NCBI GenBank assembly: GCA_041178345.1 | Contig: JBEGVQ010000093.1 | Location: forward strand, 14,496 to 78,495 | Length of the DNA: 64,000 nucleotides | Direction: 5' to 3' | Origin: Acidobacteriota bacterium | GTDB lineage: Bacteria; Acidobacteriota; Vicinamibacteria; Vicinamibacterales; UBA2999 | In this document: positions 1 to 64,000 of the stretch, one piece after another | Layout: every line of letters begins with the position of its first letter | How positions within the stretch are numbered: the first letter of the stretch is position 1 | Program-made: the position numbers and the translations under genes | The notes under the pieces: model-generated | Seen by the model: the letters and a program-made list of their open reading frames with translations, nothing else | Databases searched by the model: none | What the model was told of the DNA's origin: nothing

Positions 1-998
1 GCGAGGTCCGCACGCTGCGGGCGCGCCAGGCTCAGCCCTACGGCCCCGGCAGCATTGTCGGCGAGAGCGCGCCGATCGTCGCCGTGCGGTCGATGCTCGA
101 GAAGATTGGCGTCAGCCCCGCGTCGACGGTGCTGCTGACCGGTGAGAGCGGCACGGGCAAGGACCTGGCCGCCAAGGTCATTCACTACAGCAGCAACCGC
201 GCGGCGCGGCCGTTCATGAACATCACCTGCTCGGCGCTGCCCGAAACGCTGCTCGAAAGCGAGCTGTTCGGCCACGAACGCGGGGCGTTCACGGGCGCCG
301 ATCGGCAGAAGCACGGCCTGCTCGAATCGGCCGACGGGGGCACGGTGTTTCTCGACGAGATCGGCGAGATGGTGCCGCTGCTGCAGGCGAAGCTGCTGCG
401 CTTCCTGGAGGAGAAGTCGTTCAAGCGCGTCGGCGGCTCGGCCGACATCAAGGTGGACGTGCGGGTGATCGCCGCTACCAACCGCTCGCTGCAGGACGAG
501 GTCCGGAAGGGGCGCTTCCGCGAGGACCTGTTCTACCGCTTGAACGTGATGGCGGTGCCGCTGCCGCCGCTGCGTGATCGGCGCGACGACATCCCGCGGC
601 TGCTGCGGCACTACATCGACCTCTTCAACACCGAGTTCCGGAAGAAGATCTCGGGCGTGTCGCCCGGCGCCATGAAGATGCTGCAGGCTTACGCCTGGCC
701 CGGCAACGTCCGCGAGTTGCGCAATGCCGTCGAGCGGGCCATGCTGCTGACCGAGAGCGCCGAGCTGTCCGAGGCGCAGTTCGCCATGCTCGTGTCGGGG
801 GACGCGGAGTTGTCGGCGGGCATGGGACTGCCGGCCGGCGGCATCAATCTCGAGGAGCTCGAGCGGTCGCTGGTGGTCCAGGCCCTCGAGCGCAGCGGCT
901 GGAATCAGACCAAGGCGGCGACGCTGCTCGGCCTCAACCGCGACCAGATCCGCTATCGAATCGAGAAGTTCAAGCTGGAGAAGGCAACTCCACGGTAA
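1..998 (+). CDS. sigma-54-dependent transcriptional activator (NtrC/Fis family); 5' end lies outside the window
   Basis: Frame stays open to base 3 (..IVGESAPIVAVRSM..). AAA+ Walker A GESGTGKD, GAFTGA loop (ESELFGHERGAFTGA), C-terminal Fis-type HTH (QTKAATLLGLNRDQIRYRI). Confidence 0.93.
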   Translation, partial: EVRTLRARQAQPYGPGSIVGESAPIVAVRSMLEKIGVSPASTVLLTGESGTGKDLAAKVIHYSSNRAARPFMNITCSALPETLLESELFGHERGAFTGADRQKHGLLESADGGTVFLDEIGEMVPLLQAKLLRFLEEKSFKRVGGSADIKVDVRVIAATNRSLQDEVRKGRFREDLFYRLNVMAVPLPPLRDRRDDIPRLLRHYIDLFNTEFRKKISGVSPGAMKMLQAYAWPGNVRELRNAVERAMLLTESAELSEAQFAMLVSGDAELSAGMGLPAGGINLEELERSLVVQALERSGWNQTKAATLLGLNRDQIRYRIEKFKLEKATPR

Positions 999-2055
999 CG
1001 ATCGTGCCGCCGCCCGGCGGACAGGTCACGTGGATGCGGCCCTCGTGCAGTTCGACCAGCCGCTTGGCCGTGGCCATGCCCAGGCCGGTGCCCCGCGCCT
1101 TGGTCGTCTTGAACGGACGAAACAGCGCCGCGCGGATCTCGGGGTGAATGCCGGGACCATGGTCGGCGACCGCCACCCGCAGCCAGCCGTCCGCCGGCGT
1201 CATCGACACCGTAATCGCGCCCTTGCCGTGCATTGCCTGCGCCGAGTTGATTAACAGATTCTGGAACACGATGGTCATCAGCGACGGATCGAGCAGCAGG
1301 GCCGGCGCCTCGCCGGCAATGGTGACCTCGAGACCGTGAAAGGCCGGATCGGCCTTCATCAGGTCGGCCAATCTCGACAGCAGGGCGCGCACGTCGGTCG
1401 CCGACAGCTTGGGTTGAGGCGGCCGCGCGAACACCAGCAGGTCCTGGATCAGGATATTGAGCGCGTCGATGCGGGCGATGATCTCCTTGATGATCGCACC
1501 GTCGCCGGACTCGCCCTTCATGCGCGAGCCAATCACCTGGATGGCGCCGCGCACGGCGGCCAGCGGGTTCTTCACTTCGTGCGCAATCACCGCGGCCATC
1601 TCGCCCAGGCGGGCCATGGCGCTCGCCTCGCGCAGGCGATCCTCGAGGTCGGCCCGGCTCGACAGGTCGTGCAGGATGCCGGTGAAGTGCGGCTCGCCGT
1701 CAATCTCCATCCGGCCGACTGACAGGTGCAGCGGGAAGGTGTGGCCATCCTTGCGGCGGCCGGTGACCGCCCGGCCAATGCCGATGACCTTGCGCTCGCC
1801 GGTCCGGAGGTGGTTCTCCAGGTAGCCGTCGTGTTGCGAGCGATCCGGTTCGGGCATCAGGAGTCTGACGTTCCGGCCGATCGCCTCTGCCTCGCTGTAG
1901 CCAAACATCTGCTGGGCCGCGGCGTTGAACACCTCGACCGTGCCCTTCGCGTCAATCACGATGATGCCGTCGACGGCGGCGTCGACCACCGCGCGCCAGC
2001 GCGCCTCGGCAATGCGACCGGCGTCCATCAACTTGTGCGGTTCGGTGTCATTCAT
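970..2055 (-). CDS. PAS-domain sensor histidine kinase
   Basis: N-terminal PAS fold, H-box HEVKNPLAAV, HATPase_c boxes (DHGPGI, GTGLGM). Its 3' end overlaps the activator gene convergently by 29 nt. Confidence 0.9.
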   Translation of the reverse strand: MNDTEPHKLMDAGRIAEARWRAVVDAAVDGIIVIDAKGTVEVFNAAAQQMFGYSEAEAIGRNVRLLMPEPDRSQHDGYLENHLRTGERKVIGIGRAVTGRRKDGHTFPLHLSVGRMEIDGEPHFTGILHDLSSRADLEDRLREASAMARLGEMAAVIAHEVKNPLAAVRGAIQVIGSRMKGESGDGAIIKEIIARIDALNILIQDLLVFARPPQPKLSATDVRALLSRLADLMKADPAFHGLEVTIAGEAPALLLDPSLMTIVFQNLLINSAQAMHGKGAITVSMTPADGWLRVAVADHGPGIHPEIRAALFRPFKTTKARGTGLGMATAKRLVELHEGRIHVTCPPGGGTIVTVELPSPA

Positions 2056-2099
2056 GCGTGCCGCACAACGAATAGCAGATTATGGCGGGTTTGTACCGG

Positions 2100-2570
2100 C
2101 TATTTCTTCAGCCGCGCGCGCAGGCGCGGCAGGGCGTGGTGATAGGCCGCGGGGTCCCCGTAGCCGGCAAACGCTGCGTAGCGGTCGTGGGGCTGGCGGG
2201 TTCGCCTGGCGTGACGAATGGGGCACCAGTACTGCTCGGTGCGCGCCGCCACTTCACGAACGTAGGCAATCAGACCATTGGCGTAGCTGCAGAACAGGCA
2301 GTTCAGCTTCTCGACGCCGTTCAAATAGGCAAGCAGATGGCGATCGAACGCAAAGAACGCCCGCCGTCCCACCGGGGTGATGCCCCAGGCGCGAAAGCAG
2401 ATCGCCTGGAACAGCCAGACCCACGCATCGAGCAGGGCGAAGGGCAGCGCCAGCGTGTAAACGACTGGCGCGGTCAACCGCGTCGGCAGGTCGCCGCGCC
2501 AGCAATAGGACCACAGTCCCGTGCGGAACCGCCGGTGTGCGGCTCGCACCTTCGCGTTGCGTTGAGCCAT
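2100..2570 (-). CDS. hypothetical protein with a hydrophobic segment and conserved cysteines (family not recognised)
   Basis: Started at ATG 2570 (MAQRNAKVR..). The ORF track extends to ATG 2717, but that extension runs through a REP-like hairpin. Contains CLFCSY..CPIRH. Confidence 0.5.
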   Translation of the reverse strand: MAQRNAKVRAAHRRFRTGLWSYCWRGDLPTRLTAPVVYTLALPFALLDAWVWLFQAICFRAWGITPVGRRAFFAFDRHLLAYLNGVEKLNCLFCSYANGLIAYVREVAARTEQYWCPIRHARRTRQPHDRYAAFAGYGDPAAYHHALPRLRARLKK

Positions 2571-2625
2571 CCGCCGCACGTCACGCGTCGGTCTACGGTG
2601 TTCGCGCGGTGACTGGCGATCAACG

Positions 2626-2643
2626 GTCCGGCTGAAGCCGGAC
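2626..2643. repeat. REP-like palindromic hairpin GTCCGGC-TGAA-GCCGGAC
   Basis: Perfect 7-bp stem with a 4-nt loop. Related copies at 4192..4209 and 16750..16767; all lie between genes. Confidence 0.55.
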
Positions 2644-2713
2644 GCCACATTGGCAGCGAGCGGGGCTGCCGCCAACGCGCGTCGCTGGGGGCGAGGGACT
2701 GTGGCGAGGCCGG

Positions 2714-3157
2714 TCATTCCACCTCCGATTCGACCCAGTCCTCCTGTCCGCGGGCCTTGCGCACCTCGCGGTTGGACCGGTGTTCGGGCTTGCGGGCGAG
2801 CAGTTCAAGCAGGTCCGAAACGGTCACGATGCCCGCCACCTTGCCGTTGGCCGAGGTCACGACCAGCGATCCGACCGAGCGGCCCTTCATCAGGCTCGCC
2901 GCCCGCCGCACCGGGGTCCGCGTCGTCACCGTCAGCACCGGGCTCGTCATCAGGTCGCCCACCGTCCACTTGCCCAGGACCTTGGGCAGCTTGGCGCCGC
3001 CGAGATCGCGATCCGACACGATGCCCTGCAGCTCGGCGCCGTCGGTCACCACCAGGTGATGGATCTTCTTTTGCCGCATGCGAGTCTTGGCCTCCGACGC
3101 GGCCACCTTCGGCTTGACGGTTTCGACGGCCTTGCTCATCACTTCGTAGACTCTCAT
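2714..3157 (-). CDS. CBS domain pair protein
   Basis: Two CBS repeats (..HHLVVTDGAELQGIVSDRDL.. and ..GSLVVTSANGKVAGIVTVSDLL..). Confidence 0.9.
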   Translation of the reverse strand: MRVYEVMSKAVETVKPKVAASEAKTRMRQKKIHHLVVTDGAELQGIVSDRDLGGAKLPKVLGKWTVGDLMTSPVLTVTTRTPVRRAASLMKGRSVGSLVVTSANGKVAGIVTVSDLLELLARKPEHRSNREVRKARGQEDWVESEVE

Positions 3158-3327
3158 CGCGACTCTCCTCGATTAGGGTGTCTGCCGGGAAAAGCTGCAA
3201 AGTCGCTGCCGCCGGGCTCGCCGGGGTGAGCGGCCGGTGCCGGTTGGTGGAGCGAGGAATACTCCCCAAGCTGGGGGTTTTTCCCTGACGTCGGCGTCAT
3301 CTGCAGGGCTGCAGCCCGTATCTGCGT

Positions 3328-3343
3328 TGGCACGAGGGATGCT
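3328..3343 (+). promoter_or_regulatory. candidate sigma-54 (-24/-12) promoter TGGCACGAGGGATGCT
   Basis: GG-N10-GC spacing; TGGCAC is perfect and the -12 element is ATGCT. Lies 26 nt upstream of ATG 3369. Confidence 0.5.
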
Positions 3344-3368
3344 CTGTCCGGCTGAAGAGGGAGGCGTC

Positions 3369-3617
3369 ATGGCGGTCCACATGAACGAGCCTTGCACCGT
3401 GCATGTGTTCCAGCGAACGCCGTTGCGCGAACTGGAGCTCCGCATTCGCGGCGAGTACCGCGAGATGCCGGGCCTGCGCCTTCGGCCCGAACAGGCCAGG
3501 CGCCTGTGGGCGGTCGATGGCGCTACCTGCCAACAGGCCCTCGACGACCTGGTCAGGGAAGGTTTTCTGCAGCGCGACGAAACGGGCCGCTACGCGCGTG
3601 CCAACGGCGGCTATTGA
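3369..3617 (+). CDS. small hypothetical protein (83 aa), possibly winged-helix-like
   Basis: GGGAGG Shine-Dalgarno about 7 nt before ATG 3369. C-terminal LDDLVREGFLQRDETGRYAR. No family recognised. Confidence 0.45.
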   Translation: MAVHMNEPCTVHVFQRTPLRELELRIRGEYREMPGLRLRPEQARRLWAVDGATCQQALDDLVREGFLQRDETGRYARANGGY

Positions 3618-3634
3618 TCACATTGGAGAACGTC

Positions 3635-4189
3635 ATGCGCACCCTCACTGCCCTTGCCGCCGCCGTGGCCCTCGCGGTCACCGCGGCCTGCGCCACCATG
3701 AACGTCAGCGCTCACCTCGAGCGCGGCGTGAACTTTGCCGAGTTCGTGACCTACGAATGGGGCCCGCCCGACAACCTGCCGGTCGGCGATCCGCGGCTGG
3801 ACAACAACCCGTTCTTCAACGATTACCTGCAGGGCGCCGTCGAGAAGCAGATGACGGCCAAGGGCTTTGCCCGCGCGGCCGAAGGCCGGCCGGCCGAGCT
3901 GCTGGTTCACTACCACGCCAGCGTCAACCAGCGACTCGACGTGTACGGCGTCGACAACGCGGCCGGGTACTGCTACGGCGACTGCCAGCCGCAAGTGGTC
4001 GACTTCGAACAGGGCACCCTGGTAATCGACATCGTCGACGTCAAGACCAAGAAGGTGATTTGGCGCGGCTGGGCGCAGGACACCATGACCGGCATCATCG
4101 ACAACCAGGACCGGTTGCAGAAGCAGGTGGACGAGGGCGTGACGAAGATGTTCCAGTTGCTGCCGCGCGGCGGGGCGGCGCTCCGCTAA
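3635..4189 (+). CDS. lipoprotein, DUF4136-like
   Basis: Signal peptide ending in a lipobox-like LAVTAAC. Core ..LVIDIVDVKTKKVIWRGWA.. resembles the DUF4136 family (from memory). Confidence 0.7.
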   Translation: MRTLTALAAAVALAVTAACATMNVSAHLERGVNFAEFVTYEWGPPDNLPVGDPRLDNNPFFNDYLQGAVEKQMTAKGFARAAEGRPAELLVHYHASVNQRLDVYGVDNAAGYCYGDCQPQVVDFEQGTLVIDIVDVKTKKVIWRGWAQDTMTGIIDNQDRLQKQVDEGVTKMFQLLPRGGAALR

Positions 4190-4191
4190 AG

Positions 4192-4209
4192 GTCCGGCTG
4201 AAGGCGGAC
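4192..4209. repeat. REP-like hairpin copy GTCCGGCTGAAGGCGGAC
   Basis: 17 of 18 identical to 2626..2643. Sits between two convergent genes. Confidence 0.5.
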
Positions 4210-4222
4210 CCTGCCGAGACGA

Positions 4223-6031
4223 TCAAAAGTCGTGCATGGTCGCTGGTGGAAACGCGGCCCGCAACGCGTTCAGTACCGCGACCACGTCAATCGCCTCCTG
4301 CAGCAGGGCGCCGCCGACCGGAGTCAGGTAGCCGGCGGCCGCGAAGCCCATGCCAATCATGCTGAGCGCCATGCCGCCGACCGCGCTCTGCAGCGCAATG
4401 ACCCGCATCCGCCGCGCGATGTGCAGGAACTCATCCACCTTCTTCAGGGTGTTGTCGAGGGCAATCACGCCGGCCGCTTCGGCGGTCACGTCGCTGTGCT
4501 CGCCGATGGCCATGCCCACGGTCGCGGCCATCATCGCCGGCGCGTCGTTGATGCCGTCGCCGACATACAGTGTCGGCGCCAGCGCCGTTTCGGCGCGGAC
4601 GAGCGTCAGCTTCTGCTCGGGACTCTGTCCGGCGTGCACCTCGGTCACGCCGACCTTGTCGGCGAGGTACCGCACTTCAGACTCGCGGTCGCCCGACACG
4701 ATCAGCGTCTTTCGGAAGCCATGCTTCACGCCGAGGTGCTGCACGAACGATCGGCTGTCGGGGCGCGGCGCATCGCGGAACCGCAGGGTCGCGGCGTAGC
4801 GATGGTCGAGGGCCACCACGCACTCGAGGCCGCCGGCCGCCGGCGGCAGCTGACCCGCCGCGGACGGGTCGCGCGCAAGCAGTTGCGACCGGCCGGTCAC
4901 CATGACCTCGCGACCGAGCACGCTGCCGCGCAGGCCGGCGCCGGGCGGTTCGGTCACTTCGGCCGCTTCCGCCAGCCGGACCGCCTCGGCGCTGGCGGCG
5001 CCGAGCACCGCTCGCGCCAGCGGGTGCTTCGAGTAACGCTCGAGGCTGGCGACCAGCTTCAGGACTTCCTCCCTCGAGGAGCCGTCGGCCACCAGGATCT
5101 CCGTGAGGGTGGGCTCGCCGTAGGTCAGCGTTCCGGTCTTGTCGAAGATCGCCGTGCGGCAGGTCGCGATCGACTCCAGCACCGCCGGGCTCTTGACGAT
5201 GATCGCCCGGCGCGCGCAGAGCGAGATCGACCCGACAATGGCCACGGGAATGGCGATCAGCAGGGGGCACGGCGTGGCGATGACCAGCACGGCCAGGAAG
5301 CGCGTGGCGTCGCCGGTCGCCGCCCACGCGGCGAATGCGACGGCCAGCGCCACCGGCGTGTAGATCGCGCCAAGCTGGTCGCCCAGCCGGCGCAGCCGCG
5401 GCCGGGTGGCTTCCGAGTCGCGCATCACGTCCATGATCCGGGCGTAGCGCGAGTCGGCGGCCCGGCGCGTGGTCCGGATGACGAGCACGGCGTTGCCGTT
5501 GATCGCACCCGAGATCACCTGCGAGCCTCGCGTCTTGGTGATTTCGAACGGCTCGCCGGTGAGATAGGACTCGTCCATCACGCCGTGGCCCTCGAGGACT
5601 TGGCCATCGACCGGGCAGATCTCATGGGGGTGAATCACCAGGGTGTCGCCCACCGCGATGTCGCCAAGCGCGACCTCGGCCGTGGCCCCGTCCGTGCGGC
5701 GATGGGCCACGAGCGGCACGCGGCGGGCCAGCGCGTCAAGCACGGAGGAGGCGCTGCGCAGGGCGTAGCTCTCGAGGGCCGCGCCGCCGGCCAGCATCAG
5801 CACGATGATCGACCCGGCGAGATACTCGCCCAGCCAGAGCGAGGTCAGGATTGACATGCCGCCAAGCAGGTCGGCCCCGAACTCGCGGCGCAGGACCTTG
5901 CGGAACAGGTCCAGAAGCAAAGGCGCGCCGCCGAGCACGATGACTACCAACAAAGGCAGGTTCGAGGCCGCCACGGGAGCGCCCAGGCCGTATCGCAGGG
6001 CCAGGTGAGTCCCGATAGCCGCGAGACACAT
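4223..6031 (-). CDS. heavy-metal P1B-type ATPase with TPCP motif and no N-terminal metal-binding domain
   Basis: [29 protein letters not shown]4 motif ATPCPL, TM6 motif QEAID. Start set at ATG 6031; the upstream 119 codons of the ORF are His/Arg-rich and unlikely to be coding. Confidence 0.9.
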
Positions 6032-6253
6032 TAGCGCGATCGTCGTCGAAAGGCGCGGCGGCCGGGAGGTCTTCAAATGGGAATTCTTCCGCACGACTCG
6101 GGGGAAATCCCCGATTTCAGGCTGATTATGCGCCTTTTTGAGACGAAAAGCCGGGCGAGAGTCTTGCACTGGAGACTGGTAGGCCGGTGTTGTCGTGCAA
6201 TGCGGTGCGCGGACGGAACGGCCGGTCGGTGTCGTTTGCTGAGCGAGGTAGCG

Positions 6254-6601
6254 ATGGTTGCGATGATTCGAGTGGGTGTAGTGATGATGACGGTGATGTT
6301 CGGCTTGGCGGCGACCGTGTCGGCGCAGGCCGCGGCCGTGGAGAGAGGTGCGGCGGTCTACGCCGCCCAGAAGTGTTCCATGTGCCACGCCCTGGATGGA
6401 AAGGGACCGGCCAAAGGCCCCCTTGACGGCGTTGGCTCGAAGCTTTCCGCCGCCGAGATCCGAGAGTGGATCGTCAACCCGGCGGAGATGACCAAGAAGG
6501 CCAACGCCACGCGCAAACCAGCGATGCGCGCCTATCCCAACCTGCCGAAGGAAGACCTCGACGCCCTGGTGGCGTTCATGGTTTCAAAGAAGAAGGGTTA
6601 G
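6254..6601 (+). CDS. monoheme class I c-type cytochrome
   Basis: Signal peptide, CSMCH heme site, distal Met in PAMRAYP. GAGGT Shine-Dalgarno before ATG 6254. Confidence 0.88.
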
Positions 6602-6607
6602 ACGCCT

Positions 6608-6946
6608 ATGACCATCATCGGCCGCATCGCTTTGTTTGCCGGGGTCGCGCTGGTCGTGCCGGTCGTGACTGCCGCGGGGCAGACCCTGGAGCGGGGCGCG
6701 GCGGTGTTTGCCGCGCAGAAGTGCTCCCTTTGTCACGCCCTCGACGGCAAGGGCAATGCCAAGGGTCCACTGGACGCTATCGGCTCCAAGCTAAAGGCCG
6801 AGGAGATACGCAGTTGGATCGTCACACCGGCCGAGATGACCGCCAAGGTCAAGGCCGAGCGTAAACCGGCGATGAAGGCGTTCCCCAATCTGGCGAAAGA
6901 CGAGCTTGACGCGCTCGTCGCTTTCCTCGCCGCGAAGAAAAAATAG
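6608..6946 (+). CDS. monoheme class I c-type cytochrome, tandem paralogue of the previous gene
   Basis: CSLCH and PAMKAFP. About 70 percent identical by eye to the 6254..6601 product. Confidence 0.9.
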   Translation: MTIIGRIALFAGVALVVPVVTAAGQTLERGAAVFAAQKCSLCHALDGKGNAKGPLDAIGSKLKAEEIRSWIVTPAEMTAKVKAERKPAMKAFPNLAKDELDALVAFLAAKKK

Positions 6947-6961
6947 CCGTCCGGGACCGAT

Positions 6962-8314
6962 ATGCGCTTTGACTTGCCCTCAGCCGCCCGCAACCCTGTC
7001 AGCTTGATTGGAACCGCCGTGGCCACGGCGATGGCGGTGATCTTTTTCGTCCTGCTCGCCCTCGAGATGGGCGGCCAGCTCCAAAACCCGTACCTGGGCT
7101 TGCTGCTGTTCGTGGCGGTGCCCGCCGTCTTCCTGGTCGGCATGCTGCTCGTGCCCCTCGGGGCCTGGCGGCAGCGCCGGCGCGTCGCGGCCGGCAAGGT
7201 CACCGACGAATGGCCGGTCATCGACTTGCGCCTGCCGCGAACCCGCACGGTGGTCTTCACCGTCGCGATGATCACGCTCTTCAATGTGCTGGTCTTCTCA
7301 CTGGCCGCCTACGGCGCGGTCCATCACATGGAGTCGGCCGAGTTCTGTGGCTCGACCTGCCACACGGTCATGGAGCCGGAGTACGCCGCTTACCAGGTCA
7401 GCCCGCATTCGAAAGTCGGCTGCGTGGCCTGCCATGTCGGGCCCGGCGCGGGCGCGCTGATCGAATCCAAGATCGCCGGCACCCGGCAGCTCTGGCAGCT
7501 GTTCGCGGGCGGCTACCCCGCACCCATCCACTCGCCGGTCAAGACCATGCGGCCGGCGCGCGAGACGTGCGAGACCTGCCACTGGTCCGAGAAATCGCAT
7601 GGCGACAAGCTCCGACAGATTCGTGAATTCGCCGACGACGAGCAGAGCTCCGAGTCGGTGACGACGCTGCAGTTGCACGTCGGCGGCGGGCGCGCCGTCA
7701 ACGGCAACGGCTCCGGCATCCACTGGCACATGAACATCGACAACAAGGTCGAGTTCATCACCACCGACGCGCAGCGCCAGGTCATTCCGTGGGTGAAGTT
7801 CACCGACCACACCGGCAAGGTCACCGAGTACACGGTCGACGGCACGACCGCCGAGGAATTAGCCAAGGGCGAGTACCGCACCATGGACTGCATGGACTGC
7901 CACAACCGTCCCGCGCACACGTTCGAGCCGTCGGCCGAGCGGGCCGTCGACAATGCGATTGCCGCCGGGATCATTCCGCGCGAGCTGCCGTTTGCCAGGC
8001 GCGAGGCGGTGGCCGCGCTCAAGACCGATTTCCCCTCTCGGCAGGAGGCCTTTGCCGGCATCGAGGCGAAATTGCTCGAGACCTACCGGCCCCAGACGAC
8101 CGACGCCGCGGCAGTGGCGCGAATCATCGCCGGCGTGCAGGACCTCTACGGACAAAACGTGTTCCCGGCCATGAAAGTCGGGTGGGGCACCTATCCCAAC
8201 AACATCGGCCACCTGACGTCGCCGGGCTGCTTCCGTTGCCACGACGACAACCACAAGGCCCCCAGTGGGAAGACCATCGCGCAGGACTGCGAATCGTGCC
8301 ACAAGATGCCGTAG
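6962..8314 (+). CDS. membrane-anchored multiheme cytochrome c with a NapC/NirT/CymA-like N-terminal part
   Basis: Two N-terminal TM helices. Heme motifs CGSTCH (CX3CH), CVACH, CETCH, CMDCH, CFRCH, CESCH. Confidence 0.75.
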   Translation: MRFDLPSAARNPVSLIGTAVATAMAVIFFVLLALEMGGQLQNPYLGLLLFVAVPAVFLVGMLLVPLGAWRQRRRVAAGKVTDEWPVIDLRLPRTRTVVFTVAMITLFNVLVFSLAAYGAVHHMESAEFCGSTCHTVMEPEYAAYQVSPHSKVGCVACHVGPGAGALIESKIAGTRQLWQLFAGGYPAPIHSPVKTMRPARETCETCHWSEKSHGDKLRQIREFADDEQSSESVTTLQLHVGGGRAVNGNGSGIHWHMNIDNKVEFITTDAQRQVIPWVKFTDHTGKVTEYTVDGTTAEELAKGEYRTMDCMDCHNRPAHTFEPSAERAVDNAIAAGIIPRELPFARREAVAALKTDFPSRQEAFAGIEAKLLETYRPQTTDAAAVARIIAGVQDLYGQNVFPAMKVGWGTYPNNIGHLTSPGCFRCHDDNHKAPSGKTIAQDCESCHKMP

Positions 8315-8378
8315 GAAGTTGCAGGGCGAATGTCGACCAGTGCACTTGCAGTGACCGTTCGAGAGAAGAGAGGATGAC

Positions 8379-9401
8379 GTGAGAATACGTCCAATCGTGT
8401 TCATGAACATCGCCGCCACGCTGCTGTTCTCGGGCGTGCTGGTGGCCACGGTAGCGCAGACCGCGCCGGTGGCCGCGTCCCCGGCGCCTGCCGCAGCCTT
8501 TGCAGACCCGACCGCCAGTCCGGCGGCGCCGGTCACGGCCGAACCGGCCGAACCGGCGCCCCAGGCGGCGCCTTCCACACCCCAGGCCGGCTATGTCGGC
8601 GCGGAAGCCTGCGCGACCTGCCACGAGGGGTACGACGCCTCGATCAAATCGTCCAAGCACGGCCAGGTGAAGGACGCCCGGACGCCGGCGGCGGCACAGG
8701 GGTGCGAATCGTGCCACGGCCCCGGCGAGGCCCATGCCAACAACCCGGAGAAGGTCAAGCCGCGGCAGTTCGACAAGCTGTCGGCCAAGGCGGTGACCGA
8801 CACCTGTGCGACCTGCCACAACCGCGGTCCGCACGCGCTGTGGCAAGGCAGTCAGCACGAAGCGCGCAACGTCTCGTGCGTGAGCTGCCACAGCATTCAC
8901 CAGCCGAAATCGGCCAAGGCCCAGCTGAAGACCGCCAATCAGCAGATGCAGTGCATGTCGTGCCATCGCGACAAGGTGGCGAAGCTCGATCGCTCGGGCC
9001 ATATGCCGGTGCGCGAGGGCAAGATGGAATGCACGTCATGCCACAACCCGCACGGTTCGACCAACGTGCGCCTGCTGAAGACGGGCACGTCGATCAACGA
9101 GTCGTGCTCCAGCTGTCACACGGAGAAGCGCGGCCCGTTCCTGTTCGAGCATGCGGGCATCAGCGGCGACAGCTGCGCCACCTGCCACGACCCGCACGGC
9201 TCGAACAACGACCGCATGCTGGTGGCGAAACTCCCGTTCCTGTGTCAGCGCTGCCACAACCACACGCGGCATCCGTCGACCATTTACGACAACCGGGTTC
9301 TGGGAACCAGCAACCGGCTCTACAGCCGCAGCTGTGTCTCCTGCCACTCAGCCATTCATGGTTCGAACCATCCGGCCGGTTCGACGTTCTTGCGGCAGTA
9401 G
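8379..9401 (+). CDS. periplasmic decaheme c-type cytochrome, DmsE/MtrA/PioA family
   Basis: Ten CxxCH motifs. C-terminal CVSCHSAIHGSNHP is typical of the family. Signal peptide followed by an Ala/Pro-rich linker. Confidence 0.88.
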   Translation: MRIRPIVFMNIAATLLFSGVLVATVAQTAPVAASPAPAAAFADPTASPAAPVTAEPAEPAPQAAPSTPQAGYVGAEACATCHEGYDASIKSSKHGQVKDARTPAAAQGCESCHGPGEAHANNPEKVKPRQFDKLSAKAVTDTCATCHNRGPHALWQGSQHEARNVSCVSCHSIHQPKSAKAQLKTANQQMQCMSCHRDKVAKLDRSGHMPVREGKMECTSCHNPHGSTNVRLLKTGTSINESCSSCHTEKRGPFLFEHAGISGDSCATCHDPHGSNNDRMLVAKLPFLCQRCHNHTRHPSTIYDNRVLGTSNRLYSRSCVSCHSAIHGSNHPAGSTFLRQ

Positions 9402-9413
9402 CGGAGGCCAATC

Positions 9414-11606
9414 ATGCGAAACAGAATATGGATGGCGGCGGCCCTGACCCTGGCGATGACCGGGTCGGCGGTCGCACAGAACCCGCCGACGCTTCCCGCT
9501 CTGACCGATCCGGTCGACGTGGCGCGCAGCCAGACGACCGGGAAGGTCTACGGCTCGATTGACTTTGGCGGCCGCATTACGCAGGTCGACGGCGACGAAG
9601 CGCGGTTCCAGCGCTACCGCGACCTGCGCGGCGGCATTTACGGCACCAACATGCTGCTCGGGCGCCGGACCGACGACTGGAACTTCGAAGTCCAGGGCTG
9701 GAACGCCGGGTATCGCGATCAGCGCTACCTGCTCAACTTCCAGCGGGTCGGCCGCCTCACGGCGAGCTTCCTGTGGGATCAGATACCGATGTTCATCAGC
9801 CGCGACACGCGGACCCTGTACACGCAGACCGCGCCGGGCGTGTTCCGCATCGAGGATGCGATCCAGCAGGAGATTCAAGCGGGCGCCCGCAACCTGCGCA
9901 ACTTCGAAAGCCAGGCGGTACGCTTCGACATGAAGACGGAGCGGCAGATCGGCCAGGCCGACGTCAAGTTCGCGTTCGACCGCTCCACCGACATCACGCT
10001 GCTGGTACGCAACACCACCCGCGATGGCGCCATCCCGTTTGGCGGTACTTTCGGATTCAACAACGCCGTCGAACTGCCGGTGCCGGTCGACTGGCGCCAC
10101 ACCGAGCTGCAGTCGGCACTCGAGTGGGGCAACGACACCGGCATGCTGCGCATCGGCTGGGACGGTTCGACCTTCGACAACAACGTCGAGAGCGTGACCT
10201 GGGACAACCCCCTGCGCTTCGGTCCCGACGCGGCCGGTCAGCCGTCGCAGGGCCGCATGTCGCTCTGGCCCGGCAACACCCTGACCTACCTGCACGGCAC
10301 CGGCGCCGTCAGCCTGCCGGCCCGCACCCGTCTGACTGCCTACGTCGCGTTGGGACAGGGCCGCAGCAACGAAGAACTGCTGCCGTTCACCATCAACACG
10401 GCGATTGCACCGATTGCGCTGGCGCGTTCGACCGCGCTGGCCGAAAACCAGATGACGATCGCGCAGTTCACGCTGGCGTCGCGGCCGTCGCGGGTGGTGT
10501 CCGTCAACGCCAAGTACCGCTATTCCAACGTCGACGTCCAGACGCCGGTCTTCGATCGGCCGCTGGGAGATGTGGCCTACGACACGACCTTCAGGCCAGC
10601 CGCGGCCGCGTCATCCGAGTACCACTCGGTCAAGCGCGCGACTTTCGACGCCGACGCGGCGTTCCAGCTGGTGCCGACCACCTCGCTTCGGGTCGGCTAC
10701 AGCCATCTCGCCTCTGACTACACCTATCGGATCTGGGAGCAGACCGCCGAGGACGTGTTCCGGGTCTCGCTCGACACGACCGGTAACCAGTACTTCATGT
10801 TCCGCGGCGTTTACGAGAACCGCACGCGCGAAGGCGAGCAGTTCGACGCCCACGTGCTGGCAGAGGTCGGCGAGCTGGCCGACATGCGCCACTACGATGT
10901 CGCCAACCGCGATCGGCAGCGGTTCACGCTGATCGCCAACGTCATGCCCGGCGGCATCTTCGGGCTGACCGCGTCGGCCGGTGTCGGCCGCGACGAGTAT
11001 CGCGACAGCGGCGCGGGCCTGCAGTCGTTCGACTCGGATCAGTACTCGGCGGGCTTCTCCGTGTCGCCCGACGACCGCTACAACCTGACCGCCAGCTACG
11101 GGTGGGAACGCTACGAGTCGCTGCAGCTGTCGCGCGGCGCCAACAACGCCGCAGACCAGGCCAACCCGCTGCGCAACTGGACCACCAACTACACCGGCAA
11201 GGTCAACTTCCTCGAGGCCGGGTTCGACATCGATGCGATCGAACGCACCGCGGTCCGGCTGTCGGCCGACTGGAACCGCTCGAACGACACCTATCTCTAC
11301 GGACTGGTCACCGGCTCGCCGCTGGTTGCGCCCGAGCAACTGCCGCCCGTGAAGAACGAGTTGCTGCGCGGCGAGATTGACGTGACTTACGAGCTGACCC
11401 GCAACCTGCGCTTCGGCGTGGCCTACTGGTACGACGACTACGACGTGCAGGACTTCGCGCTGGGGCCGACCACCTTGAGCGGCCTTGCCTTGCCGGCGGT
11501 CCAGGAGGGACAGCCGGTGGTCGCCACCAACGCGCTGCTGCTCGGTTACCTGTATCGGCCTTACACCGCCCATGCCGGTTTCGTGAAGTTCACCTACCTC
11601 TGGTAG
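9414..11606 (+). CDS. MtrB/PioB-family decaheme-associated outer-membrane beta-barrel protein
   Basis: 730 aa with a signal peptide. N-terminal ..ARFQRYRDLRGG.. block, alternating beta-strand pattern, aromatic C-terminus ..FVKFTYLW. Starts 12 nt after the decaheme gene. Confidence 0.8.
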   Translation: MRNRIWMAAALTLAMTGSAVAQNPPTLPALTDPVDVARSQTTGKVYGSIDFGGRITQVDGDEARFQRYRDLRGGIYGTNMLLGRRTDDWNFEVQGWNAGYRDQRYLLNFQRVGRLTASFLWDQIPMFISRDTRTLYTQTAPGVFRIEDAIQQEIQAGARNLRNFESQAVRFDMKTERQIGQADVKFAFDRSTDITLLVRNTTRDGAIPFGGTFGFNNAVELPVPVDWRHTELQSALEWGNDTGMLRIGWDGSTFDNNVESVTWDNPLRFGPDAAGQPSQGRMSLWPGNTLTYLHGTGAVSLPARTRLTAYVALGQGRSNEELLPFTINTAIAPIALARSTALAENQMTIAQFTLASRPSRVVSVNAKYRYSNVDVQTPVFDRPLGDVAYDTTFRPAAAASSEYHSVKRATFDADAAFQLVPTTSLRVGYSHLASDYTYRIWEQTAEDVFRVSLDTTGNQYFMFRGVYENRTREGEQFDAHVLAEVGELADMRHYDVANRDRQRFTLIANVMPGGIFGLTASAGVGRDEYRDSGAGLQSFDSDQYSAGFSVSPDDRYNLTASYGWERYESLQLSRGANNAADQANPLRNWTTNYTGKVNFLEAGFDIDAIERTAVRLSADWNRSNDTYLYGLVTGSPLVAPEQLPPVKNELLRGEIDVTYELTRNLRFGVAYWYDDYDVQDFALGPTTLSGLALPAVQEGQPVVATNALLLGYLYRPYTAHAGFVKFTYLW

Positions 11607-11637
11607 GTGGGCTCACAATCACCACAGGAGACATGCA

Positions 11638-12081
11638 GTGAACGAGGTACCCCGGCGACTGTTTCTTGACACAGTACTCGGACTTGGATTTGTGTCGACG
11701 GCCATCGCCATCCTCTATCCGGTTTGGCGTTACGTCATCCCACCGGCGTCGGCTGAACCGGCGACCGACAGCGTGGTTGCAGGCAAGGTGTCGGAATTCA
11801 GACCAAACTCGGGAGCGGTCCTGAAGTTCGGCACCAAGCCCGCGCTTCTGGTGCGGACCAGCGACGGCCAGTTCAAGGCTTTCAACGCCGTGTGCACGCA
11901 TCTCGACTGCACGGTGCAATACAAGTCGGACACCTCGCAGATCTGGTGCCCGTGTCACAACGGCTTCTACGACCTCTCCGGCGCGGTCGTGTCGGGCCCG
12001 CCGCCGCGCCCGCTCGAGAGCTTCCAGGTGAACCTGCGCGGCGAGCCCGGGCAGGAAGACGTCGTCATCTCACGCACGTGA
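11638..12081 (+). CDS. Rieske [2Fe-2S] subunit of a cytochrome bc-type complex
   Basis: RR motif (VPRRLFL) plus TM helix; [14 protein letters not shown] cluster boxes. Confidence 0.9.
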
Positions 12082-12100
12082 CCCAGGAGAAAGTGGCGCC

Positions 12101-13180
12101 GTGACCCAGCAGGTGTTGGCGTGGCTCGACGAGCGGCTCGACCTGAGCGCGCTACGCGCCTTTGTGGCCGAGAAGACCGTGCCGAAACATCGGCACAGCG
12201 TCTGGTACTACATGGGCGGCATCACCTTGTTCCTGGTGGGCGTCCAGGTGGCCACTGGCATCTTGCTGCTGCTCTACTACCGCCCCAGCGCGAGCGAGGC
12301 CTACGAGAGCGTCCAGTTCATCGTCAGCCAGGTGCAGTTTGGCTGGTTGATCCGCAACCTCCATGCCTGGTCGGCCAACCTGCTGATCCTGATGGCGTTC
12401 GTGCACCTGTTCAGCACGTTCTTCCTGCGCGCCTACCGCAAGCCGCGCGAACTGACCTGGGTGACCGGTGTCCTGTTGCTCTTCATCATGCTGGCTTTCG
12501 GCTTCAGCGGCTACCTGCTGCCGTGGAATGAGCTGGCGTTTTTCGCCACCAAGGTCGGCACCGGCAGCGCCGGCGCCGTCCCGGTGGTCGGCGACTTCAT
12601 CGTTCGCTTCCTGCGTGGTGGTGACGATGTGACCGGCGCGACGCTGACGCGGTTCTACGGCATCCACGTCGCCATCCTGCCCGCCATCACCACCGTGTTG
12701 CTCGGAGCGCACCTGCTGTTCATCCAGCGGCAGGGCATGAGCGTGCCCTTGAGCGTGGAGAAGCGGGAAAAGGCTGGCGAGAAGATCCCCCAGGAGCCGT
12801 TCTTCCCAAACTATGTCCTGCACGACGTGATGTGGTGGTACGTCGCGCTGGCAGTGCTCGCCGCGCTGTCGCTGTTCCTGCCGTGGGAGTTGGGCACGAA
12901 AGCGGATGCGTTTGCGTCGGTGCCGGCGGGCATTCGCCCCGAGTGGTATTTCCTCGCCATGTTCCAGACGCTGAAGCTGATCCCCAGCCACGTGATGGGA
13001 CTCGAAGGCGAGATGCTGGGCGTGCTCGGCTTCAGTGTCGCAGCCGGGCTGCTGCTGGTGATGCCGTTTCTCGATCGCCACGCGGCCGACGGCCGGCCTA
13101 GCAAACTGATCACCGCCGCGGGAATCCTCGCGGTCATTTACCTGGTCGTGTTCACCATATATGGCTACCTGGCTGCGTAA
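12101..13180 (+). CDS. cytochrome b subunit (b6 plus subunit IV-like fusion)
   Basis: Typical N-terminus ..[20 protein letters not shown].., heme-ligand His pairs in TM helices, PEWYFL motif. Confidence 0.92.
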
Positions 13181-14429
13181 CCTCACCTTCGTCGTGGCTG
13201 TGGTGCTGGCGCTGGCGGCGCCGGCCGCGGCCCAGCCCGCCCAGACTTCGGGATGCGAGACGTGCCACAAGGAGCATCCGCAACCGGCGCTGTCCACGCC
13301 GGCCCGCGACTTCTTGGCCACCGATGTCCATCGCGAGCGCGGCTTTACGTGCGTCGATTGCCACGGCGGGAACCCGAACGAAACCGACCAGGTGCGAGCC
13401 AAGGCGCCCGCCACCGGGTTCAAGGGCAAGCCCTCCCCCCAAGGGGTGACGGCCGTCTGCGCCCGGTGCCACAGCGACGCCGCGTTCATGCGCAAGTACG
13501 CGCCCAAGCAGCGGGTCGATCAGGAAGCCGAGTACGCGACCAGCGTGCACGGGCAGCAACTGGCCAAGGGCGACACCAAGGTCGCGACCTGCATCAGTTG
13601 CCATGGCGCGCACGGCGTGCGCCTGGTCAGCGATGCCAAGTCGCCGGTGTATCCGGTCAACGTCGCGGCGACCTGCACCACGTGCCACGCCGACACCGAG
13701 CGCATGAAGGGCTACAAACTGCCCGACGGATCGCCGCTGCCCACCGACCAGCGCGTCAAGTACGAGAAGAGCGTGCACTACACCGCCATGACGCAGCGCA
13801 GCGACTTGTCAGCGCCAACCTGCAACGACTGCCATGGCAACCACGGCGCCGCCCCACCGGGCGTCGGCGCCGTCACCAACGTCTGCGGCACCTGCCACGG
13901 CGTGTTCGCGACCAAGTTTGCGCTGAGCACCCATCGCCAGATCTTCGACCGTGGCTGCGTCGAGTGCCACAGCAACCACGAGATCATTGAGCCGACCGAC
14001 GCGATGCTCGGCACCGACAAGTCCAGCATGTGCATCACCTGCCACAGCGACGGCGACAACGGCTTCAAGGCCGCCGCCGGCATGCGGGCAGAGATCGACA
14101 AGCTGAAGGCGGCGATCGACCGCTCGCACGCGCTGGTGTCCAGCGCGGAGAACGCCGGCATGGCGATGGACGAGCAGAGCCTGGCGTTGCGTGAGGCGGC
14201 CAACCACCTGACCCTCGCCCGGACCGAGATGCACGCCTTCGAGCCCAAGGCGGTCACGACGGTCCTCGAAGCGGGCCTGGGTATCACCGCCAAGGTGGAT
14301 GCCGAGGGGCAAGCCGCGCTGGAAGAAGTGTCGTTCCGCAAGACCGGCCTGGCGGTGTCGCTCGGCGCCATTCTGCTGGTGGTGGTCGCGCTGTGGCTGA
14401 AGATTCGCAGCCTCAGGGCGACCGATTGA
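13161..14429 (+). CDS. nonaheme c-type cytochrome with a C-terminal membrane anchor
   Basis: Nine CxxCH motifs, signal peptide, C-terminal TM ([17 protein letters not shown]). Overlaps the cyt b gene by 20 nt. Confidence 0.85.
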
Positions 14430-14444
14430 ACGCAGATTAGCGCC

Positions 14445-14460
14445 GGGCACGGCGATTGCT
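14445..14460 (+). promoter_or_regulatory. candidate sigma-54 (-24/-12) promoter GGGCACGGCGATTGCT
   Basis: GGCACG-N4-TTGCT with correct GG-N10-GC spacing, about 20 nt upstream of the usp GTG. Confidence 0.55.
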
Positions 14461-14481
14461 TCACCCTCGGATGGAGCCACC

Positions 14482-15420
14482 GTGTCGTTACCAACCCCCG
14501 TCATTATCTCGCGCATCCTCTGCCCAATCGACTTTTCGGAACCATCGCACCGGGCACTGCACCACGCCACGGCGATTGCGCGCTGGTACGGCGCCCACCT
14601 GCGGGTCCTCCACGTGTTCGTGCTGACGCCGCCGGTCGGCATCCTGCCGTTGCTGGCCAGTCCTCCCAAGACGTTCACGCTGGCACCCGGCGACCGCGAG
14701 ACGATTGCCGGGCACATGCGCCAGATCGCCACCGCGGCCGGTGCCGAGACCACGGCCGACATGGTCGTCGCCGAGTCGCCGAGCGTTACCGCCGAGATCC
14801 TCGACCAGGCGCTGACCTGGCCGGCCGACCTGGTGGTCATGGGCAACCACGGTCACGGCGGGCTGACGCGGCTGGTGCTGGGATCGGTCGCCGAACGGGT
14901 GCTCCGGCTGGCACCCTGCCCCGTGCTGATCGTGCCGCACGGCACGGACCACGCCGTGCCGCCGGGCAACGTCGAGTTCGACCGCATCCTGTGCGCGGTG
15001 GACTTCTCGGAAAGCTCGCGCGACGCCCTCGGCTACGCGCTGTCGCTCGGCGCCGAGGCCGGCGCGCACGTCACCATCCTGAACGCCATCGAAGTGCCAC
15101 TCGAGCTGCGGGAGCCACCCGCCTCGTACGACTACAACCTCGAGGACTTGAAGATCCGGGCCGAGGAATCACAACTGCTTCGCCTCGAAGCCCTGATCCC
15201 ATTCGCGGTGCGCGACTACTGCACCGTGGAGGCGGCGGTGGTCGAAGGCAAGGCGTCGCGGGAGGTGCTGCGCATGGCGGCCGCCAGGAAGGTCGACCTG
15301 ATTGTGATGGGGGTGCACGGGCGCAACGCCGTCAGCCGCGCCGTGTTCGGCTCGAACGTCCAGGACGTTATTCGTCACGCGACGTGTCCGGTGTTGATCG
15401 TGCATTCACAGCATTCGTAG
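14482..15420 (+). CDS. tandem-domain universal stress protein
   Basis: Two UspA domains (..VMGNHGHGGLTRLVLGSVAERV.. and ..VMGVHGRNAVSRAVFGSNVQDV..). Confidence 0.9.
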   Translation: MSLPTPVIISRILCPIDFSEPSHRALHHATAIARWYGAHLRVLHVFVLTPPVGILPLLASPPKTFTLAPGDRETIAGHMRQIATAAGAETTADMVVAESPSVTAEILDQALTWPADLVVMGNHGHGGLTRLVLGSVAERVLRLAPCPVLIVPHGTDHAVPPGNVEFDRILCAVDFSESSRDALGYALSLGAEAGAHVTILNAIEVPLELREPPASYDYNLEDLKIRAEESQLLRLEALIPFAVRDYCTVEAAVVEGKASREVLRMAAARKVDLIVMGVHGRNAVSRAVFGSNVQDVIRHATCPVLIVHSQHS

Positions 15421-15510
15421 GTAAATTTCAGCATCCCCCCTGAAAAAGCCCGCAGCGGTCACCCCGCTCCCGCGAGGCGCCCTGATTTCGGCCATATTTC
15501 GCCTGCCGCC

Positions 15511-15526
15511 GGGCACGCGGATTGCT
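15511..15526 (+). promoter_or_regulatory. candidate sigma-54 (-24/-12) promoter GGGCACGCGGATTGCT
   Basis: Differs from the 14445 element at two positions inside the N4 spacer. Lies 59 nt upstream of the hsp20 ATG. TTTCAG-N8-CTGAAA inverted repeat at 15426..15445, about 85 nt upstream. Confidence 0.55.
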
Positions 15527-15584
15527 GTCTTCCTTGTGTTGCCTCCCCGCCATTCCGGCGGAGCGCACATCGGAGGTGTAAGTC

Positions 15585-16094
15585 ATGTTCCGCAACAGAG
15601 AAACCACCCTGGCCCGGACCGGACGCGATCCATTTGCCCTGCTTCGCCAGATGACCACCGACTTCGATCGGCTGTTCGGCGAAGCGGGATGGCCGGCGCT
15701 GCGGTCGCAGCGATTCGCTGACGCGGCCGCGTGGAACCCGCGAATTGACGTGTTCGAGAAGGACAACCGCCTGGTGACGAAGGTCGACCTGCCCGGCCTG
15801 AAGAAGGACGACGTCAAGGTCGAAGTGACTGACGGACAGCTCGCCATTTCGGGTGAACGCAAGAGCGAAACCGAGGAAAAGAAGGACGACTTCTATCGCT
15901 GCGAGCGCGAGTACGGCAGCTTCTACCGCGCCGTGCCGCTGCCCGAGGGCGTGAAGCTCGAAGACGTGAAGGCGAGCTTCGCCGATGGCGTGCTCGAAGT
16001 CAGTGTGCCGATGCCGGCCAAGACCGTCGCCCCAGCCGCCCGCAAGGTCGAGATCCAGGACGGCGCCAAGGCCATCAAGGCGGCTGCCGCCTAG
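15585..16094 (+). CDS. Hsp20/alpha-crystallin small heat-shock protein
   Basis: Alpha-crystallin domain ..PRIDVFEKDNRLVTKVDLPGLKKDDVKVEV..GVLEVSVP. Confidence 0.93.
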   Translation: MFRNRETTLARTGRDPFALLRQMTTDFDRLFGEAGWPALRSQRFADAAAWNPRIDVFEKDNRLVTKVDLPGLKKDDVKVEVTDGQLAISGERKSETEEKKDDFYRCEREYGSFYRAVPLPEGVKLEDVKASFADGVLEVSVPMPAKTVAPAARKVEIQDGAKAIKAAAA

Positions 16095-16144
16095 CAGGCT
16101 CGCCGTGTAGCGCCCCACGCGGCGGCGCAGTAGGAGATCCTGGC

Positions 16145-16742
16145 ATGCGCTGGATCGTCGTCGGCGTATTGGCGCTACACGGCCTCATTCACGCGATGGG
16201 GTTCGCGAAGGCGTTCGGCCTGGCTGAACTGCCACAACTGGTCCAGCCCATCTCGCGCGCGATGGGCGTGGCGTGGCTGCTGGCCGGCGGGAGTGCGCTC
16301 CGAATGCGCCCGGTTCGGTGCCATTCCGATCGCGGACGCCAGGGGTGACGAAATGGACCGCTCTGAAGCGGTCACGTTGCTCAACGACATGTGCCTGCTG
16401 GCGCCTAGCACATTGCTCGATCCGGCCATCCGCTGGCAACCAGGCGACGGGCCGACGGCGCGCGCGCAGTTCACGAGCGGCGCACACACCATCTCGGCCG
16501 TGCTCGAGTTTGGCGAGGATGGGCTCTTGTCCAACTTCGTGTCCGATGACCGGTCGCGCTCGTCACCGGACGGCAAGTCGTTTACGCCGCTGCGATTCTC
16601 CACGCCGGTCCGCAACTACCGCGCCTTCGGTCCCGCGCGGTTGATGGGCTTCGGCGAAGCACGGTGGCTACTACCCGAGGGGGAGTTCGTCTATGGGGAG
16701 TTCGAACTGCAGGACGTGACCATGAACCGACGGCCGCGCTAG
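16145..16742 (+). pseudogene. decayed gene: N-terminal TM segment and C-terminal domain of one family, joined out of frame with the middle missing
   Basis: ORFs 16145..16348 (MRWIVVGVLALHGLIHAMGFAKAFGLAELPQLVQPISR..) and 16293..16742 (..EMDRSEAVTLLNDMCLLAPSTLLDPAIRW..) lie in different frames. The span is 598 nt, not a multiple of 3. Confidence 0.6.
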
Positions 16743-16749
16743 TGGCGTT

Positions 16750-16767
16750 ATCCGGCTAAAGCCGGAT
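16750..16767. repeat. REP-like hairpin copy ATCCGGC-TAAA-GCCGGAT
   Basis: Same architecture as 2626..2643 and the same 3' flank (GCSACA). Intergenic. Confidence 0.5.
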
Positions 16768-16830
16768 GCGACACGGTGCGTGCAATGAAGCACAGCATGA
16801 GACCCGGACATCACCGACAATGGAGGTAAC

Positions 16831-17427
16831 GTGAGCGTGAACCTGCGCCTCGCCTTCGCGGCCCTCCTGCCCTGCGCCTTGCTGGCGTCGGTCGCCTTGG
16901 CGCAGGCTCCCGCGACCCCGCCCCCCGCAAAGCCCGCGGCCGCGGTTGACGGCGTGATCGTCGCCGATTTCACCGCCCGCATTACCGCTTACGCTGAACT
17001 GCGGCGAACGCTCGAGGCAGGCCTGCCCGGACTGGTCGTGACCGCCAACAGCAACGAGATTCGGCGCGCCGAAGAAGCGCTGGCCAGGCGCATCCGGCTG
17101 GCGCGCGAGCGCGCCAAGCAGGGCGACATCTTCACGCCGGAGATCAACGCGGCGTTCAAGCAGCTGTTGATGGGGGTGACGAAGCCCGGCATCTGCGCGG
17201 CCATCCTCGAGGACAATCCCGGCAACATCCCGTTCCGCCCCAGCGCCCCGTACCCGCGGGACTCATCGCTCTCGACAGTTCCGCCGAGCGTGCTGGGCGT
17301 GCTGCCGACCCTGCCGGACGACGTCCAGTATCGGTTTCTCGATCGCGACCTGATCCTCTACGACACGCGCGCCAACATGATGCTCGATCGGATCCCGTCG
17401 GCGATTCGCTGCACGCCGATCCGCTGA
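16831..17427 (+). CDS. secreted hypothetical protein
   Basis: GGAGG Shine-Dalgarno before GTG 16831; signal peptide ..LASVALAQA. No family recognised. Confidence 0.6.
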   Translation: MSVNLRLAFAALLPCALLASVALAQAPATPPPAKPAAAVDGVIVADFTARITAYAELRRTLEAGLPGLVVTANSNEIRRAEEALARRIRLARERAKQGDIFTPEINAAFKQLLMGVTKPGICAAILEDNPGNIPFRPSAPYPRDSSLSTVPPSVLGVLPTLPDDVQYRFLDRDLILYDTRANMMLDRIPSAIRCTPIR

Positions 17428-17444
17428 TCGGCGCGGCCGGCAGG

Positions 17445-18653
17445 TCACGACTCGCGTGACGCGCGGACCTCCACCAACGCGCCGTCCACCACCCGGTCAT
17501 TGGGGTGGACCACCACCTGCGCGCCCGCCTCGAGGCCGGATTGAATCTCGGCCTCTTCGGCGTTGCGCTGGCCGACCGCGACCGTGACGCGGCGAATCCG
17601 ATCACCGTCCACCACGAACACCGCCCACTGGTCGCCCTGCCGCACCAGCGCGCTGGTCGGCACCTTTACCACGTCGGCCGCCTCCCAGATCACGATCCGC
17701 ACTTCCACGCGGTAGCCATCGCCCAGTGCGTTCCAGGCTCCGGCGGGGTCCTCGAAGTCCATCACCACGTTGACCCGCTGCTCTTCGACACCGAGCGCAG
17801 AGATCTTCGTGAAGCCCGACGGCTCCACTCGCCGCACCGTCGCCGTCAGCACCCGGTCGCCGCCCCACTGCTCGATGCGGACCTTCGCGCCGGGTTTCAC
17901 GCGCACCGCGTCGGTCGACAACAGGTCCGACACGATCTCGAGGTCTTCGTCAGGGTTGCCGATCTCGAGCAGCGGCTCGCCGGCCGCGACCACGCTCTCG
18001 CTCTCGCGCAGGCGCTTCAGCACGACGCCGTCGGCCGGCGCGGTGACCGTCAGGACGCGGCCGCTGGCCTCCAGGGTCGGCGCCATCAGCCGCGCGGTGG
18101 CCTGGTCGAACTGCGAGCGGGCCCCGGCGACGGCGAACTCAGCCGCGCGCACGGCTTCTTCGGCGGCGTTGGCGTTGGTTTCGGCTGCGTCGACGGCCTG
18201 CCGGGTCGTCAGCTGCGCGGCCGCCAGGTCGCGCTGGCGCCCGAGGTCGGCGCGCGCCAGGCCGGCCGCGGCCGTGGCCCGGCGCAGCTCGGCCTCGGCG
18301 CGGCCCAGGGCGGCGCGCGCGACGGCCACCGCGGCGTCGGCCTCGGCGCGGCTGCGCGCGTCCATCAACGCCGGCGCTTCGGCGCGAACCCGCGCCACCA
18401 CCGTCGTCCCACGGATAACGGGATCCCCCGTCTCGAGCTCGCTGCGCAGGACCCGTCCGGTCAGCGGCGCCGAGACGACGTAACGATGCCGGACCCGGGT
18501 CTCGCCCTCGTCATCCACGGTGACGGTCAACGGGCCGCGGGTGCTGGGCATGACGTCGACCGGCACCGGCGCCGGCCAGATCGCGACCGCCACCACGGCG
18601 CCGACGACCAGCACAACGAGCAACCAACGCCAATAACGGCTCATGGCGATCAC
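17445..18653 (-). CDS. efflux periplasmic adaptor subunit (HlyD/MacA-like)
   Basis: N-terminal TM helix, long Ala/Arg-rich coiled-coil hairpin, C-terminal beta-barrel part. Starts 2 nt downstream of the permease gene. Confidence 0.85.
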   Translation of the reverse strand: MIAMSRYWRWLLVVLVVGAVVAVAIWPAPVPVDVMPSTRGPLTVTVDDEGETRVRHRYVVSAPLTGRVLRSELETGDPVIRGTTVVARVRAEAPALMDARSRAEADAAVAVARAALGRAEAELRRATAAAGLARADLGRQRDLAAAQLTTRQAVDAAETNANAAEEAVRAAEFAVAGARSQFDQATARLMAPTLEASGRVLTVTAPADGVVLKRLRESESVVAAGEPLLEIGNPDEDLEIVSDLLSTDAVRVKPGAKVRIEQWGGDRVLTATVRRVEPSGFTKISALGVEEQRVNVVMDFEDPAGAWNALGDGYRVEVRIVIWEAADVVKVPTSALVRQGDQWAVFVVDGDRIRRVTVAVGQRNAEEAEIQSGLEAGAQVVVHPNDRVVDGALVEVRASRES

Positions 18654-18654
18654 C

Positions 18655-21029
18655 TTACTCCCTCGACTTCAAGACCGCGACCAGATCGAGCCGATCCAGC
18701 CGCCGCCGCACGGCCAGCGCCGAGAGCGCCGCCGCGCCGATGATGGTCAGCCAGCCCCACGCCACGGTGGCCGGGGTCACGATGAACGGGATGCGGAACA
18801 CCTCGTTCTGGAACAGGGTCATGATGAACAGGCCGAGCCCGTAACCGATCAGCGTGCCGCACGGCAGCGACACCAGCACCAGGATCGCCAGCTCGCCGAG
18901 CAGGATCGACGAGATCTCGCCGCGCGTGAATCCGAGCACGCGCAGGCTGGCCAGCTCGCGCTCCCGTTCCGACAGCGAGATCCGGGCCGCGTTGTAGACC
19001 ACGCCGATGGCGATGATCGCGGCGAAGATCACGTTGATGCCGATGGTCAGGTTCATGTTCTGCGCCATCACGTCGCGGAAGTTGCGCAGCGCCGTCTCGC
19101 GAATCGCGACCCCGGCCACCGACGGCGTTAACTTCAGTTTCGCGTAGAGCGGCTCGAGCTGCGCCGGGTCGACCTGGAGATAGGCGCCCGACACCGTGCC
19201 GCCCTCGCGCATCAGCCGCCCGAGCGCGGCAATGTCCAGGTAGGCCTGCAGGCCCATGATGTCGTCGATGACGCCGGCCACCCGCACCTGCCGCACCGGC
19301 CGGCGCCCTTCGAGCACTTCGACCTGCACCAGGTCGCCGGGCTCGAGGTCCAGGACCGTCGCCAGCGCGATCGACAGCACCATGCCCTCGGGAGGCAGCG
19401 TCCGCGGCCGGCCTTGCTGATCGACGACGCGATTGAGGTCGGGGTCGGGATTGAGCCCGGTCAGCGCCAGGGTCCGCGAACGCGGGCCGGCCCTGAGCCG
19501 CGCCGGCACCATCCGCATGGGCTCAACCGACATCACGCCGGGCAGTCCCGCGACGGCATGCATGGCCGCCGACGACCGCGGCTCGACGAAGCTGACCGTC
19601 ACGTCCTGCCGCATGCCGTCGTTGAACTGCCGCGCGATCAGCATCTCAATGGCATCGATGAAGCCAAAGCCGATCAGCAGGATGGCGCCGCCGAAGGCAA
19701 TCCCGATCACCGACGCGAACGCGCGCAAGGGCTGGCGCTCGAGGCTGCGCAGCACCATGCGCGCGCCCTGCGGCAACAGGCGCTGAATGCGGACCGTCTC
19801 GATCACGCTGGCGCGATAGCGGGCCGGCGACTCGGGCCGCATCGCCTCGGCCGGCGGCACCTTCACCGCCCGCCTCACCGCCGTGACCGAGCCAATGACC
19901 GCCGAAACCAGCGCCAGGGCCAGGGCGGTCAGCGCTACTTCGGCCGACAGCCGGTAGTCCAGTGACGGGAAGCGGAAGTACAGGTTGTAGAGCTCGATCA
20001 TCTGCGAGCCCAGCCAGGCGCCGACGATCACGCCGGTCACGGCCCCGAGCAACGCGATGGCGAGGGCCCACTTGAAGTAGTGCCACGCCAGCTGGCGGTT
20101 CGAGTAGCCGAGCGCCTTGAGCGCGGCCAGTTGCGGCCGCTGCAACGCCAGCGCCCGCGCCAGCGCCACGTTGAGCACGAACGCCGCCACCGCCAGGAAG
20201 ATCGCCGGGATGATGAACCCGAACGTGCTCAACTGCGCCAGTTCGTTGTCGAGCGTCCACGCTGATTGCTGCAGCCGCCGCGGCACCGCGCCCAGGCCGC
20301 CGAACGGCTCGAGCGCGCGGTCGAGGCCGGCGATGGCTTCGTCGGCCGAGGCGCCCGGCATCAGCCGCAGGCTGACGTCGTTGAAGCCGCCCTCCATGTC
20401 GAACGCGCTCGCCAGCGCCCGCCGCTCCATCCACAGCAGCCCGAAACGGCGGTTGTCGGGAATCATCTCGCCGGGACGGATGCTGAAGACGTACTCCGGC
20501 GACAGCGCCACGCCGACGATGGTCAGCCGCCTCCGCCGGCCGTTGATGATGGCGGTGACCGGGTCGCCCGGCGCCATGCCGTTGGCCTCGGTGAAGACCT
20601 CGCTCGCCAGCACCTCGTCGGGCCGCCCGGGTTCGGGCCAGCGCCCCGACCGCAGGAACACGTCGTTCAGCAGCGGCCGCCCGCGCGACGGCACCGAGAT
20701 CAGCCGGCCGGTCGCCGGCTCGAGCAGGCCCGGCACGTCGAGCGTCACGTCCGCGACGACGCGGGTGTCGAGGACGGCGACGCCGGGGATCGCCCGCAGG
20801 TCCGCCTCGAGACTGGTCGGCGCCCGCTTGAGCATGGCGAAGACATCGGCAAACCGCTGCCGCTCGTAGTACGTGTCGACCGTCCGCTGCAGGGAATCGA
20901 AGTTCGACAGGTAGGTGACAAACATGACCACGCCGGCGGCCATGACCGCGCCGATCGCAAGCGCCTGGCTGCGCATCTCCCACAGATCGCGCAGCAGCTT
21001 GCGATCGAGCGCGGCGATCGGCAGGCGGC

Positions 21030-21036
<7 letters not shown>
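18655..21036 (-). CDS. ABC transporter permease with two FtsX/MacB-type domains
   Basis: Start set at GTG 21036, overlapping the ATPase stop (GTGGTAG). Reads ..[20 protein letters not shown].., then large periplasmic loops and 4-TM bundles twice. Confidence 0.85.
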
Positions 21037-21755
<719 letters not shown>

Positions 21756-21764
21756 GGCAGCCGA

Positions 21765-23201
21765 TTATGGCTTCTTGTGCACGTGGCCGGATGGTTTTCC
21801 GTCGCCGACCAGGACCGTGCCCATCAACCCGCCCTCGGCGTGATCGAGGATGTGGCAGTGGATCATCCACTCCCCCGGCCGCTCGTCGAACGTCACCAGC
21901 AACCGCACCGTCGTCTTCATCGGCACGTTGACCGTGTCCTTCAGCGCCAGCGGCCGCACCGGCTGGCCCTGGTCGTCGATGACCTGGAAGAAATATCCGT
22001 GAAGATGGTACGGGTGGTCCCAGTCGCTGTCGTTCTTGACGGTCCAGAGCTGCGTTTCCCCGAGCCGGGCCCGAAAGGGCTCCGCCTTCCAGAAGGGCAC
22101 GCCGTTGATGCGGAACTCGGACTTGCCATTCTCCATGGGCGGCAGCGTCAGTACCATCTCCACCGGTGTCGCGCCTTCGACCGTTGGCACCGGGAGGGCG
22201 CGCTTCACGCGCACCGGCGGCGCGGTCACCGCCGGCTCCTTCGTGAACTCGATCGTCAACACGTCCTCGACGCCGCGATACTGCACGCTGCCGTATCCGC
22301 GGTTGTAGAGCATCGCGCGCAAGGTCAGCGGTGTGCCCGCCGTGCCCTTCGGCGTGACGATCACGTCGAAGCGCTCGCCTGGCGTGATCAGCAGGATGTC
22401 GGTCGTCACCGGCCGCTCCTGCAGCCCGCCGTCGGCGCCGATGACCGTGAACATCTGGCCGTCGAGATCGAGATAGAAGAACCGGCTCCTGGCGGCGTTG
22501 ACGATGCGCCAGCGTTGCGGAGCGCCGGGACGGGCGCGCAGCACCGGGTGGGTGCGGCCGTTCACCAGCACGTAGTCGCCCTCGCGGCCAAACACCATGC
22601 CGGCCGAGCCGCCACTGTCGGCGGGCTCGAGCCGGCCCCCGGCGTCGAAGCCGATGTCGCTCAACACCAGCGTCACCTGGTCGGCCACGCCGACGCCGTC
22701 ATTGGGATCCTCGACGAGCAGCGCGCCGTAGAGGCCAAAGCCGACCTGCGCCGCGGACCTGACGTGCGGGTGATACCAGTAGAGTCCCGCGTCGCGCACG
22801 ATGAAGTCGTAGACGAACGACTCGCCCTGATTGACCTCAGGCTGCGAGATGCCGGGGACGCCGTCCATCTCGATCGGCACGCGCAGGCCATGCCAGTGAA
22901 CCGTGGTCGGCTCTCTCAGTTCGTTCTTGAAGTGCACGATCAGCCGATCGCCGATGCGCGTCTTGATGAGCGGCCCGGGCAACCCGCCGTCGTAGGTCCA
23001 CGCCTGCGCGCGTTTACCCGGAGCGACCTCGACCTCGGCCAGCCGGGCCGTCAGGGTGATCTCCACCACTTTCGGATCGGGATTGGTGTCAATCGACTCC
23101 TTGAGCTTGAGGCCCGCGTCCCAGCCGGGCGGCGCCATCGGCTGAGCCGCAGCCGATAAGGGCAGGAGAAGACACATTACGAGCAAGCTCAGCATCGCCA
23201 T
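21765..23201 (-). CDS. three-domain multicopper oxidase (CopA/CueO-like)
   Basis: HWHGLRVP, WYHPHV, HCHILDHAEGGLMG copper sites. Signal peptide from ATG 23201 (MAMLSLLVMCLLLPLSAAAQ). Confidence 0.9.
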   Translation of the reverse strand: MAMLSLLVMCLLLPLSAAAQPMAPPGWDAGLKLKESIDTNPDPKVVEITLTARLAEVEVAPGKRAQAWTYDGGLPGPLIKTRIGDRLIVHFKNELREPTTVHWHGLRVPIEMDGVPGISQPEVNQGESFVYDFIVRDAGLYWYHPHVRSAAQVGFGLYGALLVEDPNDGVGVADQVTLVLSDIGFDAGGRLEPADSGGSAGMVFGREGDYVLVNGRTHPVLRARPGAPQRWRIVNAARSRFFYLDLDGQMFTVIGADGGLQERPVTTDILLITPGERFDVIVTPKGTAGTPLTLRAMLYNRGYGSVQYRGVEDVLTIEFTKEPAVTAPPVRVKRALPVPTVEGATPVEMVLTLPPMENGKSEFRINGVPFWKAEPFRARLGETQLWTVKNDSDWDHPYHLHGYFFQVIDDQGQPVRPLALKDTVNVPMKTTVRLLVTFDERPGEWMIHCHILDHAEGGLMGTVLVGDGKPSGHVHKKP

Positions 23202-23377
23202 GGCAGGACACCAGTGCAAAATGCAGTCCTGTGATCGTCGCCGAAAATGGGCGGAGATCCGGGTGGAATTCCTCCCCGGGCGGGGGAATATCCCCGGCCC
23301 GCTCGCGGATCTTCGCGCCCGGCGCGCCGGTGCCACTGGCATGGTCTGTGCTCCCCGATCCGGGCAGGGAGCTCGAC

Positions 23378-23944
23378 ATGGCCACCATGACGCAATCCGC
23401 AAGCGGAACCACGACGCAGTTCGTCAGGCGCTTCATGGGCGCGCTGGCTCTCGATCCGACAACGTTTGAAGACGTCGAGTCCGACCGCGCCGCGGGCGGC
23501 CAGGCCGCCCTCGTGGTGTTGCTGACGTGCCTGGCGGGCGGCTTCGCGGTCGCCGGCAGTTCGCAGCTGAACGTCACCATGTTCATCGCCGGCCTGACCG
23601 CGACGCTCGGCGCGTGGGTGGTGTGGGCGCTCCTGATTACCACCATCGGCACGCTGGTCCTTCCGGAGCCGGCCACCAGCAGCCGGCCGGCAGAGTTGTT
23701 GCGCACGATGGGGTTTGCCGCCGCGCCCGGTGTCTTCCTCGCCTTTGGCGCCATGCGGGCGGTCGCGCCCATTGTCGTGGCGCTGGCGACGCTCTGGGTG
23801 GTTGCCGCGACGGTGCTCGCCGTGCGGCAGGCGCTCGACTATCGCAGCCTCGCCAGGGCGGCGGTCGTGTGCGTCGCGGCCGGGCTGGTAGCGTTTGGCA
23901 TGGTCGCCGCCGTGGGCCTGATGTTCGCCAGGCCGGTCAGCTGA
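23378..23944 (+). CDS. Yip1-like polytopic membrane protein
   Basis: Start at ATG 23378 (AGGGAG Shine-Dalgarno). ..FMGALALDPTTFEDVE.. followed by five hydrophobic helices. Confidence 0.6.
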   Translation: MATMTQSASGTTTQFVRRFMGALALDPTTFEDVESDRAAGGQAALVVLLTCLAGGFAVAGSSQLNVTMFIAGLTATLGAWVVWALLITTIGTLVLPEPATSSRPAELLRTMGFAAAPGVFLAFGAMRAVAPIVVALATLWVVAATVLAVRQALDYRSLARAAVVCVAAGLVAFGMVAAVGLMFARPVS

Positions 23945-23986
23945 TCGACGGTTCTCACGAACGAGGGATTGGGGTAGCATCGAGCA

Positions 23987-24472
23987 ATGCGAATCAAATA
24001 CACGGCGGCGGCCCTGGTGGGACTGGTGGTGGCAGGCTTCAGCCTGGTCGCGCTAGCTCAGCAGAAGCCGGCCGCGACAGCGAAGACCGCCACGGCAAAC
24101 TCGGTCGTGGTGTACAAGTCCCCGACTTGAGGGTGCTGCAGTGCCTGGATGAAGCATCTCCAGGCGCAAGGCTTCCAGGTGGAAGCCAACGACGTCAGTG
24201 ATCCTCAAGTGCAAGCGGTCGGCAAGCAGGCCGGCATGACCGACGAGTTGTCGTCGTGCCACGTGGCGAAAATCGGCGGCTACACCATCGTCGGCCACGT
24301 CCCGGCCGAAGACATCAAGCGGTTGCTGAAAGAGAAGCCGGCCATTGCCGGAATCTCGGCGCCCGGCATGCCGATGGGATCGCCCGGCATGGAGCAGGGC
24401 GGCATGAAGGAGTCGTACAACGTGATGGCGTTCACGAAGGACGGCAAGAAGTACGTCTTCGCGAAGCACTAA
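23987..24472 (+). CDS. DUF411/CopG-family periplasmic metal-binding protein interrupted by an in-frame TGA at codon 48 (candidate selenocysteine, or nonsense)
   Basis: Signal peptide MRIKYTAAALVGLVVAGFSLVALAQQ, then VVVYKSPT-TGA-GCCSAW.., SCHV, GMPMGSPGME. The TGA (24128..24130) replaces the first Cys of the family CxCC motif. The ORF track only sees the 3' part (24149..24472). Confidence 0.7.
24141..24167 (+). other. SECIS-like hairpin downstream of the in-frame TGA
   Basis: 9-bp stem GUGCCUGGA/UCCAGGCGC (one G-U pair), 9-nt loop UGAAGCAUC. The stem starts 10 nt after the TGA and the loop 19 nt after it. Confidence 0.4.
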
Positions 24473-24639
24473 CAGCGCCTGGCGCGAGGGCGGCCACCAT
24501 CTTCACCTCGTCAACGCCGAGATGGCGGCGTTGCCCATCCGTAGCGCGTCGGTCGACTTCATCGTCGCGCCCGGCACCTGGAATCTGGCGGGCTCGGTCA
24601 TTTACGAGGGTGCCTTCCGCCTTGGGTGAGGAACCACTG

Positions 24640-24990
24640 ATGACGACGGCCCCAGGCACCATTCCGGCTTCCGAGGCGCTGCCGCTCGAGAGCCTCATCG
24701 CGTTGACCGCCGGCGGCATTGCCAGCCGCGTGCTGGCCAAGAACGGCGGCGGCAACCTGACGCTGTTTGCGTTTGATCGAGGGCAGGGGCTGAGCGAGCA
24801 CACGACGCCGTTCGACGCGCTCGTGATGGTGCTCGATGGCGAGCTGGCGCTCACCATTGGCGGCACGGCCGTCACCGCGACGCCCGGCACCATCGTCCGC
24901 ATGCCGGCGAACGTGCCGCACGCGGTCGAGGCGACGGTCGCGTCGCGCATGCTGCTGATCATGCTGCGGGAGCCAAAGCCCGCGGCCTAG
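24640..24990 (+). CDS. cupin domain protein
   Basis: Cupin_2 signature ..GLSEHTTPFDALVMVLDGELALTIGG..PANVPHAV.. Confidence 0.8.
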   Translation: MTTAPGTIPASEALPLESLIALTAGGIASRVLAKNGGGNLTLFAFDRGQGLSEHTTPFDALVMVLDGELALTIGGTAVTATPGTIVRMPANVPHAVEATVASRMLLIMLREPKPAA

Positions 24991-25224
24991 TCCGGGCCGG
25001 TGCGTCGGCCAGGCATCGGAAAGAATGTAGCGATGGAAAACTGGGTCGGAATGGCCGCGTTTCTCGTGATCTGGGTGGCGCTCCAAGTGTGGGTGCTGCC
25101 GAAACTCGGCGTGCCCACTTGAGCGGTGTCAGCACCGCGCCGGCCGGCGCGGGACGACCGGGGATCCGCCGACACTACGCCTCGCGAACGAACCGACGGT
25201 AGTTGAAGTTCTGAACGGCCCGGT

Positions 25225-26244
25225 TTATCGCGGGTGTGAAAAGGAGGCGGCGTTCGGGATCAACTGGAAGAACACCTCTTCGGGCGTGTTCCCGTGCCAG
25301 TGGCCGGCGAGCCTGGCGTAGCCGACCAGCGCCAGGAAGATCGCCGCCACCCCGATGGCGATCCGCGGCGCGGTGACCCGGCGACGGGTCCCGAGCGTCC
25401 GCATCTCCAGGGCGTCCTTCACCGGGCACGCGGTCACGCAGGTCAGGCAGCCGTTGCACTCGGGCGTGCGCACGGTCATCAGCCGGTCCACGGGAATCAA
25501 TGAGGGGCACGCCTTGGCGCACTTGCCGCAATCGATGCACGAGATCGGATCGCGCGTGATGCGCGTCGGGCTCAGCATCGAGACCAGGCCCATCAGCGCG
25601 CCGTACGGGCACAGGTACCGGCACCAGAAGTTCTTGGTCACCACCGACAACAGCACCAGGACGAGGCAGACCTGGATGGTCAGCCGGCCGGCGTCGCGGA
25701 AGAAATCGAGCATCTTCACGTCGGCGACCAGCCCGTAGGGGCTGGAGAGAAACGCGCTCAACGCCGGGACGGGCATGCTCACGACGGCATAGGCGAACAG
25801 GGCCAGGAGGATGTACTTCAGGCTGCGCAGCGGCAGGTCGGCCCAGCGCGGGAGCGTGAAGTTGCGGCCGAACATCTCGCGCCCGCCTTGCCAGAGCCAC
25901 TCGGAGATCGTGCCGATCGGGCACAGCCAACTGCAGAACGCCTTGCGGAACACCAGCGACATGGCCAGGAACGCCAGCAGCAGGAACAAGCCGGCGGGAT
26001 GCACCTCGGGAACGCTGGCGGTCAGCAGGAGGTACTTCAGGTTCATCAGGGAGGCCACCGGCAGCCAGCCCTCAACCCCGGGCGGGCGCGGGACGTAGAC
26101 GGTGGCCCCGGCTGTTTCGTAGAAACGAACCCAGAGGTAGAACCGCACGCCGATCCAGAGATTCAGGAGCAGGAACGCCACCTGCACGCTGTGCCGGACT
26201 AGCAGCGTCTGTTCAAGCGGGCGTTTGTCGTAGGCTCGGGCCAT
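25225..26244 (-). CDS. NapH/NosH/MauN-family membrane 4Fe-4S ferredoxin-type protein
   Basis: CSWLCPIGT and FWCRYLCPYGA membrane motifs, plus CIDCGKCAKACP and CNGCLTCVTACP clusters. Confidence 0.82.
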   Translation of the reverse strand: MARAYDKRPLEQTLLVRHSVQVAFLLLNLWIGVRFYLWVRFYETAGATVYVPRPPGVEGWLPVASLMNLKYLLLTASVPEVHPAGLFLLLAFLAMSLVFRKAFCSWLCPIGTISEWLWQGGREMFGRNFTLPRWADLPLRSLKYILLALFAYAVVSMPVPALSAFLSSPYGLVADVKMLDFFRDAGRLTIQVCLVLVLLSVVTKNFWCRYLCPYGALMGLVSMLSPTRITRDPISCIDCGKCAKACPSLIPVDRLMTVRTPECNGCLTCVTACPVKDALEMRTLGTRRRVTAPRIAIGVAAIFLALVGYARLAGHWHGNTPEEVFFQLIPNAASFSHPR

Positions 26245-26291
26245 CCCCCCGCATCTCCAGGACCACGATATCGGGCTCCTGGCGCCTGGCC

Positions 26292-26307
26292 TATGACACC
26301 GGTCATA
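26292..26307. promoter_or_regulatory. TATGAC-N4-GTCATA palindrome (Crp/Fnr-type operator candidate), copy 1
   Basis: TATGACACCGGTCATA, centred about 55 nt upstream of the NosH-like start codon. Confidence 0.55.
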
Positions 26308-26340
26308 TCGGCGAACGGACCGGCGGCGACGTGCCCTCGA

Positions 26341-29253
26341 CTACTTGAACCGTCGCTCGACGTGCCGGCGGATCGCGTCTTCGAACTCCGCGTCATGGTC
26401 TGCCTGGTAGACCATTGATGAACCGATTTCCGCCGCCAGGATCGCCGAGCGATACTTCGGCGACAGGTTCTGGTATCGGGTATTGAAGCGGGGGTCCTCA
26501 CGCAGGAGCGCCGGCAGGTGGCTCAGGATGACCTTGTCGAAGATCGGCTGGCTGGCGACGCCGGGGTTGGCCTGGAAGAACTCGAACAGGCGCTGGTAAT
26601 TCCGATTGATCTCGACCGAGATGTCGTCGGAGATCTCGGTCCAGGGCTTCCTGCTCGCGGCATGGCGCCGCACCAGCAAACGGGCCTCCTCCTCGGCACG
26701 CCGCTTCAGGATCGCCAGCACGTCGGCGACGTATTTCGGCTTGTTCTGGAGGAACTCCTCCTCGGTGAGCAGCAGGTTGGCGATGATCTCGTAGGACGAG
26801 GAGATCACGCCGCACTTGTTCGCCGAGGCGTCGCGCATGAGGAGGACGCCCTTCTTCTGCAGTTCCAGGCGGGCCGCCGGCGTGATGAACGAGTTGGCGC
26901 CTTCGATGATGACCTTCGCAGACGGGCTGCCGTCGGGCAGCAGGAAGCGCTGCCAGTTCTCGTCGTTGATCGTCTCGGGGCGGCCGCCGCCGGGAATGAA
27001 CAGGTCGGCCGGCACCGAGAACGGGAGTTCCCCGAACTGTCGCGACAGGTCGTCGATCGAGATCCACTCTTCGACCAGCCCCGCGGCGCTGCGCGTGACC
27101 TTGCGATACAGCACGCGCAGCCCGTCTTCCTTCGGCGAGCCCCGGAACAGCATGAACCCGCCGGGGTGCAGCGCCTCGGGACTGAATCCGTCAACGTCCT
27201 GCTCGAGCAGGATGCGCCGCAGTTGCGTGGGATCGGCGCCCGCCGGATCGAACAGCACCCCGGCGCCGTCCAGGATCAGCCGGATCTGCATCTTCGGGCA
27301 GAGGTCCAGCATGATCCGCATCGCGTTGCCGGCGACATCCCCATTCGGCCCGCCGGTGAACTTCACTGAGAAGGCGTCGCGCGTGATGTCGATGCCGATC
27401 TCGCGCATCGCGATCTCGGCGAACTTGACCACGCCGGTCGAGGTCACGCCGTACTCTTTGTGATTGATGCCGATGGTCTTCGACGACATCACGCCGGTGC
27501 CGAGAATGTAGCCCCGGCGCTTCGAGGTCAGGGCGATGTCCTCGATCATGTCATCGTGCATGTTCTCGTCGGGGCCGAGTTCGATCGGCTCGTCCTGCCG
27601 GTAGTAGTCCACGACCGCCGGGTTCTTCGCGACGCCCCCCTCGGTGACGAAGATGTCGAGGAAGGCGCTGAAGACATCGCGCTGCTTCTTGCGCAGCAGG
27701 CGATCGAGCACCGACCGCGGCTCCTTCGACACCGCCGAGGCATCCAGCAGCACCACGAGCTTCGACCCGCCTTCGTAGATGTCCTTGTTCTTCAAGTGCT
27801 GCGTGTGCGCCAGCACGAAGTTCTCCTTGAACAGCGTCGAGGCGTTAGTGAGGAAGTCATCCTGGGTGCGGCAGATCACCGTGCGCCAGCCGCCGCGCGC
27901 GATGTCGGAGAACCCGATGTGATACCCGAACGCGTGGCCGCCGAAGAAGAAGGTCACGCGGAAGGGCGTGCCGGACGGCAGGTCGGCGGTCGACACCTGC
28001 CCGAGGTCGGCGAGGTAGGCCGGGTCGAGCCGGAACGCGAGCGCCTGCTTCTCCTTCACGAAGAAATTGGTCTTCAGCGTGTGCTCGATGAAGGTCAGGC
28101 AGCAGTGAAACACGGTCCGGCGAATGGCATCGAGATGGGCGTGGCCGGTATCGTAGTCGGCCACGGCCTTGACGACGGTCGCCCGCAGCGCCGCGTAGGC
28201 CGCCTCGCGCCCCGCCACCGCCGGATCGAAGCGCAGTCGGAACAGGGCGACACACTGCGCCAGCAGTGGCGTGTTGGCGTAGATCGCGCCCTGCACTTCC
28301 TTCCAGTCGTAGCGATCGGGCTGCGCGTGCGCCAACTGCGTGTGGCAGAACGCCACGAACGCGCGGGTCAGCGAGGCGTCGTCGCCGCTCATCTGCCCGG
28401 TCGTCACGAACTCGCGATACTCAGGGGAAGTGGCGGTCAGGATCTGGGTGTTGAACAGTTCGCTCTGCAGCCGGTCGCGGAGGACGGCGGCGGTCTCCTG
28501 AATCTGGCCCTTGCGCTGCCGCACCGACATCGCAAACAGCGCATACGGCTGCGCGCCGGTCGAGACGTCGAACACGTCGGCGCTGCGGATGCCCACGTCA
28601 AAGCGGTGCAGCACCTCCACCACCTGCGCGACGTAGCCGGTGTGGGGCGGATTCGCGATCGCAAACAGCAGGCGCGCCTCGTTCGACCCGTCGGCGGCCG
28701 GCGTGAGATCGAAGTACAGACCATTCTGTGCCTCGCAGAGGTGCAGCATCCGGAGCGCTTCGACCACCCGGTCGCCCGGCGACACGCTCAGGTAGTCGGC
28801 GTGATTGAGCCAGAGGATGGACAGCAGCCGGTCAAACTCGGCGGGCGGGAATGACGGGTCGGACGCCAGCAGGGCTCTCGCCGGATCCTTCACGGCGCCG
28901 GGAATCTTCACGCCCGCCGCGAGCCCCGCCTGGATCTCCGCGTCGCTCTTGCACTTGAACGCGAACCGCTGGATTTCAAGCGTCTGCTCCAGGCCGGGCA
29001 TCGGCGCCGATGAATGCGCAAACATCGCGTAGGAGATCGGGCGCCCCACTCTCGCGCTTTTCGTCAGTCCCTCGTACAGGGACCCCGGCAAACTCCGCGT
29101 CGCCAGAATCAAGGTGTCCGGGCGGTCGGCCAGAATCAGATTCTGATTCGTCCGCAGCGTCTCGACCTCGCGCTCGAGGATGGCGATCGCGTCCGGCTCA
29201 CCGGCCATCGCCTTGAAGAAAGAATCGGCCATCGAATCTCGAAGCCACGTCAT
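26341..29253 (-). CDS. large NAD-specific glutamate dehydrogenase family protein
   Basis: About 970 aa. Catalytic block ..IARGGWRTV..HTQHLKNKDIYEGGSKLVV.., Rossmann KFTGGPNGDVAGN. Start at ATG 29253 avoids overlapping the upstream gene. Confidence 0.75.
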   Translation of the reverse strand: MTWLRDSMADSFFKAMAGEPDAIAILEREVETLRTNQNLILADRPDTLILATRSLPGSLYEGLTKSARVGRPISYAMFAHSSAPMPGLEQTLEIQRFAFKCKSDAEIQAGLAAGVKIPGAVKDPARALLASDPSFPPAEFDRLLSILWLNHADYLSVSPGDRVVEALRMLHLCEAQNGLYFDLTPAADGSNEARLLFAIANPPHTGYVAQVVEVLHRFDVGIRSADVFDVSTGAQPYALFAMSVRQRKGQIQETAAVLRDRLQSELFNTQILTATSPEYREFVTTGQMSGDDASLTRAFVAFCHTQLAHAQPDRYDWKEVQGAIYANTPLLAQCVALFRLRFDPAVAGREAAYAALRATVVKAVADYDTGHAHLDAIRRTVFHCCLTFIEHTLKTNFFVKEKQALAFRLDPAYLADLGQVSTADLPSGTPFRVTFFFGGHAFGYHIGFSDIARGGWRTVICRTQDDFLTNASTLFKENFVLAHTQHLKNKDIYEGGSKLVVLLDASAVSKEPRSVLDRLLRKKQRDVFSAFLDIFVTEGGVAKNPAVVDYYRQDEPIELGPDENMHDDMIEDIALTSKRRGYILGTGVMSSKTIGINHKEYGVTSTGVVKFAEIAMREIGIDITRDAFSVKFTGGPNGDVAGNAMRIMLDLCPKMQIRLILDGAGVLFDPAGADPTQLRRILLEQDVDGFSPEALHPGGFMLFRGSPKEDGLRVLYRKVTRSAAGLVEEWISIDDLSRQFGELPFSVPADLFIPGGGRPETINDENWQRFLLPDGSPSAKVIIEGANSFITPAARLELQKKGVLLMRDASANKCGVISSSYEIIANLLLTEEEFLQNKPKYVADVLAILKRRAEEEARLLVRRHAASRKPWTEISDDISVEINRNYQRLFEFFQANPGVASQPIFDKVILSHLPALLREDPRFNTRYQNLSPKYRSAILAAEIGSSMVYQADHDAEFEDAIRRHVERRFK

Positions 29254-29320
29254 GGCGGTATCCGTTCGCTGAAAGACTGCGTTGTATTCGTGTTGGGCGG
29301 GTGCTGGCCAACCACGAGCG

Positions 29321-31021
29321 TTAGCGCGAGTAGGCCACCTTGCCGCCAACGATGGTGTAGATCGCCCGCGTCGACGGGATCTCGTCCTCGGGCACGGTCA
29401 TGATGTCTTTCGACAGCACGGTGATGTCGGCCAGCTTGCCTACCGCCAGCGAGCCCTTGAGCGCTTCTTCCTTCGCGGCGTACGCGCCGTTCCAGGTGTA
29501 GGACTTGAGCGCTTCGGCGCGCGTCATCTTCTGGTCGCCGTAGAACACCGCGCCGTCGGTGGTCTTGCGGCTGACCGAGGCGTAGAAACTCGCCATCGGG
29601 TTGATCCGTTCCACCGGGACGTCGGTGCCGTTGGCGATGATCGCGCCGCTCTTGATCAGCTTCTGCCACACGTAGGCGCCTTCTTCCGCGCGCCCGGCGC
29701 CCAGCCGCGCCGGCACATACGGCGCGTCCGAGGTGGCGTGAATGCCCTGCATCACCGGGATCACGCCAAGCTGGCCAAAGCGCGGGATGTCGGCCGCGCT
29801 GATGTGCTGGGCGTGCTCGACGCGCCAGCGCAGGTCCTTCTGGTTCGGCCGCGACTTGAAGGCGCGCTCGTAGACATTGAGCACTTCGCGATTGGCGCGA
29901 TCGCCAATCGCGTGCACGCACAGCTGCACGTCGTGTTCGAGCGCGATCTGCGACGTCTCGGCGATGCTCTCGGGCGAGTTGGTCGGCAGCCCGACGCTCG
30001 CCGGCGAATCGCTGTACGGCGCGAGCATCCAGGCGCCGCGCGAACCAAGCGCGCCGTCGGCGGTGACCTTGATCGCGGCGATCGTCAGGTGGTGGTTGTT
30101 GAGGCCCACGGCGCGGTATTGCCCGAGCTTCGCGCGCAGGTTGTCGTTGCTGTCGCGCACCATCACCCACAACCGGATGCCCAGCGCGCCCTCGGACGCG
30201 GCTTGCTTGAGGAGATCGATGGTGGTGAAGTTCGCGCCGGCATCCTGGAAGCTCGTGATGCCGTGCTCGAGGCTGCCCTGCACCGCCAGCTGGATCTGCC
30301 GGCGCGCATCGGCGTCGCGTTCCGCGGCGGTCCTGGCGGAGCGCCACTGCTCGAGGGCGCCGCCAACGAGGCCCGACGCGGTTTCGCGCAACAGCCCGGT
30401 GGGACGGCCGGCCGCGTCCTTCAGGATCTCGCCGCCGCTCGGATTCATGGTTGCGCGCGTCAGGCCCGCGGCCGCCATGGCGTTCGCATTCACGAAGCTG
30501 GCGTGGCCGCTGGCATGCGTCAGCATCACCGGGTTGTTCGGTGAGACCTTGCTCAGCGCATCGTGGAGCGGAAAGCCTTCGACGTTCGGCTGCGGCACGC
30601 TCGCCCACTTCTCCTGGTGCCAGCCGCGCCCGAGAATCCAATCGCCCGGCTTCGCCTGCTTCGCGGCCTCGGCGACCATCGACACGATCTGGTCCCAGTC
30701 CCTGACGTCCATCAGGTCGAGCGTCATTTTCGACAGGCCGAAGCCCATGAAGTGGCCGTGGCTCTCGACCAGCCCGGGAATGGCCAGCTGGCCGCGCAGG
30801 TCGATGACCTGCGTGGCGGGGCCGACATACTGCTCGATGGCCTGGTTGGTGCCAACCGCGACAATGCGATCGCCACGGACGGCAATCGCCTGCGCCTCGG
30901 GCAGCGCGGCCTCGACGGTCACGATTTTACCGTTCTGCAGCACCAGGGCGGCCGGAGCGGGCCGACTCTGCCCGGAAAGGACCACGGTCGACACGGCCAA
31001 CAGGACGGCTAGATGTTTCAC
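29321..31021 (-). CDS. secreted amidohydrolase-family metallohydrolase (Amidohydro_3-like)
   Basis: Signal peptide, GLVESHGHF metal site, ..WRVEHAQH.., ..NGTDVPVE.. Confidence 0.85.
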   Translation of the reverse strand: MKHLAVLLAVSTVVLSGQSRPAPAALVLQNGKIVTVEAALPEAQAIAVRGDRIVAVGTNQAIEQYVGPATQVIDLRGQLAIPGLVESHGHFMGFGLSKMTLDLMDVRDWDQIVSMVAEAAKQAKPGDWILGRGWHQEKWASVPQPNVEGFPLHDALSKVSPNNPVMLTHASGHASFVNANAMAAAGLTRATMNPSGGEILKDAAGRPTGLLRETASGLVGGALEQWRSARTAAERDADARRQIQLAVQGSLEHGITSFQDAGANFTTIDLLKQAASEGALGIRLWVMVRDSNDNLRAKLGQYRAVGLNNHHLTIAAIKVTADGALGSRGAWMLAPYSDSPASVGLPTNSPESIAETSQIALEHDVQLCVHAIGDRANREVLNVYERAFKSRPNQKDLRWRVEHAQHISAADIPRFGQLGVIPVMQGIHATSDAPYVPARLGAGRAEEGAYVWQKLIKSGAIIANGTDVPVERINPMASFYASVSRKTTDGAVFYGDQKMTRAEALKSYTWNGAYAAKEEALKGSLAVGKLADITVLSKDIMTVPEDEIPSTRAIYTIVGGKVAYSR

Positions 31022-31079
31022 AACTGCTCCGAATCTGGTTCAGGTGAGGGTGCGATCAGTCTTCATGATAATGGAAAAA

Positions 31080-31095
31080 ATGACCGGCCAGTCAT
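31080..31095. promoter_or_regulatory. ATGAC-N6-GTCAT variant palindrome
   Basis: ATGACCGGCCAGTCAT, 10 nt upstream of copy 2. The spacing differs, so it is weaker. Confidence 0.3.
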
Positions 31096-31104
31096 CGAGG
31101 GCGT

Positions 31105-31120
31105 TATGACGGCGGTCATA
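31105..31120. promoter_or_regulatory. TATGAC-N4-GTCATA palindrome, copy 2
   Basis: TATGACGGCGGTCATA followed by CCC. Lies in the divergent region between the amidohydrolase and fasciclin genes, centred about 57 nt before the fasciclin ATG. Confidence 0.55.
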
Positions 31121-31169
31121 CCCAACGCCCTGCACATGACCTAGCGTGACGTGCTGAAGGAGGCGAGCC

Positions 31170-31664
31170 ATGAGGCAGCCACTGTCACGTACGAGTGCCG
31201 CTCTCGGAACCGCGGCCCTGATCGCCCTGCTGGTTCTCGTCCCCGTCCGCGCGCAAGGCACCAAGGACATCGTCGATGTCGCGGTCGCCGCCGGCTCGTT
31301 CAAGACGCTGGTCGCCGCCGTCCAGGCGGCCAACCTGGTGGACGTGCTCAAGCGGCCGGGACCGCTCACCGTGCTCGCCCCGACCGACGAGGCGTTCGCG
31401 AAGATCCCCAAGGCCGACCTTGATGCGCTGATGAAGGACAAGGTCAAACTGGCGGCCGTGCTGCAGTACCACGTGCTCGTCGGCAACGTCAGCGCCGCCG
31501 ACCTGAAAATGATGAAGGACTTCGGCACGGCGCAGGGCCAGCGCGTCCAGATTTCGAGCGTCGGCGCGGCACTCAAGATCAACCACGCCACCATCATCAA
31601 GGCCGACATCTCCGCCAGTAATGGCGTGATTCACGTCATCGACTCGGTGCTGCTGCCTAAGTAG
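31170..31664 (+). CDS. fasciclin (FAS1) domain protein, secreted
   Basis: ..DIVDVAVAAGSFKTLVAAVQAANLVDVL..LTVLAPTDEAFAK..NGVIHVIDSVLLP. Confidence 0.92.
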   Translation: MRQPLSRTSAALGTAALIALLVLVPVRAQGTKDIVDVAVAAGSFKTLVAAVQAANLVDVLKRPGPLTVLAPTDEAFAKIPKADLDALMKDKVKLAAVLQYHVLVGNVSAADLKMMKDFGTAQGQRVQISSVGAALKINHATIIKADISASNGVIHVIDSVLLPK

Positions 31665-31695
31665 CGGCAATCGCGATCGCGGCAAGTCCGCTGGA

Positions 31696-31711
31696 TATGA
31701 CGCCGGTCATA
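31696..31711. promoter_or_regulatory. TATGAC-N4-GTCATA palindrome, copy 3 (nos operon promoter region)
   Basis: TATGACGCCGGTCATA followed by CCC; 18 of 20 identical to copy 2 with flanks. Centred about 50 nt before ATG 31754. Confidence 0.6.
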
Positions 31712-31753
31712 CCCCCCTGCGACGGAATGCCGCACTCTGCGCAAGAGGGGTGA

Positions 31754-33706
31754 ATGGGCATTCGCACGGCGTTGCCGGATCTCGCGCACTGGAAGGCCCA
31801 GGTCAAGTGCCAGGCCGGATGTCCCGTGGCCACCGACGCCGGCCGCTATGTCCAGCTGATCGCCGACGGCCGGCCTGAAGAAGCCTTCCTGGTGGCGCGC
31901 GCGCCCAACCCGTTTGCCTCTGTGTGCGGCCGCGTCTGCGCCGCTCCGTGCGAAGACGCGTGCCGCCGCGGCGTGATCGACGCGCCGGTGTCCATTCGCG
32001 CCCTCAAGCGGCACGTCACCGAGCAGTTCGGCGTCGAGTCGATCCGGCCCGACACCCAGGCGCAACTGCTCACCACCGATACCCACGAGGGCAACCGTTA
32101 CACCGGCCACTTGCCGCTGCCGTTCTACCGGTCGGCCGAGGCCGTTGCGGCCGGCACGGCCCCTCGTTCGGGCCCGCGCCGCCGCATCGCGGTGATTGGC
32201 GCCGGGCCGGCGGGCATGGCGGCCGCGCACGACCTGGCGCTGCTCAATTACGACGTGACGGTGTTCGAGGCCGCCGCCGAGCCGGGTGGCATGATGCGGT
32301 TCGGCATTCCCGAATACCGGCTGCCCCGCACGCTGCTGCGCGCCGAGATCGACCGCATCGTCTCGCTCGGCGTGGACCTGCGGCTGAACACGCCGCTCTC
32401 GGCCGAGTTCGGCGTCGCCCAGCTGCGCGCGCAGGGCTTCGAGGCCGTGTTCCTGTCGGTGGGCGTGTCGCGTGGCCGCGACCTGCAGGCGCCAGGTGTT
32501 GAACTCGATGGCGTCATCAAGGCGGTGGACTACCTGCTCAACGTCAACCGCGGCTACCGCCTGGATCTTGGCCGCAAGGTGGTGGTCATCGGCGGCGGCT
32601 TCGTCGCCTTCGATGCGGCCCGCACCGCCCTGCGCGCCGGCCGCGACGAAGCGGCGCCCGCCGATCACGCCGAAACCGATGCGCGCGTGAAGGAAGCGCT
32701 GGATTCGGCGCGCGCCGCCATCCGCGGTGGCGCCACCGAAGTCACGGTGGTGTCACTCGAAGACTTCTCGGAGATGCCGGTGCTGCGCACCACGCAGGGC
32801 CACGAGGAGTTCGAGGAAGCCAAGCGCGAGGGCGTGCGGTTCATTACCCGCCGCGGCCCCAAGGAATTCAAGGGGACGTCTCACCTCGAGACCATTGCCC
32901 TGCGCGCCGTCACCTCGGTGTTCGACGCCAATGGCCGATTCGCCCCGCAGTTCGTGGATGAAGACATTCTCGATCTCGAGGCCGACACCTGCATTCTCGC
33001 GATCGGGCAGAACGCCGACCTGTCGTTCCTCACTGACGCCGACGGCGTGGCCCTGACGCCCGGCGGCACGATCAAGATCGATCCGCTCACGCTGGCCACA
33101 TCGGCACCCGGCCTCTACGCCGGTGGCGATGTCGCCTTCGGCCCCCGCAACCTGATCGAGGCGGTCGCCAACGGCAAGCGCGCCGCGCGCTCGATCCACG
33201 AATTCCTGGCGGGCCAGGAGGCCCGCATCGAAACGCACCTCGAGGTTGAAGCGCTCGTCACGTCGCGTTACCGGATGGTAGCGGGCTTCGAGCGCTTCGA
33301 CCGCGAGGCGCCTCCCACGCTCGACGTCGGGCGCCGCACCGGCATCACCGAGGTCGAAACCGGCTACGACGCCGCGGCCGCGCGCACGCAGGCGGCGCGG
33401 TGCCTGGTGTGCCACGTGCAGACCATCTACGACCCGGAACAGTGCGTGCTGTGCAACCGCTGTGTCGATATCTGTCCGGAGTACTGCCTGGCGTTCGTGC
33501 CGATCGACGCGCTCGACCTGCCAGCCGCGGAACGGGCCGCCGTCGAAGAGCGGGCGCAAGCCGGCGGCTTTCCGCTCGCCGCGTTGATCAAGGACGACGA
33601 CCGCTGCATCCGTTGCGGCCTGTGCGCCATCCGGTGCCCGACCGAGGCCATGACGATGGAGCGCTTCACCATCACCGAACGCTGGAACGGGAGTACGGCG
33701 TCATGA
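31754..33706 (+). CDS. GltD-like NAD(P)H-dependent FAD/FeS oxidoreductase with a C-terminal 2x[4Fe-4S] ferredoxin domain
   Basis: N-terminal Cys cluster (CQAGCP..CGRVCAAPCEDAC), dinucleotide folds IAVIGAGPAGMAAA and VVVIGGGFVAFDAA, then CVLCNRCVDICP and CIRCGLCAIRCP. Its stop overlaps the next start (ATGA). Confidence 0.85.
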   Translation: MGIRTALPDLAHWKAQVKCQAGCPVATDAGRYVQLIADGRPEEAFLVARAPNPFASVCGRVCAAPCEDACRRGVIDAPVSIRALKRHVTEQFGVESIRPDTQAQLLTTDTHEGNRYTGHLPLPFYRSAEAVAAGTAPRSGPRRRIAVIGAGPAGMAAAHDLALLNYDVTVFEAAAEPGGMMRFGIPEYRLPRTLLRAEIDRIVSLGVDLRLNTPLSAEFGVAQLRAQGFEAVFLSVGVSRGRDLQAPGVELDGVIKAVDYLLNVNRGYRLDLGRKVVVIGGGFVAFDAARTALRAGRDEAAPADHAETDARVKEALDSARAAIRGGATEVTVVSLEDFSEMPVLRTTQGHEEFEEAKREGVRFITRRGPKEFKGTSHLETIALRAVTSVFDANGRFAPQFVDEDILDLEADTCILAIGQNADLSFLTDADGVALTPGGTIKIDPLTLATSAPGLYAGGDVAFGPRNLIEAVANGKRAARSIHEFLAGQEARIETHLEVEALVTSRYRMVAGFERFDREAPPTLDVGRRTGITEVETGYDAAAARTQAARCLVCHVQTIYDPEQCVLCNRCVDICPEYCLAFVPIDALDLPAAERAAVEERAQAGGFPLAALIKDDDRCIRCGLCAIRCPTEAMTMERFTITERWNGSTAS

Positions 33707-34218
33707 GCGATGACAAGAAACCAACCGATCGACGCGACTTTCTGCTCAAGCTAGGCGCCGGCGCGGGCGTGGCCGCCATCACCGTCCAGGCCGGGGCGTC
33801 GCTGCGCTCGCTCGTGCCGAACGTGTCGTACGACGCGCCGACCACCGTGAAGCTCGGTCCACCGTCCGACTTCCCCGATGGCCTCAAGTTCCTCCCGGAC
33901 GAACGCGTGCTCGTGTTCCGCGAAGGCAACACGTTCCACGCTATTTCGGCCGTCTGCACGCACCTCGGATGCACCGTCCGGGCGGAGGCGTTGGCTTCCC
34001 CCCAATCCGTCGACGCCGGCGGTGCCTCCATCCGCCTGACCCATCGCTTCCTCTGTCCGTGTCACGGCTCTGAATACAAGGGCGACGGCACCAACGTGTC
34101 CGGCCCCGCGCCGAAGCCGCTGGCCTGGTACCGCCTGCTGCTCGCGCCCGACGATGGGCAACTGGTGATTGACCTCGCGGACGAAGTGGGCCGCGACTTC
34201 CGCCTGACGGTGGGGTGA
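33703..34218 (+). CDS. Rieske [2Fe-2S] protein with a Tat signal
   Basis: DRRDFLLKLGAGAG Tat motif. CTHLGCTV..CPCHGSEY with an insertion between the boxes. Confidence 0.9.
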   Translation: MSDDKKPTDRRDFLLKLGAGAGVAAITVQAGASLRSLVPNVSYDAPTTVKLGPPSDFPDGLKFLPDERVLVFREGNTFHAISAVCTHLGCTVRAEALASPQSVDAGGASIRLTHRFLCPCHGSEYKGDGTNVSGPAPKPLAWYRLLLAPDDGQLVIDLADEVGRDFRLTVG

Positions 34219-35567
34219 CTGTGATGCGCCTGCCCTCCTTGACCCGCACCAAGCCCGAGGCTCCCAACGTGCATGCGGAGCCGCTGTGGAGTTTGCGCCC
34301 CCAGTCGGACCGTGAAGCCGGCGATGCGGTGGTGTCGAACTTCATGCTGCACTGGTTCCCCGCCAAGATCAGCAAGGCGTCGATGGCGTGGAACTACTCG
34401 TTCTGGCTCGGCACCATTTCCGGGGCGCTCTTCTTCCTGACGATTCTGTCGGGCCTGCCGCTGCTGTTTCTCTACGTGCCGTCGGTGGAGCGCGCCTACC
34501 AGTCGGTCAAGGACATCGAGTTCGTGATCACGTTCGGTTCGTGGATTCGCGCGGTGCACCGCATCTCGGCGCACCTGATGGTGATCGTCGTCGCCTTGCA
34601 CCTGGTCCGCGTGTTCCTGACCGGCGCCTACAAGAACGGCGTCGGCCGCGGGCAGCAGCGCGAAATCAACTGGGTGATCGGCGTCGTGATGTTCCTCACC
34701 ACGCTGTTCCTCTCGTTCACCGGTTACCTGCTGCCCTGGGACCAACTGGCCTTCTGGGCGGTTACGGTCGGCACCAACATCGCCTCCTCCATTCCCGCGA
34801 TTGGCCCGGCCGTCCGCGAACTGATGATCGGCGGCCGCAACATCGACCAGGCGACGCTGATCCGCTTCTACGTGTTGCACGTCGTCTTCCTGCCCGGCCT
34901 GCTGGCGGTGCTGTTCGCGTATCACATGTGGCGCGTGCGCAAGGACGGCGGCCTGGCCCGCGCCGACCACGAGACCGTGCTGGAAGAGCTGCGCACCACC
35001 GAGGTGGTGCCGACCAAGACCTACACCTTGCTGGGCGTCGCCCGCGGCACGGCGCCGACGGTGACGGCGCGGACGCTCGAGGCGGCCAACACCACCGTCA
35101 ACGCCGTGCCGGACCTGACGCGCCGCGCGCTGATTGCCGTCCTCGGCACCATTGCCGTCGTCAGCATCATGTCGGTGTTCATCGCCTCGCCGCTCGAGGA
35201 GCCGGCCAACGCGCTGATCACGCCCAACCCGGCGAAGGCGCCGTGGTACTTCCTGTGGCTCCAGGAAATCGTCACCGACACCACCATTCGGATCGGTTCG
35301 TTCACGCTGAACGGGGCGTTCGTGGGCGGCGTGATCCTGCCCGGGCTGCTGGTCGGACTCATGACCTTCTGGCCGTGGCTCGATCGTTCGTCCCATCTGG
35401 CGGCCGGCGTCTGGCTGCCGCGCGACCGCCGCCGGCAGAACATCGTGTTCCTGCTGATCGTGCTGTTCGTGCTGGTGCTGACGTTCGTCGGCATGGTCCT
35501 GCGCGGGCCGTATTGGTACTTCTACTGGCCGTGGGAGGCCTGGCCCGAGATTCCCGGAAGGATCTGA
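34215..35567 (+). CDS. cytochrome b subunit (long form, 450 aa)
   Basis: GTGA overlap with the Rieske stop. Typical b-type helices with His pairs; APWYFLWLQE motif. Confidence 0.9.
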   Translation: MTVMRLPSLTRTKPEAPNVHAEPLWSLRPQSDREAGDAVVSNFMLHWFPAKISKASMAWNYSFWLGTISGALFFLTILSGLPLLFLYVPSVERAYQSVKDIEFVITFGSWIRAVHRISAHLMVIVVALHLVRVFLTGAYKNGVGRGQQREINWVIGVVMFLTTLFLSFTGYLLPWDQLAFWAVTVGTNIASSIPAIGPAVRELMIGGRNIDQATLIRFYVLHVVFLPGLLAVLFAYHMWRVRKDGGLARADHETVLEELRTTEVVPTKTYTLLGVARGTAPTVTARTLEAANTTVNAVPDLTRRALIAVLGTIAVVSIMSVFIASPLEEPANALITPNPAKAPWYFLWLQEIVTDTTIRIGSFTLNGAFVGGVILPGLLVGLMTFWPWLDRSSHLAAGVWLPRDRRRQNIVFLLIVLFVLVLTFVGMVLRGPYWYFYWPWEAWPEIPGRI

Positions 35568-35568
35568 G

Positions 35569-36792
35569 ATGGAGAACCGCACCTCATCTCCGTATCCGCG
35601 GATCGACCGGTTGGTGCTGGCGCTCGTCGGCGTCACGCTGGTAATCGGCACCGCGCTGTTCATGTGGAGCGACCGCGCCCACGACTGGCGCTACTACCAG
35701 GCCGAGTTCCGGCGGATGGTGGCCGAGAAGTTTGGGGATGACAAGGCGGCGCTTCTCCCGTCGGGCGTGCGGCAGGTCTGGGCGGCCGAGCTGGCGCGCG
35801 CCGATCGCTGCATCACCTGCCACGAGGCGATCGCCTACAAGGGCTTCGAGGAGGCCGAGCATCCCTACCGCACGCATCCGCTCGAACCCCTGCAGCTTCA
35901 CCCGGTCGAAGCTTACGGCTGCACCTCGTGCCACGGCGGCCAGGGCTGGGCCATCGACACGGCGGCGGCGCACGGCGAGGTCGCGCACTGGGAGGAGCCG
36001 CTGCTGAGCCGGACCTTGGGCGAGGAATACACGCTCGCCGGCAACAAGAACGCGTTGATGCAGATGAACTGCAACACCTGCCACCGCTACGACCGCGAGA
36101 CCAAGGGCGCCGAGGCCATCAACCTGGCCAAGCGGCTGATCAACGACAAGGGCTGCCGGGCCTGTCACGTGATCAACGGGTTCGGCGGCACGATTGGCCC
36201 CGACCTCACGACCGTCGGCGAGAAGGCGCCCGAACAGTACGACATGAGCCGGTTGTCGGGCCAGCGCACCGCGTTTGCGTGGCACATGGCGCACTTCAAG
36301 GACCCGCGCGCGCTCAGCGAGGGCACCGTCATGCCGAACTTCAACTTCAGCACCGAACAGGCGCAGGCGCTGTCGATGCTGATGCTGTCGTGGCGGCGGC
36401 ACGAGGTGCCGGCGCGGTTTGTCTCGGGCGCGCCCCGCACGGACCCCCGCAGCGCCGAGGAGCTGAAGGCCGAGGCGGACATGCGGACCGGCCCTGGCGG
36501 GTGGTTCGTGCAGACCGGTTGTTTCGTGTGCCACTCGATCTCGGCGCTCGGGGTCAGGAGCCCGGCGCAGATCGGGCCCGACCTGTCGAATGCCGTCGAG
36601 GACGTGCAAAGCCGGTTCGGCGTGACGATCGACGCGTTCATCGCCAACCCCACCGGCACGATGAGCGTGGTGCTGTCGCGCCAGATCATCCTGACACCCG
36701 AGCAGAAGGAAGTGGCGATCCAGAAGTTGCGCGAGGCGTTTGCGGAGTACCAGCGCCAGCGTGAAACGGCCGCGGCCGCGATTTCCAAATAG
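35569..36792 (+). CDS. membrane-anchored pentaheme c-type cytochrome
   Basis: N-terminal TM helix. CITCH, CTSCH, CNTCH, CRACH, CFVCH. Starts 1 nt after the cyt b stop. Confidence 0.85.
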   Translation: MENRTSSPYPRIDRLVLALVGVTLVIGTALFMWSDRAHDWRYYQAEFRRMVAEKFGDDKAALLPSGVRQVWAAELARADRCITCHEAIAYKGFEEAEHPYRTHPLEPLQLHPVEAYGCTSCHGGQGWAIDTAAAHGEVAHWEEPLLSRTLGEEYTLAGNKNALMQMNCNTCHRYDRETKGAEAINLAKRLINDKGCRACHVINGFGGTIGPDLTTVGEKAPEQYDMSRLSGQRTAFAWHMAHFKDPRALSEGTVMPNFNFSTEQAQALSMLMLSWRRHEVPARFVSGAPRTDPRSAEELKAEADMRTGPGGWFVQTGCFVCHSISALGVRSPAQIGPDLSNAVEDVQSRFGVTIDAFIANPTGTMSVVLSRQIILTPEQKEVAIQKLREAFAEYQRQRETAAAAISK

Positions 36793-36807
36793 TGAGGAGG
36801 CAGTCTT

Positions 36808-38661
36808 ATGGACCGAACGAATCGTGTGGCGTGGTCGAGGGCATCCGCCCTGTTGGTGCTGGCGCTCGTCGCCAGCCAGTGCACGCCGAGCCAGCCCGCC
36901 TCGCGGCGCGGCGGCAGCGGCGTGCAGTCGGACGCCGCCGTGGCGGCGCTCAAGACCTACGTGGCCCCGGGTGACCTCGACGAGTACTACATGTTCTCGT
37001 CGGGCGGGCATTCCGGCCAGATTTACGTCTACGGATTGCCCTCGATGCGGCACCTCTCGACCATCCCCGTCTACACCCCCTACCCGGCGACCGGCTACGG
37101 TTTCGATGATGACAGCAAGAAGATGCTGGGCGACCTGACGTGGGGTGACGCGCATCACCCGGCGCTGTCGGAAACCAAGGGCGACTACGACGGCCGCTGG
37201 CTGTTCATCAACGAGATGAACGGGCGCATTGCCCGCATCGATCTGCGCGACTTCAAGACCAAGCAGATCCTGGGGCCGGTGCCGAACCTGCATGGCAACC
37301 ACGCCTCGTCGTTCGTCACCCCGAACACCGAGTACGCGATGATGGCCACCCGCTTCTCCCGGCCCGTGCCGAACCGGGTCGTCGGCATCGACAAGTACGC
37401 GACCGAGTACAAGGGCATCATCGCCGGCGTCAAGATCGAACCGGCCTCGGGCGAGATGTCGCTGGCGTGGCAGATCCTGATGCCGCCGTTCGACTACGAC
37501 CTGGGCGACGCCGGCAAGCTGGCGTCCGACGGCTGGATGTTCTTCACCTCGTACAACACCGAGCGGGCCACCGGCAAGCTCGAGGTCACCGCCTCGCAAC
37601 GCGACCAGGACTACATTGCCGCGGTTGACTGGCGCGCCGCGGAGAAGGCGATCGCCGAGGGCAAGTTCGACACCATCGGCGGCGTCAAGGTGATCGACCC
37701 CAAGAAGGTGCCCGGCATCGTCTACCTGCTGCCCTGCGGCAAGTCGCCGCACGGCGTCGACGTCTCGCCCGACGGCAAGTGGATCATCGGCTCGGGCAAG
37801 CTCCAGGGCGTCACCACCGCGTTCAACTTCGAGAAGATCCAGACCGCGATTCGCAACAAGGACTTCATCGGCGAAGAAGACGGCATCCCGGTGCTGAAGT
37901 ACGAGTCGATCAAGGACGCCGAGGTCGCGGTCGGCCTGGGCCCGCTGCACACGCAGTTCGGCCCCGATGGCTGGGCCTACACCTCGCTGTTCGTCGACAG
38001 CGCGATCGCGAAATGGAAGCTCGGCACGTGGGAAGTCGTCGACAAGGCGCCGATGTCGTACTCGATCGGCCACCTGGCCGCGGCCGAAGGCGACACCGTC
38101 AGCCCTGACGGCAACTACCTGGTCGGCCTCAACAAGCTGTCGCACGGCCGCCACCTGAGCGTCGGGCCGTCGCAGCCCGAGTCGTCACAGCTGCTCGACA
38201 TCACCGAAGAGAAGATGAAGCTGCTCTACGACGCCTTCACCGAACCCGAGCCGCACTACGCGCAGATCATCAAGGCCGACAAGATCAAGGCCATCGAGGT
38301 CTATCCGAAAGAGGAAAACAAGCACCCCATGGCGGTGTGGGATCTCAAGGACGCCGGGGTGACCCGCAATGGCAAGAACGTGCTGGTCAAGATGATCGCC
38401 GTGCGCTCGACGCTGACGCCGACCTCGTTCGAGGTGACCGCGGGCGACCAGGTCACGGTGGCCGTGACCAACATCGAGCAGACCACCGACGAACTGCACG
38501 GCTTCGGGCTGCTCGACTACAACATCAACCTGGTCATCGACCCGGGTGAAACCAAGACCGTCACCTTCACCGCGAAGAAGAGCGGCGTGTTCGCCTACTA
38601 CTGCACCAACTTCTGTTCGGCGCTTCACCAGGAGATGCAGGGCTACATGATCGTCAAGTGA
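36808..38661 (+). CDS. nosZ: nitrous oxide reductase, clade II (Sec-type) form
   Basis: GDAHHP CuZ region, beta-propeller body, C-terminal CuA site YYCTNFCSALHQEMQGYM. The N-terminal signal has no twin-arginine motif. nosB follows. Confidence 0.95.
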   Translation: MDRTNRVAWSRASALLVLALVASQCTPSQPASRRGGSGVQSDAAVAALKTYVAPGDLDEYYMFSSGGHSGQIYVYGLPSMRHLSTIPVYTPYPATGYGFDDDSKKMLGDLTWGDAHHPALSETKGDYDGRWLFINEMNGRIARIDLRDFKTKQILGPVPNLHGNHASSFVTPNTEYAMMATRFSRPVPNRVVGIDKYATEYKGIIAGVKIEPASGEMSLAWQILMPPFDYDLGDAGKLASDGWMFFTSYNTERATGKLEVTASQRDQDYIAAVDWRAAEKAIAEGKFDTIGGVKVIDPKKVPGIVYLLPCGKSPHGVDVSPDGKWIIGSGKLQGVTTAFNFEKIQTAIRNKDFIGEEDGIPVLKYESIKDAEVAVGLGPLHTQFGPDGWAYTSLFVDSAIAKWKLGTWEVVDKAPMSYSIGHLAAAEGDTVSPDGNYLVGLNKLSHGRHLSVGPSQPESSQLLDITEEKMKLLYDAFTEPEPHYAQIIKADKIKAIEVYPKEENKHPMAVWDLKDAGVTRNGKNVLVKMIAVRSTLTPTSFEVTAGDQVTVAVTNIEQTTDELHGFGLLDYNINLVIDPGETKTVTFTAKKSGVFAYYCTNFCSALHQEMQGYMIVK

Positions 38662-38703
38662 TTTGAGCGGTGACAGTTGAAGAGTTGACAGTTGGCAGTT
38701 TAG

Positions 38704-39363
38704 GTGGTCACGATGCAGGCGTTCCTCCAACGCGCGAATCGGTTCTTGGACATGCCGATCGGTCTTCCGGCGAGAATCATGCTCCTTGCCGCGACGGCTC
38801 TGATCGTGGCCACCTATTTCTTCCCCCTCTGGAACCTGACGATGTTCGCACCGCAGTATCCAGAGGGGCTTCGCCTCGACATCTACTCCTACACGCTGGT
38901 CGGCGGCAACAACGGCCAGGACGTGAAAGAGATCAACGTGCTCAACCACTACATCGGCATGCAGGACCTGGTGAACGAATCGTTCACCGAGTTCCAGTGG
39001 ATGCCGTTCGTGATCGGCGCGCTCGGCCTGCTGGTGCTGCGGGCCGCCGTCCACGGCACGGTCGTCGCGCTGGTCGACGTCACCATGCTGTTCGTCTACT
39101 TCGGCGCCTTCTCGCTGTGGTCGTTCGGCTACAAGCTGTATCGCTACGGCCACGACCTGTCGCCGGAAGCGGCGGTGCAGGTGCCGCCGTTCATGCCGCC
39201 GATGTTCGGCGGCGCGCAGATCGCCAACTTCGAGGTCTATTCCTATCCGCGGCCCGCGACCTACGCGATGGCCGGCGTGATCGCCCTGTTGCTGGCGGCG
39301 CTGTTCCTGACCTGGTGGCAACGGCCCACCGGCGAGCTCCCGGTCGCGGCGGATCGGGGATGA
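38704..39363 (+). CDS. nosB: NosB-like integral membrane protein of clade II nos clusters
   Basis: Polytopic membrane protein directly after nosZ and before nosD. The start may instead be ATG 38713. Confidence 0.7.
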   Translation: MVTMQAFLQRANRFLDMPIGLPARIMLLAATALIVATYFFPLWNLTMFAPQYPEGLRLDIYSYTLVGGNNGQDVKEINVLNHYIGMQDLVNESFTEFQWMPFVIGALGLLVLRAAVHGTVVALVDVTMLFVYFGAFSLWSFGYKLYRYGHDLSPEAAVQVPPFMPPMFGGAQIANFEVYSYPRPATYAMAGVIALLLAALFLTWWQRPTGELPVAADRG

Positions 39364-39367
39364 CGCC

Positions 39368-40747
39368 GTGACAGCCGTCGCCGTGATGCTGCTGTTGGGC
39401 CTGCTGCAGGTCACAGATGCTATGCCGCCAGGCGCCGGCGTCGAGGGGCGGCCGGCCGCGGCGCACGCCTCGCCCCTCCAGGCCCTGGTCGACCGCGCAC
39501 AACCCGGCGACCGCGTCGTGGTGCCGGCGGGCACGTACGACGGAGACCTGCTGATCGATCGCCCGATCACCCTGCGCGGCACGGGTCGTCCGACCCTGCG
39601 CGGGTCGGGCACCGGCAGCGTGGTCCGCGTGCGTGCCCCCGGCGTCATCATCGAGGGCTTCGACATCGACGGGCGCGGCCAGGGCGACCTGGGCCGCGAC
39701 ACCTCGGGCATTCACGTGGCCGCGCCGCGCGTCACGATCCGTGATTGCCGCATCCGTCAGGCCTTGTTCGGCATCTACCTGCGCGAGGCGGATGACGCGG
39801 TGGTCGAGACCACGACGGTGACCGGCATTCCCGGCCGCGATCCCGGCGAGAACGGCAGCGGCATCCACGTCTGGAACAGCCAGCGCTTCCGCCTGGCCGG
39901 CAACACCATCGCCGGCGCCCGCGACGGCTTCTACATCCAGTCGTCATCGCACGGCCTGGTGCGCGGCAACCGCGCCAGCGATCTCCGTTACGGCCTCCAC
40001 TACATGTTCTCGGACGACAATGTCTTCGAAGACAACGTGTTCGCGCGCGGCGCCGCCGGCGCGGCGCTGATGTACTCGAACCGCATGACGTTCCGGCGCA
40101 ACCAGTTCGTGCACAACCGCGGCTTTGCCTCGGTGGGCCTCCTGTTGAAGGCATGCGATGACGTGGTGGCCGAAGACAACCTGATCGCCGACAACGCGCG
40201 CGGGGTCTTTCTCGAAGGTTCGTATCGGAATCGGTTCCGTCGCAACCTGGTGGCGATGTCGGACATGGCGCTGGTGATCTACGACTCGAGCGGCGCCAAC
40301 CACTTCGCGGGCAACGCCTTCGTCGGCAACCTGACGCCGCTGTCGCTGTCGGGCAAGCGCACTGATACCGTCTTCGACGGCAACTACTGGTCCGACCACG
40401 GCGTGCCCGATCTCGATGGCGACGGCGTGAGCGACCGGCCGTACCGGCTGTCGAATGTCTTCGATCACCTGCGTGGCAACCTGACCGCCGCCGACCTGTT
40501 CTCGCGTAGTGTCGCGGCGTCGGCGTTGGGCGCGGCGGAACGGGCCTTTCCCATCCTCGACCCCATTCCGGTGATCGACGCGCATCCGCTGGTGCGCCCG
40601 CCGGTCCTCGACGCGGTGCCGATGCCGGCGTCGGTCGCTTCGTCGCAATCGGTCGCCAGCACCGCCCCGCCCCTGCTGCTCCTGCTGGTCGGCGGCGGCG
40701 TGCTTGCGGCAGGCGGGCGCTCCTGGGTGAAAGGCAGGCGATCGTGA
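39368..40747 (+). CDS. nosD: nitrous oxide reductase maturation protein NosD (parallel beta-helix)
   Basis: Repeated beta-helix units (..GIHVW..GNTI..GFYIQ..GNRA..YGLHYMFS..N.F..). Position in the nos operon. Confidence 0.9.
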   Translation: MTAVAVMLLLGLLQVTDAMPPGAGVEGRPAAAHASPLQALVDRAQPGDRVVVPAGTYDGDLLIDRPITLRGTGRPTLRGSGTGSVVRVRAPGVIIEGFDIDGRGQGDLGRDTSGIHVAAPRVTIRDCRIRQALFGIYLREADDAVVETTTVTGIPGRDPGENGSGIHVWNSQRFRLAGNTIAGARDGFYIQSSSHGLVRGNRASDLRYGLHYMFSDDNVFEDNVFARGAAGAALMYSNRMTFRRNQFVHNRGFASVGLLLKACDDVVAEDNLIADNARGVFLEGSYRNRFRRNLVAMSDMALVIYDSSGANHFAGNAFVGNLTPLSLSGKRTDTVFDGNYWSDHGVPDLDGDGVSDRPYRLSNVFDHLRGNLTAADLFSRSVAASALGAAERAFPILDPIPVIDAHPLVRPPVLDAVPMPASVASSQSVASTAPPLLLLLVGGGVLAAGGRSWVKGRRS

Positions 40748-41643
40748 TCGAATACCGCGCCTTCACGAAACGCTATGACGGCAGGACCGCGGTCGATGCC
40801 CTGACGCTGCTCGTGCCGCCCGGATCGGTCGTGGCATTGCTCGGCCCGAACGGATCCGGCAAGACCACGTCGATCAAGGCGGCGGCCGGCCTGATTCGGC
40901 CCGACGCCGGCGAGGTGATGCTGGGCCACGATCGCATCAGCGCCCTCGACCCGCGCGGACGCCGGTCGTGCTCGTTCCTGCCGCAGCGCGTGTCGTTTCC
41001 CGAGACGCTCACCGGCCGCGAGGTGGTCGAGTTCTACCGGCGCCTGCGCGAAGCGCCGGTTGGCGCCGCCGATCGCGTCTTGAAGTTCGCGTCGCTCAAC
41101 GGCGCCGGCGCGCGGGCCGTCGGCACCTACTCCGGCGGCATGGTGCAGCGGCTCGGGCTCGCGGTGGCCACCCTGGGCACGACGGAAGTGTTGTTGCTCG
41201 ACGAACCTACGGCCGCGCTCGATCCGGAAGGACTGAGCGCCTTCTACGAACTGGTCGAGACGCGCCGGAGATCTGGCGGCACGGTCTTCTTCAGCTCGCA
41301 CCAGCTTGGCGACATCGAACGCCTCGCCGACGCCGTGGCGGTGATGGTCGCCGGCAAGCTCGTGGCGCAGTTTACCGAACGCGACCTGGCGGCGCGGCTG
41401 GCCGACCGGGGCGTCATGCGCGTGCGGCTGGCGGCGCCCATTGCCGGGCTGCTCGAGCGCGTCAGCGAGCGCGCACCCGGGGCCAGGTGGGCCGGCGACG
41501 AGCTGACCGTGCCCGGCTCGGCCGCCATGCGGCCGCTGATCCTCGACCTGGTTCGCGAGGCCGGCGCCGAGATTCGCGGCCTCACGGCGGAAGAGGGCCG
41601 GCTCGATGAGTTCTACCGCGAGCTGATCGGAGTGCCGTCATGA
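40744..41643 (+). CDS. nosF: NosF ABC transporter ATP-binding protein
   Basis: GPNGSGKTT, YSGGMVQRLGLA, LLLDEPTAALD. Overlaps the nosD stop. Confidence 0.9.
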   Translation: MIEYRAFTKRYDGRTAVDALTLLVPPGSVVALLGPNGSGKTTSIKAAAGLIRPDAGEVMLGHDRISALDPRGRRSCSFLPQRVSFPETLTGREVVEFYRRLREAPVGAADRVLKFASLNGAGARAVGTYSGGMVQRLGLAVATLGTTEVLLLDEPTAALDPEGLSAFYELVETRRRSGGTVFFSSHQLGDIERLADAVAVMVAGKLVAQFTERDLAARLADRGVMRVRLAAPIAGLLERVSERAPGARWAGDELTVPGSAAMRPLILDLVREAGAEIRGLTAEEGRLDEFYRELIGVPS

Positions 41644-42047
41644 CGAAGTGGGTGCTGGCGGCGGCCCTGGTCATGGGCGGGTGTGCCGGCGGTCCGCCGG
41701 GACCGGCCGCCGTCGGACTGGGCGAAGACGCCTGCGCGGGCTGCCGCATGACGATCGTGTCGCGCGCGACGGCCGCGCAGATCGTCCGCGCCGGCGACGA
41801 GGCGGTGTTCTTCGACGACCTCGGGTGCCTGCGCGACTACCTGCGCCAGCGACCGCTGCCTGGCGACGCCGTGGTCTACGTCGCCGACCATCGCTCGGGC
41901 GGGTGGGTGAACGCGCGCGCGGCGCTGTTTACCAGGACCACTGCGTCCACGCCCATGGCGTCGGGCCTGCTCGCCCATGCCGACACGACCTCTCGAGATG
42001 CCGACCCGGCGGCGGCCGGCGGCAGCCAGGCGACGGTGATGCCATGA
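41640..42047 (+). CDS. nosL: NosL copper-chaperone lipoprotein
   Basis: Lipobox LVMGGC; DACAGCRM metal motif. Confidence 0.85.
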   Translation: MTKWVLAAALVMGGCAGGPPGPAAVGLGEDACAGCRMTIVSRATAAQIVRAGDEAVFFDDLGCLRDYLRQRPLPGDAVVYVADHRSGGWVNARAALFTRTTASTPMASGLLAHADTTSRDADPAAAGGSQATVMP

Positions 42048-42883
42048 CCTCGCTGCGATCGGTGCTCTGGCTCTGCGCGCGGTACGAACTGGTGCTGGCC
42101 GTGCGATCGCGCTGGCTGCAATTGTTCGCCGTGGTCTTCGCCGCCCTGGCGCTGGCCGTGTCGGGCGCCGGCTACATCCTTTCGGGCGGTCATGGCGTCC
42201 AGGACTTCTCCCGTACCGCCGTCTCGCTGATCCAGATCGTGCTGCTGTTGGTGCCTCTGGCGTCGCTGGTGTTTGGCGGGCTGGCCCTCACGCCGGAACG
42301 CGGCGCTGCGGAACTGCTGTACTCGCAACCCGTCTCTCGCGGCGCCATCCTGTTGGGGCGGATGCTCGGCGTGTGGCTCGCGCTGGCCGCCGCCGAGGCC
42401 ATCGGCTTCGGCATCGCCGGCGTGTTCATGCAGCACCAGGCCGGGCCGGACGGGCTGTGGCGCTACGGCGCGCTGGTGGTGACCGCGGTGGCCATCACCG
42501 GTGTCTTCCTAGCCATCGCCACCCTGCTGGCCAGCATCAACGCCGGCCGCCGCACGCGCGTGCTGGCCGCCGCCCTGGTGGTCTGGTTCGCTACGGTGGT
42601 GATGTTCGACGTCGCCGTGCTCGGCATTGCGTCGCTGCTGCGATCGGGCTCGGCGTCGCGCCTGCTGATCATCGCTACGCTGATTAATCCAGTGGACGCG
42701 GCCCGCACCGGTTCGCTGCTCGCCATCGAGGGCACGGCCGCGTTCGGCGCGGCATCACTGGCGCTGTTGCGCTTCACGGGTGGCGCCGGCATGGCGGCAG
42801 CGCTGGTGGCGCTGTCTTTGGTGGCCTGGCTGATCGCGCCGCTGGCGGCCGCCATGCGCGCGCTCTCGCGCGCCGACATCTGA
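42044..42883 (+). CDS. nosY: NosY ABC-2-type permease
   Basis: ATGA overlap with the nosL stop; six hydrophobic helices. The gene order here is D-F-L-Y. Confidence 0.85.
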   Translation: MTSLRSVLWLCARYELVLAVRSRWLQLFAVVFAALALAVSGAGYILSGGHGVQDFSRTAVSLIQIVLLLVPLASLVFGGLALTPERGAAELLYSQPVSRGAILLGRMLGVWLALAAAEAIGFGIAGVFMQHQAGPDGLWRYGALVVTAVAITGVFLAIATLLASINAGRRTRVLAAALVVWFATVVMFDVAVLGIASLLRSGSASRLLIIATLINPVDAARTGSLLAIEGTAAFGAASLALLRFTGGAGMAAALVALSLVAWLIAPLAAAMRALSRADI

Positions 42884-42963
42884 AATGCCTGACAGAAGAT
42901 CAAGCGATCAAGAGATGGGTCCTCGCCACTCCTGTGCTCATGACCTCCTGGTCTCCGGTTCGT

Positions 42964-43674
42964 TCAAGACGCCGACGCCTCGTCCAGTGCGTGCCGATGG
43001 ATCACCACGAAGCCGTCCTTCTCCGTGTGCAGCACGTCTTCTTTGTGCCAGCGACTCATGATGCGAATCGTCGTTTCGATGGTGGTTCCGGTCAAATCCG
43101 CCAGCTCCTGCCGAGACAGCGGCATCGCCACGAACGTCCCGCCGCGCTCCGGGCGGCCGATCTGATCGCAGAGCTTCAGGAACAGGCGCGCGAAGCGGGC
43201 CTCGACCCGCGCGCCGGTCAGCTCCGCGAGACGGCGCGTCAGCTCCGCCAGGCGAATGGTCAGGCCCGATAACAGGCCGCGCACAATCTCCGGATCTTGT
43301 TCCAGCAGGCGAAAGAAAGCCGCCTGATCGATGCGCACGCACTGGGTGGACTCCAGCGCCAGCGCGGACGCCGGAAACGGCGCGCGCTCGTAGACCGCCA
43401 CGGCGCCGAGCGGATCGCCGTCACCGAAGATCTCGAGGATGATTTCCTTGCCGGCCGGCGTCGACTTGAACACCTTGACCCGCCCGGTGACGATGGCGAT
43501 GAAGACATCGCCGGCGTCGCCTTCGGAAAAGATCAGGTCGCCGCGGTCGTAGGACCGCAGGTGCGCCACCGCTGCGACCCGCGCGCGCGCGTCGGGCGCC
43601 AGGCGCCGGAACAGCGAGATACGGCGAAGCAGGTCGTCGTCCGGAGGGGTGGACACGAGGGGATGATACGCCAC
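42964..43674 (-). CDS. Crp/Fnr-family transcriptional regulator without an FNR Cys cluster (DNR/NnrR/HcpR-like)
   Basis: cNMP-binding-type beta-roll (..GDLIFSEGDAGDVFIAIVTGRVKV..), C-terminal HTH ..RQELADLTGTTIETTIRIMSRW... Confidence 0.9.
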   Translation of the reverse strand: MAYHPLVSTPPDDDLLRRISLFRRLAPDARARVAAVAHLRSYDRGDLIFSEGDAGDVFIAIVTGRVKVFKSTPAGKEIILEIFGDGDPLGAVAVYERAPFPASALALESTQCVRIDQAAFFRLLEQDPEIVRGLLSGLTIRLAELTRRLAELTGARVEARFARLFLKLCDQIGRPERGGTFVAMPLSRQELADLTGTTIETTIRIMSRWHKEDVLHTEKDGFVVIHRHALDEASAS

Positions 43675-43681
43675 GCTGCGG

Positions 43682-44212
43682 CTAGGGCAGGCGCCGTTCG
43701 AGTTCCAGCGCGCGCGGGAACAATTCTTCGTTCTCGGTGCGGTGATGCTCGCGCAGGTCGGCGTCGAGCTGCGCCAGCTGGGTCAGGCAATGCCGCCACG
43801 CCACCGTGGCGTCGTCCTCAGGCGCAAACCCGCGCGTCAGGGCGCGCAAGCGCGCCATCACGGCCTCGATCCGGGCGTGCTCGGTCTCCATCATGCGAAT
43901 GGGGTGGAGGACGGTCGGAAACGGCAGCGCCGGACGTCTCGCGCCTTCGCGCTCCGCCTGTGCCAGCGCCGAGAGGGCCGGGAACAGGAGGTTCTCTTCC
44001 TTTGAAAGGTGACTCTTCAGTTGTTGCACGAGATCGGCGACCACCGTCCGCGTCTCGGCCAACACCCCCGCGGCGCAGTCGTCGTCGGCCAGGCGGCCGA
44101 GGTCTTCCTGGATGATCGGCAAGGCGCGATGGAGGTAAGCGTGGTGCCCCAAAACGATGCTCGCGCACATTTCGTCGATCGGCGGTGCCGCGTCGTGATT
44201 ACCTTCGCGCAT
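43682..44212 (-). CDS. hemerythrin-like di-iron domain protein (RIC/YtfE C-terminal-domain-like)
   Basis: Start at ATG 44212 (MREGNHD..). H..YLH, ..HLSKEENLLFP.., ..METEHARI.., ..HHRTENEELFP.. His/Glu motifs. Ends 7 nt upstream of the Crp/Fnr gene. Confidence 0.8.
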   Translation of the reverse strand: MREGNHDAAPPIDEMCASIVLGHHAYLHRALPIIQEDLGRLADDDCAAGVLAETRTVVADLVQQLKSHLSKEENLLFPALSALAQAEREGARRPALPFPTVLHPIRMMETEHARIEAVMARLRALTRGFAPEDDATVAWRHCLTQLAQLDADLREHHRTENEELFPRALELERRLP

Positions 44213-44286
44213 CCGGTGTCCTTCGCGGGCGGGTCCCCCAGGCGTTCGCGCCTGACCCGATGCTAGCCGACGGTCGGAACGGGTAA

Positions 44287-44302
44287 CATGATCGACGTCA
44301 TA
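44287..44302. promoter_or_regulatory. degenerate copy of the palindrome (CATGAT-N4-GTCATA), copy 4
   Basis: Right half perfect, left half with 2 mismatches. Same 3' flank (TCGG) as copy 1. About 80 nt upstream of the hemerythrin-Crp operon start. Confidence 0.4.
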
Positions 44303-44461
44303 TCGGCCCCGGGGGCCGTCCTTATGCCCTTCGACTGTTCTTATCGTGCGCGCCACGGAGCCAATGCGTGCCTGACCGCGTGCCCCACCACGGCCGAGGT
44401 CGGTGGCTTCCAGTTCGCGCGCGTTGAACAGGGCAGCGGCGCGCCACCGGCCGATTCCCGC

Positions 44462-45460
44462 GTGATTGATGTGGCCATGTTGGACATGCATCACGGGTGG
44501 CCCAACCTGGGCCACGAGGCGCTGGTTCATGTCCTGCAGAACGCCGTCTGCGACCTGCGCGAGCCGCTGCTCCGGGCGCGGCTCAACGTGCGCGTCATCT
44601 CGTATGACGTGCGCCGGGGCCAGGCGCTGCCCGAAGCCCCCGGCGGCCGCCACACGGTCTACATTGGCACCGGCGGCCCGGGCCATCTCGACCCGGCCGT
44701 CAACGACGGGCGAGAAGGCTCACAAGGCATTGTCGAAAACCCGGCCTGGGAACCACGCCTGTTCGCACTATTTGATGCCATCCGCGCCGACCCGGGCGCC
44801 TCGTTGTTTGCCGTCTGTCATACCTTCGGCGTGATGTGCCGTTGGCTGGGTGTCGCCGATGCGGTGCTGCGGGGCCCTGAGAAGGGCGGCAAGAGCGTGG
44901 GTGTCCGGCACAACGTGCTCAGCCCCGAGGGGCAAGGACACCCGTGGTTCACGCCCTTTGCCAGGACCCTGGGTGCCGCCGGGCGCTTTCCGGTACTCGA
45001 CAACCGGCTCTACGATCTCGTCGCTCGCGGCGCAGCCCCAGCCGGCGTGAAACTGTTGGCCCTTGATTGCCGCGACGACGGGACGCCGGGCGACGCCGTC
45101 ACCATGGTCGAGGTTTCGGATGACCCGGCCGCGGTCATCCCGCGAATCCTCGGCGTCAACCACCATCCCGAGATCGTGAACCGGCAGCGCCAGCTCGTGC
45201 TCCTTGAAAAGAAGCGCGCGCGCGGCGACGTCAATCAGCAATGGGTGGCCGAGCGCATGGCCGCACTCACCGAGCCGGTCGGCGCCGATACCAACGATCA
45301 CGCCCTGTACCTGACCTCCAGCTACACGCTGATGGGACCGCTGCGCTTTGCCGTCTACCGCGCGATCCGCCTGCGCGCAGAGGCCGTCGGCATCGACCCC
45401 GGTTTTCACGAGCGAGACCTGCCGCTGGTCTACGGCCTCGCTCACGCGGTGACGACCTAG
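44462..45460 (+). CDS. class I glutamine amidotransferase-like protein
   Basis: Start moved to GTG 44462 (VIDVAMLDMHHGWPNLG.., the typical N-terminus). Nucleophile elbow FAVCHTFG; HHPE near the C-terminus. The track start at 44288 lies on the palindrome. Confidence 0.55.
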   Translation: MIDVAMLDMHHGWPNLGHEALVHVLQNAVCDLREPLLRARLNVRVISYDVRRGQALPEAPGGRHTVYIGTGGPGHLDPAVNDGREGSQGIVENPAWEPRLFALFDAIRADPGASLFAVCHTFGVMCRWLGVADAVLRGPEKGGKSVGVRHNVLSPEGQGHPWFTPFARTLGAAGRFPVLDNRLYDLVARGAAPAGVKLLALDCRDDGTPGDAVTMVEVSDDPAAVIPRILGVNHHPEIVNRQRQLVLLEKKRARGDVNQQWVAERMAALTEPVGADTNDHALYLTSSYTLMGPLRFAVYRAIRLRAEAVGIDPGFHERDLPLVYGLAHAVTT

Positions 45461-45480
45461 CTGCCTGTCCCTTCCCCTCC

Positions 45481-46845
45481 TCACGGCTCGTACCGCATCA
45501 TGGTCATGAAACCCATGTCCATGTGGAACTGGTGGTGGCAGTGAAACAGGGACAGTCCGGGCTGGGTGGTCGGGACGTCGATCTCCACTTGTTGCCAGGC
45601 GGGCACGACCACCACGTCTTTCCAGATGCCCGAGACGCGTTGCCCCGCGTACTTGACCAGCTCGAAGGTATGCCGATGCAGGTGGATCGGGTGCGCGTCG
45701 GCGCTCTGGTTGTCGAGCAGCCAGCGGTAGCGACGGTTGGCGCGGACGACGATCGGATCGATACGCGGGTGTGACTGGCCGTTGATGGTCCAGCTGTGCC
45801 CATCGCCCTTGGGCTTGAACACCATCGTCAACCGGCCGTCCGGTTCGGCCACTTCGGCGGCCGCGCCGAATCTCAGGTAGTTCCAGCCACCGGTCGCCGC
45901 CGGCGCCCAGCGCGGCGGTCCCGGCTGCCCGGCGTACTCGATGGCAATGCCCAGACCGGCCTCGCGCTGGGCAGTCCTGGTTTCGCCCAGGACCCACACC
46001 CCGGGCCGGTTCATCTCGACAATCGCGTCGATGCGCTCACCCGGACCCAGTTCCACCATAGGCACGCTCGCCGGCGCGGGCACGGCGTTGCCGTCGAGGG
46101 CGATGACGTGGAACAGGTGCCCCGGCAGGGCCAGGTGGTGATGCAGGGTGGCGCTCGCATTGACCATGCGGAACAGCACGCGTTGACCCTCGCGGACGCG
46201 GATCGGTTCACCGCCGCCGAGCATCTTGCCGTTGATCGAGTGATAGCGGTAGGTGACGTCGGCCGGGTTGGCGCTCGTCACCCGCGGCTCCCATTCGTGA
46301 AGCAGGATCGGGACCTCCTGATCGTAGGCGCCCGGCTCGTCGCCGCTCTCGACCACGAGCATGCCGAACTGGCCGGTGTAGGTGCCCTTCTTGAAGTCGC
46401 GGCCGGCCATGTGGTGGCTGTGGTACCAGCGGGTGCCGGCCGGGTCGGGCGTAAACAGGTATCGCTGGCGTCCCCGCGGCGGCACGCCCGGCGTGCCCTG
46501 TTCATACACGCCATCGACCTCCGACGGAATGTGAAGGCCGTGCCAATGGACGATGTCCATTTCCCGGGTGTCGTTCCAGACGTCGACGATCACCGGCCGT
46601 CCCCGGCGCGCGCGCAGGATCGGGCCGGGCACCTGGCCGTTGTAGGCCAGGGTCTTCACCGTGCGGCCGGGCTTCAGCTCGAGCGACACCTCACCAATGC
46701 GAAGGGTGATGTCGGCGGGTTCCGTGAACGACTGCGGCTGGGTGGAGGGTTTGGGGAGCGGCATCCCCATGTGCTGGGCACGCCCCATGGCGGCCAGCGA
46801 CGACCAGCCACACGCGACGGCGAGGAGTTCACGACGGGTCATCAC
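45481..46845 (-). CDS. multicopper oxidase with a Tat signal
   Basis: MMTRRELLAV.. Tat signal. HWHGLHIP, WYHSHH, HCHHQFHMDMGFM. Confidence 0.87.
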   Translation of the reverse strand: MMTRRELLAVACGWSSLAAMGRAQHMGMPLPKPSTQPQSFTEPADITLRIGEVSLELKPGRTVKTLAYNGQVPGPILRARRGRPVIVDVWNDTREMDIVHWHGLHIPSEVDGVYEQGTPGVPPRGRQRYLFTPDPAGTRWYHSHHMAGRDFKKGTYTGQFGMLVVESGDEPGAYDQEVPILLHEWEPRVTSANPADVTYRYHSINGKMLGGGEPIRVREGQRVLFRMVNASATLHHHLALPGHLFHVIALDGNAVPAPASVPMVELGPGERIDAIVEMNRPGVWVLGETRTAQREAGLGIAIEYAGQPGPPRWAPAATGGWNYLRFGAAAEVAEPDGRLTMVFKPKGDGHSWTINGQSHPRIDPIVVRANRRYRWLLDNQSADAHPIHLHRHTFELVKYAGQRVSGIWKDVVVVPAWQQVEIDVPTTQPGLSLFHCHHQFHMDMGFMTMMRYEP

Positions 46846-46861
46846 GGCAAGCTAACACGGC

Positions 46862-46891
46862 CGCGAGGCGAGGGCGACCCCCCGCCTCGCG
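46862..46891 (-). other. GC-rich intercistronic hairpin between the cytochrome c and multicopper oxidase genes
   Basis: CGCGAGGCG..CGCCTCGCG 9-bp stem plus 3 further pairs; no T-tract. Confidence 0.4.
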
Positions 46892-46910
46892 ATAGTGCTG
46901 GATCCGCAGG

Positions 46911-47324
46911 CTAAGGCACCTGCATTCCCTTGATGTAGTCCGCCAGCGCGGCGATGCGCAGTTGGGCGGTATCGCGATTCAACGAGTTGAACAGGCTGCC
47001 CCACATGGGCATGTCGCGCGAGCCGTGGGCGGCGATTTCGTCCAGACCCTCGATGTAACGGCGGACCCTCGTATCCGGGAAGGTACCCTTGTTACGAGCG
47101 CTGACCCTCGTCAAATCGGCTGGCGCCTTGGCCAAGGCCGACGCGGCCGGCCCCATGCCCTTGCCGTCCGTGCCGTGGCACACGGCGCAGTAGCTGGCGA
47201 ACATCCCCTTGGCATCTGTCGCGTTGACGTTCTTGATTGGTCCATGCTCGATCTTCGCCTGGGCGAACGCCGAGCCGGCCGAGAGCGCGAGAGCGACGAG
47301 TGCGATGAAGGCAAATCGGATCAT
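46911..47324 (-). CDS. monoheme c-type cytochrome
   Basis: Start at ATG 47324 (MIRFAFIALVALALSAGSAFA). CAVCH; distal Met in DMPMWG. Confidence 0.87.
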   Translation of the reverse strand: MIRFAFIALVALALSAGSAFAQAKIEHGPIKNVNATDAKGMFASYCAVCHGTDGKGMGPAASALAKAPADLTRVSARNKGTFPDTRVRRYIEGLDEIAAHGSRDMPMWGSLFNSLNRDTAQLRIAALADYIKGMQVP

Positions 47325-47407
47325 CAGGCTCCTCCTTCTTACTGAAAGACCAATACCTGACGGCTCTAGCATCAGGTGTGCCAAGCGCGCACGCGGTGGG
47401 ATAGGCG

Positions 47408-47450
47408 AAAAAAGGGGTCCGCGGCCGTGAGTCCGCCGGCCACGGACCCC
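47408..47450 (-). terminator. Rho-independent terminator after the MgtC/DUF4010 gene
   Basis: GGGGTCCG..CGGACCCC stem (8+5 bp). On the minus strand it is followed by TTTTTT (A-run 47408..47413). Confidence 0.7.
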
Positions 47451-47497
47451 GAAAACGGGGAATATCCCGCAGTGCCCGGAGGCCCGGGCCGGTGTCC

Positions 47498-48739
47498 CTA
47501 GCGAATCAGCATTACGGCGCCGGCGACCGCCATCGCCAGCAGCGACCCCGCCGTCTGCCACGCAAATCGGCGCTCGCCGATCACGATCGCGACGGCCGCC
47601 TTCATCAGGCAGTTGGCGATCACGCCCATGAGGATCGCCCGGCAGGCGAGGTCCGCCGAGGTGCCGGTCGTGACGCTCCGGGTCATGGCGAGCGTCAGCG
47701 CATCGACGTCAGTCAGGCCCAGCAGGAAGCCGCCGGCCAGCAGGCCGCCCTCCCCCAGCCACGAGCGCGCATAGTGCACGCCGTACAACACCACCTGGAA
47801 GAGCGCCGCCATTTCCAGCGCCGCGCGGAACTGGAGCGGGTTGCGCAATTGCGATGGCGCTGCCCTCGGACCATCCATCTGCCGCCAGGCCAGTGCCAGC
47901 GCGGCGAGGCCGGCGACCAACGGCGGCCACAGGTACCACGCCAGCGTCTGCACCAACGCCGCATTGAGGACCGCCACCGCCACGAGCACGCGCAGGAACA
48001 GGATGGTGCTCGCCGCCACCGCGCCGGTCGAGAGCGGCGCCGCCTGGGCGCGATGCGCGCGGCTCAGGCGCGAGAAGGTCAGCGTCACGCTGGTCGATGA
48101 CACCAGCCCGCCAAGCAAGCCGGTGATGGGATAGCCGGCGGCGCCCGCGAGCCGCTCGGCAATGAACCCGGCGAAGCTGAGACCCGAGAACAGCAGCACC
48201 AGGATCCACAACTCGCGCGGGCGGATGCCAGGCGCCGGACCAAACGGGCCTTCGGGCAGCAGCGGCAGGATCACCACCGACATCACCGCCACGCGGGCCG
48301 CCGCCAGCAGCATGGTGTCGTCCAGACGGTCCACGAACTTGTGCAGGCCCTGCTTCTCGGCCAGCAGCAGCACGGTCATGGTCGTCAGCGCCGCCGAAAA
48401 GCGCAGTTCGCCGAGGCCGCTCAGTACGCCGGCGCCGAGCACCACCAGCGCCGCGACCTCGGTCGTGGCATCGATGTCGTGCCTGCTGGCGCGAACGTAG
48501 CCGGCCACGATCAGGGCGAGGGCGCCAGACACGAGCAGCCCGGCCGCCAGTGCGGAATCGGCCGCGGTGAGCAGTCCGGCGATGCCGGCGACCGCGCCGA
48601 GGAGGGTAAAGGTCCTGACCCCGCCGAGGCGCGCGTCGGGTCCGGACGCGTGGCCCGATCGCTGGCGCTCGACACCTACGGCGGCGCCGCCGAGGATGGC
48701 GACGATCAGGCCGGCAATGGCGTCGAGGCCGAGGTTCAC
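47498..48739 (-). CDS. MgtC/SapB-family plus DUF4010 membrane protein
   Basis: N-terminal ..ILGGAAVGVERQ.. MgtC-type motif, then about 10 hydrophobic helices. Confidence 0.75.
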   Translation of the reverse strand: MNLGLDAIAGLIVAILGGAAVGVERQRSGHASGPDARLGGVRTFTLLGAVAGIAGLLTAADSALAAGLLVSGALALIVAGYVRASRHDIDATTEVAALVVLGAGVLSGLGELRFSAALTTMTVLLLAEKQGLHKFVDRLDDTMLLAAARVAVMSVVILPLLPEGPFGPAPGIRPRELWILVLLFSGLSFAGFIAERLAGAAGYPITGLLGGLVSSTSVTLTFSRLSRAHRAQAAPLSTGAVAASTILFLRVLVAVAVLNAALVQTLAWYLWPPLVAGLAALALAWRQMDGPRAAPSQLRNPLQFRAALEMAALFQVVLYGVHYARSWLGEGGLLAGGFLLGLTDVDALTLAMTRSVTTGTSADLACRAILMGVIANCLMKAAVAIVIGERRFAWQTAGSLLAMAVAGAVMLIR

Positions 48740-48863
48740 GTCTCAGGATACCGCCGCCTGAAGCGGCGCGGGGGGTGGGCGCACGGCGAACCGGGCGATC
48801 TCGCGGCTGCCGGCGGCAGCGTGCGAGATCACCCGGTTCCCGGGTCACGGGCTTATTCGCGGA

Positions 48864-51629
48864 TTAGAAACGATAGACGAGCGAGAAGCGGTAGCGGCGC
48901 GGCTGCAGGAACGAGCCGCGCGCGCTCGCCTTGCCGAAGTTGTTGACCGCGGTCGTGCAGGCGGCCGTGGCGGTATTGCCGCACCAGGTCACGTTGTTGC
49001 TGGCGATCTTCTCTTCATTGCTGAAGAGATTGAAGGCCTCCGCCCGCACCGCGGCCTGTTGGCGTCCGGCGATCCGCCACGTCAGCTCGGTTGAGAAATC
49101 GGTAACGTTCACCATCCCGTCGAGGGCATCCTCGCCCAGGGCGTTGTAGAAGTAGGTCACGGTCGGTCCGGCATTGTTCTGCGTCCCGGGCGTGAGCACG
49201 TTGACCGTCCGCTGCTTCTGGTAGCGCGCTTTCGAGATGAACTCCGTCAGCACGCCGACGGTCAGGTTGATCGGCCCCACGGGCCGGACGTAGGCGCCGT
49301 TCACCTTGATGTTGTGCGGCCGGTCGTAGCTCGGCGCGCCGTACTTGTTGGCGCCGTTGTTGACTTCAGCGCAGGGGATGACACCGCCGCTCCCGACGGT
49401 GGTGTCGGCGGTGGTGCGGCACTGTGCGTCCAGGTAATCGCCGAGGTCCGTGAAGTTGTTGGCAAAGTGGTTGCCGCGGGTCTGCGAGTAGGTGTAGCTG
49501 CCCTGGGCGTTCCAGTTGTTCGAGAACCGCTTCTCGAAGGTGAACTGCAGGCCGTTGTACTTGCGCTCGGCGGCGTCGTAATTGACGACCTGCCGCTGAA
49601 TCGTGTTGTCGGGGTTGAAGGTGCGGATGTCGTCGATCAGGTTGCCCCACCGGCGGTTGATGTAGCGCGCGCCGATGGCAATCGACTGGCCGAACTGCCG
49701 CTGGACGCCGATCGTCCCCTCGTCCATGTGATACGGCTTGAGGTCGGTGTTCGGACGGAAGGTCGAGCCGCTCAGCTGCACGCGGTTCGAGAACACGAAG
49801 GCGCTGCCGTTCCAGATGTAGTTGTCGTAATTGGTCTGCTGCGGCACGCTGGCAAAGGCGTCCGAGAAGCCCTGGATGATGCTTGAGTAGTAGCGGCCGT
49901 AGCTGCCCACCACCAGCGTCCTGCCGTCACCGCTGATGTCGTAGGTGCCAGAGAAGCGGGGCGTGAAGACGCTGGTATCGACCGTGTCAGTGCCGACGTC
50001 GCTGGTGCCGGTTTGCTTCTCCCACCGGATGCCGGCCTCGAGCGAGATCCGGTCGCTCACTTCGAACTTGTCGCGCGCGAAGACCGCGTGGATCTTGCCG
50101 GTCGAGGTCGAGGGCCCGGCATCGAAGTCGCGCCGCGACTGTGGAACGATGGCGCCGGTGGCCTGGACGTAAGAGTCGGCAAAATACAGCTGCCGGTTCG
50201 GATAGTCGAACTGCGAGCTCGACTCGAGGTTCTGGAAGTCGTAGCCGACCTTGATGTTATGCGAACGGCCGCCGGGCGACAGGTACCAGTTGCTGGCCAG
50301 ATTGAACTGCTGGCGAGGGCGCTCGACGAAGCCGTTGAAAGTTGCGCCGTTGTAATACTTGCTTTCGGCCACGTTGAAGACCGGCGCATTCGACAGCCGG
50401 CCGCTCGGCTCGAACGTGTCGACGGTGATCAACGAGGCGTAGTCAGCAAACGCGCCCTCCATCGACCAGTTGCTGCGGATTACGCCGCTCCACTGCGCCG
50501 CCCAGTTCGAGGCGCTCTGGCTCTGCCCGGTCAGCGCCTCGCGCTCAGCGGACGCGCCCCAGTAGTCGATCACGAACCCGTCGGACGGCGACCGGTAGTA
50601 CTTCGCCCAGACGGTGTGGCCTTCGGCCAACTGCACGGTGCCACGAACGTTGAGGAACTTGTCCTCGCGGACCTGCTGATAGTCTTCGGGAACCTGGCCG
50701 ACGGTCTGCCGCTGCGGCGAGGTGCTCTGGGTAAGCTCGTAGGTACTAAAGAACCAGGCGCGGTTCCTCCAGATCGGCCCGCCCCCAGTGAACGAGTAGG
50801 TGGGGTTGACCTGGTCGAATTTCACCCGTTCGAGGGAGGCGCTGGTCACCTCGCTCTTGGTGGTGTTCTGCGCATCCCAGTCGTCGTTCAGGAACAGGTA
50901 CTTGGCCGAGCCTTCGAACCGGTTGGTGCCCGACTTGGTCACCACGTTGACAATCGCGCCCTGCGCCCGGCCGTACTCCACTCCAGCCGCCGACGTGAGG
51001 ACGGCAACTTCCTGGATCGCCTCGAAGTTGAGGTTGGTGCCAAAGGTGCCGGTGGTCGGGTCGGTCGTGTCCACGGCATCGATGATGAACAGGTTATTGC
51101 TCGCCAGCGCGCCGAGGGCGTTGACATTGCCGGAGCCCACGACGCCCGGCGCCGCGCCGATCAGCGCCTGGTAGCTTCGGCCGACCGGCAGCTTGTCGAA
51201 TTCCTCGCGCCGCAGGGTGGTGCTGGCGGCCGCCGTGGTCGTGTCAACGATCGGCACGATGCCGCTGACAACGACCGTGTCGGTAAGCGAGCCGATCTTC
51301 ATCGTAAACGGGATGCTGGTGGTCTTGTCGGTCTCGACGAGGTTGCCAGCGGCCTCGGCAGCCTCGAAGCCCTGCAGCGTGGCGACCACCGTGTACTGGC
51401 CAATGGGGACGGCCGGGAAGACGTAACGGCCGTTGGCGTCCGTTACCACGGTGCGGACGAACCCGCGGTCCTGGCTGGTCGCAGTCATTGTCACGCCGGG
51501 CAACACTCCGCCGGTGGCATCCAGCACGGCTCCTGAGATCGTGCCGGTCTGGGCCGGTTGCGCATGAACATTTGCGCTGGCCAGCAGGATCACTGCCGCC
51601 AGCACGCATCGAATCGACAGGCTCAACAT
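48864..51629 (-). CDS. TonB-dependent receptor with an N-terminal CarboxypepD_reg-like domain
   Basis: Signal peptide, ..GTISGAVLDATGGVLPGVTMTA.., plug and 22-strand barrel pattern, C-terminal ..RFSLVYRF. Confidence 0.9.
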   Translation of the reverse strand: MLSLSIRCVLAAVILLASANVHAQPAQTGTISGAVLDATGGVLPGVTMTATSQDRGFVRTVVTDANGRYVFPAVPIGQYTVVATLQGFEAAEAAGNLVETDKTTSIPFTMKIGSLTDTVVVSGIVPIVDTTTAAASTTLRREEFDKLPVGRSYQALIGAAPGVVGSGNVNALGALASNNLFIIDAVDTTDPTTGTFGTNLNFEAIQEVAVLTSAAGVEYGRAQGAIVNVVTKSGTNRFEGSAKYLFLNDDWDAQNTTKSEVTSASLERVKFDQVNPTYSFTGGGPIWRNRAWFFSTYELTQSTSPQRQTVGQVPEDYQQVREDKFLNVRGTVQLAEGHTVWAKYYRSPSDGFVIDYWGASAEREALTGQSQSASNWAAQWSGVIRSNWSMEGAFADYASLITVDTFEPSGRLSNAPVFNVAESKYYNGATFNGFVERPRQQFNLASNWYLSPGGRSHNIKVGYDFQNLESSSQFDYPNRQLYFADSYVQATGAIVPQSRRDFDAGPSTSTGKIHAVFARDKFEVSDRISLEAGIRWEKQTGTSDVGTDTVDTSVFTPRFSGTYDISGDGRTLVVGSYGRYYSSIIQGFSDAFASVPQQTNYDNYIWNGSAFVFSNRVQLSGSTFRPNTDLKPYHMDEGTIGVQRQFGQSIAIGARYINRRWGNLIDDIRTFNPDNTIQRQVVNYDAAERKYNGLQFTFEKRFSNNWNAQGSYTYSQTRGNHFANNFTDLGDYLDAQCRTTADTTVGSGGVIPCAEVNNGANKYGAPSYDRPHNIKVNGAYVRPVGPINLTVGVLTEFISKARYQKQRTVNVLTPGTQNNAGPTVTYFYNALGEDALDGMVNVTDFSTELTWRIAGRQQAAVRAEAFNLFSNEEKIASNNVTWCGNTATAACTTAVNNFGKASARGSFLQPRRYRFSLVYRF

Positions 51630-51786
51630 CAGGGGGTCCTTTCCATACTTATCGGTTGGTGAGTTGGCCCTCGGGGATGGCCAGCGGGTGTCATTCTAGC
51701 GTTAATGAGGTTCCAATGGCTCAGGCGGAGATCTGGGGATGCGCTGCCGCGGCGCAAAAGTGCGCAGTTGGGCGAAACAGCGGGCG

Positions 51787-52566
51787 TTACCGCGTTGGAA
51801 ACAACCAGGTCAGCATCGGCCCGACGCGCGAGGCCCACGCGCCTTCGCTGTGTGTGCCGCCCTCGAACTCGGCGTAGTGCAGGTCCACGCCCTCGAGATA
51901 TCCCGCTCCCACCAACGCTGCCTTGAGCAGCCGGGCATCGTCCAGGCCGCGGCGTCCCTCGGCCGTCCCCATGTCGACCCACAGGCGCAGCGCCGGGCGG
52001 GGACGCGCTTGCCGCACGGTCTTCAGGATCGCGCGGCGGTCCCACCACACCGACGGCGACAGCACGGCCAGGCGGCGGAAGACCTCGGGATAAGTGAAAC
52101 CAAGGTGCAGGGTCACCAATCCGCCAAGCGACGAGCCGCCGAGGCCGGTCTGGGCGGCGCCGGGCCAGGTGCGATAGGTGCGATCGATGAGCGGCTTCAC
52201 TTCCTCGACGATCAGGCGGCCGTACGCGCCGGCCAGCCCGCCGCCCAGCCGCGCGTCCTTCGTGGGGGTGTACTCGTGAATCCGCCCGTCGCCGGCGTTG
52301 TAGATGCCGACGATGATCAACGGGTGGAGCTCGCCGGCCGCGATCAGCCCGGCCGCGGTTTCGCCGACCCGCCAGTGCTCGCCCGGCTGAAAGGCCGTGT
52401 CGGGGTCGAACAGGTTCTGCCCGTCGTGCATGTAAAGCACGGGATAGCGCCGGCCTGGTTCGTCGGCATAGCCGGGCGGCAGCCAGACCAGCAGGTCGCG
52501 GTCGTCGGGCAGGAAGGCGGAATGGAACTGCTCGTGCCGTTGGAGCGTGGCGTTCGGAGGCTGCAT
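51787..52566 (-). CDS. esterase-family alpha/beta hydrolase (enterochelin-esterase-like)
   Basis: ..YPVLYMHDGQNLF.. and the nucleophile elbow GGSSLGG. Confidence 0.78.
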   Translation of the reverse strand: MQPPNATLQRHEQFHSAFLPDDRDLLVWLPPGYADEPGRRYPVLYMHDGQNLFDPDTAFQPGEHWRVGETAAGLIAAGELHPLIIVGIYNAGDGRIHEYTPTKDARLGGGLAGAYGRLIVEEVKPLIDRTYRTWPGAAQTGLGGSSLGGLVTLHLGFTYPEVFRRLAVLSPSVWWDRRAILKTVRQARPRPALRLWVDMGTAEGRRGLDDARLLKAALVGAGYLEGVDLHYAEFEGGTHSEGAWASRVGPMLTWLFPTR

Positions 52567-52599
52567 CGGGCCGCACGATCAGTATAGGCTTCAGGGTGC

Positions 52600-53310
52600 A
52601 TGACCCGCGACCACCACAAGTGGTTCTCGCGTTCGCTGAACCGCGACATGGAACTGCTGATCTTCGGGCAAGACGGCCCGCCGGTCATCGTGTTTCCCTC
52701 TTCCATGGGAGCGTTCTTCGAGTACGAGGACCGGGGAATGGTCGGCGCGCTGGCCGAGAAGCTGGAGCACGGCCGGCTGCGGTTGTTTTGCGTGTCGTCG
52801 GTCGACAGCGAAAGCTGGTACTGCAAGAAGGTTCACCCGCGCCACCGGGTCGAGCGGCACCTGCACTACGAGGACTACCTCCTGAACGAGGTCGTGCCGC
52901 TCGTGCGCCACCTCACTCGCCACGACAACCTCGGCGTGACCGGCTGCAGCTTTGGCGCCTATCACGCCATGGCGCTGGCGCTGCGGCACCCGTATACGTT
53001 CACGTCGTGCATCACCATGGGCGGCGCCTTCGACATTACCCAGTTCCTCGACGGGTACCACGACGAGGACTGCTACTTCCTCAACCCGCCGGCCTTCCTG
53101 CCGGGGCTGTCGGATCCGTACTACCTGGATCAGTTCCGGCGCAACAAGTGGGTGATCGTCACCGGCGACCACGACATCTGCCGGGCCCCCAACGAACAGT
53201 TCGCGGCGATCCTGCGCGCCAAGGGCATCCCGCACGCCCTGCACGTGTGGAACGATTCCAGACATGACTGGCCGTACTGGCGGCCGATGGCGCAAGCGTA
53301 CATTCCTTGA
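52600..53310 (+). CDS. esterase-family alpha/beta hydrolase
   Basis: Nucleophile elbow GCSFGAYHA; C-terminal ..HDW.. His. Divergent from the other esterase gene. Confidence 0.72.
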   Translation: MTRDHHKWFSRSLNRDMELLIFGQDGPPVIVFPSSMGAFFEYEDRGMVGALAEKLEHGRLRLFCVSSVDSESWYCKKVHPRHRVERHLHYEDYLLNEVVPLVRHLTRHDNLGVTGCSFGAYHAMALALRHPYTFTSCITMGGAFDITQFLDGYHDEDCYFLNPPAFLPGLSDPYYLDQFRRNKWVIVTGDHDICRAPNEQFAAILRAKGIPHALHVWNDSRHDWPYWRPMAQAYIP

Positions 53311-53311
53311 C

Positions 53312-53388
53312 GGGAGTCGGGAGTCGGAAGTCGGGAGTAAGCTGGTACTCATGGCGGCTCGATTCCTGGTTCCCGGTTCCCGACCCCC
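53312..53388 (+). other. structured leader: 4 x GGGAGTC heptad repeat pairing with a downstream GGTTCCC repeat
   Basis: GGGAGTC GGGAGTC GGAAGTC GGGAGTA (53312..53339). 53312..53332 can pair with 53368..53388 at 19 of 21 positions, including G-U pairs. Confidence 0.5.
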
Positions 53389-53400
53389 GGCAGGTGTCTT

Positions 53401-54330
53401 ATGAAGAAGATTGGCGTCCTGTTCGGAATGGAAAACACCTTCCCGGCCGCGCTCGTCAATCGTATCAACGGCCTGGGCGTGGCCGGCGTGGCGGCTGAAT
53501 TCGTGCACATCGCCGACGTGCGCATGGCCGAGCCATGCGGCTACGACGTCATCGTCGATCGCATCTCGCACGACATCCCCTACTACCGCTCGTACCTGAA
53601 GAACGCGGCGCTCTGTGGCGCGCAGATCATCAACAACCCGTTCTGGTGGAGCGCCGACGACAAGTTTTTCAACTACGCGCTGGCCACCAGGCTCGGGGTC
53701 GCCATTCCGCCGACCATCCTGCTGCCGCACAAGGAGCACCCGACCGGCACCACCGAGCGGTCGATGCGCAACCTCAAGTACCCGCTCGACTGGGACGCGA
53801 TCTTCGACTACGTCGGGTTTCCGGCTTTCCTGAAGCCGTTTGACGGCGGCGGCTGGCGCGACGTCTACAAGGTCAACAACCGCGAGGAGTTCTTCGCGGC
53901 CTACGACCAGACCAGGACCCTGTGCATGACGCTGCAGCGCGGCGTCGACTTCAAGGAGTACTTCCGCTGTTACGTGGTCGGGCAGGAACACGTGCGCATC
54001 ATGCCCTACGACCCGCGGGCGCCGTTCCACGAGCGCTACGTGCTGAACCCGCCCGAGTATCCGAAGGCGCTGCTGGAGCGCCTCGAGCGCGACGCCCGCA
54101 CGCTGTGCCAGGCCCTGGGCTACGACCTCAACACCGTGGAGTTCGCCGTCGAAGACGGCGTGCCCTATGCGATCGACTTCATGAATCCGGCGCCCGACGC
54201 CGACTTGCACTCGGTGGGCCAGGCCAACTTCGACTGGATCGTGAACGCCGTCGCGACGCTGGCGGTCAAGAAGGCGACGGAACCGGCGCCCCCGGCCGCG
54301 TATCGCTGGGACGCGCTGCTTCGGGGTTAG
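53401..54330 (+). CDS. ATP-grasp (RimK-like) ligase
   Basis: ..FPAFLKPFDGGGWRDVYKV.. ATP-grasp core; AGGTG Shine-Dalgarno. Confidence 0.75.
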   Translation: MKKIGVLFGMENTFPAALVNRINGLGVAGVAAEFVHIADVRMAEPCGYDVIVDRISHDIPYYRSYLKNAALCGAQIINNPFWWSADDKFFNYALATRLGVAIPPTILLPHKEHPTGTTERSMRNLKYPLDWDAIFDYVGFPAFLKPFDGGGWRDVYKVNNREEFFAAYDQTRTLCMTLQRGVDFKEYFRCYVVGQEHVRIMPYDPRAPFHERYVLNPPEYPKALLERLERDARTLCQALGYDLNTVEFAVEDGVPYAIDFMNPAPDADLHSVGQANFDWIVNAVATLAVKKATEPAPPAAYRWDALLRG

Positions 54331-54357
54331 CACGGCAGCACTTCAGCACCCGAGCAC

Positions 54358-55461
54358 ATGAAGCCCTCATTCAGCATCGGCATCGAAGAGGAATACCAGA
54401 CCATCGACCCGGTCACCTGCGACCTGCGATCGCACATCAACGCTGAGATCATCGCCAAGGGCAAGCGGCAGCTCGACGAGCGGATCAAGGCCGAGATGCA
54501 CCAGTCGGTGGTCGAAGTCGGCACCGGCGTCTGCCGCAACATGCAGGAGGCGCGCGCCGACATCGTCAACCTGCGGCGCGCCATGGTGAACCTGGCCCGG
54601 GAGAACGGCCTGCTGCTGTGCGCCGGCGCCACGCATCCGTTCGCCGACTGGCGCGCCCAGGACATCTATCCTGACGAGCGCTACCGCCAGGTCGTTGAAG
54701 ACATGCAGCTCGTCGCCCGCTCCAACCTGATCTTCGGGCTGCACGTGCACATCGGCATCGAAGACCGCGAGGTGGCCATCCACCTGATGAACCAGGTGCG
54801 TTACTTCCTGCCCCATTTGCTGGCGCTCTCGGCCAACTCGCCGTTCTGGATCGGCGACAACACCGGCCTCAAGTCGTATCGCTGCAAGGTGTTCGACAAG
54901 TTCCCGCGCACCAACATCCCCGACACCTACACGAGCTGGGCCGACTACGAAAGCTTCGTCAACCTGCTGATCAAGACCAACAGCATGGACAACGCCAAGA
55001 AGATCTGGTGGGACGTGCGGCCGCACCCGTTCTTCTCGACCGTCGAAGTGCGCATTTGCGACATCCCGATGCGCGTGGACGAGACGCTGGCGCTCGCCGC
55101 GCTGATCCAGGCGACCATGGCCAAGCTCTACAAGCTGCACTCGCGCAACCAGGGTTTCCGCATGTATAGCCGCGCGTTGATCATGGAGAACAAGTGGCGG
55201 GCGGCGCGCTACGGGCTCGAGGGCAAGCTGATCGACTTCGGCCAGGAGACCGAGGTCCCGGCCAGGGACCTGATGCTCGAATACCTCGATTTCGTGGACG
55301 ATGTGGTGGACGAACTGGGCAGCCGGAGCGAGATCGACTACGTCAGGACCATGCTCGAACACGGCAACGGCGCCGAACGCCAGCTCGCCGTCTTCGCCGA
55401 GACTCAGGATCTCAAGAAAGTGGTCGAGTACATGGTGTCAGAGACCCAGGCCGGGCTCTGA
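54358..55461 (+). CDS. carboxylate-amine ligase, GCS2/YbdK family
   Basis: N-terminal SIGIEEEYQ, ..GLHVHIG.., ..WWDVRPHP... The length also fits the family. Confidence 0.87.
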   Translation: MKPSFSIGIEEEYQTIDPVTCDLRSHINAEIIAKGKRQLDERIKAEMHQSVVEVGTGVCRNMQEARADIVNLRRAMVNLARENGLLLCAGATHPFADWRAQDIYPDERYRQVVEDMQLVARSNLIFGLHVHIGIEDREVAIHLMNQVRYFLPHLLALSANSPFWIGDNTGLKSYRCKVFDKFPRTNIPDTYTSWADYESFVNLLIKTNSMDNAKKIWWDVRPHPFFSTVEVRICDIPMRVDETLALAALIQATMAKLYKLHSRNQGFRMYSRALIMENKWRAARYGLEGKLIDFGQETEVPARDLMLEYLDFVDDVVDELGSRSEIDYVRTMLEHGNGAERQLAVFAETQDLKKVVEYMVSETQAGL

Positions 55462-55463
55462 AC

Positions 55464-55508
55464 AGGGACCTGCTTCGAGAAGACTTAAAATGGGAGCAGG
55501 TCCCTTTT
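55464..55508 (+). terminator. hairpin plus T-run after the GCS2 gene
   Basis: 11-bp perfect stem AGGGACCTGCT/AGCAGGTCCCT, 20-nt AT-rich loop, then TTTT. Confidence 0.4.
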
Positions 55509-56727
55509 GATTCCACGGTTACGCCGGTCGTTCAACGAGTCGTGGTCGGAGCTGCACCACCGCGACCTGATGGGCCGGCTCGAGACGCGCGTGGGGGGCG
55601 CGATTGGCTTCCCCATCAGCGAAACGCCCTGCTTCTTCCCTCGTTCGCTGATGGACGAACTGTCGGCGACCGGCCTCGAACTGGCCAGCCAGATTCTCGA
55701 TCGCCCCGACGCCCGCGCCGCCGCGCTCGCCGCGGTGCCCGAACGATTCAGGGGGCCGACCGCCGAGACGCATCCGACGTTCCTGCAGGTGGACTTCGGC
55801 CTGGTGCGCGGGCCCTCGGGCGCGATCGAGCCGAAGCTCGTCGAACTGCAGGCGTTCGCTTCGCTGTACGGGTTTCAACTGGCGGTGGCCGAGGCCTATC
55901 GCGGCGTGTTTGCGCTGGACCCGTCGCTCGGCATGTTCCTGGCGGGCCTGCAGGCGGCGCAGTACCACGACCTCGTCGGCCAGGCGTTGCTGAACGGCCA
56001 CGATCCGAAACACGTGGTGCTGATGGAGATCGAGCCGCGCAAGCAGAAGACCTGGCCCGACTTCGTCGTCACCGAACACCTGTGGGGCGTGCGCGCGGTG
56101 GACACGCCGGAGATTGAACGCGACGGCCGGCGCCTGTTCTACCGGCGCGATGGCCAGCGGACCCCGATCGCGCGGATCTACAACCGCGTCATTCCGGACG
56201 AGCTCGAACGCAAGAACGTGCCGCTGTCGTTCGACTACCGAGACGACCTCGAAGTGGAATGGGCCGGCCACCCGTCGTGGTACTTCCAGATCAGCAAGTT
56301 CTCCATTCCGTGGCTGAAGCACCGCTCGGTCCCCGAGACGACGTTCTTGCACCAGCTCGATCGACTGCCGGCCGATCGAGAGCGCTACCTGCTGAAGCCG
56401 CTGTTCTCGTTCGCTGGCGGCGGCATCATCTTCGCACCAACCGATGCGCAGGTTGCCGCCATCCCCGCTGAGCAACGTCAGAACTACATCCTGCAGGAAC
56501 GCATCCAGTTCGAGCCCGTGATCGACACGCCCGAGGGCCCGACCCAGGCCGAGATCCGGATCATGTATGTGCGTTCCCCTTCGACTTCGCCCAGGGCAGG
56601 CGGTGAGCGCTTTCAGCCGGTGCTGCCGTTGATCCGGATGGGGCGCGGCAAGATGATGGGCGTGGATCACAACAAGGGGTTGCGATGGGTTGGCGCCTCG
56701 GCCGGGCTGATCGCCAGCGGCCAGTAG
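55507..56727 (+). CDS. ATP-grasp-like protein (possibly circularly permuted type, glutathionylspermidine-synthase-like)
   Basis: ..FLQVDFGLVRGPSGAIEPKLVELQ.. and ..YLLKPLFSFAGGGI... The start is uncertain: TTG 55507 lies in the T-run, and ATG 55570 is an alternative. Confidence 0.4.
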   Translation: MIPRLRRSFNESWSELHHRDLMGRLETRVGGAIGFPISETPCFFPRSLMDELSATGLELASQILDRPDARAAALAAVPERFRGPTAETHPTFLQVDFGLVRGPSGAIEPKLVELQAFASLYGFQLAVAEAYRGVFALDPSLGMFLAGLQAAQYHDLVGQALLNGHDPKHVVLMEIEPRKQKTWPDFVVTEHLWGVRAVDTPEIERDGRRLFYRRDGQRTPIARIYNRVIPDELERKNVPLSFDYRDDLEVEWAGHPSWYFQISKFSIPWLKHRSVPETTFLHQLDRLPADRERYLLKPLFSFAGGGIIFAPTDAQVAAIPAEQRQNYILQERIQFEPVIDTPEGPTQAEIRIMYVRSPSTSPRAGGERFQPVLPLIRMGRGKMMGVDHNKGLRWVGASAGLIASGQ

Positions 56728-57139
56728 CGTTCAGTTCGTACGGCATCGCCGCGATTTCGGTGGCGGCGACCATTGGCGTGGGCCTGGCGATCCAGCCGTT
56801 CACGCCCACCAACCCGATCGCGTTCCTGCTGTTCGTGCCGCCGATCCTGGTCACGGCGATGTGGACCGACCTGCGCGCCAGCCTGGTGGCCACGTGGATG
56901 GGAGGGTTGGCGGCCGATGAAACGGCTGCTTCTCGATGCTTGCACGGCGACGCGCGCCAACGCCCAGGCGGCCAATCAACTCAAGGACGAGTTTCTCGCC
57001 TCGTTGTCGCACGAACTAAGAACACCACTCAACGCGTTGCTGGGCTGGATTCAACTGCTGCGGTCGGGCCACCAGCCTTCCCGGCGAGAGCGCCACGTTC
57101 ACCGTGCGGCTGCCGGCGAGCGCATCGTCGCATTCGTGA
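56685..57139 (+). pseudogene. remnant of a DUF4118-type sensor histidine kinase, split over three frames with the catalytic domain deleted
   Basis: Frame a: ..[34 protein letters not shown].. Frame b: ..[32 protein letters not shown] (H-box). Frame c: [18 protein letters not shown] (end of HATPase_c). Confidence 0.6.
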
Positions 57140-57785
57140 CCTGCCCGGCCTCGAGATGCAGCACGCGATCGGCAATCGCGGTGAGCTCGGCTTCGTCGTG
57201 CGTCACGTAGACGAGGGGCACGTGCAAGTCGCGGCGAATGCGCAGCACGTACGGCAGGATGCGATCGCGGCGCGCGCGATCGACGCCGGCCAGCGGTTCG
57301 TCCAGTAACAGCACCGCCGGCTGCGTCATCAGGGCGCGGGCAATGGCGACCCGCTGTTTTTCGCCCCCCGACAGCTTCTGCACCCGGCGCGTCAGTAACG
57401 GCCCCAGATCGAGGATCTCGACGAGCGCCGATCGCAGGCGCGGCTCGTCGTCGCCCGGCAGGTGACGGCGGCTGTGGCGGACGCCGTAGGTGATGTTGCC
57501 GGTGACGTCGAGGTGGGGGAACAGCAGCGCGTCCTGGGGCACGTAGCCGATCTGGCGATCCTGGGGCGGCCGGTTGATGCCGGCCGACGATGAGAACAGG
57601 ACGCGATCGCCAACGCGGATTTCTCCGGCATCGGGCGTGCGAAGGCCGGCAATGGCCTCGAGCAGGGTCGTCTTGCCGCTGCCCGACGGCCCGAACAGCC
57701 CGAGCACTTCGACCGACGAGGCGTCGCGAATCCGCAACTCGAAGGCCTGCTGGCGCAGCGTGACATCAAGGGTCAACTGGATCAC
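57099..57785 (-). CDS. modC: molybdate ABC transporter ATP-binding protein, short form without a TOBE domain
   Basis: GTG 57785 overlaps the modB stop (GTGA). [34 protein letters not shown]. 228 aa. Confidence 0.85.
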
Positions 57786-58444
57786 GGGCGCGCCGCCACC
57801 AGCCGGTTCGACAGATAGATGGCCCCAAACGCCAGCAGTGCCGACAGCAGCAATAACCCCCATGCCGCCTCTTCGCGCCCGGTCTCGACAAAGGTGTAGA
57901 TGCCCACCGCCAGCGTTTGGGTCTGTCCGGGAATGGCGCCGGCGACCATGATGGTGGCGCCGAATTCGCCGAGCGCGCGCGAGAAGCCGAGCACCGCGCC
58001 GGCAATGATCCCCTTCGAGGCGAGCGGCAGCGTGATGGTCCGCAGAATGCGGAAGCGGCCCGCGCCAAGCGTTGCGGCCAGGGCTTCGTACCGGCGATCC
58101 ACCTGCTCGATACCCGAGCGCACGCTGCGCGCGAACAGCGGGAAGCTCACGACCATCATCGCCAGTACCACCGCCTTCCACGTGAAGATCACCGCGATGC
58201 CCATCGCATCGAGCGCCTGGCCCACGGGGCTGCGGCGGCTGAGCAGCCACAACAGCAGCAAGCCCGTGGCCACCGGCGGCAGGACCAGCGGCAATGACAC
58301 CACCGTTTCGACCAGCGCCTTGCCGCGGAACGTCCCGCGCGCGAGCAGCCAGCCCGCCGCCACGGCAAAGGGCAGCGTCAGCGCGGTGGCGACCACTGCC
58401 ATCAGCACCGTGAACTGCGCGATCTGCCAGGTCTCAGCGCTCAA
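57782..58444 (-). CDS. modB: molybdate ABC transporter permease
   Basis: Start taken as TTG 58444 (..SAETWQIAQFTVLMAVVATALTLPFAV.., the typical ModB N-terminus). EAA-type loop ..ATLGAGRFRILRTITLP... Confidence 0.85.
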   Translation of the reverse strand: MSAETWQIAQFTVLMAVVATALTLPFAVAAGWLLARGTFRGKALVETVVSLPLVLPPVATGLLLLWLLSRRSPVGQALDAMGIAVIFTWKAVVLAMMVVSFPLFARSVRSGIEQVDRRYEALAATLGAGRFRILRTITLPLASKGIIAGAVLGFSRALGEFGATIMVAGAIPGQTQTLAVGIYTFVETGREEAAWGLLLLSALLAFGAIYLSNRLVAARP

Positions 58445-59213
58445 CCGTACCGAATCCTCTCCTCGCAAACACGGCGCGAGCGGCGGGGCCTTGCAGGAAT
58501 TGCAGGAAGCGGCGGCCTTCGGCTTCATCGGGTCCGGCAATCACCGCCGCCGGCTGCACGATGTTCAGGTAGGCGTGCTCCCTGGCCGGGACACGGCCGA
58601 CCACCCGCACGGCCGCTTCGCGCGCGTCGGTGGCGTAAACAATGCCGGCATCCACCCGGCCCGCTTCGACCGCCGCCAGCACCGCTCGAACAGTCGGGAA
58701 CGGAATCACCTTCGGCTGCAGCCGCGCCCACGCACCTTCATGCTCGAGCCAGCGGCGGCCGTAGACCCCCGCCGGGACGCTAGCCGTCTCACCCATTGCG
58801 AGCCGCGCCACGCCGCCCTGGAGCAGCTCAGCAAGACCGGCCGGGGCCGGACGATCGCTCGGGGCCACGACGGCCAGTTCGTTGGTGAGCAGGCGCGTGC
58901 GCGTGCCGGCCACCACGCGGCCGGCCTGCTCAACCACGTCCATCTGCGCCTCGTCTGCGCTGACGAACACCGCCGCCCGCGCGCCCGCGACAATCTGCCG
59001 GGCCAGCGTGTTCGAACCGCCGGTGTTGAGGGACACAGACACGCCCGTCGCCGCTCGGTACAAGCCGGCGATCTCGGCAAGCGCAGCATGCAGGCTCGCG
59101 GCGACCGACACGACCGGGCCGGGCGGCTGTGCCGCGACGGGCGCAAGGATCACGACTGTCACCCCGGCGACCAGCCAGCTCGTAATCACTTTCGTCGGGC
59201 GAAGAGTGCGCAC
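58434..59213 (-). CDS. modA: molybdate ABC transporter substrate-binding protein
   Basis: Signal peptide; ..GGSNTLARQI..VFVSAD..VYATDA.. ModA-type blocks. First gene of the modABC order. Confidence 0.88.
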   Translation of the reverse strand: MRTLRPTKVITSWLVAGVTVVILAPVAAQPPGPVVSVAASLHAALAEIAGLYRAATGVSVSLNTGGSNTLARQIVAGARAAVFVSADEAQMDVVEQAGRVVAGTRTRLLTNELAVVAPSDRPAPAGLAELLQGGVARLAMGETASVPAGVYGRRWLEHEGAWARLQPKVIPFPTVRAVLAAVEAGRVDAGIVYATDAREAAVRVVGRVPAREHAYLNIVQPAAVIAGPDEAEGRRFLQFLQGPAARAVFARRGFGTVER

Positions 59214-59270
59214 TGTCTAGGTAATTTAGTATGATTCAGAGCGATTTTTGCAACGACTTGGAGCGACTTC

Positions 59271-59720
59271 GTGATGCTGAGCAAAACCGCGCAGAGCCGC
59301 CTTCTCACCGTGCGCGCCGCGGCCGATCGGCTTGGCGTCGCGTACTCGACGCTCAAGCAGTGGATCTACGACGGCTCGGTCCGCACGACCCGCACCAACG
59401 GCGGCCACCATCGCATTGCCGAGTCCGAAGTGCTGCGTCTGCAGATGGCCCCGGCCGGCAGGGCCGTGAGCCGAGCGCCCAAGCCGTCGCCCGCCGCTCA
59501 CGGCGTGCTGGTGGCGCTCAGCGGCCGCAACCAGCTGCGCGGGATCGTCGATGAGGTCCGCAGCGACGGGCTGCTGTCGCAGGTGCGCCTGCGCATCGGC
59601 GACCAGGTCCTGACGGCGGTGATTACGCGCGATGCGGTGAACGAACTCAAGCTCAAGAAGGGCGACGAGGCGGTCGCGATCATCAAGTCCACCGAGGTGA
59701 TGATCGGGCGCCTGCGGTGA
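59271..59720 (+). CDS. HTH (excisionase/MerR-type) plus TOBE/Mop-domain regulator, likely molybdate-responsive
   Basis: ..LLTVRAAADRLGVAYSTLKQWIYDG.. HTH. C-terminal ..SGRNQLRGIVDEVRSDGLLSQVRLRIG..IIKSTEVMI TOBE fold. Divergent from modA. Confidence 0.82.
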   Translation: MMLSKTAQSRLLTVRAAADRLGVAYSTLKQWIYDGSVRTTRTNGGHHRIAESEVLRLQMAPAGRAVSRAPKPSPAAHGVLVALSGRNQLRGIVDEVRSDGLLSQVRLRIGDQVLTAVITRDAVNELKLKKGDEAVAIIKSTEVMIGRLR

Positions 59721-59751
59721 ACGCCGATTGACCGGCCCGGCCGGTCGGTGG

Positions 59752-60939
59752 CTACTGGTTGTGTGACGTGCGCGCTGCCTTGTCCATCAGGACCACCTCG
59801 TGCCCGTCAATCCGAAGGGCCGGCGGCGCCGCCGACCGGTCTCTCACCGCCTGCACCAGCTTCGCGCCCTCGCCCTCGCTCGGATCAAGCATGAAGACGT
59901 CGTTGTTGCCGTCGCGCGACACCGGCACGAACGACACGCGGACAATGCTCTTGCCTTCGATCACCACGCGGGCGACCAGACCGTCGACCGACTTCTCGTA
60001 ACCGGGCTGGTCGAAAGTCGAATGACCGATCGCATACAGGATCGGCTTGCCCGCGTACAGCTCCACGCCCTGGATGGTATGCGTGCCGTGGCCGAAGATC
60101 ATGTCGGCGCCGGCGTCGAGGGCCACGTGGGCGAATTGTCTCTGGTATTCCTCGGTCTTCGTTCGATCGCGGCCGGCGCTGGTGCCCTTCACGTCGCCGA
60201 ACTGCACCGGCGTGGAGCCGTCACGGTTGTGGTGCGAGACCACGACGATGTCGACCTGGGGCCGCAGTTTCTTCACATCGTTGCGGAGCCGTTCGAGATC
60301 ACCAGGATCGATGGTGATGCCGTCGAGCGACTTGATCCGGGCCACGCCCGCCTCGGTCGCGGTCGCGATCATGTCCTTGTCCTGGTACCACCGCGCGGTG
60401 TACTGCAGGAAGCCGATACGAACACCTTTGCGAACGATGATCGCGGGCTTGTGCGCTTCGTCGATGTTCTTGCCGGCGCCGGCGTGGAGAATGCCGTTGG
60501 CATCGAGCACACCCAGGCTCTTCAGGATGTTCGCGCGGCCGGAGGCGACGTTGTTGGCGACGCCGACCACGGCGATATTGGCGGCCTTGAGCGCCTTGAC
60601 GCCGTCAGGACCGGGATGCGTCCACTCCGGCTTGTCCGGAATGTCGATGGTCGTGCCGACCGACTTGACCAGCAGGCCTTCGAGGTTAGCGTAGACCAGG
60701 TCGGCCGCCTTCAACGTGTCGCGCATCCGGTTGAAGGCCGTCGTCGGATCGGCGCGCCGGGAGTGCACCTGGATGTCCCCCAGGATCAGCAGCTCGACCG
60801 CTTTGTCGCCGCGGCTGCCGGTCCACTTCCAGGGCGCGGCGGCGGCGAGACTGGCGGCTAACCCGAGCAGGACGATTACTGAGGCGACAGACGAGCGGCT
60901 GGTCATGGCAAGGGTCTCCTGCGAAAATGGTCGCCGCAT
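59752..60939 (-). CDS. CapA-family (PGA_cap) metallophosphatase-like protein
   Basis: Signal peptide; ..YANLEG.., ..VVVSHH.., ..FGHGTH.. blocks. Confidence 0.72.
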   Translation of the reverse strand: MRRPFSQETLAMTSRSSVASVIVLLGLAASLAAAAPWKWTGSRGDKAVELLILGDIQVHSRRADPTTAFNRMRDTLKAADLVYANLEGLLVKSVGTTIDIPDKPEWTHPGPDGVKALKAANIAVVGVANNVASGRANILKSLGVLDANGILHAGAGKNIDEAHKPAIIVRKGVRIGFLQYTARWYQDKDMIATATEAGVARIKSLDGITIDPGDLERLRNDVKKLRPQVDIVVVSHHNRDGSTPVQFGDVKGTSAGRDRTKTEEYQRQFAHVALDAGADMIFGHGTHTIQGVELYAGKPILYAIGHSTFDQPGYEKSVDGLVARVVIEGKSIVRVSFVPVSRDGNNDVFMLDPSEGEGAKLVQAVRDRSAAPPALRIDGHEVVLMDKAARTSHNQ

Positions 60940-60940
60940 C

Positions 60941-61648
60941 TTACTTCCGTTTCGACCCCTTGTACCGCGCCTGGTTCTCGGCGTTGGCCGGATACAACCC
61001 GGGTAGCGCGGCCCCGCTCTTGACCTCGTCCATGATCCAGCCCTCGAGATGTTCCTGCTCGACGGCCAGCGGGACGATTTCGTCGAAGAGCGCCGCCGGG
61101 ATCACCACTGCGCCGTCCCCATCGGCCACGATCACATCGCCGGGAAACACGGCGACACCGCCGCACCCGATCGGCTGCTGCCAGTCGACAAAGGTCAGGC
61201 CGGCCACCGACGGCGGCGCCGCGGTGCCGCTGGCCCACACCGGCAAGCCGGTGGACAGCACGCCGGCGAGATCGCGCACCGCGCCGTCGCTTACCAGCCC
61301 GGCCACGCCGCGCACGGCCATGCGCGCGCACAGGATGTCGCCCCAGAAACCCGCGTCCTTGACGCCGTTGGCGTCGATCACCGCCATGCAGCCGGCCGGC
61401 ATTTCTTCAATCGCGGCGCGCGTGGACTTGGGCGAGCTCCACGACGCGGGTGTGGCCAGATCTTCGCGCGCGGGGATGAAGCGGACCGTGAACGCGCGGC
61501 CGACGATGCGTGCCTGGCCATTGGTGAGCGGGAAGGCCCCGCGGATCCAGACGTTGCGGAGGCCCTTCTTGAGCAGGATCGTGGTGAGCGTCGCCGTGGT
61601 GACGTTCGCGAGGGCCGCGAAGGCCGCGGCATCGTTGGCGGTAGTCAT
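60941..61648 (-). CDS. RraA / 4-hydroxy-4-methyl-2-oxoglutarate aldolase family protein
   Basis: Start at ATG 61648. ..VFPGDVIVADGDGAVVIP.. signature. Confidence 0.85.
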   Translation of the reverse strand: MTTANDAAAFAALANVTTATLTTILLKKGLRNVWIRGAFPLTNGQARIVGRAFTVRFIPAREDLATPASWSSPKSTRAAIEEMPAGCMAVIDANGVKDAGFWGDILCARMAVRGVAGLVSDGAVRDLAGVLSTGLPVWASGTAAPPSVAGLTFVDWQQPIGCGGVAVFPGDVIVADGDGAVVIPAALFDEIVPLAVEQEHLEGWIMDEVKSGAALPGLYPANAENQARYKGSKRK

Positions 61649-61700
61649 GGGGTTCCTTTGAGGTCGCGCTAAGGATACCTGCTTGACCAGCGGGTTCACT

Positions 61701-61792
61701 AGTAATGATATCGTTCTTATGCGGACATTAAGTAACGTTTTCGTTCTTTACGTTTGACTTTAGGAACGAAATCGTTCTCAATGTAAGCACTT
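61701..61792 (+). promoter_or_regulatory. AT-rich promoter region with three TCGTTCT repeats and the palindrome GAACGA-AA-TCGTTC
   Basis: TCGTTCT at 61711, 61741 and 61772 (spacing 30 and 31 nt). Palindrome 61764..61777. TTGACT (61754) -N17- CTCAAT, then ATG 61793 with no Shine-Dalgarno. Confidence 0.5.
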
Positions 61793-62986
61793 ATGACCAT
61801 CCGTGTCACGGGGCGTTACGAACGGACGACCGTGGCCAGTGAAGAGGTGGCGGCCTTTGTACCTTTCCCGCTTCCTCCTGCCGAACCCGCGTTGGTTGTC
61901 GATGCCGCCCGCCTCGGGCGCCTGAAGAATGCGGAGCAGGCGTTGGCGCGGCTGGAACTCGCCGGCGAGATGGTGCCGTCGCTCGATTGGTTCATCTATG
62001 CGTTCGTCCGAAAAGAAGCGGTGCTGTCTTCGCAGATCGAAGGCACCCAGGCGACCCTGGTCGACCTCCTGACGTTCGAGGCCGAGGCGAGCGGGGCACC
62101 GAATGCCGACGTCGAGGAAGTCTGCAACTACCTCGATGCGCTGGGCTACGCGCGAAGCCAACTCGGCGATTCACGAGGGTTACCCCTCTCGATGCGGTTG
62201 CTCAACGCCACGCATCAGCGCCTGATGCGCGGAGTCCGTGGCGCCGACAAGCAGCCCGGCGAGGTGCGCCGGAGCCAGAACTGGATCGGCGGCACGCGTC
62301 CTGGCAACGCGGTCTATGTCCCGCCGCCCCCGCACCTGCTGGGCGATGTGCTGACTAGTTTCGAGAAGTACATGCACGACGACGACCGCACCCTGTCACC
62401 ACTCGTTCGGGCAGGGCTCCTGCACGTGCAATTCGAAACGATTCATCCGTACCTCGACGGCAACGGCCGCATCGGACGGCTGCTGGTCACCCTGCTCCTG
62501 GAACAGTGGCGGCTTCTGACCAAGCCGCTGCTCTACCTGAGCCTGTATTTCAAGCGGCATCGCGATGACTACTTCCGCCACTTGAGCGCGGTCCGCGTCA
62601 ACGGCGATTGGGAGGGGTGGACCGACTTCTTCCTCGACGGGGTGACGACCATCGCGGACGAGGGCGTGGCGTCGGCGCAGGAACTCTACGCCCTGGTCAG
62701 CGCCGACCGCACGCGCGTGCTCCAGCACAGCGCGACCTCGGTAGCAGCCGTTCGCTTGTTCGAGGTACTGCCGCGCCATCCGCTGGTGAGCATCGCCACG
62801 GTCGTGCGGCTTCTCGAGACGAGCAAGCCCACCGCCGCCCGCGCCATCGATACGCTCACCGCCGCCGGCGTGCTCATCGAGACCACCGGCAAGAAGCGCG
62901 ACCGTTGGTTCTCGTACAACGCTTACCTCGAGCGCCTTCGGGTCGGCACGGACCTTGACGTTCAGCGACGCTCAATCAGGTCATGA
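61793..62986 (+). CDS. Fic-family protein (class II, internal inhibitory helix) with a C-terminal winged-helix domain
   Basis: Fic motif HPYLDGNGRIGR. N-terminal inhibitory motif SSQIEG ([S/T]xxxE[G/N]). Confidence 0.9.
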   Translation: MTIRVTGRYERTTVASEEVAAFVPFPLPPAEPALVVDAARLGRLKNAEQALARLELAGEMVPSLDWFIYAFVRKEAVLSSQIEGTQATLVDLLTFEAEASGAPNADVEEVCNYLDALGYARSQLGDSRGLPLSMRLLNATHQRLMRGVRGADKQPGEVRRSQNWIGGTRPGNAVYVPPPPHLLGDVLTSFEKYMHDDDRTLSPLVRAGLLHVQFETIHPYLDGNGRIGRLLVTLLLEQWRLLTKPLLYLSLYFKRHRDDYFRHLSAVRVNGDWEGWTDFFLDGVTTIADEGVASAQELYALVSADRTRVLQHSATSVAAVRLFEVLPRHPLVSIATVVRLLETSKPTAARAIDTLTAAGVLIETTGKKRDRWFSYNAYLERLRVGTDLDVQRRSIRS

Positions 62987-64000
62987 CGGGACCGCGATTG
63001 TCACGCTGTCGAGCGCGCGGCAGAACCGCGCGTTGTCGTCGGGCAGCCGGACCGCCACGCGCAGGCGCGGCAGCGCCGGCCGCAAGCGGTATGAAGCATC
63101 CGCGACGCCAATGTTGTGCTGCGCCAGCAACTCGGTCTTGATCGCGCCGGCCATGGCGGGGTCGTTGCCCCGCAACGACGCCAGCAGGAAGTTCCCGCCG
63201 CCCTCGTGCACCCGCGCCACCACCGGCACCTTGGCGAGAATATCGGCAAAAGCCGCACGGTCGGCCTTGGTGGCGGTCAGCGACCGCTCGAAGTCGGCCC
63301 GGTGCGCCAGCATCAGCTCGAGAAAGAACGCCGCCGGTCCGCTCAGATTCCACATCGGAATCTCATCGTCCAACACGCGAATCACCTCGGGATTGAGGCA
63401 ATAGACATAGCCCAGGCCCAGGCCCGGAACGCCGAACGAGTGGCCCAGGCTCTTGATGACGATCACGTTCGAGACGGGATCGGCCTTCAGCCGCTCGACC
63501 ATCGGCGTCTCGTCGCAGAAGTCCGCCAACGATTCGTCGATCACAAACAGCGTATGCGGATGGCGCCGAACGCACTCGTCGACCCACGCGGTCGGCACGG
63601 TCGTGCCGGTTGGACTGTTGGGCGAGGCGATCACCACGACGCCGTCGCCGGGAATGGCGGCGTCGAACGCGGCGAGGTCGAAGCCGGCAAGGGCATCGGC
63701 GTACGTCTTCGCGCGCGGGAAGATCCGCGCGTACTCACCCAACGACGGTTCTGGCCGCAGCACCGGCCTGACGCCCACCAGTCGCTTCAAGATCGGAAAG
63801 ATCTGCGACGCGCCGTGCAGGACCTGCACATGCTCGGGTTCGCACAGCAGGTACCGCGCCAGCGTTCGATTGAGCTCTGCCTGGGTCGAACTGCGAGCCT
63901 GCGCCACGGCCGGTAGCGACAGCCGCATTGCCTCGACCATGGCATCGGTCGGAAAGTGATGGTTGCGCAGGGCGTCGAAGTCGGTGAATGCGAGGCTCGT
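62981..64000 (-). CDS. class I/II aminotransferase-fold protein; 5' end lies outside the window
   Basis: Frame stays open to base 64000. SPNSPTG, IDESLADF, ..VIKSLGHSFGVPGLGLGY.. blocks. His is found where the PLP lysine is expected. Confidence 0.72.
   Translation of the reverse strand, partial: TSLAFTDFDALRNHHFPTDAMVEAMRLSLPAVAQARSSTQAELNRTLARYLLCEPEHVQVLHGASQIFPILKRLVGVRPVLRPEPSLGEYARIFPRAKTYADALAGFDLAAFDAAIPGDGVVVIASPNSPTGTTVPTAWVDECVRRHPHTLFVIDESLADFCDETPMVERLKADPVSNVIVIKSLGHSFGVPGLGLGYVYCLNPEVIRVLDDEIPMWNLSGPAAFFLELMLAHRADFERSLTATKADRAAFADILAKVPVVARVHEGGGNFLLASLRGNDPAMAGAIKTELLAQHNIGVADASYRLRPALPRLRVAVRLPDDNARFCRALDSVTIAVPS

Follow-up and report, generated by a model that had tools for sequence, protein, structure and literature searches.

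A probable sigma-54-driven operon of Vicinamibacterales (Acidobacteriota) combines an MtrAB/PioAB-type conduit, an ImcH-family protein and a Rieske/cytochrome b/nonahaem trio

In Geobacter, the extHIJKL conduit works without an outer-membrane cytochrome, adjoins Rieske/cytochrome b genes and operates in the reducing direction, sustaining by itself 50% of the reduction of Fe(III) oxide and 75% of that of Mn(IV) oxide (PMC6148476). The extHIJKLMNOPQS cluster, in which a conduit is already paired with Rieske/cytochrome b genes, is a precedent for the pairing described here. Two inner-membrane proteins of Geobacter, ImcH and CbcL, serve different potential windows (PMC6148476), and all that ImcH has been linked to so far is the oxidation of quinols, with electrons passing to high-potential acceptors (PMC6295460; PMC6148476). 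The MtoAB and PioAB systems lack an MtrC/OmcA-type extracellular cytochrome (PMC5566968), as does the cluster that we analyze. MtoA and PioA form no function-specific clade (PMC8805035), and phylogeny consequently does not settle the direction of electron flow in such conduits. A dedicated bc1 complex for uphill electron flow is established in the pet operon of Acidithiobacillus (PMC10654088), and aa3, cbb3, and bd oxidases occur in subdivision-6 Acidobacteria (PMC5900883).

The window, i.e., the whole 64-kb stretch of DNA that was analyzed, contains eight open reading frames on the + strand at positions 6254 to 14429. The genes are tightly packed, with intergenic gaps of 6, 15, 64, 12, 31, and 19 nt and one 20-nt overlap; these distances, as well as the number of haem motifs in the products, are exactly as reported in the initial annotation. 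The identical eight-gene block is found on independent metagenome contigs (L001-L006, L015), which excludes an assembly artefact. No credible + strand terminator was found inside the cluster, and the spacing of the genes suggests that they are co-transcribed. We conclude that the cluster is real and probably constitutes a sigma-54-driven operon of a Vicinamibacterales host.

The outer-membrane part of the cluster consists of two genes. The first (8379..9401, +) encodes a periplasmic decahaem cytochrome of the MtrA/DmsE family, 340 aa long with ten CXXCH motifs, the last of which lies inside CVSCHSAIHGSNHP close to the C-terminus; metagenome gene callers place the start at 8403, which gives 332 aa. 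The protein passes the DmsE/MtrA model (TIGR03508, 250.5 bits versus a cut-off of 192.2) and aligns with MtrA (6R2Q_A, E = 3.8e-58) with 10 of 10 CXXCH motifs in register. An Ala/Pro-rich linker reminiscent of PioA had been proposed for its N-terminus, but the alignment begins at residue 21 and the length (340 aa versus 333 in MtrA) leaves no extension. The second gene (9414..11606, +) encodes an MtrB/PioB-type outer-membrane beta-barrel of 730 aa, which has no Cys and ends in FTYLW. It matches the MtrB_PioB family (PF11854, 253.4 bits) and, at the sequence level, MtrB (6R2Q_B, E = 6.5e-9). The AF2 model (pLDDT 78.8) has 26 long strands, and Foldseek aligns it with 6r2q_B at E = 1.2e-34 and TM 0.76/0.84, the next matches having TM of about 0.4 or less. 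Family models, alignments, and barrel model together bear out the presence of an MtrAB/PioAB-type porin-cytochrome conduit. Neither the cluster nor the rest of the 64-kb window encodes an extracellular MtrC/OmcA-like cytochrome; this property, the Cys-free barrel, and a class I monohaem cytochrome c as the first gene are shared with oxidizing systems of the Mto/Pio type.

The monohaem cytochrome c is present here in two tandem copies, at 6254..6601 (+; 115 aa, CSMCH, with signal peptide; PF00034 at 49.4 bits and PF13442) and 6608..6946 (+; 112 aa, CSLCH), whereas a single copy is usual at the corresponding position in relatives. The duplication had been noted at about 70 percent identity; the tandem pair stands, and the measured identity is 64/85 (75%) in the mature part and 59% over the whole alignment. 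The best PDB match of the first copy is the monohaem domain of ACIII ActA (E = 3.7e-5), followed by CcoP and caa3 subunit II. The monohaem proteins resemble the cytochrome c domains found in ACIII, CcoP, and caa3; sequence similarity to PDB chains named MtoD was not detected.

The next gene (6962..8314, +) encodes an inner-membrane protein of 450 aa that had been described as CymA-like with two transmembrane segments. Hydropathy indicates three such segments (11-41, 40-70, and 94-121), and the six haem motifs comprise one atypical CX3CH (CGSTCH) at residue 129 and five CX2CH at 154, 203, 310, 423, and 443. A CymA-type identity was rejected on these grounds. The number of transmembrane segments, the length, and the order and spacing of the haem motifs match the ImcH architecture in Table S3 of PMC6295460; by architecture and this published table, we assign the protein to the ImcH family of multihaem quinol dehydrogenases. 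The order CX3CH then CX2CH is common to 144 of the best 150 representatives. Similarity to the NapC/NirT group is retained, with PF03264 at 31.2 bits (cut-off 24.1), the NrfH model TIGR03153 at E = 1e-14, and residues 108-209 matching PDB NrfH (2J7A_C, E = 9e-5).

Downstream of the barrel gene lies a trio whose family models and cofactor motifs confirm the complete Rieske/cytochrome b/nonahaem complex of the initial annotation. The Rieske [2Fe-2S] subunit (11638..12081, +; 147 aa; PF00355 at 57.2 bits, PetC-like at E = 2e-21) has a membrane-anchored N-terminus with a twin-arginine-like RRLFL, CTHLDC at 86, and CPCH at 104. Cytochrome b (12101..13180, +; 359 aa; PF00033 at 185.5 bits and PF00032) is a fusion of a b6-like N-terminal half and a subunit-IV-like C-terminal half, matching b6 (1Q90_B, E = 1.6e-63) and a bacterial cytochrome b (8SMR_I, E = 8e-53). 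It carries HX13H (H88/H102), HX14H (H189/H204), and PEWY at 280, and the set of cofactor motifs in the two proteins is full. The third protein (13161..14429, +) is a c-type cytochrome with nine CXXCH motifs, a signal peptide, and a C-terminal membrane anchor (hydrophobic segment 390-421); it matches multihaem Pfam domains, and no relative was found in the PDB. This nonahaem stands in for cytochrome c1/f in the bc complex and is always located 3' of the Rieske and cytochrome b genes in relatives, whether a conduit is present or not.

We compared the cluster with about 30 related loci, all drawn from a single order and related by phylogeny. The commonest arrangement, monohaem cytochrome c-ImcH-decahaem-barrel, represents the conserved core. 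The monohaem gene is the first gene in every cluster type, down to the minimal cytochrome c-decahaem-barrel form of L011. By comparison, the trio directly adjoins the barrel in 8-9 of the ~28 loci with a visible downstream region (~30%). These conduit loci fall into two deep clades, between which the barrels are only ~62% identical, and in the relatives from clade 2 the end of the barrel gene and the start of the Rieske gene share 9 nt. The trio is also found alone, without a conduit (L052, L053), or following cytochrome c and ImcH with the conduit absent (L051), and in L046, where the barrel is 85% identical, the barrel gene and the trio are set apart by a divergent DUF2339-like gene of 2 kb. 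Identity of cytochrome b to the copy in the window is 82-88% in loci lacking the conduit and 85-95% in conduit-linked loci. Because orthologous copies occur alone, linked to ImcH, or separated from the barrel, the trio is probably the general bc complex of the lineage and not conduit-specific; in this genome and several others it is fused to the 3' end of the conduit operon. Electron exchange between the trio and the decahaem is therefore advanced strictly as a proposal. Other inner-membrane modules also vary: in two type B clusters (L025, L032) the trio is the only one adjoining the conduit, and L008 has a split CbcL/MtoC-like nonahaem and cytochrome b561 beside ImcH, a third module of Geobacter type.

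The operon would link the menaquinone pool to extracellular redox-active matter such as Fe(III) and Mn(IV) species and humic quinones. Monohaem cytochrome c, hexahaem ImcH, decahaem, and 26-strand barrel would form an outer-membrane conduit with its own menaquinol interface, ImcH providing a direct route from the menaquinone pool and the bc complex, together with the c-type cytochrome pool, an indirect one. We agree with the initial annotation that the sequence does not reveal the direction of flow. Electron export under O2 limitation would be the most likely net flow, with reverse flow possible; we count toward export the role of ImcH in quinol oxidation, the reduction supported by extHIJKL, the nosZ-linked bc set, and the sigma-54-like sites at Usp and HSP20 genes (the last two are described below). 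Taken as a whole, a core conduit with ImcH, a lineage bc trio fused downstream, and net export is our tentative preference, which we hold to be slightly short of an even chance. Such an operon would be a new mix of known parts, namely a Shewanella-type outer-membrane conduit and Geobacter-type inner-membrane quinol enzymes, through which a common soil Acidobacterium could respire or feed on extracellular iron, manganese, and humic matter.

It is possible, but rather unlikely, that the operon serves electron uptake as in Mto/Pio systems. Electrons from extracellular Fe(II), Mn(II), reduced humics, or a cathode would then pass through the decahaem in the barrel to the monohaems and on to aa3/cbb3 oxidases or NosZ, while the Rieske/cytochrome b complex and possibly ImcH, running in reverse, would drive part of the electrons uphill to the quinones. 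Consistent with uptake are the absence of an MtrC/OmcA-type cytochrome, the class I cytochrome at the position of MtoD throughout the cluster types, the minimal one included, its resemblance to domains that serve terminal oxidases, the oxidases known in subdivision 6, and the pet precedent for uphill flow, as well as P1B ATPase or VIT1 exporters and a conserved multicopper oxidase nearby. However, ImcH is tied only to quinol oxidation, the Geobacter conduit reduces without an outer cytochrome, and the monohaems show no detected similarity to MtoD. In cultured Vicinamibacteria the quinone is menaquinone (about -74 mV), which would make its reduction by Fe(II) via an uncoupled ImcH unfavourable; known relatives live as heterotrophs, for which reverse electron flow would meet no obvious need. 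Both considerations count against uptake.

The role of the trio could also be read in two other ways. The initial annotation proposed two quinone interfaces wired to one conduit; both modules are indeed present, but dedicated wiring is weakened by orthologous trios without a conduit and by the ~30% linkage. In its strong form, in which ImcH (or a CymA-like protein) and a bc complex with a nonahaem docking on the decahaem evolved as dedicated alternatives with potential-dependent or bidirectional switching, we consider this proposal improbable. It is favoured by the fusion of trio and barrel in two deep clades, with a stop/start overlap in one, by the type B clusters with the trio as sole inner-membrane module, by the module swapped in at L008, and by the division of potential windows in Geobacter (PMC6148476), and a wire of nine haems attached to a bc complex would suit long periplasmic transfer. 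On the other side, besides the conduit-less and separated copies, ~70% of conduit loci have no trio, and a lineage with cytochrome c oxidases (PMC5900883) would need a general quinol:cytochrome c oxidoreductase, for which the trio is the obvious candidate. At the opposite extreme, the conduit would use only ImcH and the monohaems, and the trio would be unrelated housekeeping placed there by genome rearrangement, its co-orientation having no consequence for extracellular electron transfer. The variable position of the trio among close relatives, exemplified by the divergent gene in L046, and the commonest cluster type, which lacks it, fit such a chance neighbourhood. Yet a tightly fused arrangement has arisen or been kept in two clades (31-nt gap here, 9-nt overlap elsewhere), the tie to cytochrome c and ImcH in L051 speaks for a respiratory neighbourhood that has been maintained, and Geobacter provides a precedent for clustering, so that this alternative appears very improbable.

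Upstream of the first cytochrome gene we find a sigma-54-type promoter-like element, GGGCGA-N5-TTGCA (6153..6168, +), with a -24 GG and a -12 GC. Its -24 half (GGGCGA) is weak, and a strict sigma-54 consensus scan did not pick it up. Of 20 loci, which are related and not independent, 11 have GGC-N7-TTGC in the 350 nt that precede the first cytochrome gene, against a background of 1 per 5667 nt (~0.07 expected per region); several further loci have GGCAC-N5-NTGC. Alignment of the 20 upstream regions yields the conserved consensus G.G...T..TCC.C....(3)....GG....TT.C. Two tandem repeats of the GG(N)AA..TYCC type, GGGAATTCTTCC and GGGGGAAATCCCC (6079..6112, +; read from the sequence), make a candidate activator-binding site. 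The probable regulator of the operon is a sigma-54-dependent response regulator whose 3' part, with the AAA+ activator domain and HTH_8, occupies 1..998 (+). It is called in L001 and L002 as Response_reg + Sigma54_activat + HTH_8, with NCBIfam matches of NifA/AtoC/ZraR type, and a sigma-54 regulator also precedes the conduit cluster in L010, L012-L014, L018, L025, L032, L035, and L041. Its probable sensor partner is a PAS-domain histidine kinase (970..2055, -; Pfam PAS/HisKA/HATPase_c), a conserved neighbour in relatives that resembles FixL (NCBIfam, 235.9 bits) and AtoS (237.1 bits), each score being under its cut-off.

Several observations concern the wider neighbourhood. Adjacent Usp and HSP20 genes are also preceded by sigma-54-like sites. 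Neighbouring genes include those for heavy-metal P1B ATPase or VIT1 exporters and the conserved multicopper oxidase. A second Rieske/cytochrome b/cytochrome c set in the window immediately precedes a clade II nosZ, a position that suggests that it would supply this terminal reductase with electrons.

The eight genes on the + strand between positions 6254 and 14429 follow one another with gaps of 6, 15, 64, 12, 31 and 19 nt and a single overlap of 20 nt, exactly as described in the initial annotation, and their products carry, in order, 1, 1, 6 (one CX3CH and five CX2CH), 10, 0, 0, 0 and 9 haem-binding motifs. They encode two monohaem cytochromes c, a hexahaem membrane protein (6962–8314), a decahaem cytochrome (8379–9401), a barrel (9414–11606), a Rieske protein (11638–12081), a cytochrome b (12101–13180) and a nonahaem cytochrome (13161–14429); no + strand terminator is predicted within the cluster. 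The G+C content of the window is 65–71%, and homologues that carry names come from Vicinamibacterales or other Acidobacteriota MAGs. We gathered 53 related loci (L001–L053) and placed the window's proteins on each of them by tblastn; these comparison loci represent one order only and were found via barrel- or nonahaem-based searches, while a scan of reference genomes yielded only 3 loci. The complete eight-gene block is identical on seven independent metagenome contigs (L001–L006 and L015).

The decahaem and barrel would together form an outer-membrane conduit of the MtrAB/PioAB kind. Membership of the decahaem in the DmsE/MtrA family, as originally proposed, is borne out by the curated DmsE-family model TIGR03508 (250.5 bits against a cut-off of 192.2) and by its match to MtrA (6R2Q_A, E = 3.8e-58), with 10 of 10 CXXCH motifs in register. 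Its N-terminus is hydrophobic and signal-like, and TIGR03507 scores 26.7 bits only. The N-terminal linker rich in Ala and Pro that had been likened to PioA is not an extension: the protein has 340 aa compared with 333 for MtrA, its residues 21–336 align to residues 14–330, and the Ala/Pro-rich stretch occupies the normal region ahead of the first haem. The 730-aa barrel, encoded 12 nt after the decahaem, matches the Pfam family PF11854 (MtrB_PioB) throughout its length (253.4 bits, cut-off 23; residues 58–730 on profile positions 2–635) and MtrB itself (6R2Q_B) at E = 6.5e-9, at only ~15% identity. Of the two family models, the Pfam profile is thus passed, but TIGR03509, although matched over the full length (E = 4e-57), gives 194.1 bits and remains under its naming cut-off of 240.05. 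Judged by these profiles, the protein is a divergent member of the MtrB/PioB family. The Shewanella MtrB carries a CXXC motif.

An AlphaFold2 model of the barrel built from 120 sequences (pLDDT 78.8, pTM 0.71), which replaced a first model from 14 sequences with pLDDT 48.5 and a weak fold match, contains 26 long strands and superposes on MtrB (Foldseek match to 6r2q_B, E = 1.2e-34, TMq 0.76, TMt 0.84, rmsd 4.5 Å); every further match has a TM of ~0.4 or less and belongs to the 22-strand TonB-dependent type. The predicted fold is therefore wide enough to sheath a decahaem. Since the Pfam, MtrB and Foldseek matches agree, the alternatives of a fold other than a beta-barrel, or of a protein outside the MtrB/PioB models, can be set aside, and the original assignment stands. 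The order decahaem-then-barrel is that of MtrAB (Shewanella, 6R2Q), MtoAB (Sideroxydans/Gallionella) and PioAB (Rhodopseudomonas), and the pairing is kept in those relatives whose sequence extends far enough upstream of the barrel to show it. Over 1000 barrel homologues were found at E ≤ 1e-10 among 8000 candidates scored.

As in the Mto and Pio systems, MtrC is missing: no MtrC/OmcA-type extracellular cytochrome is encoded in the cluster or elsewhere within the 64-kb window, where only four ORFs contain at least two CXXCH motifs (the hexahaem protein, the decahaem, the nonahaem and a pentahaem linked to nos genes), and none was seen in the clusters of the relatives examined. There is no support for a DmsEF-type system, in which the conduit would serve a reductase outside the cell, since DmsAB-like genes are missing next to the conduit in the window. 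In two relatives a molybdopterin oxidoreductase does adjoin the conduit on the opposite strand (L013, 10258–14023, −; L024, 6750–7100, −), accompanied by a 4Fe-4S subunit, a Rieske protein and a DUF6755 protein; this set is reminiscent of arsenite oxidase or a related Mo enzyme of the periplasm.

The inner-membrane partners of the conduit are different from those of the known systems, being neither CymA, MtoC, PioC nor NetBCD. The hexahaem protein had been described as CymA-like with two transmembrane segments. The latter is the sole descriptive error of the initial annotation, as the 450-aa protein has three hydrophobic segments (residues 11–41, 40–70 and 94–121, from hydropathy only); the former is ruled out by size, membrane topology and haem motifs, given that CymA has ~190 aa, one transmembrane helix and four CXXCH motifs, and the TorC and NrfH models remain far under their cut-offs. 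The similarity to NapC/NirT/NrfH is confined to residues ~94–209 (PF03264, 31.2 bits against a cut-off of 24.1; TIGR03153, E = 1e-14 but under its cut-off; NrfH 2J7A_C, E = 9e-5). An atypical CX3CH motif (CGSTCH) at residue 129 directly follows the third segment, and CX2CH motifs occur at 154, 203, 310, 423 and 443.

This is the architecture by which Zhong and Shi defined homologues of ImcH, namely three N-terminal transmembrane segments, CX3CH after the third and a characteristic spacing of CX2CH (PMC6295460). In the Geobacter ImcH, GSU3259, the motifs are at 132, 156, 205, 311, 428, 448 and 486 and the transmembrane segments at 13–35, 45–67 and 100–122 (PMC6295460). The window protein shares with it the three segments, the position of the CX3CH, a nearly equal CX2CH spacing and the NapC/NirT/NrfH-like domain, and lacks the seventh haem, as do the six-haem homologues of 450–455 aa known from Acidobacteria MAGs (PMC6295460). 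By architecture and by comparison with the published table we classify the protein as ImcH-type, not CymA-type. Neither NCBIfam nor Pfam returned an ImcH model match to it, and the published Acidobacteria homologues OFW05244 and OFW24447 were absent among the proteins retrieved when searched for by motif coordinates. Among 1.8 billion representatives scanned there were 758 relatives at E ≤ 1e-30; in 144 of the best 150 of these the CX3CH lies ~24 residues ahead of the first CX2CH, with five CX2CH motifs in 65 proteins of the best 150 and six in 37. A 2018 survey reported no mtrAB or mtoAB beside any imcH (PMC6295460). The gene order studied here is an exception to that statement, with imcH placed immediately before the decahaem and barrel, and the same adjacency is found in most of the related loci surveyed with a visible upstream region.

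The three genes that follow the barrel (hereafter the trio) were originally read as a complete Rieske/cytochrome b/nonahaem complex. The Rieske and cytochrome b parts of this reading hold. The Rieske protein (PF00355, 57.2 bits) contains both cluster-binding boxes, CTHLDC at 86 and CPCH at 104, behind a hydrophobic N-terminus with RRLFL. The cytochrome b consists of a b6-like N-terminal half (b6, E = 1.6e-63) fused to a half resembling subunit IV, with all four haem ligands in place (H88/H102, HX13H, and H189/H204, HX14H) and the Qo motif PEWY at 280; it also matches a bacterial cytochrome b at E = 8e-53. What is lacking is a canonical third redox subunit: cytochrome c1 or f is absent from the trio and the nonahaem gene stands in its place, so that the complex is of the bc type but has a non-canonical c subunit. 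This nonahaem, which has no relative in the PDB, carries a signal peptide and is anchored at its C-terminus.

Comparison of the loci reveals that the conduit and its inner-membrane partners are combined in several ways. The commonest arrangement (type A) consists of a monohaem cytochrome c, ImcH, decahaem and barrel. Two loci (type B; L025, L032) have the monohaem, decahaem, barrel and trio without ImcH; the window arrangement (type C), with both partners, recurs in L007, L010 and L030; and L011 (type F) has the monohaem, decahaem and barrel only. A twelve-gene supercluster with tandem conduits is found in L026 (type D), in the order monohaem, decahaem, barrel, Rieske, cytochrome b, nonahaem, monohaem, ImcH, decahaem and barrel; its two barrels are 89% identical, one conduit being tied to the trio and the other to ImcH. 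L025 and L029 derive from the same organism as L026. In L008 (type E) a nonahaem cytochrome c and a b561/Ni_hydr_CYTB protein precede ImcH.

The trio lies directly 3' of the barrel in 8–9 of ~28 distinct loci with a visible downstream region. These loci fall into two clades whose barrels are only ~62% identical to each other, and in one of them the end of the barrel gene and the start of the Rieske gene share 9 nt. Looking up homologues of the nonahaem on long contigs also uncovered trios with no conduit: stand-alone Rieske–cytochrome b–nonahaem genes with a monohaem c close by (L052, L053), and a monohaem c followed by ImcH and the trio, without decahaem or barrel, on a contig of 5.09 Mb (L051, 3990–11272). 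The cytochrome b of the conduit-less L051–L053 is 82–88% identical to that of the window and that of conduit-linked loci 85–95%, so that the two kinds of copy look orthologous. L046 has a barrel 85% identical to that of the window, and there a membrane protein of 564 aa (751–2445, −) separates the barrel from the Rieske gene, and the same kind of protein (~565–585 aa overall, with a faint DUF2339 match in L053) precedes the stand-alone trios of L052 (6470–8227, −) and L053 (6536–8242, −), always divergent from the stand-alone Rieske gene. The L046 arrangement resembles a transitional step toward the fusion present in the window. Subdivision-6 Acidobacteria possess oxidases of the aa3 and cbb3 types (PMC5900883), and therefore need a quinol:cytochrome c oxidoreductase. 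The trio is not specific to the conduit; in our reading it is the general bc complex of the lineage, part of a respiratory neighbourhood that is conserved, and has become fused to the conduit operon here and in a number of other genomes. L051 also contains a second monohaem–ImcH pair in divergent orientation (ImcH 47% identical), and genes for a sigma-54 activator, Usp, CBS, DUF4136 and VIT1 proteins lie nearby.

A conduit clustered with Rieske/cytochrome b genes is already known from Geobacter sulfurreducens, where the extHIJKLMNOPQS genes place a conduit without an extracellular cytochrome beside the Rieske protein ExtO, the b6-like ExtP/ExtQ and the large multihaem proteins ExtM, ExtN and ExtS (PMC5877670; PMC6148476). 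The window trio is an analogue and not a member of ExtMNOPQS, as the equivalog level of the ExtP, ExtM, ExtN and ExtO models is missed: the cytochrome b scores 216.9 bits with the ExtP model, under its cut-off of 290, and the nonahaem matches the ExtM, ExtN and ExtO models at E of ~1e-3 to 1e-4 only. The two systems also differ in that the cytochrome b is split in Geobacter and fused in the window, the multihaem subunits of ext have 12, 10 and 4 haems compared with one nonahaem, the ext cluster lacks ImcH, and its conduit is of an unrelated type (porin-like ExtI with pentahaem ExtKL versus MtrB with a decahaem). CbcL/MtoC/MtrH is a quinol oxidoreductase in which a nonahaem c is fused with a dihaem b, MtoC being a known partner of MtoAB. 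A split module of this kind is present in L008 (5669–7518, +), where a nonahaem c of 344 aa with a C-terminal transmembrane segment and the b561/Ni_hydr_CYTB protein are flanked by the monohaem c on one side and by a divergent ImcH (49% identical) on the other, and precede the decahaem and barrel. The window has no such module, and its nonahaem partners a Rieske/cytochrome b pair instead of a b561-type protein. A close relationship of this nonahaem to the CbcL-type one was considered and rejected, as it is only 28% identical to that of L008.

Acidobacteria are known to contain candidate mtrA/mtrB genes, including those of Luteitalea (PMC5900883), PioAB homologues (PMC10654088) and, in Bryobacterales, MtrCAB with no quinone oxidoreductase nearby (PMC8805035). 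In the searchable literature we found nothing on ImcH as the usual companion of conduits of the MtrAB type, on fusion of such a conduit to a Rieske/cytochrome b/nonahaem complex, or on a natural module-swap series in Vicinamibacterales. The natural variants, in which the conduit is joined to ImcH only, to the bc complex only or to both, is present in tandem, or is missing, constitute a comparative series that could show whether the Rieske/cytochrome b complex feeds or drains the outer-membrane conduit, and the same question applies to the Geobacter ext cluster. They also demonstrate that inner-membrane modules of Geobacter (ImcH, CbcL-like, Rieske/cytochrome b with multihaem c) are combinable with the outer-membrane module of Shewanella and Sideroxydans. 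Vicinamibacterales are among the most abundant bacteria of neutral soils and are considered to live as aerobic heterotrophs. The more than 1000 barrel homologues show an MtrAB-type conduit to be widespread in them, and this would give them an unrecognised part in the redox cycling of Fe, Mn and humic matter.

All parts for carrying electrons from menaquinol through the periplasm and across the outer membrane are encoded together, menaquinone being the quinone used by cultured Vicinamibacteria. ImcH would oxidise menaquinol and reduce the decahaem, either directly or via the monohaems, and the nonahaem would let the bc complex reduce the same pool of c-type cytochromes. Between the two monohaems, identity is 75% across their mature parts of 85 residues, and both resemble cytochrome c domains that serve oxidases; their likeness to MtoD is limited to position and size, and among their PDB matches at E ≤ 0.01 no chain is named MtoD.

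Two directions of flow can be proposed. We tentatively favour export, at little short of an even chance, because the role of ImcH is oxidation of quinol toward high-potential acceptors, because the Geobacter extHIJKL conduit, also without an outer cytochrome, likewise adjoins ExtO, ExtP/Q and multihaem genes, and because a second Rieske/cytochrome b/cytochrome c set in the window directly precedes a clade II nosZ. This set comprises a Rieske protein (33703–34218, +), a cytochrome b of 450 aa (34215–35567, +; ExtP plus ExtQ-like and 29% identical to that of the operon) and a pentahaem cytochrome c (35569–36792, +), followed by a Sec-dependent NosZ (36808–38661, +; TIGR04246, 895 bits) and, up to the end of the + strand cluster (33703–42883), by a 219-aa gene, nosD, nosF and nosY. 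From its position the set would supply the terminal reductase NosZ with electrons. Clade II nos clusters with a Rieske/cytochrome b pair of their own are a known type, and the nos set of the window demonstrates that this organism places Rieske/cytochrome b beside a specific terminal enzyme; however, the nos-linked cytochrome b is of another subfamily than that of the operon, and its acceptor is a soluble enzyme and not an outer-membrane conduit. A NapH/NosR-like polyferredoxin membrane protein (Fer4_5; TIGR02163, E = 1e-19) is encoded apart from the nos cluster at 25225–26244 (−).

Uptake of electrons through the conduit appears somewhat less likely to us. It agrees with the absence of MtrC, with the class I monohaem conserved at the position of MtoD and resembling oxidase-serving cytochrome c domains, and with the metal exporters and multicopper oxidase conserved nearby. 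The Acidithiobacillus ferrooxidans rus and petI operons, with a bc1 complex dedicated to Fe(II) oxidation, provide a parallel: one pathway unites a cytochrome of the outer membrane that faces iron, small carriers in the periplasm and a bc complex, which could operate in the reverse direction (PMC10654088). In that organism, however, the outer component Cyc2 fuses porin and cytochrome and has no relation to MtrAB, the bc1 complex has a normal c1 and a separate operon, and the system is that of an acidophilic autotroph using ubiquinone. The direction would not be settled by trees, since MtoA and PioA form no function-specific clade according to Baker et al. (PMC8805035). We put forward as a speculation, itself improbable, that the abundant soil Vicinamibacterales perform a proton-motive, Q-cycle-coupled extracellular respiration in which Rieske/cytochrome b passes electrons through the nine-haem subunit directly to the MtrA-type conduit when the acceptor has a high potential, Mn(III/IV) oxides for example, with ImcH, and in some relatives the CbcL-like module, serving lower-potential acceptors or the reverse direction, under a PAS-kinase/sigma-54 switch. 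If true, this would amount to a potential-tuned inner-membrane toolkit in the style of Geobacter grafted onto an outer-membrane wire in the style of Shewanella.

Genes for a sigma-54 activator and a PAS kinase are located upstream in most loci. Upstream of the first cytochrome gene of the operon there are two conserved tandem repeats (6079–6112) and an element of the −24/−12 type (6153–6168, GGGCGA-N5-TTGCA). The pattern GGC-N7-TTGC occurs at the promoter position in 11 of 20 loci, all from one order, compared with ~0.07 expected per region, and other loci have GGCAC-N5-NTGC there. A strict sigma-54 scan (TGGCAC-N5-TTGC, up to 2 mismatches) gave no excess over chance and missed the operon upstream region, and a scan for sigma-70 promoters and intrinsic terminators gave nothing over the expectation from shuffled sequences. 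A mechanical extension of the first cytochrome ORF over 6077–6253 (+) looks conserved as protein in L008 (GILP..IPDFR.IMRL); we rejected it as coding sequence, the conservation being that of regulatory DNA (the tandem repeats and promoter-like element). Near-consensus sigma-54 elements, better than that of the operon itself, lie at 14446–14459 (+; GGCACGGCGATTGC) and 15512–15525 (+; GGCACGCGGATTGC), just 5' of genes for Usp (14482) and HSP20 (15585), respectively. These sites suggest that the operon, Usp and HSP20 may belong to one stress- or oxygen-responsive regulon.

The neighbourhood also contains genes related to metals. Two CopA/CueO-like multicopper oxidases are encoded in the window at 21765–23402 (−) and 45481–46845 (−), and at least 10 loci (L010, L012–L014, L016, L018, L022, L029, L033 and L045) have an orthologue of the first (72–82% identical), encoded on the opposite strand and only a few kb further downstream than the conduit. 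This conservation may point to some connection with the redox chemistry of Mn, Fe or Cu. Divergent from the operon, at 4223–6031 (−), lies the gene for a P1B heavy-metal ATPase of 602 aa (TIGR01525, 466 bits), which lacks an N-terminal metal-binding domain and has the membrane motif ATPCP, presumably that of the Ni/Fe-exporter type. In relatives the same neighbourhood includes the Fe/Mn exporter VIT1 (L010, 4417–5103; L051, 16969–17526).

Follow-up and report, generated by a model that had tools for sequence, protein, structure and literature searches.

The 64-kb stretch of DNA analysed here (the window), from a soil bacterium, carries on its forward strand a 161-codon frame that starts with the ATG at 23987 and closes with a TAA at 24470–24472. 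Its translation opens with MRIKYTAAALVGLVVAGFSLVALA|QQ, a signal sequence with a basic n-region, a hydrophobic core and an ALA|QQ site, from which a periplasmic location is predicted; we infer cleavage after ALA. Codon 48 is a TGA (24128–24130) between VVVYKSPT and GCCSAWMKHL, and the frame runs on for 113 further codons. The original prediction, which had proposed a candidate selenoprotein at this locus, gave the ATG, the TGA and the length of the continuation, and every coordinate proved right when the sequence was re-read. The gene and its surroundings comprise the following features; here and below, Sec forms are copies with the in-frame UGA, Cys forms are copies with a cysteine codon in its place, and Sec stands for selenocysteine except in the term Sec-type signal peptide.

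21765..23138, − strand: multicopper oxidase, divergently oriented (Pfam Cu-oxidase_3, Cu-oxidase and Cu-oxidase_2; gene call in locus L003)
23378..23944, + strand: Yip1-domain membrane protein, directly upstream, 42 nt before the ATG
23987..24472, + strand: CopG/DUF411 precursor, full frame, 161 codons plus TAA, with UGA codon 48 as proposed selenocysteine (translation, Pfam and PDB match)
23987..24058, + strand: Sec-type signal peptide MRIKYTAAALVGLVVAGFSLVALA, read from the sequence
24128..24130, + strand: in-frame UGA, codon 48, proposed selenocysteine; the same codon occurs in at least 239 homologous loci
24128..24139, + strand: U-G-C-C motif, corresponding to the CxCC of CopG and aligned to the CGCC of 6WIS
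24141..24167, + strand: SECIS-like hairpin within the coding sequence, with a 9-bp stem and a 9-nt loop (folding and published bacterial SECIS constraints)
24149..24472, + strand: publicly annotated short ORF of 107 aa, identical to MEY4635487.1, one of 44 members of its cluster
24257..24262, + strand: conserved Cys91-His92, without variation in the 212 Sec-form domains and the Cys forms
24293..24304, + strand: conserved G-H-V-P, residues 103–106 (G103, H104 and P106 invariant and V105 98% in the 212 Sec-form domains)
24362..24391, + strand: PGMPMGSPGM, residues 126–135, with two conserved Met (M128 invariant and M135 99% in Sec forms)
24640..24990, + strand: Cupin_2 gene, directly downstream; same order in loci L001–L006

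Public annotation divides this gene at the TGA. NCBI records of the locus hold the 107-aa product only (MEY4635487.1, MDP2052048.1 and others), without signal peptide or CxCC, exactly as had been anticipated for standard annotation, and JGI gene calls give a 47-aa ORF and a 107-aa ORF.

Family, metal-site residues and neighbourhood

The encoded protein is a clear homologue of CopG by sequence, and its assignment to DUF411/CopG is borne out by profile and structure matches. Pfam DUF411 (PF04214) scores 87.9 bits against a cutoff of 27 (E = 3.5e-25), and CopG in the PDB (6WIS/6WJE) matches residues 40–160 with E = 5e-28 over 118/126 residues, with the CGCC aligned. The structurally characterised CopG is 45% identical, with an rmsd of 1.5 Å. 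An AF2 model of P0004, the nearest Cys homologue (78% identical; pLDDT 86), places a strand at residues 29–34, the CGCC at 38–41 and a helix at 39–50, and Foldseek searches with it returned CopG as the top matches (TM 0.91, rmsd 1.5 Å). According to this predicted model of a Cys homologue, U-G-C-C occupies the UxxC position of the thioredoxin fold, between strand 1 and helix 1.

CopG reportedly binds a Cu4 cluster via its CxCC and two Met and acts in anaerobic copper resistance (review PMC7558416). The metal-site residues are all present in the window protein (U48-G-C50-C51, C91-H92, H104, M128 and M135), and the first Cys, encoded as UGA, is the sole departure. Sec forms in general likewise keep the residues that are conserved in Cys-form CopG (CxCC, CH, GHVP and GMPxGSPGM), with U as the first Cys. 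Eleven positions are invariant in the 212 Sec forms (C91, H92, G103, H104, P106, G127, M128, P129, G131, P133 and G134), and the search pattern by which these sequences were collected, YKxPx-TGA-GCCxxW, left all of them unconstrained. The subclade of the window has V93 and V102, at positions occupied by T in 98% and by E in 97% of Sec forms, respectively. Membership in the Uxx-star family of glutaredoxin-like selenoproteins was also considered and was rejected, as model NF041212 scored 20.6 bits, far under its NCBIfam cutoff of 66, and matched the strand-CxxC-helix segment only.

The CopG gene had been described as lying beside a multicopper oxidase gene; the oxidase is there, one gene away. 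The Yip1-domain gene between them and the CopG gene probably form one operon. Pfam annotation also places a P-type ATPase, a second oxidase and nosZ/nosD in the region. Diverse Sec-form loci have no conserved neighbourhood, with no family in more than 3 of 131 neighbours, and because they lack a conserved set of copper genes the proposed copper role rests on homology. Plasmid-borne Cys forms adjoin copA, copD, silA/silP and oxidase genes. A scan of 23000–25300 for promoters and terminators was uninformative.

Recurrence of the in-frame UGA and its hairpin

We ran the TGA-specific pattern on metagenomes and on GTDB species genomes. It matched at least 120 loci in the metagenomes and at least 119 of the species genomes, together at least 239 independent loci, a recurrence far above chance. 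The genomes listed with a Sec form belong to about ten phyla and include Vicinamibacterales and other Acidobacteriota, Gemmatimonadota, Chloroflexota, Rokubacteria, delta- and betaproteobacteria and others. The Sec form also occurs on the closed Vicinamibacterales chromosomes OY759970.1, OZ220736.1, OY760734.1, OZ253576.1, OY760136.1 and OZ244976.1 and in the metagenome-assembled genome of the nearest relative in the lineage of the window (JBBQSP01). Clustering at 90% puts the exact 107-aa product into a cluster with 44 distinct sequences in all, from contigs deposited at JGI, ENA and NCBI and from many SRA runs, and every contig read from this cluster has the 47-codon upstream ORF followed by TGA.

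Two alternatives that the original prediction had named are excluded by this distribution: a sequencing error, because many independent assemblies carry the TGA, and a recent TGC-to-TGA nonsense mutation, because 212 distinct TGA-form proteins span about ten phyla. With the identical TGA in contigs assembled independently from more than ten different samples or runs, and in the at least 239 divergent loci, the probability that it is an artefact of sequencing or assembly, or a private recent mutation of one genome, is negligible.

Among the 252 matches listed, the frame is intact in 226 (at least 100 codons downstream to the stop), 23 are cut by the ends of contigs or loci and only 3 are frameshifted, so that 226 of the 229 uncut copies are open. 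They comprise 212 distinct Sec-form domains, with identities of 37–99% (median 55%). The stop at the Cys column is always TGA, never TAA or TAG, in the Sec-form copies listed. Purifying selection acts with equal strength on both sides of the UGA: dN/dS between the window and loci L242, L001 and L174 is 0.09–0.22 for codons 1–47 and 0.05–0.19 downstream. The upstream ORF encodes a hydrophobic, signal-like segment in 225 of the 228 unique Sec forms among the matches listed. Global reassignment of UGA was rejected because UGA is the ordinary stop of 24 of the 51 predicted genes in the window.

In DUF411 homologues the UGA column is otherwise Cys, and TGA/Cys pairs, which had been suggested as a check, were found among orthologues. 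Ranked by identity, Sec forms come nearest (98%, 94% and 88%) and Cys forms next (78%); the two types are intermixed, and a neighbour-joining tree requires at least 17 Sec/Cys switches. No Cys-form paralogue lies beside a Sec form in the collected loci.

Immediately downstream of the TGA, a 10-nt spacer (24131–24140) leads into a hairpin in which GUGCCUGGA (24141–24149) pairs with UCCAGGCGC (24159–24167) over 9 bp, one of them G·U. The 9-nt loop UGAAGCAUC (24150–24158) begins 19 nt past the UGA and has G at its second position. The hairpin alone has a ΔG of −14.4 kcal/mol; a 53-nt fold reaches −24.4 (z = −2.5), and one of 200 shuffles folds as well. Published criteria for bacterial SECIS elements are a loop of 3–9 nt, a stem of 4–16 bp, G in the first two loop positions, a spacing of 16–37 nt and a ΔG of at most −7.5 kcal/mol (PMC13188914). 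The stem, loop, spacing and G had been correctly predicted, and the window hairpin falls within all four constraints of this published model. Rfam has no match in the window.

Whether orthologues conserve the hairpin had also been put forward as a check, and the SECIS-like hairpin is specific to Sec forms. Because the viral contig collection yielded one Cys-form locus only, plasmid and metagenome sequences were taken as a small set of Cys controls (n = 15, mostly from distant Proteobacteria). Of 230 unique Sec-form sequences, 76% have a helix of 7 bp or more without interruption, compared with 1 of the 15 Cys forms (Mann–Whitney p = 2e-7), and the strict four-criteria test is passed by 50% of Sec forms and 10% of shuffles but by none of the 15 Cys forms. 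A loop G combined with a helix of 6 bp or more is present in 79% of Sec forms, G is found at nt 25 in 78%, and the loop spacing is 17–21 nt in most. Measured against synonymous-codon shuffles, Sec forms fold at −16.7 rather than −14.0 kcal/mol (mean z −0.95; 28% at p ≤ 0.05). Selection at synonymous sites is modest because the family-wide residues W-V-x-H-L encode much of the hairpin. Column covariation, in statistics that ignore relatedness, reaches z = 6–8 for pairs 22–30, 18–34, 17–35 and 18–36, and the pairing register differs by clade (i+j = 52, 54, 48 and others).

Proposed decoding of the UGA and possible function of the protein

On the evidence of sequence comparison, the gene at 23987–24472 very probably encodes one 161-residue exported CopG/DUF411 protein in which UGA codon 48 is decoded as selenocysteine. 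Judged by the usual computational criteria of the field, this selenoprotein claim is strongly supported: a UGA in the Cys column, constraint on the frame on both sides of it and a hairpin in the Sec forms all favour the candidate as originally proposed.

We hypothesize that a ribosome reaching the UGA at 24128 would meet the hairpin at 24141–24167, which as a bacterial SECIS element 10 nt downstream would recruit SelB-GTP-Sec-tRNA(Sec), so that Sec would be inserted and translation would proceed through the remaining domain. The signal peptide would then direct export, and the mature thioredoxin-fold protein would have U-G-C-C where CopG has C-x-C-C, with a selenolate in place of one thiolate ligand or nucleophile. 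By homology to CopG of Pseudomonas, the motif may, together with the conserved Met, bind a multinuclear copper site, or may carry out Cu(I)/Cu(II) redox chemistry or copper transfer, and the multicopper oxidase close by may be served by such a copper function. The steps that we infer in this scheme are the insertion of Sec, the binding of SelB and of copper, and the role in the cell. It is possible, if somewhat doubtful, that Sec48 coordinates a multinuclear copper cluster directly, as a bridging selenolate.

Genes for selA, selB, selD and tRNA-Sec were absent from the window, from about 20 kb of extensions on the same contig and from 1.5 Mb of flanks of related loci. ARAGORN found 5 tRNAs in the window and 251 loci, none of them tRNA-Sec; Pfam annotation of the whole window contained no SelA, SelB or SelD domains; and regular expressions for SelD and SelA motifs had 0 matches in six-frame translations of the 1.5 Mb. 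Genes for the Sec machinery need not be linked to a selenoprotein locus. For Acidobacteria and Chloroflexi, possession of the Sec trait has been documented (PMC1794560, Table 2; PMC12013277). A scan for TGA-split ORFs that are coding-like on both sides found no other selenoprotein genes in the window or flanks. One candidate in the window was rejected as an antisense false positive, and across all loci scanned only DUF411 recurred with an aligned U position.

Were the UGA a true stop, the locus would be split or decayed and would yield only a cytoplasmic 107-aa C-terminal fragment from the ATG at 24149. This fragment is exactly what the NCBI and JGI gene callers report, 165 of the 228 unique Sec forms have an in-frame ATG, GTG or TTG at most 12 codons past the TGA, and the lack of Sec machinery in the window and flanks searched would fit. 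However, the nearby codon is an ATG in only 35 of the 228, and a product initiated past the motif would lack strand 1 and the CxCC site and would not be exported. Purifying selection is moreover as strong on the 47 upstream codons as on the domain, these codons nearly always specify the signal-like segment, and almost all uncut copies listed stay in frame with nothing but TGA at the Cys column. We find termination at this codon hardly credible, and a pseudogene was rejected on the conservation of the frame, the purifying selection and the TGA-only stops. Conservation of the frame, like the hairpin, would also fit stimulated readthrough, in which a near-cognate Trp or Cys tRNA or a hairpin-aided leaky stop would leave an ordinary residue at position 48, and this too accords with the Sec genes not found in the window, extensions or related flanks searched. 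Yet the stop falls exactly at the redox or metal Cys, the UxxC of the thioredoxin fold at which Sec is typically found; the hairpin has SECIS-specific geometry, in its loop G within the first two positions and in its spacing of 17–21 nt in most copies; and the phyla involved include documented Sec users. Because a single mutation turns TGA into TGC or TGT, keeping a leaky stop in hundreds of lineages would be senseless if the product carried Cys. Readthrough of this kind is very unlikely.

Selenocysteine could also be inserted into a protein that does not handle copper, such as a general selenol/thiol oxidoreductase of the UxxC type in the periplasm, or a protein that binds another soft metal such as Hg or Ag. 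U-G-C-C is also a UxxC on a thioredoxin fold, the Uxx-star model does give a weak match (20.6 bits against 66), diverse Sec-form loci share no copper-gene neighbourhood, and two residues that hardly vary among Sec forms are replaced in the subclade of the window (T93V and E102V). Against this stand the retention in Sec forms of all residues conserved in Cys-form CopG, the identity of 45% and rmsd of 1.5 Å to the characterised protein, the multicopper oxidase one gene off with the P-type ATPase, second oxidase and nosZ/nosD in the region, and the copA, copD, silA/silP and oxidase genes beside plasmid Cys forms. We consider a non-copper role unlikely and favour a Sec-containing CopG protein that acts on copper.

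Relation to known systems and significance

The closest described protein is CopG of Pseudomonas aeruginosa (PF04214; 6WIS/6WJE), a member of the same family in which CGCC, CH, GHVP and GMPxGSPGM align. Both are exported thioredoxin-like proteins (the window protein by prediction), and the window gene lies near a multicopper oxidase. The window protein differs in having UGA and a SECIS-like hairpin for the first Cys of CxCC and, in its subclade, T93V and E102V, and most Sec-form loci lie outside cop, cus, sil and pco clusters. As in UxxC selenoproteins (thioredoxin, glutaredoxin, DsbA-like, DsbG-like and thiol:disulfide interchange proteins), the proposed Sec is N-terminal in a CxxC-type motif and an in-gene SECIS-like hairpin directly follows the UGA. 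In thioredoxin-fold selenoproteins of this kind, Cys homologues are far commoner, Sec and Cys have switched repeatedly and some members are exported (PMC13188914). Sec-form CopG nevertheless belongs to another family and has an extra Cys (U-G-C-C), and the motif of its solved homologue binds a metal cluster.

Predicted selenoproteins whose Sec lies at a metal site have been listed before, namely (2Fe-2S)-binding forms of the CopZ family, the SO_0444 Cu/Zn efflux transporter, an E1-E2 cation ATPase, MerT-like proteins, SaoB/SaoC/SaoL and HgcA/HgcB (PMC13188914). They likewise have Sec for a Cys that contacts a soft metal, in heavy-metal handling (PMC13188914), but none is a DUF411/CopG protein and none a multinuclear copper-cluster protein. 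Compared with bacterial SECIS elements of the E. coli fdhF type or consensus, the hairpin has the same geometry, a stem-loop about 10 nt past the UGA, whereas its sequence is unrelated and clades of Sec-form CopG use different pairing registers.

A catalogue of prokaryotic selenoproteins from May 2026, with 119 families, does not include DUF411 and has no PF04214, UGCC or UxCC entry (PMC13188914), and NCBIfam has no selenoprotein model for DUF411, in agreement with the earlier expectation that it was not a described selenoprotein family. Literature searches combining DUF411, CopG or COG3019 with selenocysteine, selenocysteine with CxCC, and Vicinamibacter with selenocysteine returned no description of a selenoprotein DUF411 family. 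Sec-form CopG thus appears to be a real, undescribed selenoprotein family that uses an already known decoding mechanism.

Such a family would be a widespread addition to the bacterial selenoproteome, with at least 119 species-level genomes, nearly all uncultured, in about ten phyla in which the use of selenium is hardly charted. Every public copy is apparently mis-annotated, as a 47-aa ORF and a protein of about 107 aa without signal peptide or active site, and hundreds of records would be put right by a model built for the family. Because pairing registers vary and there have been at least 17 Sec/Cys switches, the family is suited to the study of SECIS evolution within constrained coding sequence. 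It would also place selenium in the metal site of a copper-homeostasis protein, a natural Se-for-S substitution for bioinorganic study. If Sec48 does bridge a copper cluster, this would be the first natural Se–Cu cluster protein, and the availability of selenium would be coupled to periplasmic copper handling in phyla that dominate soils and sediments (Vicinamibacterales, Gemmatimonadota and Anaerolineae among the groups concerned), and possibly to the maturation of multicopper oxidases or N2O reductase, the genes for which lie in the same 64-kb window.

A CopG-family gene with an in-frame UGA

The DUF411 gene opens at ATG 23987 with MRIKYTAAALVGLVVAGFSLVALA followed by QQKP..., which reads as a typical signal peptide, of the Sec type, and its codon 48 is a TGA (24128-24130) between ...VVVYKSPT and GCCSAWMKHL.... 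Past it the frame stays open for 113 more codons, which include the motifs SCH(V), GHVP and PGMPMGSPGM, until a TAA at 24470-24472; every element of the original prediction is present where it had been placed, and ordinary ORF finding indeed yields only a 107-amino-acid ORF (24149-24472). With Cys replacing the stop, the window protein matches Pfam DUF411 (E = 3.5e-25). Residues 40-160 match Pseudomonas aeruginosa CopG (PDB codes 6WIS and 6WJE; E = 5e-28), with CGCC aligned to CGCC, the difference being that the window gene has UGA for the first Cys and would read U-G-C-C. Reassignment of UGA in this organism is ruled out because UGA normally ends 24 of the 51 predicted genes of the window.

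The nearest Cys homologue (P0004, 78% identical) was used for the structure model in place of the window protein. The model has a mean pLDDT of 86 and is matched best by CopG chains (TM 0.91, rmsd 1.5 Å), with thioredoxins and glutaredoxins as distant next matches. In the model, strand 1 and the N-terminus of helix 1 flank the motif, so that U-G-C-C doubles as a UxxC at the classic site of the thioredoxin fold, the one at which most known bacterial selenoproteins carry selenocysteine (Sec).

Distribution, constraint and Sec/Cys exchange

The 107-amino-acid product belongs to a 90% cluster of 44 distinct sequences in a public protein collection; their sources are NCBI, JGI, ENA and Logan assemblies, and their labels, in Acidobacteriota MAGs, are ‘hypothetical protein’ or ‘DUF411 domain-containing protein’. 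A 47-codon ORF, the TGA and a 107-codon ORF share one frame in all 12 contigs examined, each from a different sample. Scanning DNA for Y-K-x-P-x-TGA-G-C-C-x-x-W recovered homologues with UGA at the first Cys of CxCC (Sec forms) at no fewer than 120 metagenomic loci from soil, sediment, groundwater and ocean, and at least 119 matches in species-representative genomes, all of them MAGs. Among the matches listed, record titles place the genome carriers mostly in Vicinamibacterales and other Acidobacteriota and in Gemmatimonadota, with further carriers in Chloroflexota (Anaerolineae, Caldilineales), Rokubacteria/Methylomirabilota, delta- and beta-proteobacteria, Myxococcota, Tectomicrobia, Nitrospinaceae, Binatia and Verrucomicrobia; the nearest listed relative of the window protein is from a Vicinamibacterales MAG (locus L242, 98% domain identity). 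A sequencing or assembly artefact, or a private mutation, is excluded by the same TGA in 12 contigs of different samples and at many loci. One Vicinamibacterales genome has two separate Sec-form genes about 4.3 Mb apart (loci L177 and L205; contig CBDBMZ010000003.1).

In 226 of 252 matches, 100 or more codons separate the TGA from the next in-frame stop; a contig or locus end truncates 23 others, and only 3 are frameshifted. These three (L095, L107 and L120), with a premature stop or frameshift downstream of the TGA, are either real pseudogenes or assembly errors. Pairwise identity among the 212 distinct Sec-form domain sequences is 37-99% (median 55%), and C91, H92, G103, H104, P106, G127, M128, P129, G131, P133 and G134, none of them imposed by the scan pattern, are invariant in all 212. 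In 225 of 228 unique Sec forms, the upstream ORF encodes a signal-like hydrophobic segment. Twin-arginine-like motifs occur in 46 of the 228 (for example, L016, L019, L028 and L036), which suggests that Tat may export an already folded, possibly metal-loaded selenoprotein. Between the window gene and its close relatives L242, L001 and L174, dN/dS is 0.09-0.22 for codons 1-47 and 0.05-0.19 for codons 49-161. If translation ended at the TGA, such constraint would not be expected on 47 residues that comprise a signal peptide and one strand and stop exactly at the place of the active-site Cys.

Residues 93 and 102 (24263-24265 and 24290-24292) are both Val in the window protein and in L242 and L001, the two relatives nearest to it. 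Thr93 is found in 98% and Glu102 in 97% of the 212 Sec forms (SCHT..., EGHVP), and in 98% and 100%, respectively, of 129 aligned homologues with a Cys codon at the UGA position (Cys forms); L174, 88% identical to the window protein, keeps T93 and E102. Because dN/dS remains low, Val93 and Val102 seem to reflect a change specific to this lineage, close to the metal site, and not decay.

Full-length homologues read ...YK[ST]PTCGCC... at the UGA position, and the TGA/Cys pairs sought at this column were found among near relatives: in order of identity to the window protein come Sec forms (98%, 94% and 88%), Cys forms (78%) and another Sec form (77%). When 212 Sec and 129 Cys domains are placed in a neighbour-joining tree, with a Cys sample biased towards relatives of the window protein, at least 17 changes of state are required. 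Selenoprotein families are usually marked by such repeated interconversion at one Cys column.

The hairpin and probable decoding of the UGA

In the bacterial SECIS consensus the apical loop spans 3-9 nt and the upper stem 4-16 bp, loop position 1 or 2 is G, the UGA-to-loop distance is 16-37 nt and ΔG is at most -7.5 kcal/mol (PMC13188914). The predicted hairpin starts 10 nt past the TGA, where GUGCCUGGA (24141-24149) pairs with UCCAGGCGC (24159-24167), one G·U included, around the loop UGAAGCAUC. It agrees with all four published criteria, including the spacing and the loop G named in the original prediction: its 9-nt loop has G at position 2 and starts 19 nt from the UGA, its stem is 9 bp long and its ΔG, for the hairpin alone, is -14.4 kcal/mol. 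The 53-nt stretch that contains it folds at -24.4 kcal/mol (z = -2.5).

Across the family, 218 of 230 unique 63-nt sequences 3′ of the UGA have a minimum-free-energy hairpin with its loop starting at nt 19-40 (mode 25; U of UGA is nt 1); a G stands at loop position 1 or 2 in 178 of the 218, and nt 25 is G in 78% of the 230. A helix of 7 bp or more with no interruption is present in 76% of 230 Sec forms versus 1 of 15 Cys forms (Mann–Whitney p = 2e-7), and all four SECIS criteria, read strictly, hold for 50% of Sec forms and 10% of shuffles but for 0 of the 15 Cys forms. The Cys controls comprised 4 close acidobacterial homologues, 1 from a viral contig collection and 10 from plasmids. Part of the hairpin is encoded by the family-wide residues W-V/I-x-H-L (UGG-GUG pairs with CAC-CUG), which accounts both for the only moderate loss of stability on synonymous-codon shuffling (-16.7 versus -14.0 kcal/mol; p ≤ 0.05 for 28% of genes, 77% below the null mean) and for the weak remnants of structure in close Cys homologues.

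At loci L013-L251 (nt 13-42 after the UGA), pairing registers vary by clade, with i + j = 52 in 142 sequences (a GNU triloop), 54 in 33 (window included), 48 in 22, 44-46 in about 19 and others; in all of them the loop keeps a canonical distance of ~17-21 nt from the UGA. Over all 224 unique 48-nt sequences, unsorted by register, pairs 22-30, 18-34, 17-35 and 18-36 covary with z = 6-8 over column shuffles, and compensatory types include GC, AU and GU at 22-30 and GC, CG and UG at 18-34; these z-scores ignore relatedness and are taken as supportive only.

The best explanation, and a very probable one, is that Sec is inserted at codon 48 by the canonical SelB/SECIS-directed route. The SECIS-type hairpin and SelB would direct Sec to the UGA, and the product would be a full-length CopG-family protein that is exported. 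A true stop with a truncated product is highly improbable, as it conflicts with the constraint upstream of the UGA and would leave a fragment with neither active site nor export signal. Readthrough that does not insert Sec is scarcely more probable: it leaves the SECIS-specific geometry unexplained, and Cys is one mutation away, yet UGA is kept in hundreds of lineages.

We found no tRNA genes, Rfam matches or SelA, SelB or SelD domains in the 64-kb window, and extensions of its contig added no SelA, SelB or SelD genes; 1.5 Mb of related flanks contained no tRNA-Sec, SelD motifs, SelA motifs or other recurrent UGA-containing family. Genes for the Sec machinery usually lie apart from selenoprotein genes, so these negative results amount to no more than an absence of evidence. 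At the phylum level, Acidobacteria and Chloroflexi both have documented selenoproteins (PMC1794560, Table 2), and one acidobacterial isolate is listed as Sec-utilizing (PMC12013277).

Copper and the status of the family

Features of the window around the DUF411 gene
4223-6388, minus strand: E1-E2 (P-type) ATPase, candidate copper gene
6608-14429: cytochrome c, NapC/NirT-like protein, multihaem cytochrome, MtrB/PioB outer-membrane porin (9414-11606), Rieske, cytochrome b, another multihaem cytochrome
17445-23138, minus strand: HlyD, MacB-type ABC exporter, multicopper oxidase
23378-23944, plus strand: Yip1
23987-24472, plus strand: DUF411
24640-24990, plus strand: cupin
34215-35567: cytochrome b, nitrous-oxide reductase cluster
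35569-36792: cytochrome c, same cluster
36808-38661: nosZ, nos_propeller and cupredoxin domains
39368-40747: nosD
40744-41643: ABC ATPase, same cluster
45481-46845, minus strand: second multicopper oxidase, candidate copper gene

The neighbouring multicopper oxidase of the original prediction is present on the minus strand, with Yip1 between it and the DUF411 gene. The nitrous-oxide reductase cluster (34215-42047) lies ~12 kb from the DUF411 gene, and the module at 6608-14429 resembles an extracellular electron-transfer system. An esterase, esterase/S9, unknown, GCS2 cluster (51787-55461), ~27 kb from the Sec-form gene, directly adjoins a Cys-form DUF411 gene in a relative (L254, 6493-10007). 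The closest Cys-form loci (L253, L255 and the P0013 contig) have an EF-hand protein, an HTH-cupin regulator, a B3_4 domain, radical SAM and CHAD, a conserved context that differs from the oxidase-Yip1-DUF411-cupin order of the window.

CopG is described as a periplasmic, thioredoxin-like protein whose CxCC and two Met residues hold a tetranuclear copper cluster; it functions in copper resistance under anaerobic conditions and may oxidize Cu(I) or hand copper to multicopper oxidases (PMC7558416). Plasmid Cys forms adjoin copA, copD, silA/silP or (multicopper) oxidase genes. The Sec forms have no conserved neighbourhood, with no Pfam family occurring more than three times among 131 neighbours of 35 diverse genes, and we therefore base the inferred copper function on homology and on the conservation of ligands rather than on context. 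On this basis we favour copper-cluster binding as in CopG for the window protein and other Sec forms; a broader role as a UxxC selenol oxidoreductase, or one with a different soft metal in place of the copper cluster, is unlikely.

A May 2026 review of 119 prokaryotic selenoprotein families and subfamilies has no entry for PF04214, DUF411, CopG, UGCC or UxCC; what it lists in connection with copper are CopZ-family forms and the SO_0444 transporter (PMC13188914). NCBIfam release 20 holds no model for a DUF411 selenoprotein family (best match glutaredoxin-like Uxx-star, far below cutoff), and full-text literature searches returned no description of a DUF411/CopG selenoprotein family, all of which agrees with the earlier claim that none had been described. 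Within the literature searched, Sec-form DUF411 is an undescribed selenoprotein family, or a Sec-containing subfamily of a known protein family, with a known decoding mechanism. Its interest lies in the breadth of the Sec form, in the systematic way in which it is mis-annotated and in the possibility that a copper cluster contains a selenolate.

Follow-up and report, generated by a model that had tools for sequence, protein, structure and literature searches.

A conserved palindrome at the nitrous oxide reductase genes of Acidobacteriota is a candidate operator of a new DNA-specificity variant of the Crp/Fnr family

The palindrome TATGAC-N4-GTCATA, found in front of the nitrous oxide reductase (nos) operon of a member of the Acidobacteriota, is very probably the binding site of the neighbouring Crp/Fnr-type activator. 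The palindrome is real and strongly conserved, and in all probability it is an operator at the N2O reductase genes of Acidobacteriota for a Crp/Fnr protein of new DNA specificity. The site, its place in the promoter and the recognition helix of the regulator are kept in more than a hundred related loci. The window analysed here is a stretch of 64,000 nt of the contig JBEGVQ010000093.1 (positions 14,496-78,495, forward strand; assembly GCA_041178345.1, Acidobacteriota, UBA2999) with a G+C content of 67%. The host is a freshwater/soil Acidobacterium. We propose that the palindrome is the operator of the regulator encoded at 42964-43674, which would serve as a class II activator at four promoters of the window. 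Taken as a whole, this explanation is in our judgement likely to be correct. A dimer of the regulator would sit on the palindrome with the dyad centre about 41.5 bp before the start of transcription, overlapping the -35 region, and from there it would recruit RNA polymerase in the manner of FNR, CRP and DNR at promoters of class II. The four promoters driven in this way would be those of the ten-gene nos operon, the fasciclin gene, the NapH-like gene and the hemerythrin-crp operon, the last of which would be subject to positive autoregulation through a weaker site. The conservation of the palindrome, the promoter geometry, the genomic linkage and the co-variation of recognition helix and site are observed directly.

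The nos operon occupies positions 31754-42883 on the forward strand. Its genes were assigned with Pfam and NCBIfam models, and their order is the same in the related loci L001-L080. The number of genes that the earlier note had given for the operon was confirmed, with about ten genes for a GltD-like FeS flavoprotein, a Rieske protein, cytochrome b, a multihaem cytochrome c, NosZ, a membrane protein, NosD, NosF, a NosL-like protein and NosY. NosZ (36808-38661, forward strand) is of the Sec-type clade II (TIGR04246). The 135-aa ORF between NosF and NosY (41640-42047, forward strand) has a weak match to NosL (E=8e-4, below the cut-off), and the true start of the 411-aa ‘NosY’ ORF probably lies about 130 codons after its first GTG. 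On the 5′ side of the operon are the gene of an exported fasciclin-domain protein of 164 aa (31170-31664, forward strand; PF02469, E=1e-37), an amidohydrolase gene (29321-31021, reverse strand), a GDH-like gene (26341-29349, reverse strand) and a gene encoding a membrane ferredoxin of the NapH/NosH/MauN type with 339 aa (25225-26244, reverse strand; Fer4_5, with a match to the TIGR02163 napH family of E=1e-19, which is below the cut-off). On its 3′ side, the reverse strand carries the gene of a di-iron hemerythrin-domain protein of 176 aa (43682-44212; PF01814, with E=1e-24 for TIGR03652 and E=7e-12 for the DnrN model, both below their cut-offs), which corresponds to the C-terminal domain only of RIC/YtfE/DnrN. 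This gene ends 7 nt before the regulator gene, crp.

The three perfect copies of the palindrome claimed at 26292-26307, 31105-31120 and 31696-31711 were recovered by a pattern search, which found exactly three in the 64 kb. A chance origin had been called unlikely, and indeed not one copy arose in 100 shuffles of the window that preserved its dinucleotides. The degenerate copy described before the hemerythrin gene, CATGATCGACGTCATA at 44287-44302, has two mismatches, and its centre lies 82.5 nt from the ATG at 44212, close to the 80 nt originally given. The distances reported between the centres of the perfect copies and the start codons, 55 nt for the NapH-like gene, 57 nt for the fasciclin gene and 50 nt for the GltD-like head of the nos operon, were reproduced. 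The similarity of the second and third copies including their flanks was also found as described, TATGACG[G/C]CGGTCATACCC being common to both. All strong copies, namely the three perfect ones and that at 44287, are intergenic, which agrees with the claimed absence of the motif from coding sequence. Permitting up to two mismatches in the window search added the copy at 44287 and a chance-level match at 44807.

A scan of the window with a position weight matrix (PWM) gave four hits of 20.8-27.9 bits, each with a -10 hexamer facing the expected gene. The operator of the nos promoter, P_nos (TATGACGCCGGTCATA, 31696-31711; 27.2 bits), is a perfect copy with its predicted centre near -41.5. The -10-like hexamer CACTCT (31733-31738, forward strand) follows it after 21 bp, and transcription is predicted to start near 31745, which would give a nos leader of only about 9 nt. 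The perfect operator of the fasciclin promoter (TATGACGGCGGTCATA, 31105-31120; 27.9 bits) is accompanied by the hexamer TAGCGT (31142-31147, forward strand; predicted start near 31154), and the perfect operator of the NapH/NosH-like gene (TATGACACCGGTCATA, 26292-26307; 25.4 bits) by TATCGT (26265-26270, reverse strand; predicted start near 26258). The weaker operator of the hemerythrin-crp operon (TATGACGTCGATCATG on the reverse strand, 44287-44302; 20.8 bits) is a candidate autoregulatory site with the hexamer TAGCAT (44260-44265, reverse strand) and a predicted start near 44253. In many relatives this position is taken by a perfect copy, compared with the two mismatches in the window.

Several further candidates in the window were rejected. 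The next hit of the PWM scan, at 4084 with 15.1 bits, has no -10 at the right distance, and a TGAC-N4-GTCA sequence at 47102 scores below 2.1 bits. The earlier note had also pointed to a variant with an N6 spacer, ATGACCGGCCAGTCAT at 31080-31095. The variant is present, but it was rejected as a functional site: it is missing at the same place in L003, the closest locus with the same gene order as the window, and the N6 spacing stands at background level in the relatives, with 1 match in 1.68 Mb vs 120 for N4. The operator at 44287 contains the first ATG of a 390-aa ORF (44288-45460, forward strand), whose GC3 is coding-like and which matches no Pfam or NCBIfam family. As no -10 stands at a suitable distance on the side of the ORF, the latter is probably not a target.

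Conservation in relatives, a check set by the earlier note, was assessed in 160 related loci with a total length of 1.68 Mb; the motif is kept, its spacer is free, and it is confined to promoters. The nosZ loci number 80, one genome per species with NosZ, and come nearly all from Acidobacteriota (Vicinamibacterales, Thermoanaerobaculia and others). The perfect palindrome occurs in 82 copies in the 160 loci. Each of 179 control palindromes of the same half-site composition (179/179) had 0 copies in the same 1.68 Mb, and spacers of 0-3 and 5-10 gave 0 copies each. Of the nosZ loci, 57 extend 150 nt or more beyond the 5′ end of the GltD-like head gene, and 29 of these have a perfect site there, 41 a site with up to one mismatch and 47 a site with up to two. 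Most of these sites are located 42-61 nt from the ATG. The site together with a -10 precedes the GltD-like head gene in 50/59 species-level loci, and it is absent in about 9 of the 59. In L044 and L055, which do not have the GltD/Rieske/cytochrome b module, the site is found directly before nosZ, which implies that it tracks the head of the operon and not one particular gene.

When 41 nos promoters were aligned on the site, the 12 half-site positions and a downstream cA.c.T were the only conserved elements, with the spacer and the flanks being free. The PWM built from 159 sites reads (T/c)ATGA(C/t)-N4-(G/a)TCAT(A/g), and its two half-sites are equally conserved as an exact dyad. The TGA-N6-TCA core, claimed as the mark of Crp/Fnr-family sites, is plainly visible in it, with T3, G4 and A5 conserved at 99% or more. 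These properties bear on the idea that the palindrome is an alternative sigma element, or a REP/MITE-like small repeat, without a regulator. The half-site TATGAC does resemble the -35 sequence TTGACA, but an exact dyad with equally conserved halves and a free spacer, unconserved flanks and the lack of copies in coding DNA or at other spacings speak against such elements. They were rejected on these grounds, and we leave this idea next to no probability.

The promoter geometry was derived from 75 sites that precede different genes. The hexamer TAnnnT is found at a fixed gap of 21 bp (or 22 bp) on the gene side of 74 of them: its A and T fall at +23/+27 after the site in 59/75 cases, and a further 15 have them at +24/+28. 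In the direction opposite to the gene, the corresponding A and T counts are 6 and 4. The assignment of this hexamer as the -10 presumes that TAnnnT is the housekeeping promoter hexamer of Acidobacteriota. The dyad centre lies 29.5 bp before the first base of the hexamer, and the usual distance from the last base of a hexamer to the start is 7 nt. The 21-bp gap after the 16-bp site and these 7 nt thus place the centre of the site at about -41.5. Class II promoters have FNR, CRP and DNR at this very position. A prediction of sigma-70 promoters with a consensus -35 found none in the region 26200-31800, to which three of the four sites (NapH-like, fasciclin and nos) belong. On the predicted starts, these promoters have the make-up of class II activator-dependent promoters, with a site near -41.5 over a poor -35. 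They resemble the class II promoters of E. coli FNR and CRP in the dyad about 41.5 bp before the start, in the 21-bp gap to the -10 and in the lack of a good -35.

Activation, not repression, is the mode of action that we infer. The same regulator could act mainly as a repressor, with the operator blocking RNA polymerase, and some arrangements at crp would suit this: the site covers the crp start codon in the group of L141, and it lies 8 bp before TACACT in L102, L110, L111 and L120. The promoters of the structural genes, in contrast, with their fixed 21 bp to the -10, have activator geometry, and the lack of a predicted consensus -35 in 26200-31800 also disfavours a repressor. We therefore consider a mainly repressing regulator unlikely.

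The fasciclin gene is preceded by the site in the window and in L001, L003, L009, L017, L075 and L078/L134. In L001, the NapH-like and fasciclin genes are divergent, 112 bp apart and have one common site, TATGACACCGGTCATA, flanked by TATCGT and TACGCT, each at +22 on its own side. In the window, this pair is separated by the GDH-like and amidohydrolase genes (26341-31021), and the NapH-like gene and the fasciclin gene each have a copy of their own. The copy at 26292 is identical to that of L001, including the spacer, and the copy at 31105 is identical to that of L003. L003 has an amidohydrolase gene in the same place, and its contig ends before any GDH-like gene could show. The block of GDH-like and amidohydrolase genes looks inserted between ancestrally divergent napH-like and fasciclin genes, with an operator on both sides in the window. 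The earlier note had placed both fasciclin and the amidohydrolase in the regulon. The recurrent sites and the copies in L001 and L003 indicate that fasciclin is a recurrent member, so this part of the claim stands. The amidohydrolase is dropped: because the divergent pair of L001 shares one site and the block between the two genes is seen only in the window (the amidohydrolase also in L003), it is probably only a neighbour, and its count as a control gene is 0/1. The sequence CATTTT, one base off-register, is present on the amidohydrolase side of the window's site, which leaves weak divergent activation of the amidohydrolase a small probability.

Targets were counted across the loci as genes with a site of up to two mismatches and a correctly spaced -10 within 350 nt upstream. 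Besides the GltD-like head of nos, this applies to the genes of the hemerythrin (40/52), a TIGR04053 radical-SAM/SPASM protein related to AhbD and NirJ (9/11), a small MerR/HTH_17 protein (5/5), fasciclin (4/6), NapA (3/3), the NapH-like protein (3/7), the quinol-type NO reductase (qNor, NorB; 1/1, in L144) and a ScdA_N-NnrS fusion (1/1, in L027). The neighbouring genes taken as controls gave 0/3 for a multicopper oxidase and 0/1 for CopG. Sites are also found before CopD-like, DUF3079 and methyltransferase genes in some loci. The TIGR04053 protein, which is related to the haem b synthase AhbD and to NirJ, is among the most consistent targets (L133:6786-7889 and 10 other loci), and its gene often adjoins crp. 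The MerR/HTH_17-type protein has 78-87 aa and is encoded between the operator and the GltD-like gene in L029 (4065-4298), L057, L059, L061 and L066, mostly Thermoanaerobaculia, so that it is the first gene of the nos operon in those loci. No nir gene was seen in the related loci, and hcp did not occur among the annotated target genes of the loci.

The set of targets (nos, a DnrN-like hemerythrin, qNor, NnrS and NapA) comprises denitrification and NO-stress genes, and the regulon looks like one of the DNR/NnrR type that responds to N-oxides. The genes nos, nor, nnrS and dnrN form the core of the NO-responsive regulons of DNR, NnrR, NsrR, NorR and HcpR (PMC1274295). With nos, nor, nnrS and a dnrN-like gene among the targets, an N-oxide or anoxia signal is the best inference from the regulon content. 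The signal would thus be NO or the loss of O2, and it would possibly be sensed with the help of the co-transcribed di-iron hemerythrin.

The link between the site and the regulator is seen most directly in 80 metagenome contigs (368 kb) that were picked by similarity to the regulator alone, with nos being ignored. They contain 62 sites with up to one mismatch, nearly all of them flanking crp/hemerythrin, whether nos is nearby or not. In 45 contigs the sequence upstream of crp is 900 nt or longer; 27 of them have the site there with up to one mismatch and 33 with up to two, and in several others it lies immediately downstream. A second, often perfect site is a recurrent feature of the nosZ loci, where it precedes the hemerythrin-crp operon at about 7.5 kb downstream of the start of nosZ. 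In four loci (L084:1795-2184, L086, L087 and L090) a 130-aa exported protein without a family match is encoded between the operator and hemerythrin-crp, and the site precedes it in 4/6 cases.

Two variants of the arrangement at crp were observed. In L141 (2399-2414), and also in L142, L145, L114, L157, L155 and L143, hemerythrin and crp are divergent, and the last base of the site, TATGAT-N4-GTCATA, is the A of the crp ATG, with TACTCT at +22 on the hemerythrin side. The TATGAT half could double as the -10 of a leaderless crp mRNA, so that binding would activate hemerythrin and shut off crp. In L102 (5107), L110 (2540), L111 (1183) and L120 (5464), the sequence TATGAC-N4-ATCATG has TACACT just 8 bp downstream and the crp start soon after. 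The centre of this site would lie near -28, a repressor-like position for crp itself.

The regulator itself (42964-43674, reverse strand) has 236 aa when read from a GTG; most relatives have 229-230 aa, and 103 orthologues were collected. Its membership in the Crp/Fnr family is evident from the cNMP-binding-type beta-barrel (PF00027, E=8e-21) and the Crp-type winged helix-turn-helix (PF13545, E=1.5e-13), and in a Foldseek search with its AF2 model (pLDDT 88.8) the top hits were all Crp/Fnr proteins. Superposition of the whole chain was obtained with apo-DNR only (3dkw, TM 0.71), the others of the top 50 chains giving 0.37-0.53; this likeness is weak evidence, as it hinges on the predicted domain arrangement. 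In sequence, the regulator is nearer to the actinobacterial CRP/GlxR (E=9e-26) than to DNR (E=4e-17). No named subfamily fits it, as every NCBIfam equivalog is far below its cut-off, and among its 4739 relatives at E <= 1e-20 the best 120 bear generic names where they are named.

The recognition helix (TTIETTIRIMSR, 43051-43086, reverse strand) contains I199, E200 and R204, and the sequence GTTIETxIRIMSRW is near-invariant in the 103 orthologues. The helix had been read as ETTIR, and the sequence is indeed TTIETTIR. In the HMMER alignment, I-E-T-T-I-R of the regulator is placed against R-E-T-V-N-K of Mtb CRP. We take I199, E200, I203 and R204 to be the counterparts of R180, E181, G184 (FNR S212) and R185 of E. 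coli CRP. The Glu/Arg pair of the E181/R185 type, E200 and R204, is invariant in the alignments. The position of Arg180, by which CRP reads a G, is occupied by Ile, and the base is an A. The A at the third position (T-A-TGAC), a base that is G for CRP and T for FNR, would thus go with Ile at the equivalents of both CRP Arg180 and FNR Ser212. Other features of CRP and FNR are likewise lacking. GAV and FPA align with the GEL and RTS motifs of Mtb CRP, which are presumably its cAMP contacts. There is no FNR-type Cys cluster: the regulator has two Cys (112 and 169), none near the N-terminus, and C112 alone of the two is conserved (82%). No invariant His or Cys for NO or O2 sensing was found among the 103 orthologues, H127 (68%) and C112 being the nearest to it.

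Loci with a different helix give a natural comparison. Beside nos, L062 and L069 encode a paralogue with 28% identity and a TAREVxSR helix, and the sites next to it are CGTGAC-N4-GTCACG and TGTGAC-N4-GTCACA. These sites and a third one in L042 have TACAGT, TATAAC and TACACT at the same +22. The occurrence of an Arg helix with G and of an Ile helix with A at position 3 (Rodionov numbering, the A2 of TATGAC) suggests a natural specificity swap, in a small sample of two regulators and three promoters. This pairing extends the R180-G3 correlation of the Crp/Fnr family described by Rodionov et al. 2005 (PMC1274295). A TGTGAC-N4-GTCACA inside nosZ of L010 was rejected as an operator because it is in coding sequence and has no -10.

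The linkage, the site before the regulator's own operon and the co-variation with the helix support the claim that the palindrome is the operator of the adjacent regulator, which would bind to it physically. Another factor, either a Crp/Fnr paralogue encoded elsewhere or a dimeric helix-turn-helix protein of another family, could bind instead, with the adjacent regulator being merely co-regulated. Adjacency is in fact not universal: L001, the closest relative (NosZ 95% identical), keeps the sites and has no orthologue of the regulator within 10 kb, and many nos loci have no crp within 10 kb. Against this, the site flanks the regulator family in contigs chosen by the regulator alone, helix and half-site co-vary, and the TGA-N6-TCA core with the -41.5 geometry is the signature of Crp/Fnr proteins. 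Binding by another factor thus seems to us improbable, and the neighbouring regulator is retained as the candidate.

One further proposal concerns the signal. The regulator may have no sensing cofactor of its own and may read O2 or NO via the di-iron hemerythrin, which is co-transcribed or divergent in most loci. We regard this as doubtful. If it were true, Acidobacteriota of soil and freshwater would have a two-protein Crp/Fnr sensor as the master switch of N2O reduction.

The kind of system is known, and this member and its recognition code are undescribed as far as searched. DNR of Pseudomonas aeruginosa (DnrD of P. stutzeri) and NnrR of alpha-proteobacteria are NO-responsive Crp/Fnr activators of nir, nor, nos, nnrS and dnrN. 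They are alike in belonging to the same superfamily, in having no FNR Cys cluster and in the overlap of their regulons (nos, norB, nnrS and a dnrN-like hemerythrin). The box is different, with ATGAC-N4-GTCAT here instead of TTGAT-N4-ATCAA or TTGCG-N4-CGCAA. DNR and FNR helices carry E-x-x-S-R, whereas this regulator has I-E-T-x-I-R, and the full site, TATGAC-N4-GTCATA, likewise departs from the FNR box TTGAT-N4-ATCAA. DNR senses through haem, and no conserved haem-ligand candidate was seen in this regulator.

The closest published box is TTGACnnnnGTCAA of HcpR1, which is one base per half-site off, with T at the third position there and A here. HcpR1 of delta-proteobacteria and cyanobacteria recognises wyTTGACnnnnGTCAArw. 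Genes resembling those of hemerythrins, ferredoxins and cytochromes c are frequent in predicted HcpR regulons, and that of Synechocystis includes norB (PMC1274295). HcpR1 has Ser or Pro at the CRP-180 position vs Ile in this regulator, and the TTGAC-N4-GTCAA boxes of HcpR1 precede hcp/frdX, whereas the main target here is a clade II nos operon. Clade II nos genes, which lack NosR, are likewise under Crp/Fnr proteins in Campylobacter (NssR) and Wolinella (NssA/B/C). For Nitrosophilus labii (Campylobacterota), Crp/Fnr control of nosZ of this clade has been proposed with TTGA-N6-TCAA boxes (PMC11539149). All of these differ in the box (TTAAC-N4-GTTAA or TTGA-N6-TCAA), the phylum and the helix, which has A180/Q181 in NssR (PMC1274295). 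Full-text searches of the literature for the motif returned no paper with this box and matched only the TTGAC boxes of HcpR1 and Anr.

Acidobacteriota are among the most abundant soil bacteria. The first culture evidence of N2O reduction by a member of this phylum was reported for Luteitalea pratensis in 2026, and its nosZ transcripts were higher in anoxia regardless of N2O, with no regulator being named (PMC13122619). Soil, sediment and river metatranscriptomes contain short contigs that are 88-95% alike to the fasciclin and GltD-like genes (31000-33000 of the window), so that near relatives of the two genes seem to be transcribed in the environment. These contigs come from relatives and cover coding DNA only, and no 5′ ends were found in them.

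The operator, the promoter architecture and the candidate regulator together provide a testable model for how the acidobacterial N2O sink would be switched on. With the PWM, the regulon can be looked up in any MAG of Acidobacteriota. The predicted determinants of specificity, Ile at the CRP-180 position with A at position 3, would extend the Crp/Fnr recognition code, and the fasciclin, TIGR04053 radical-SAM and CopD-like proteins are candidates for new functions in N-oxide respiration.
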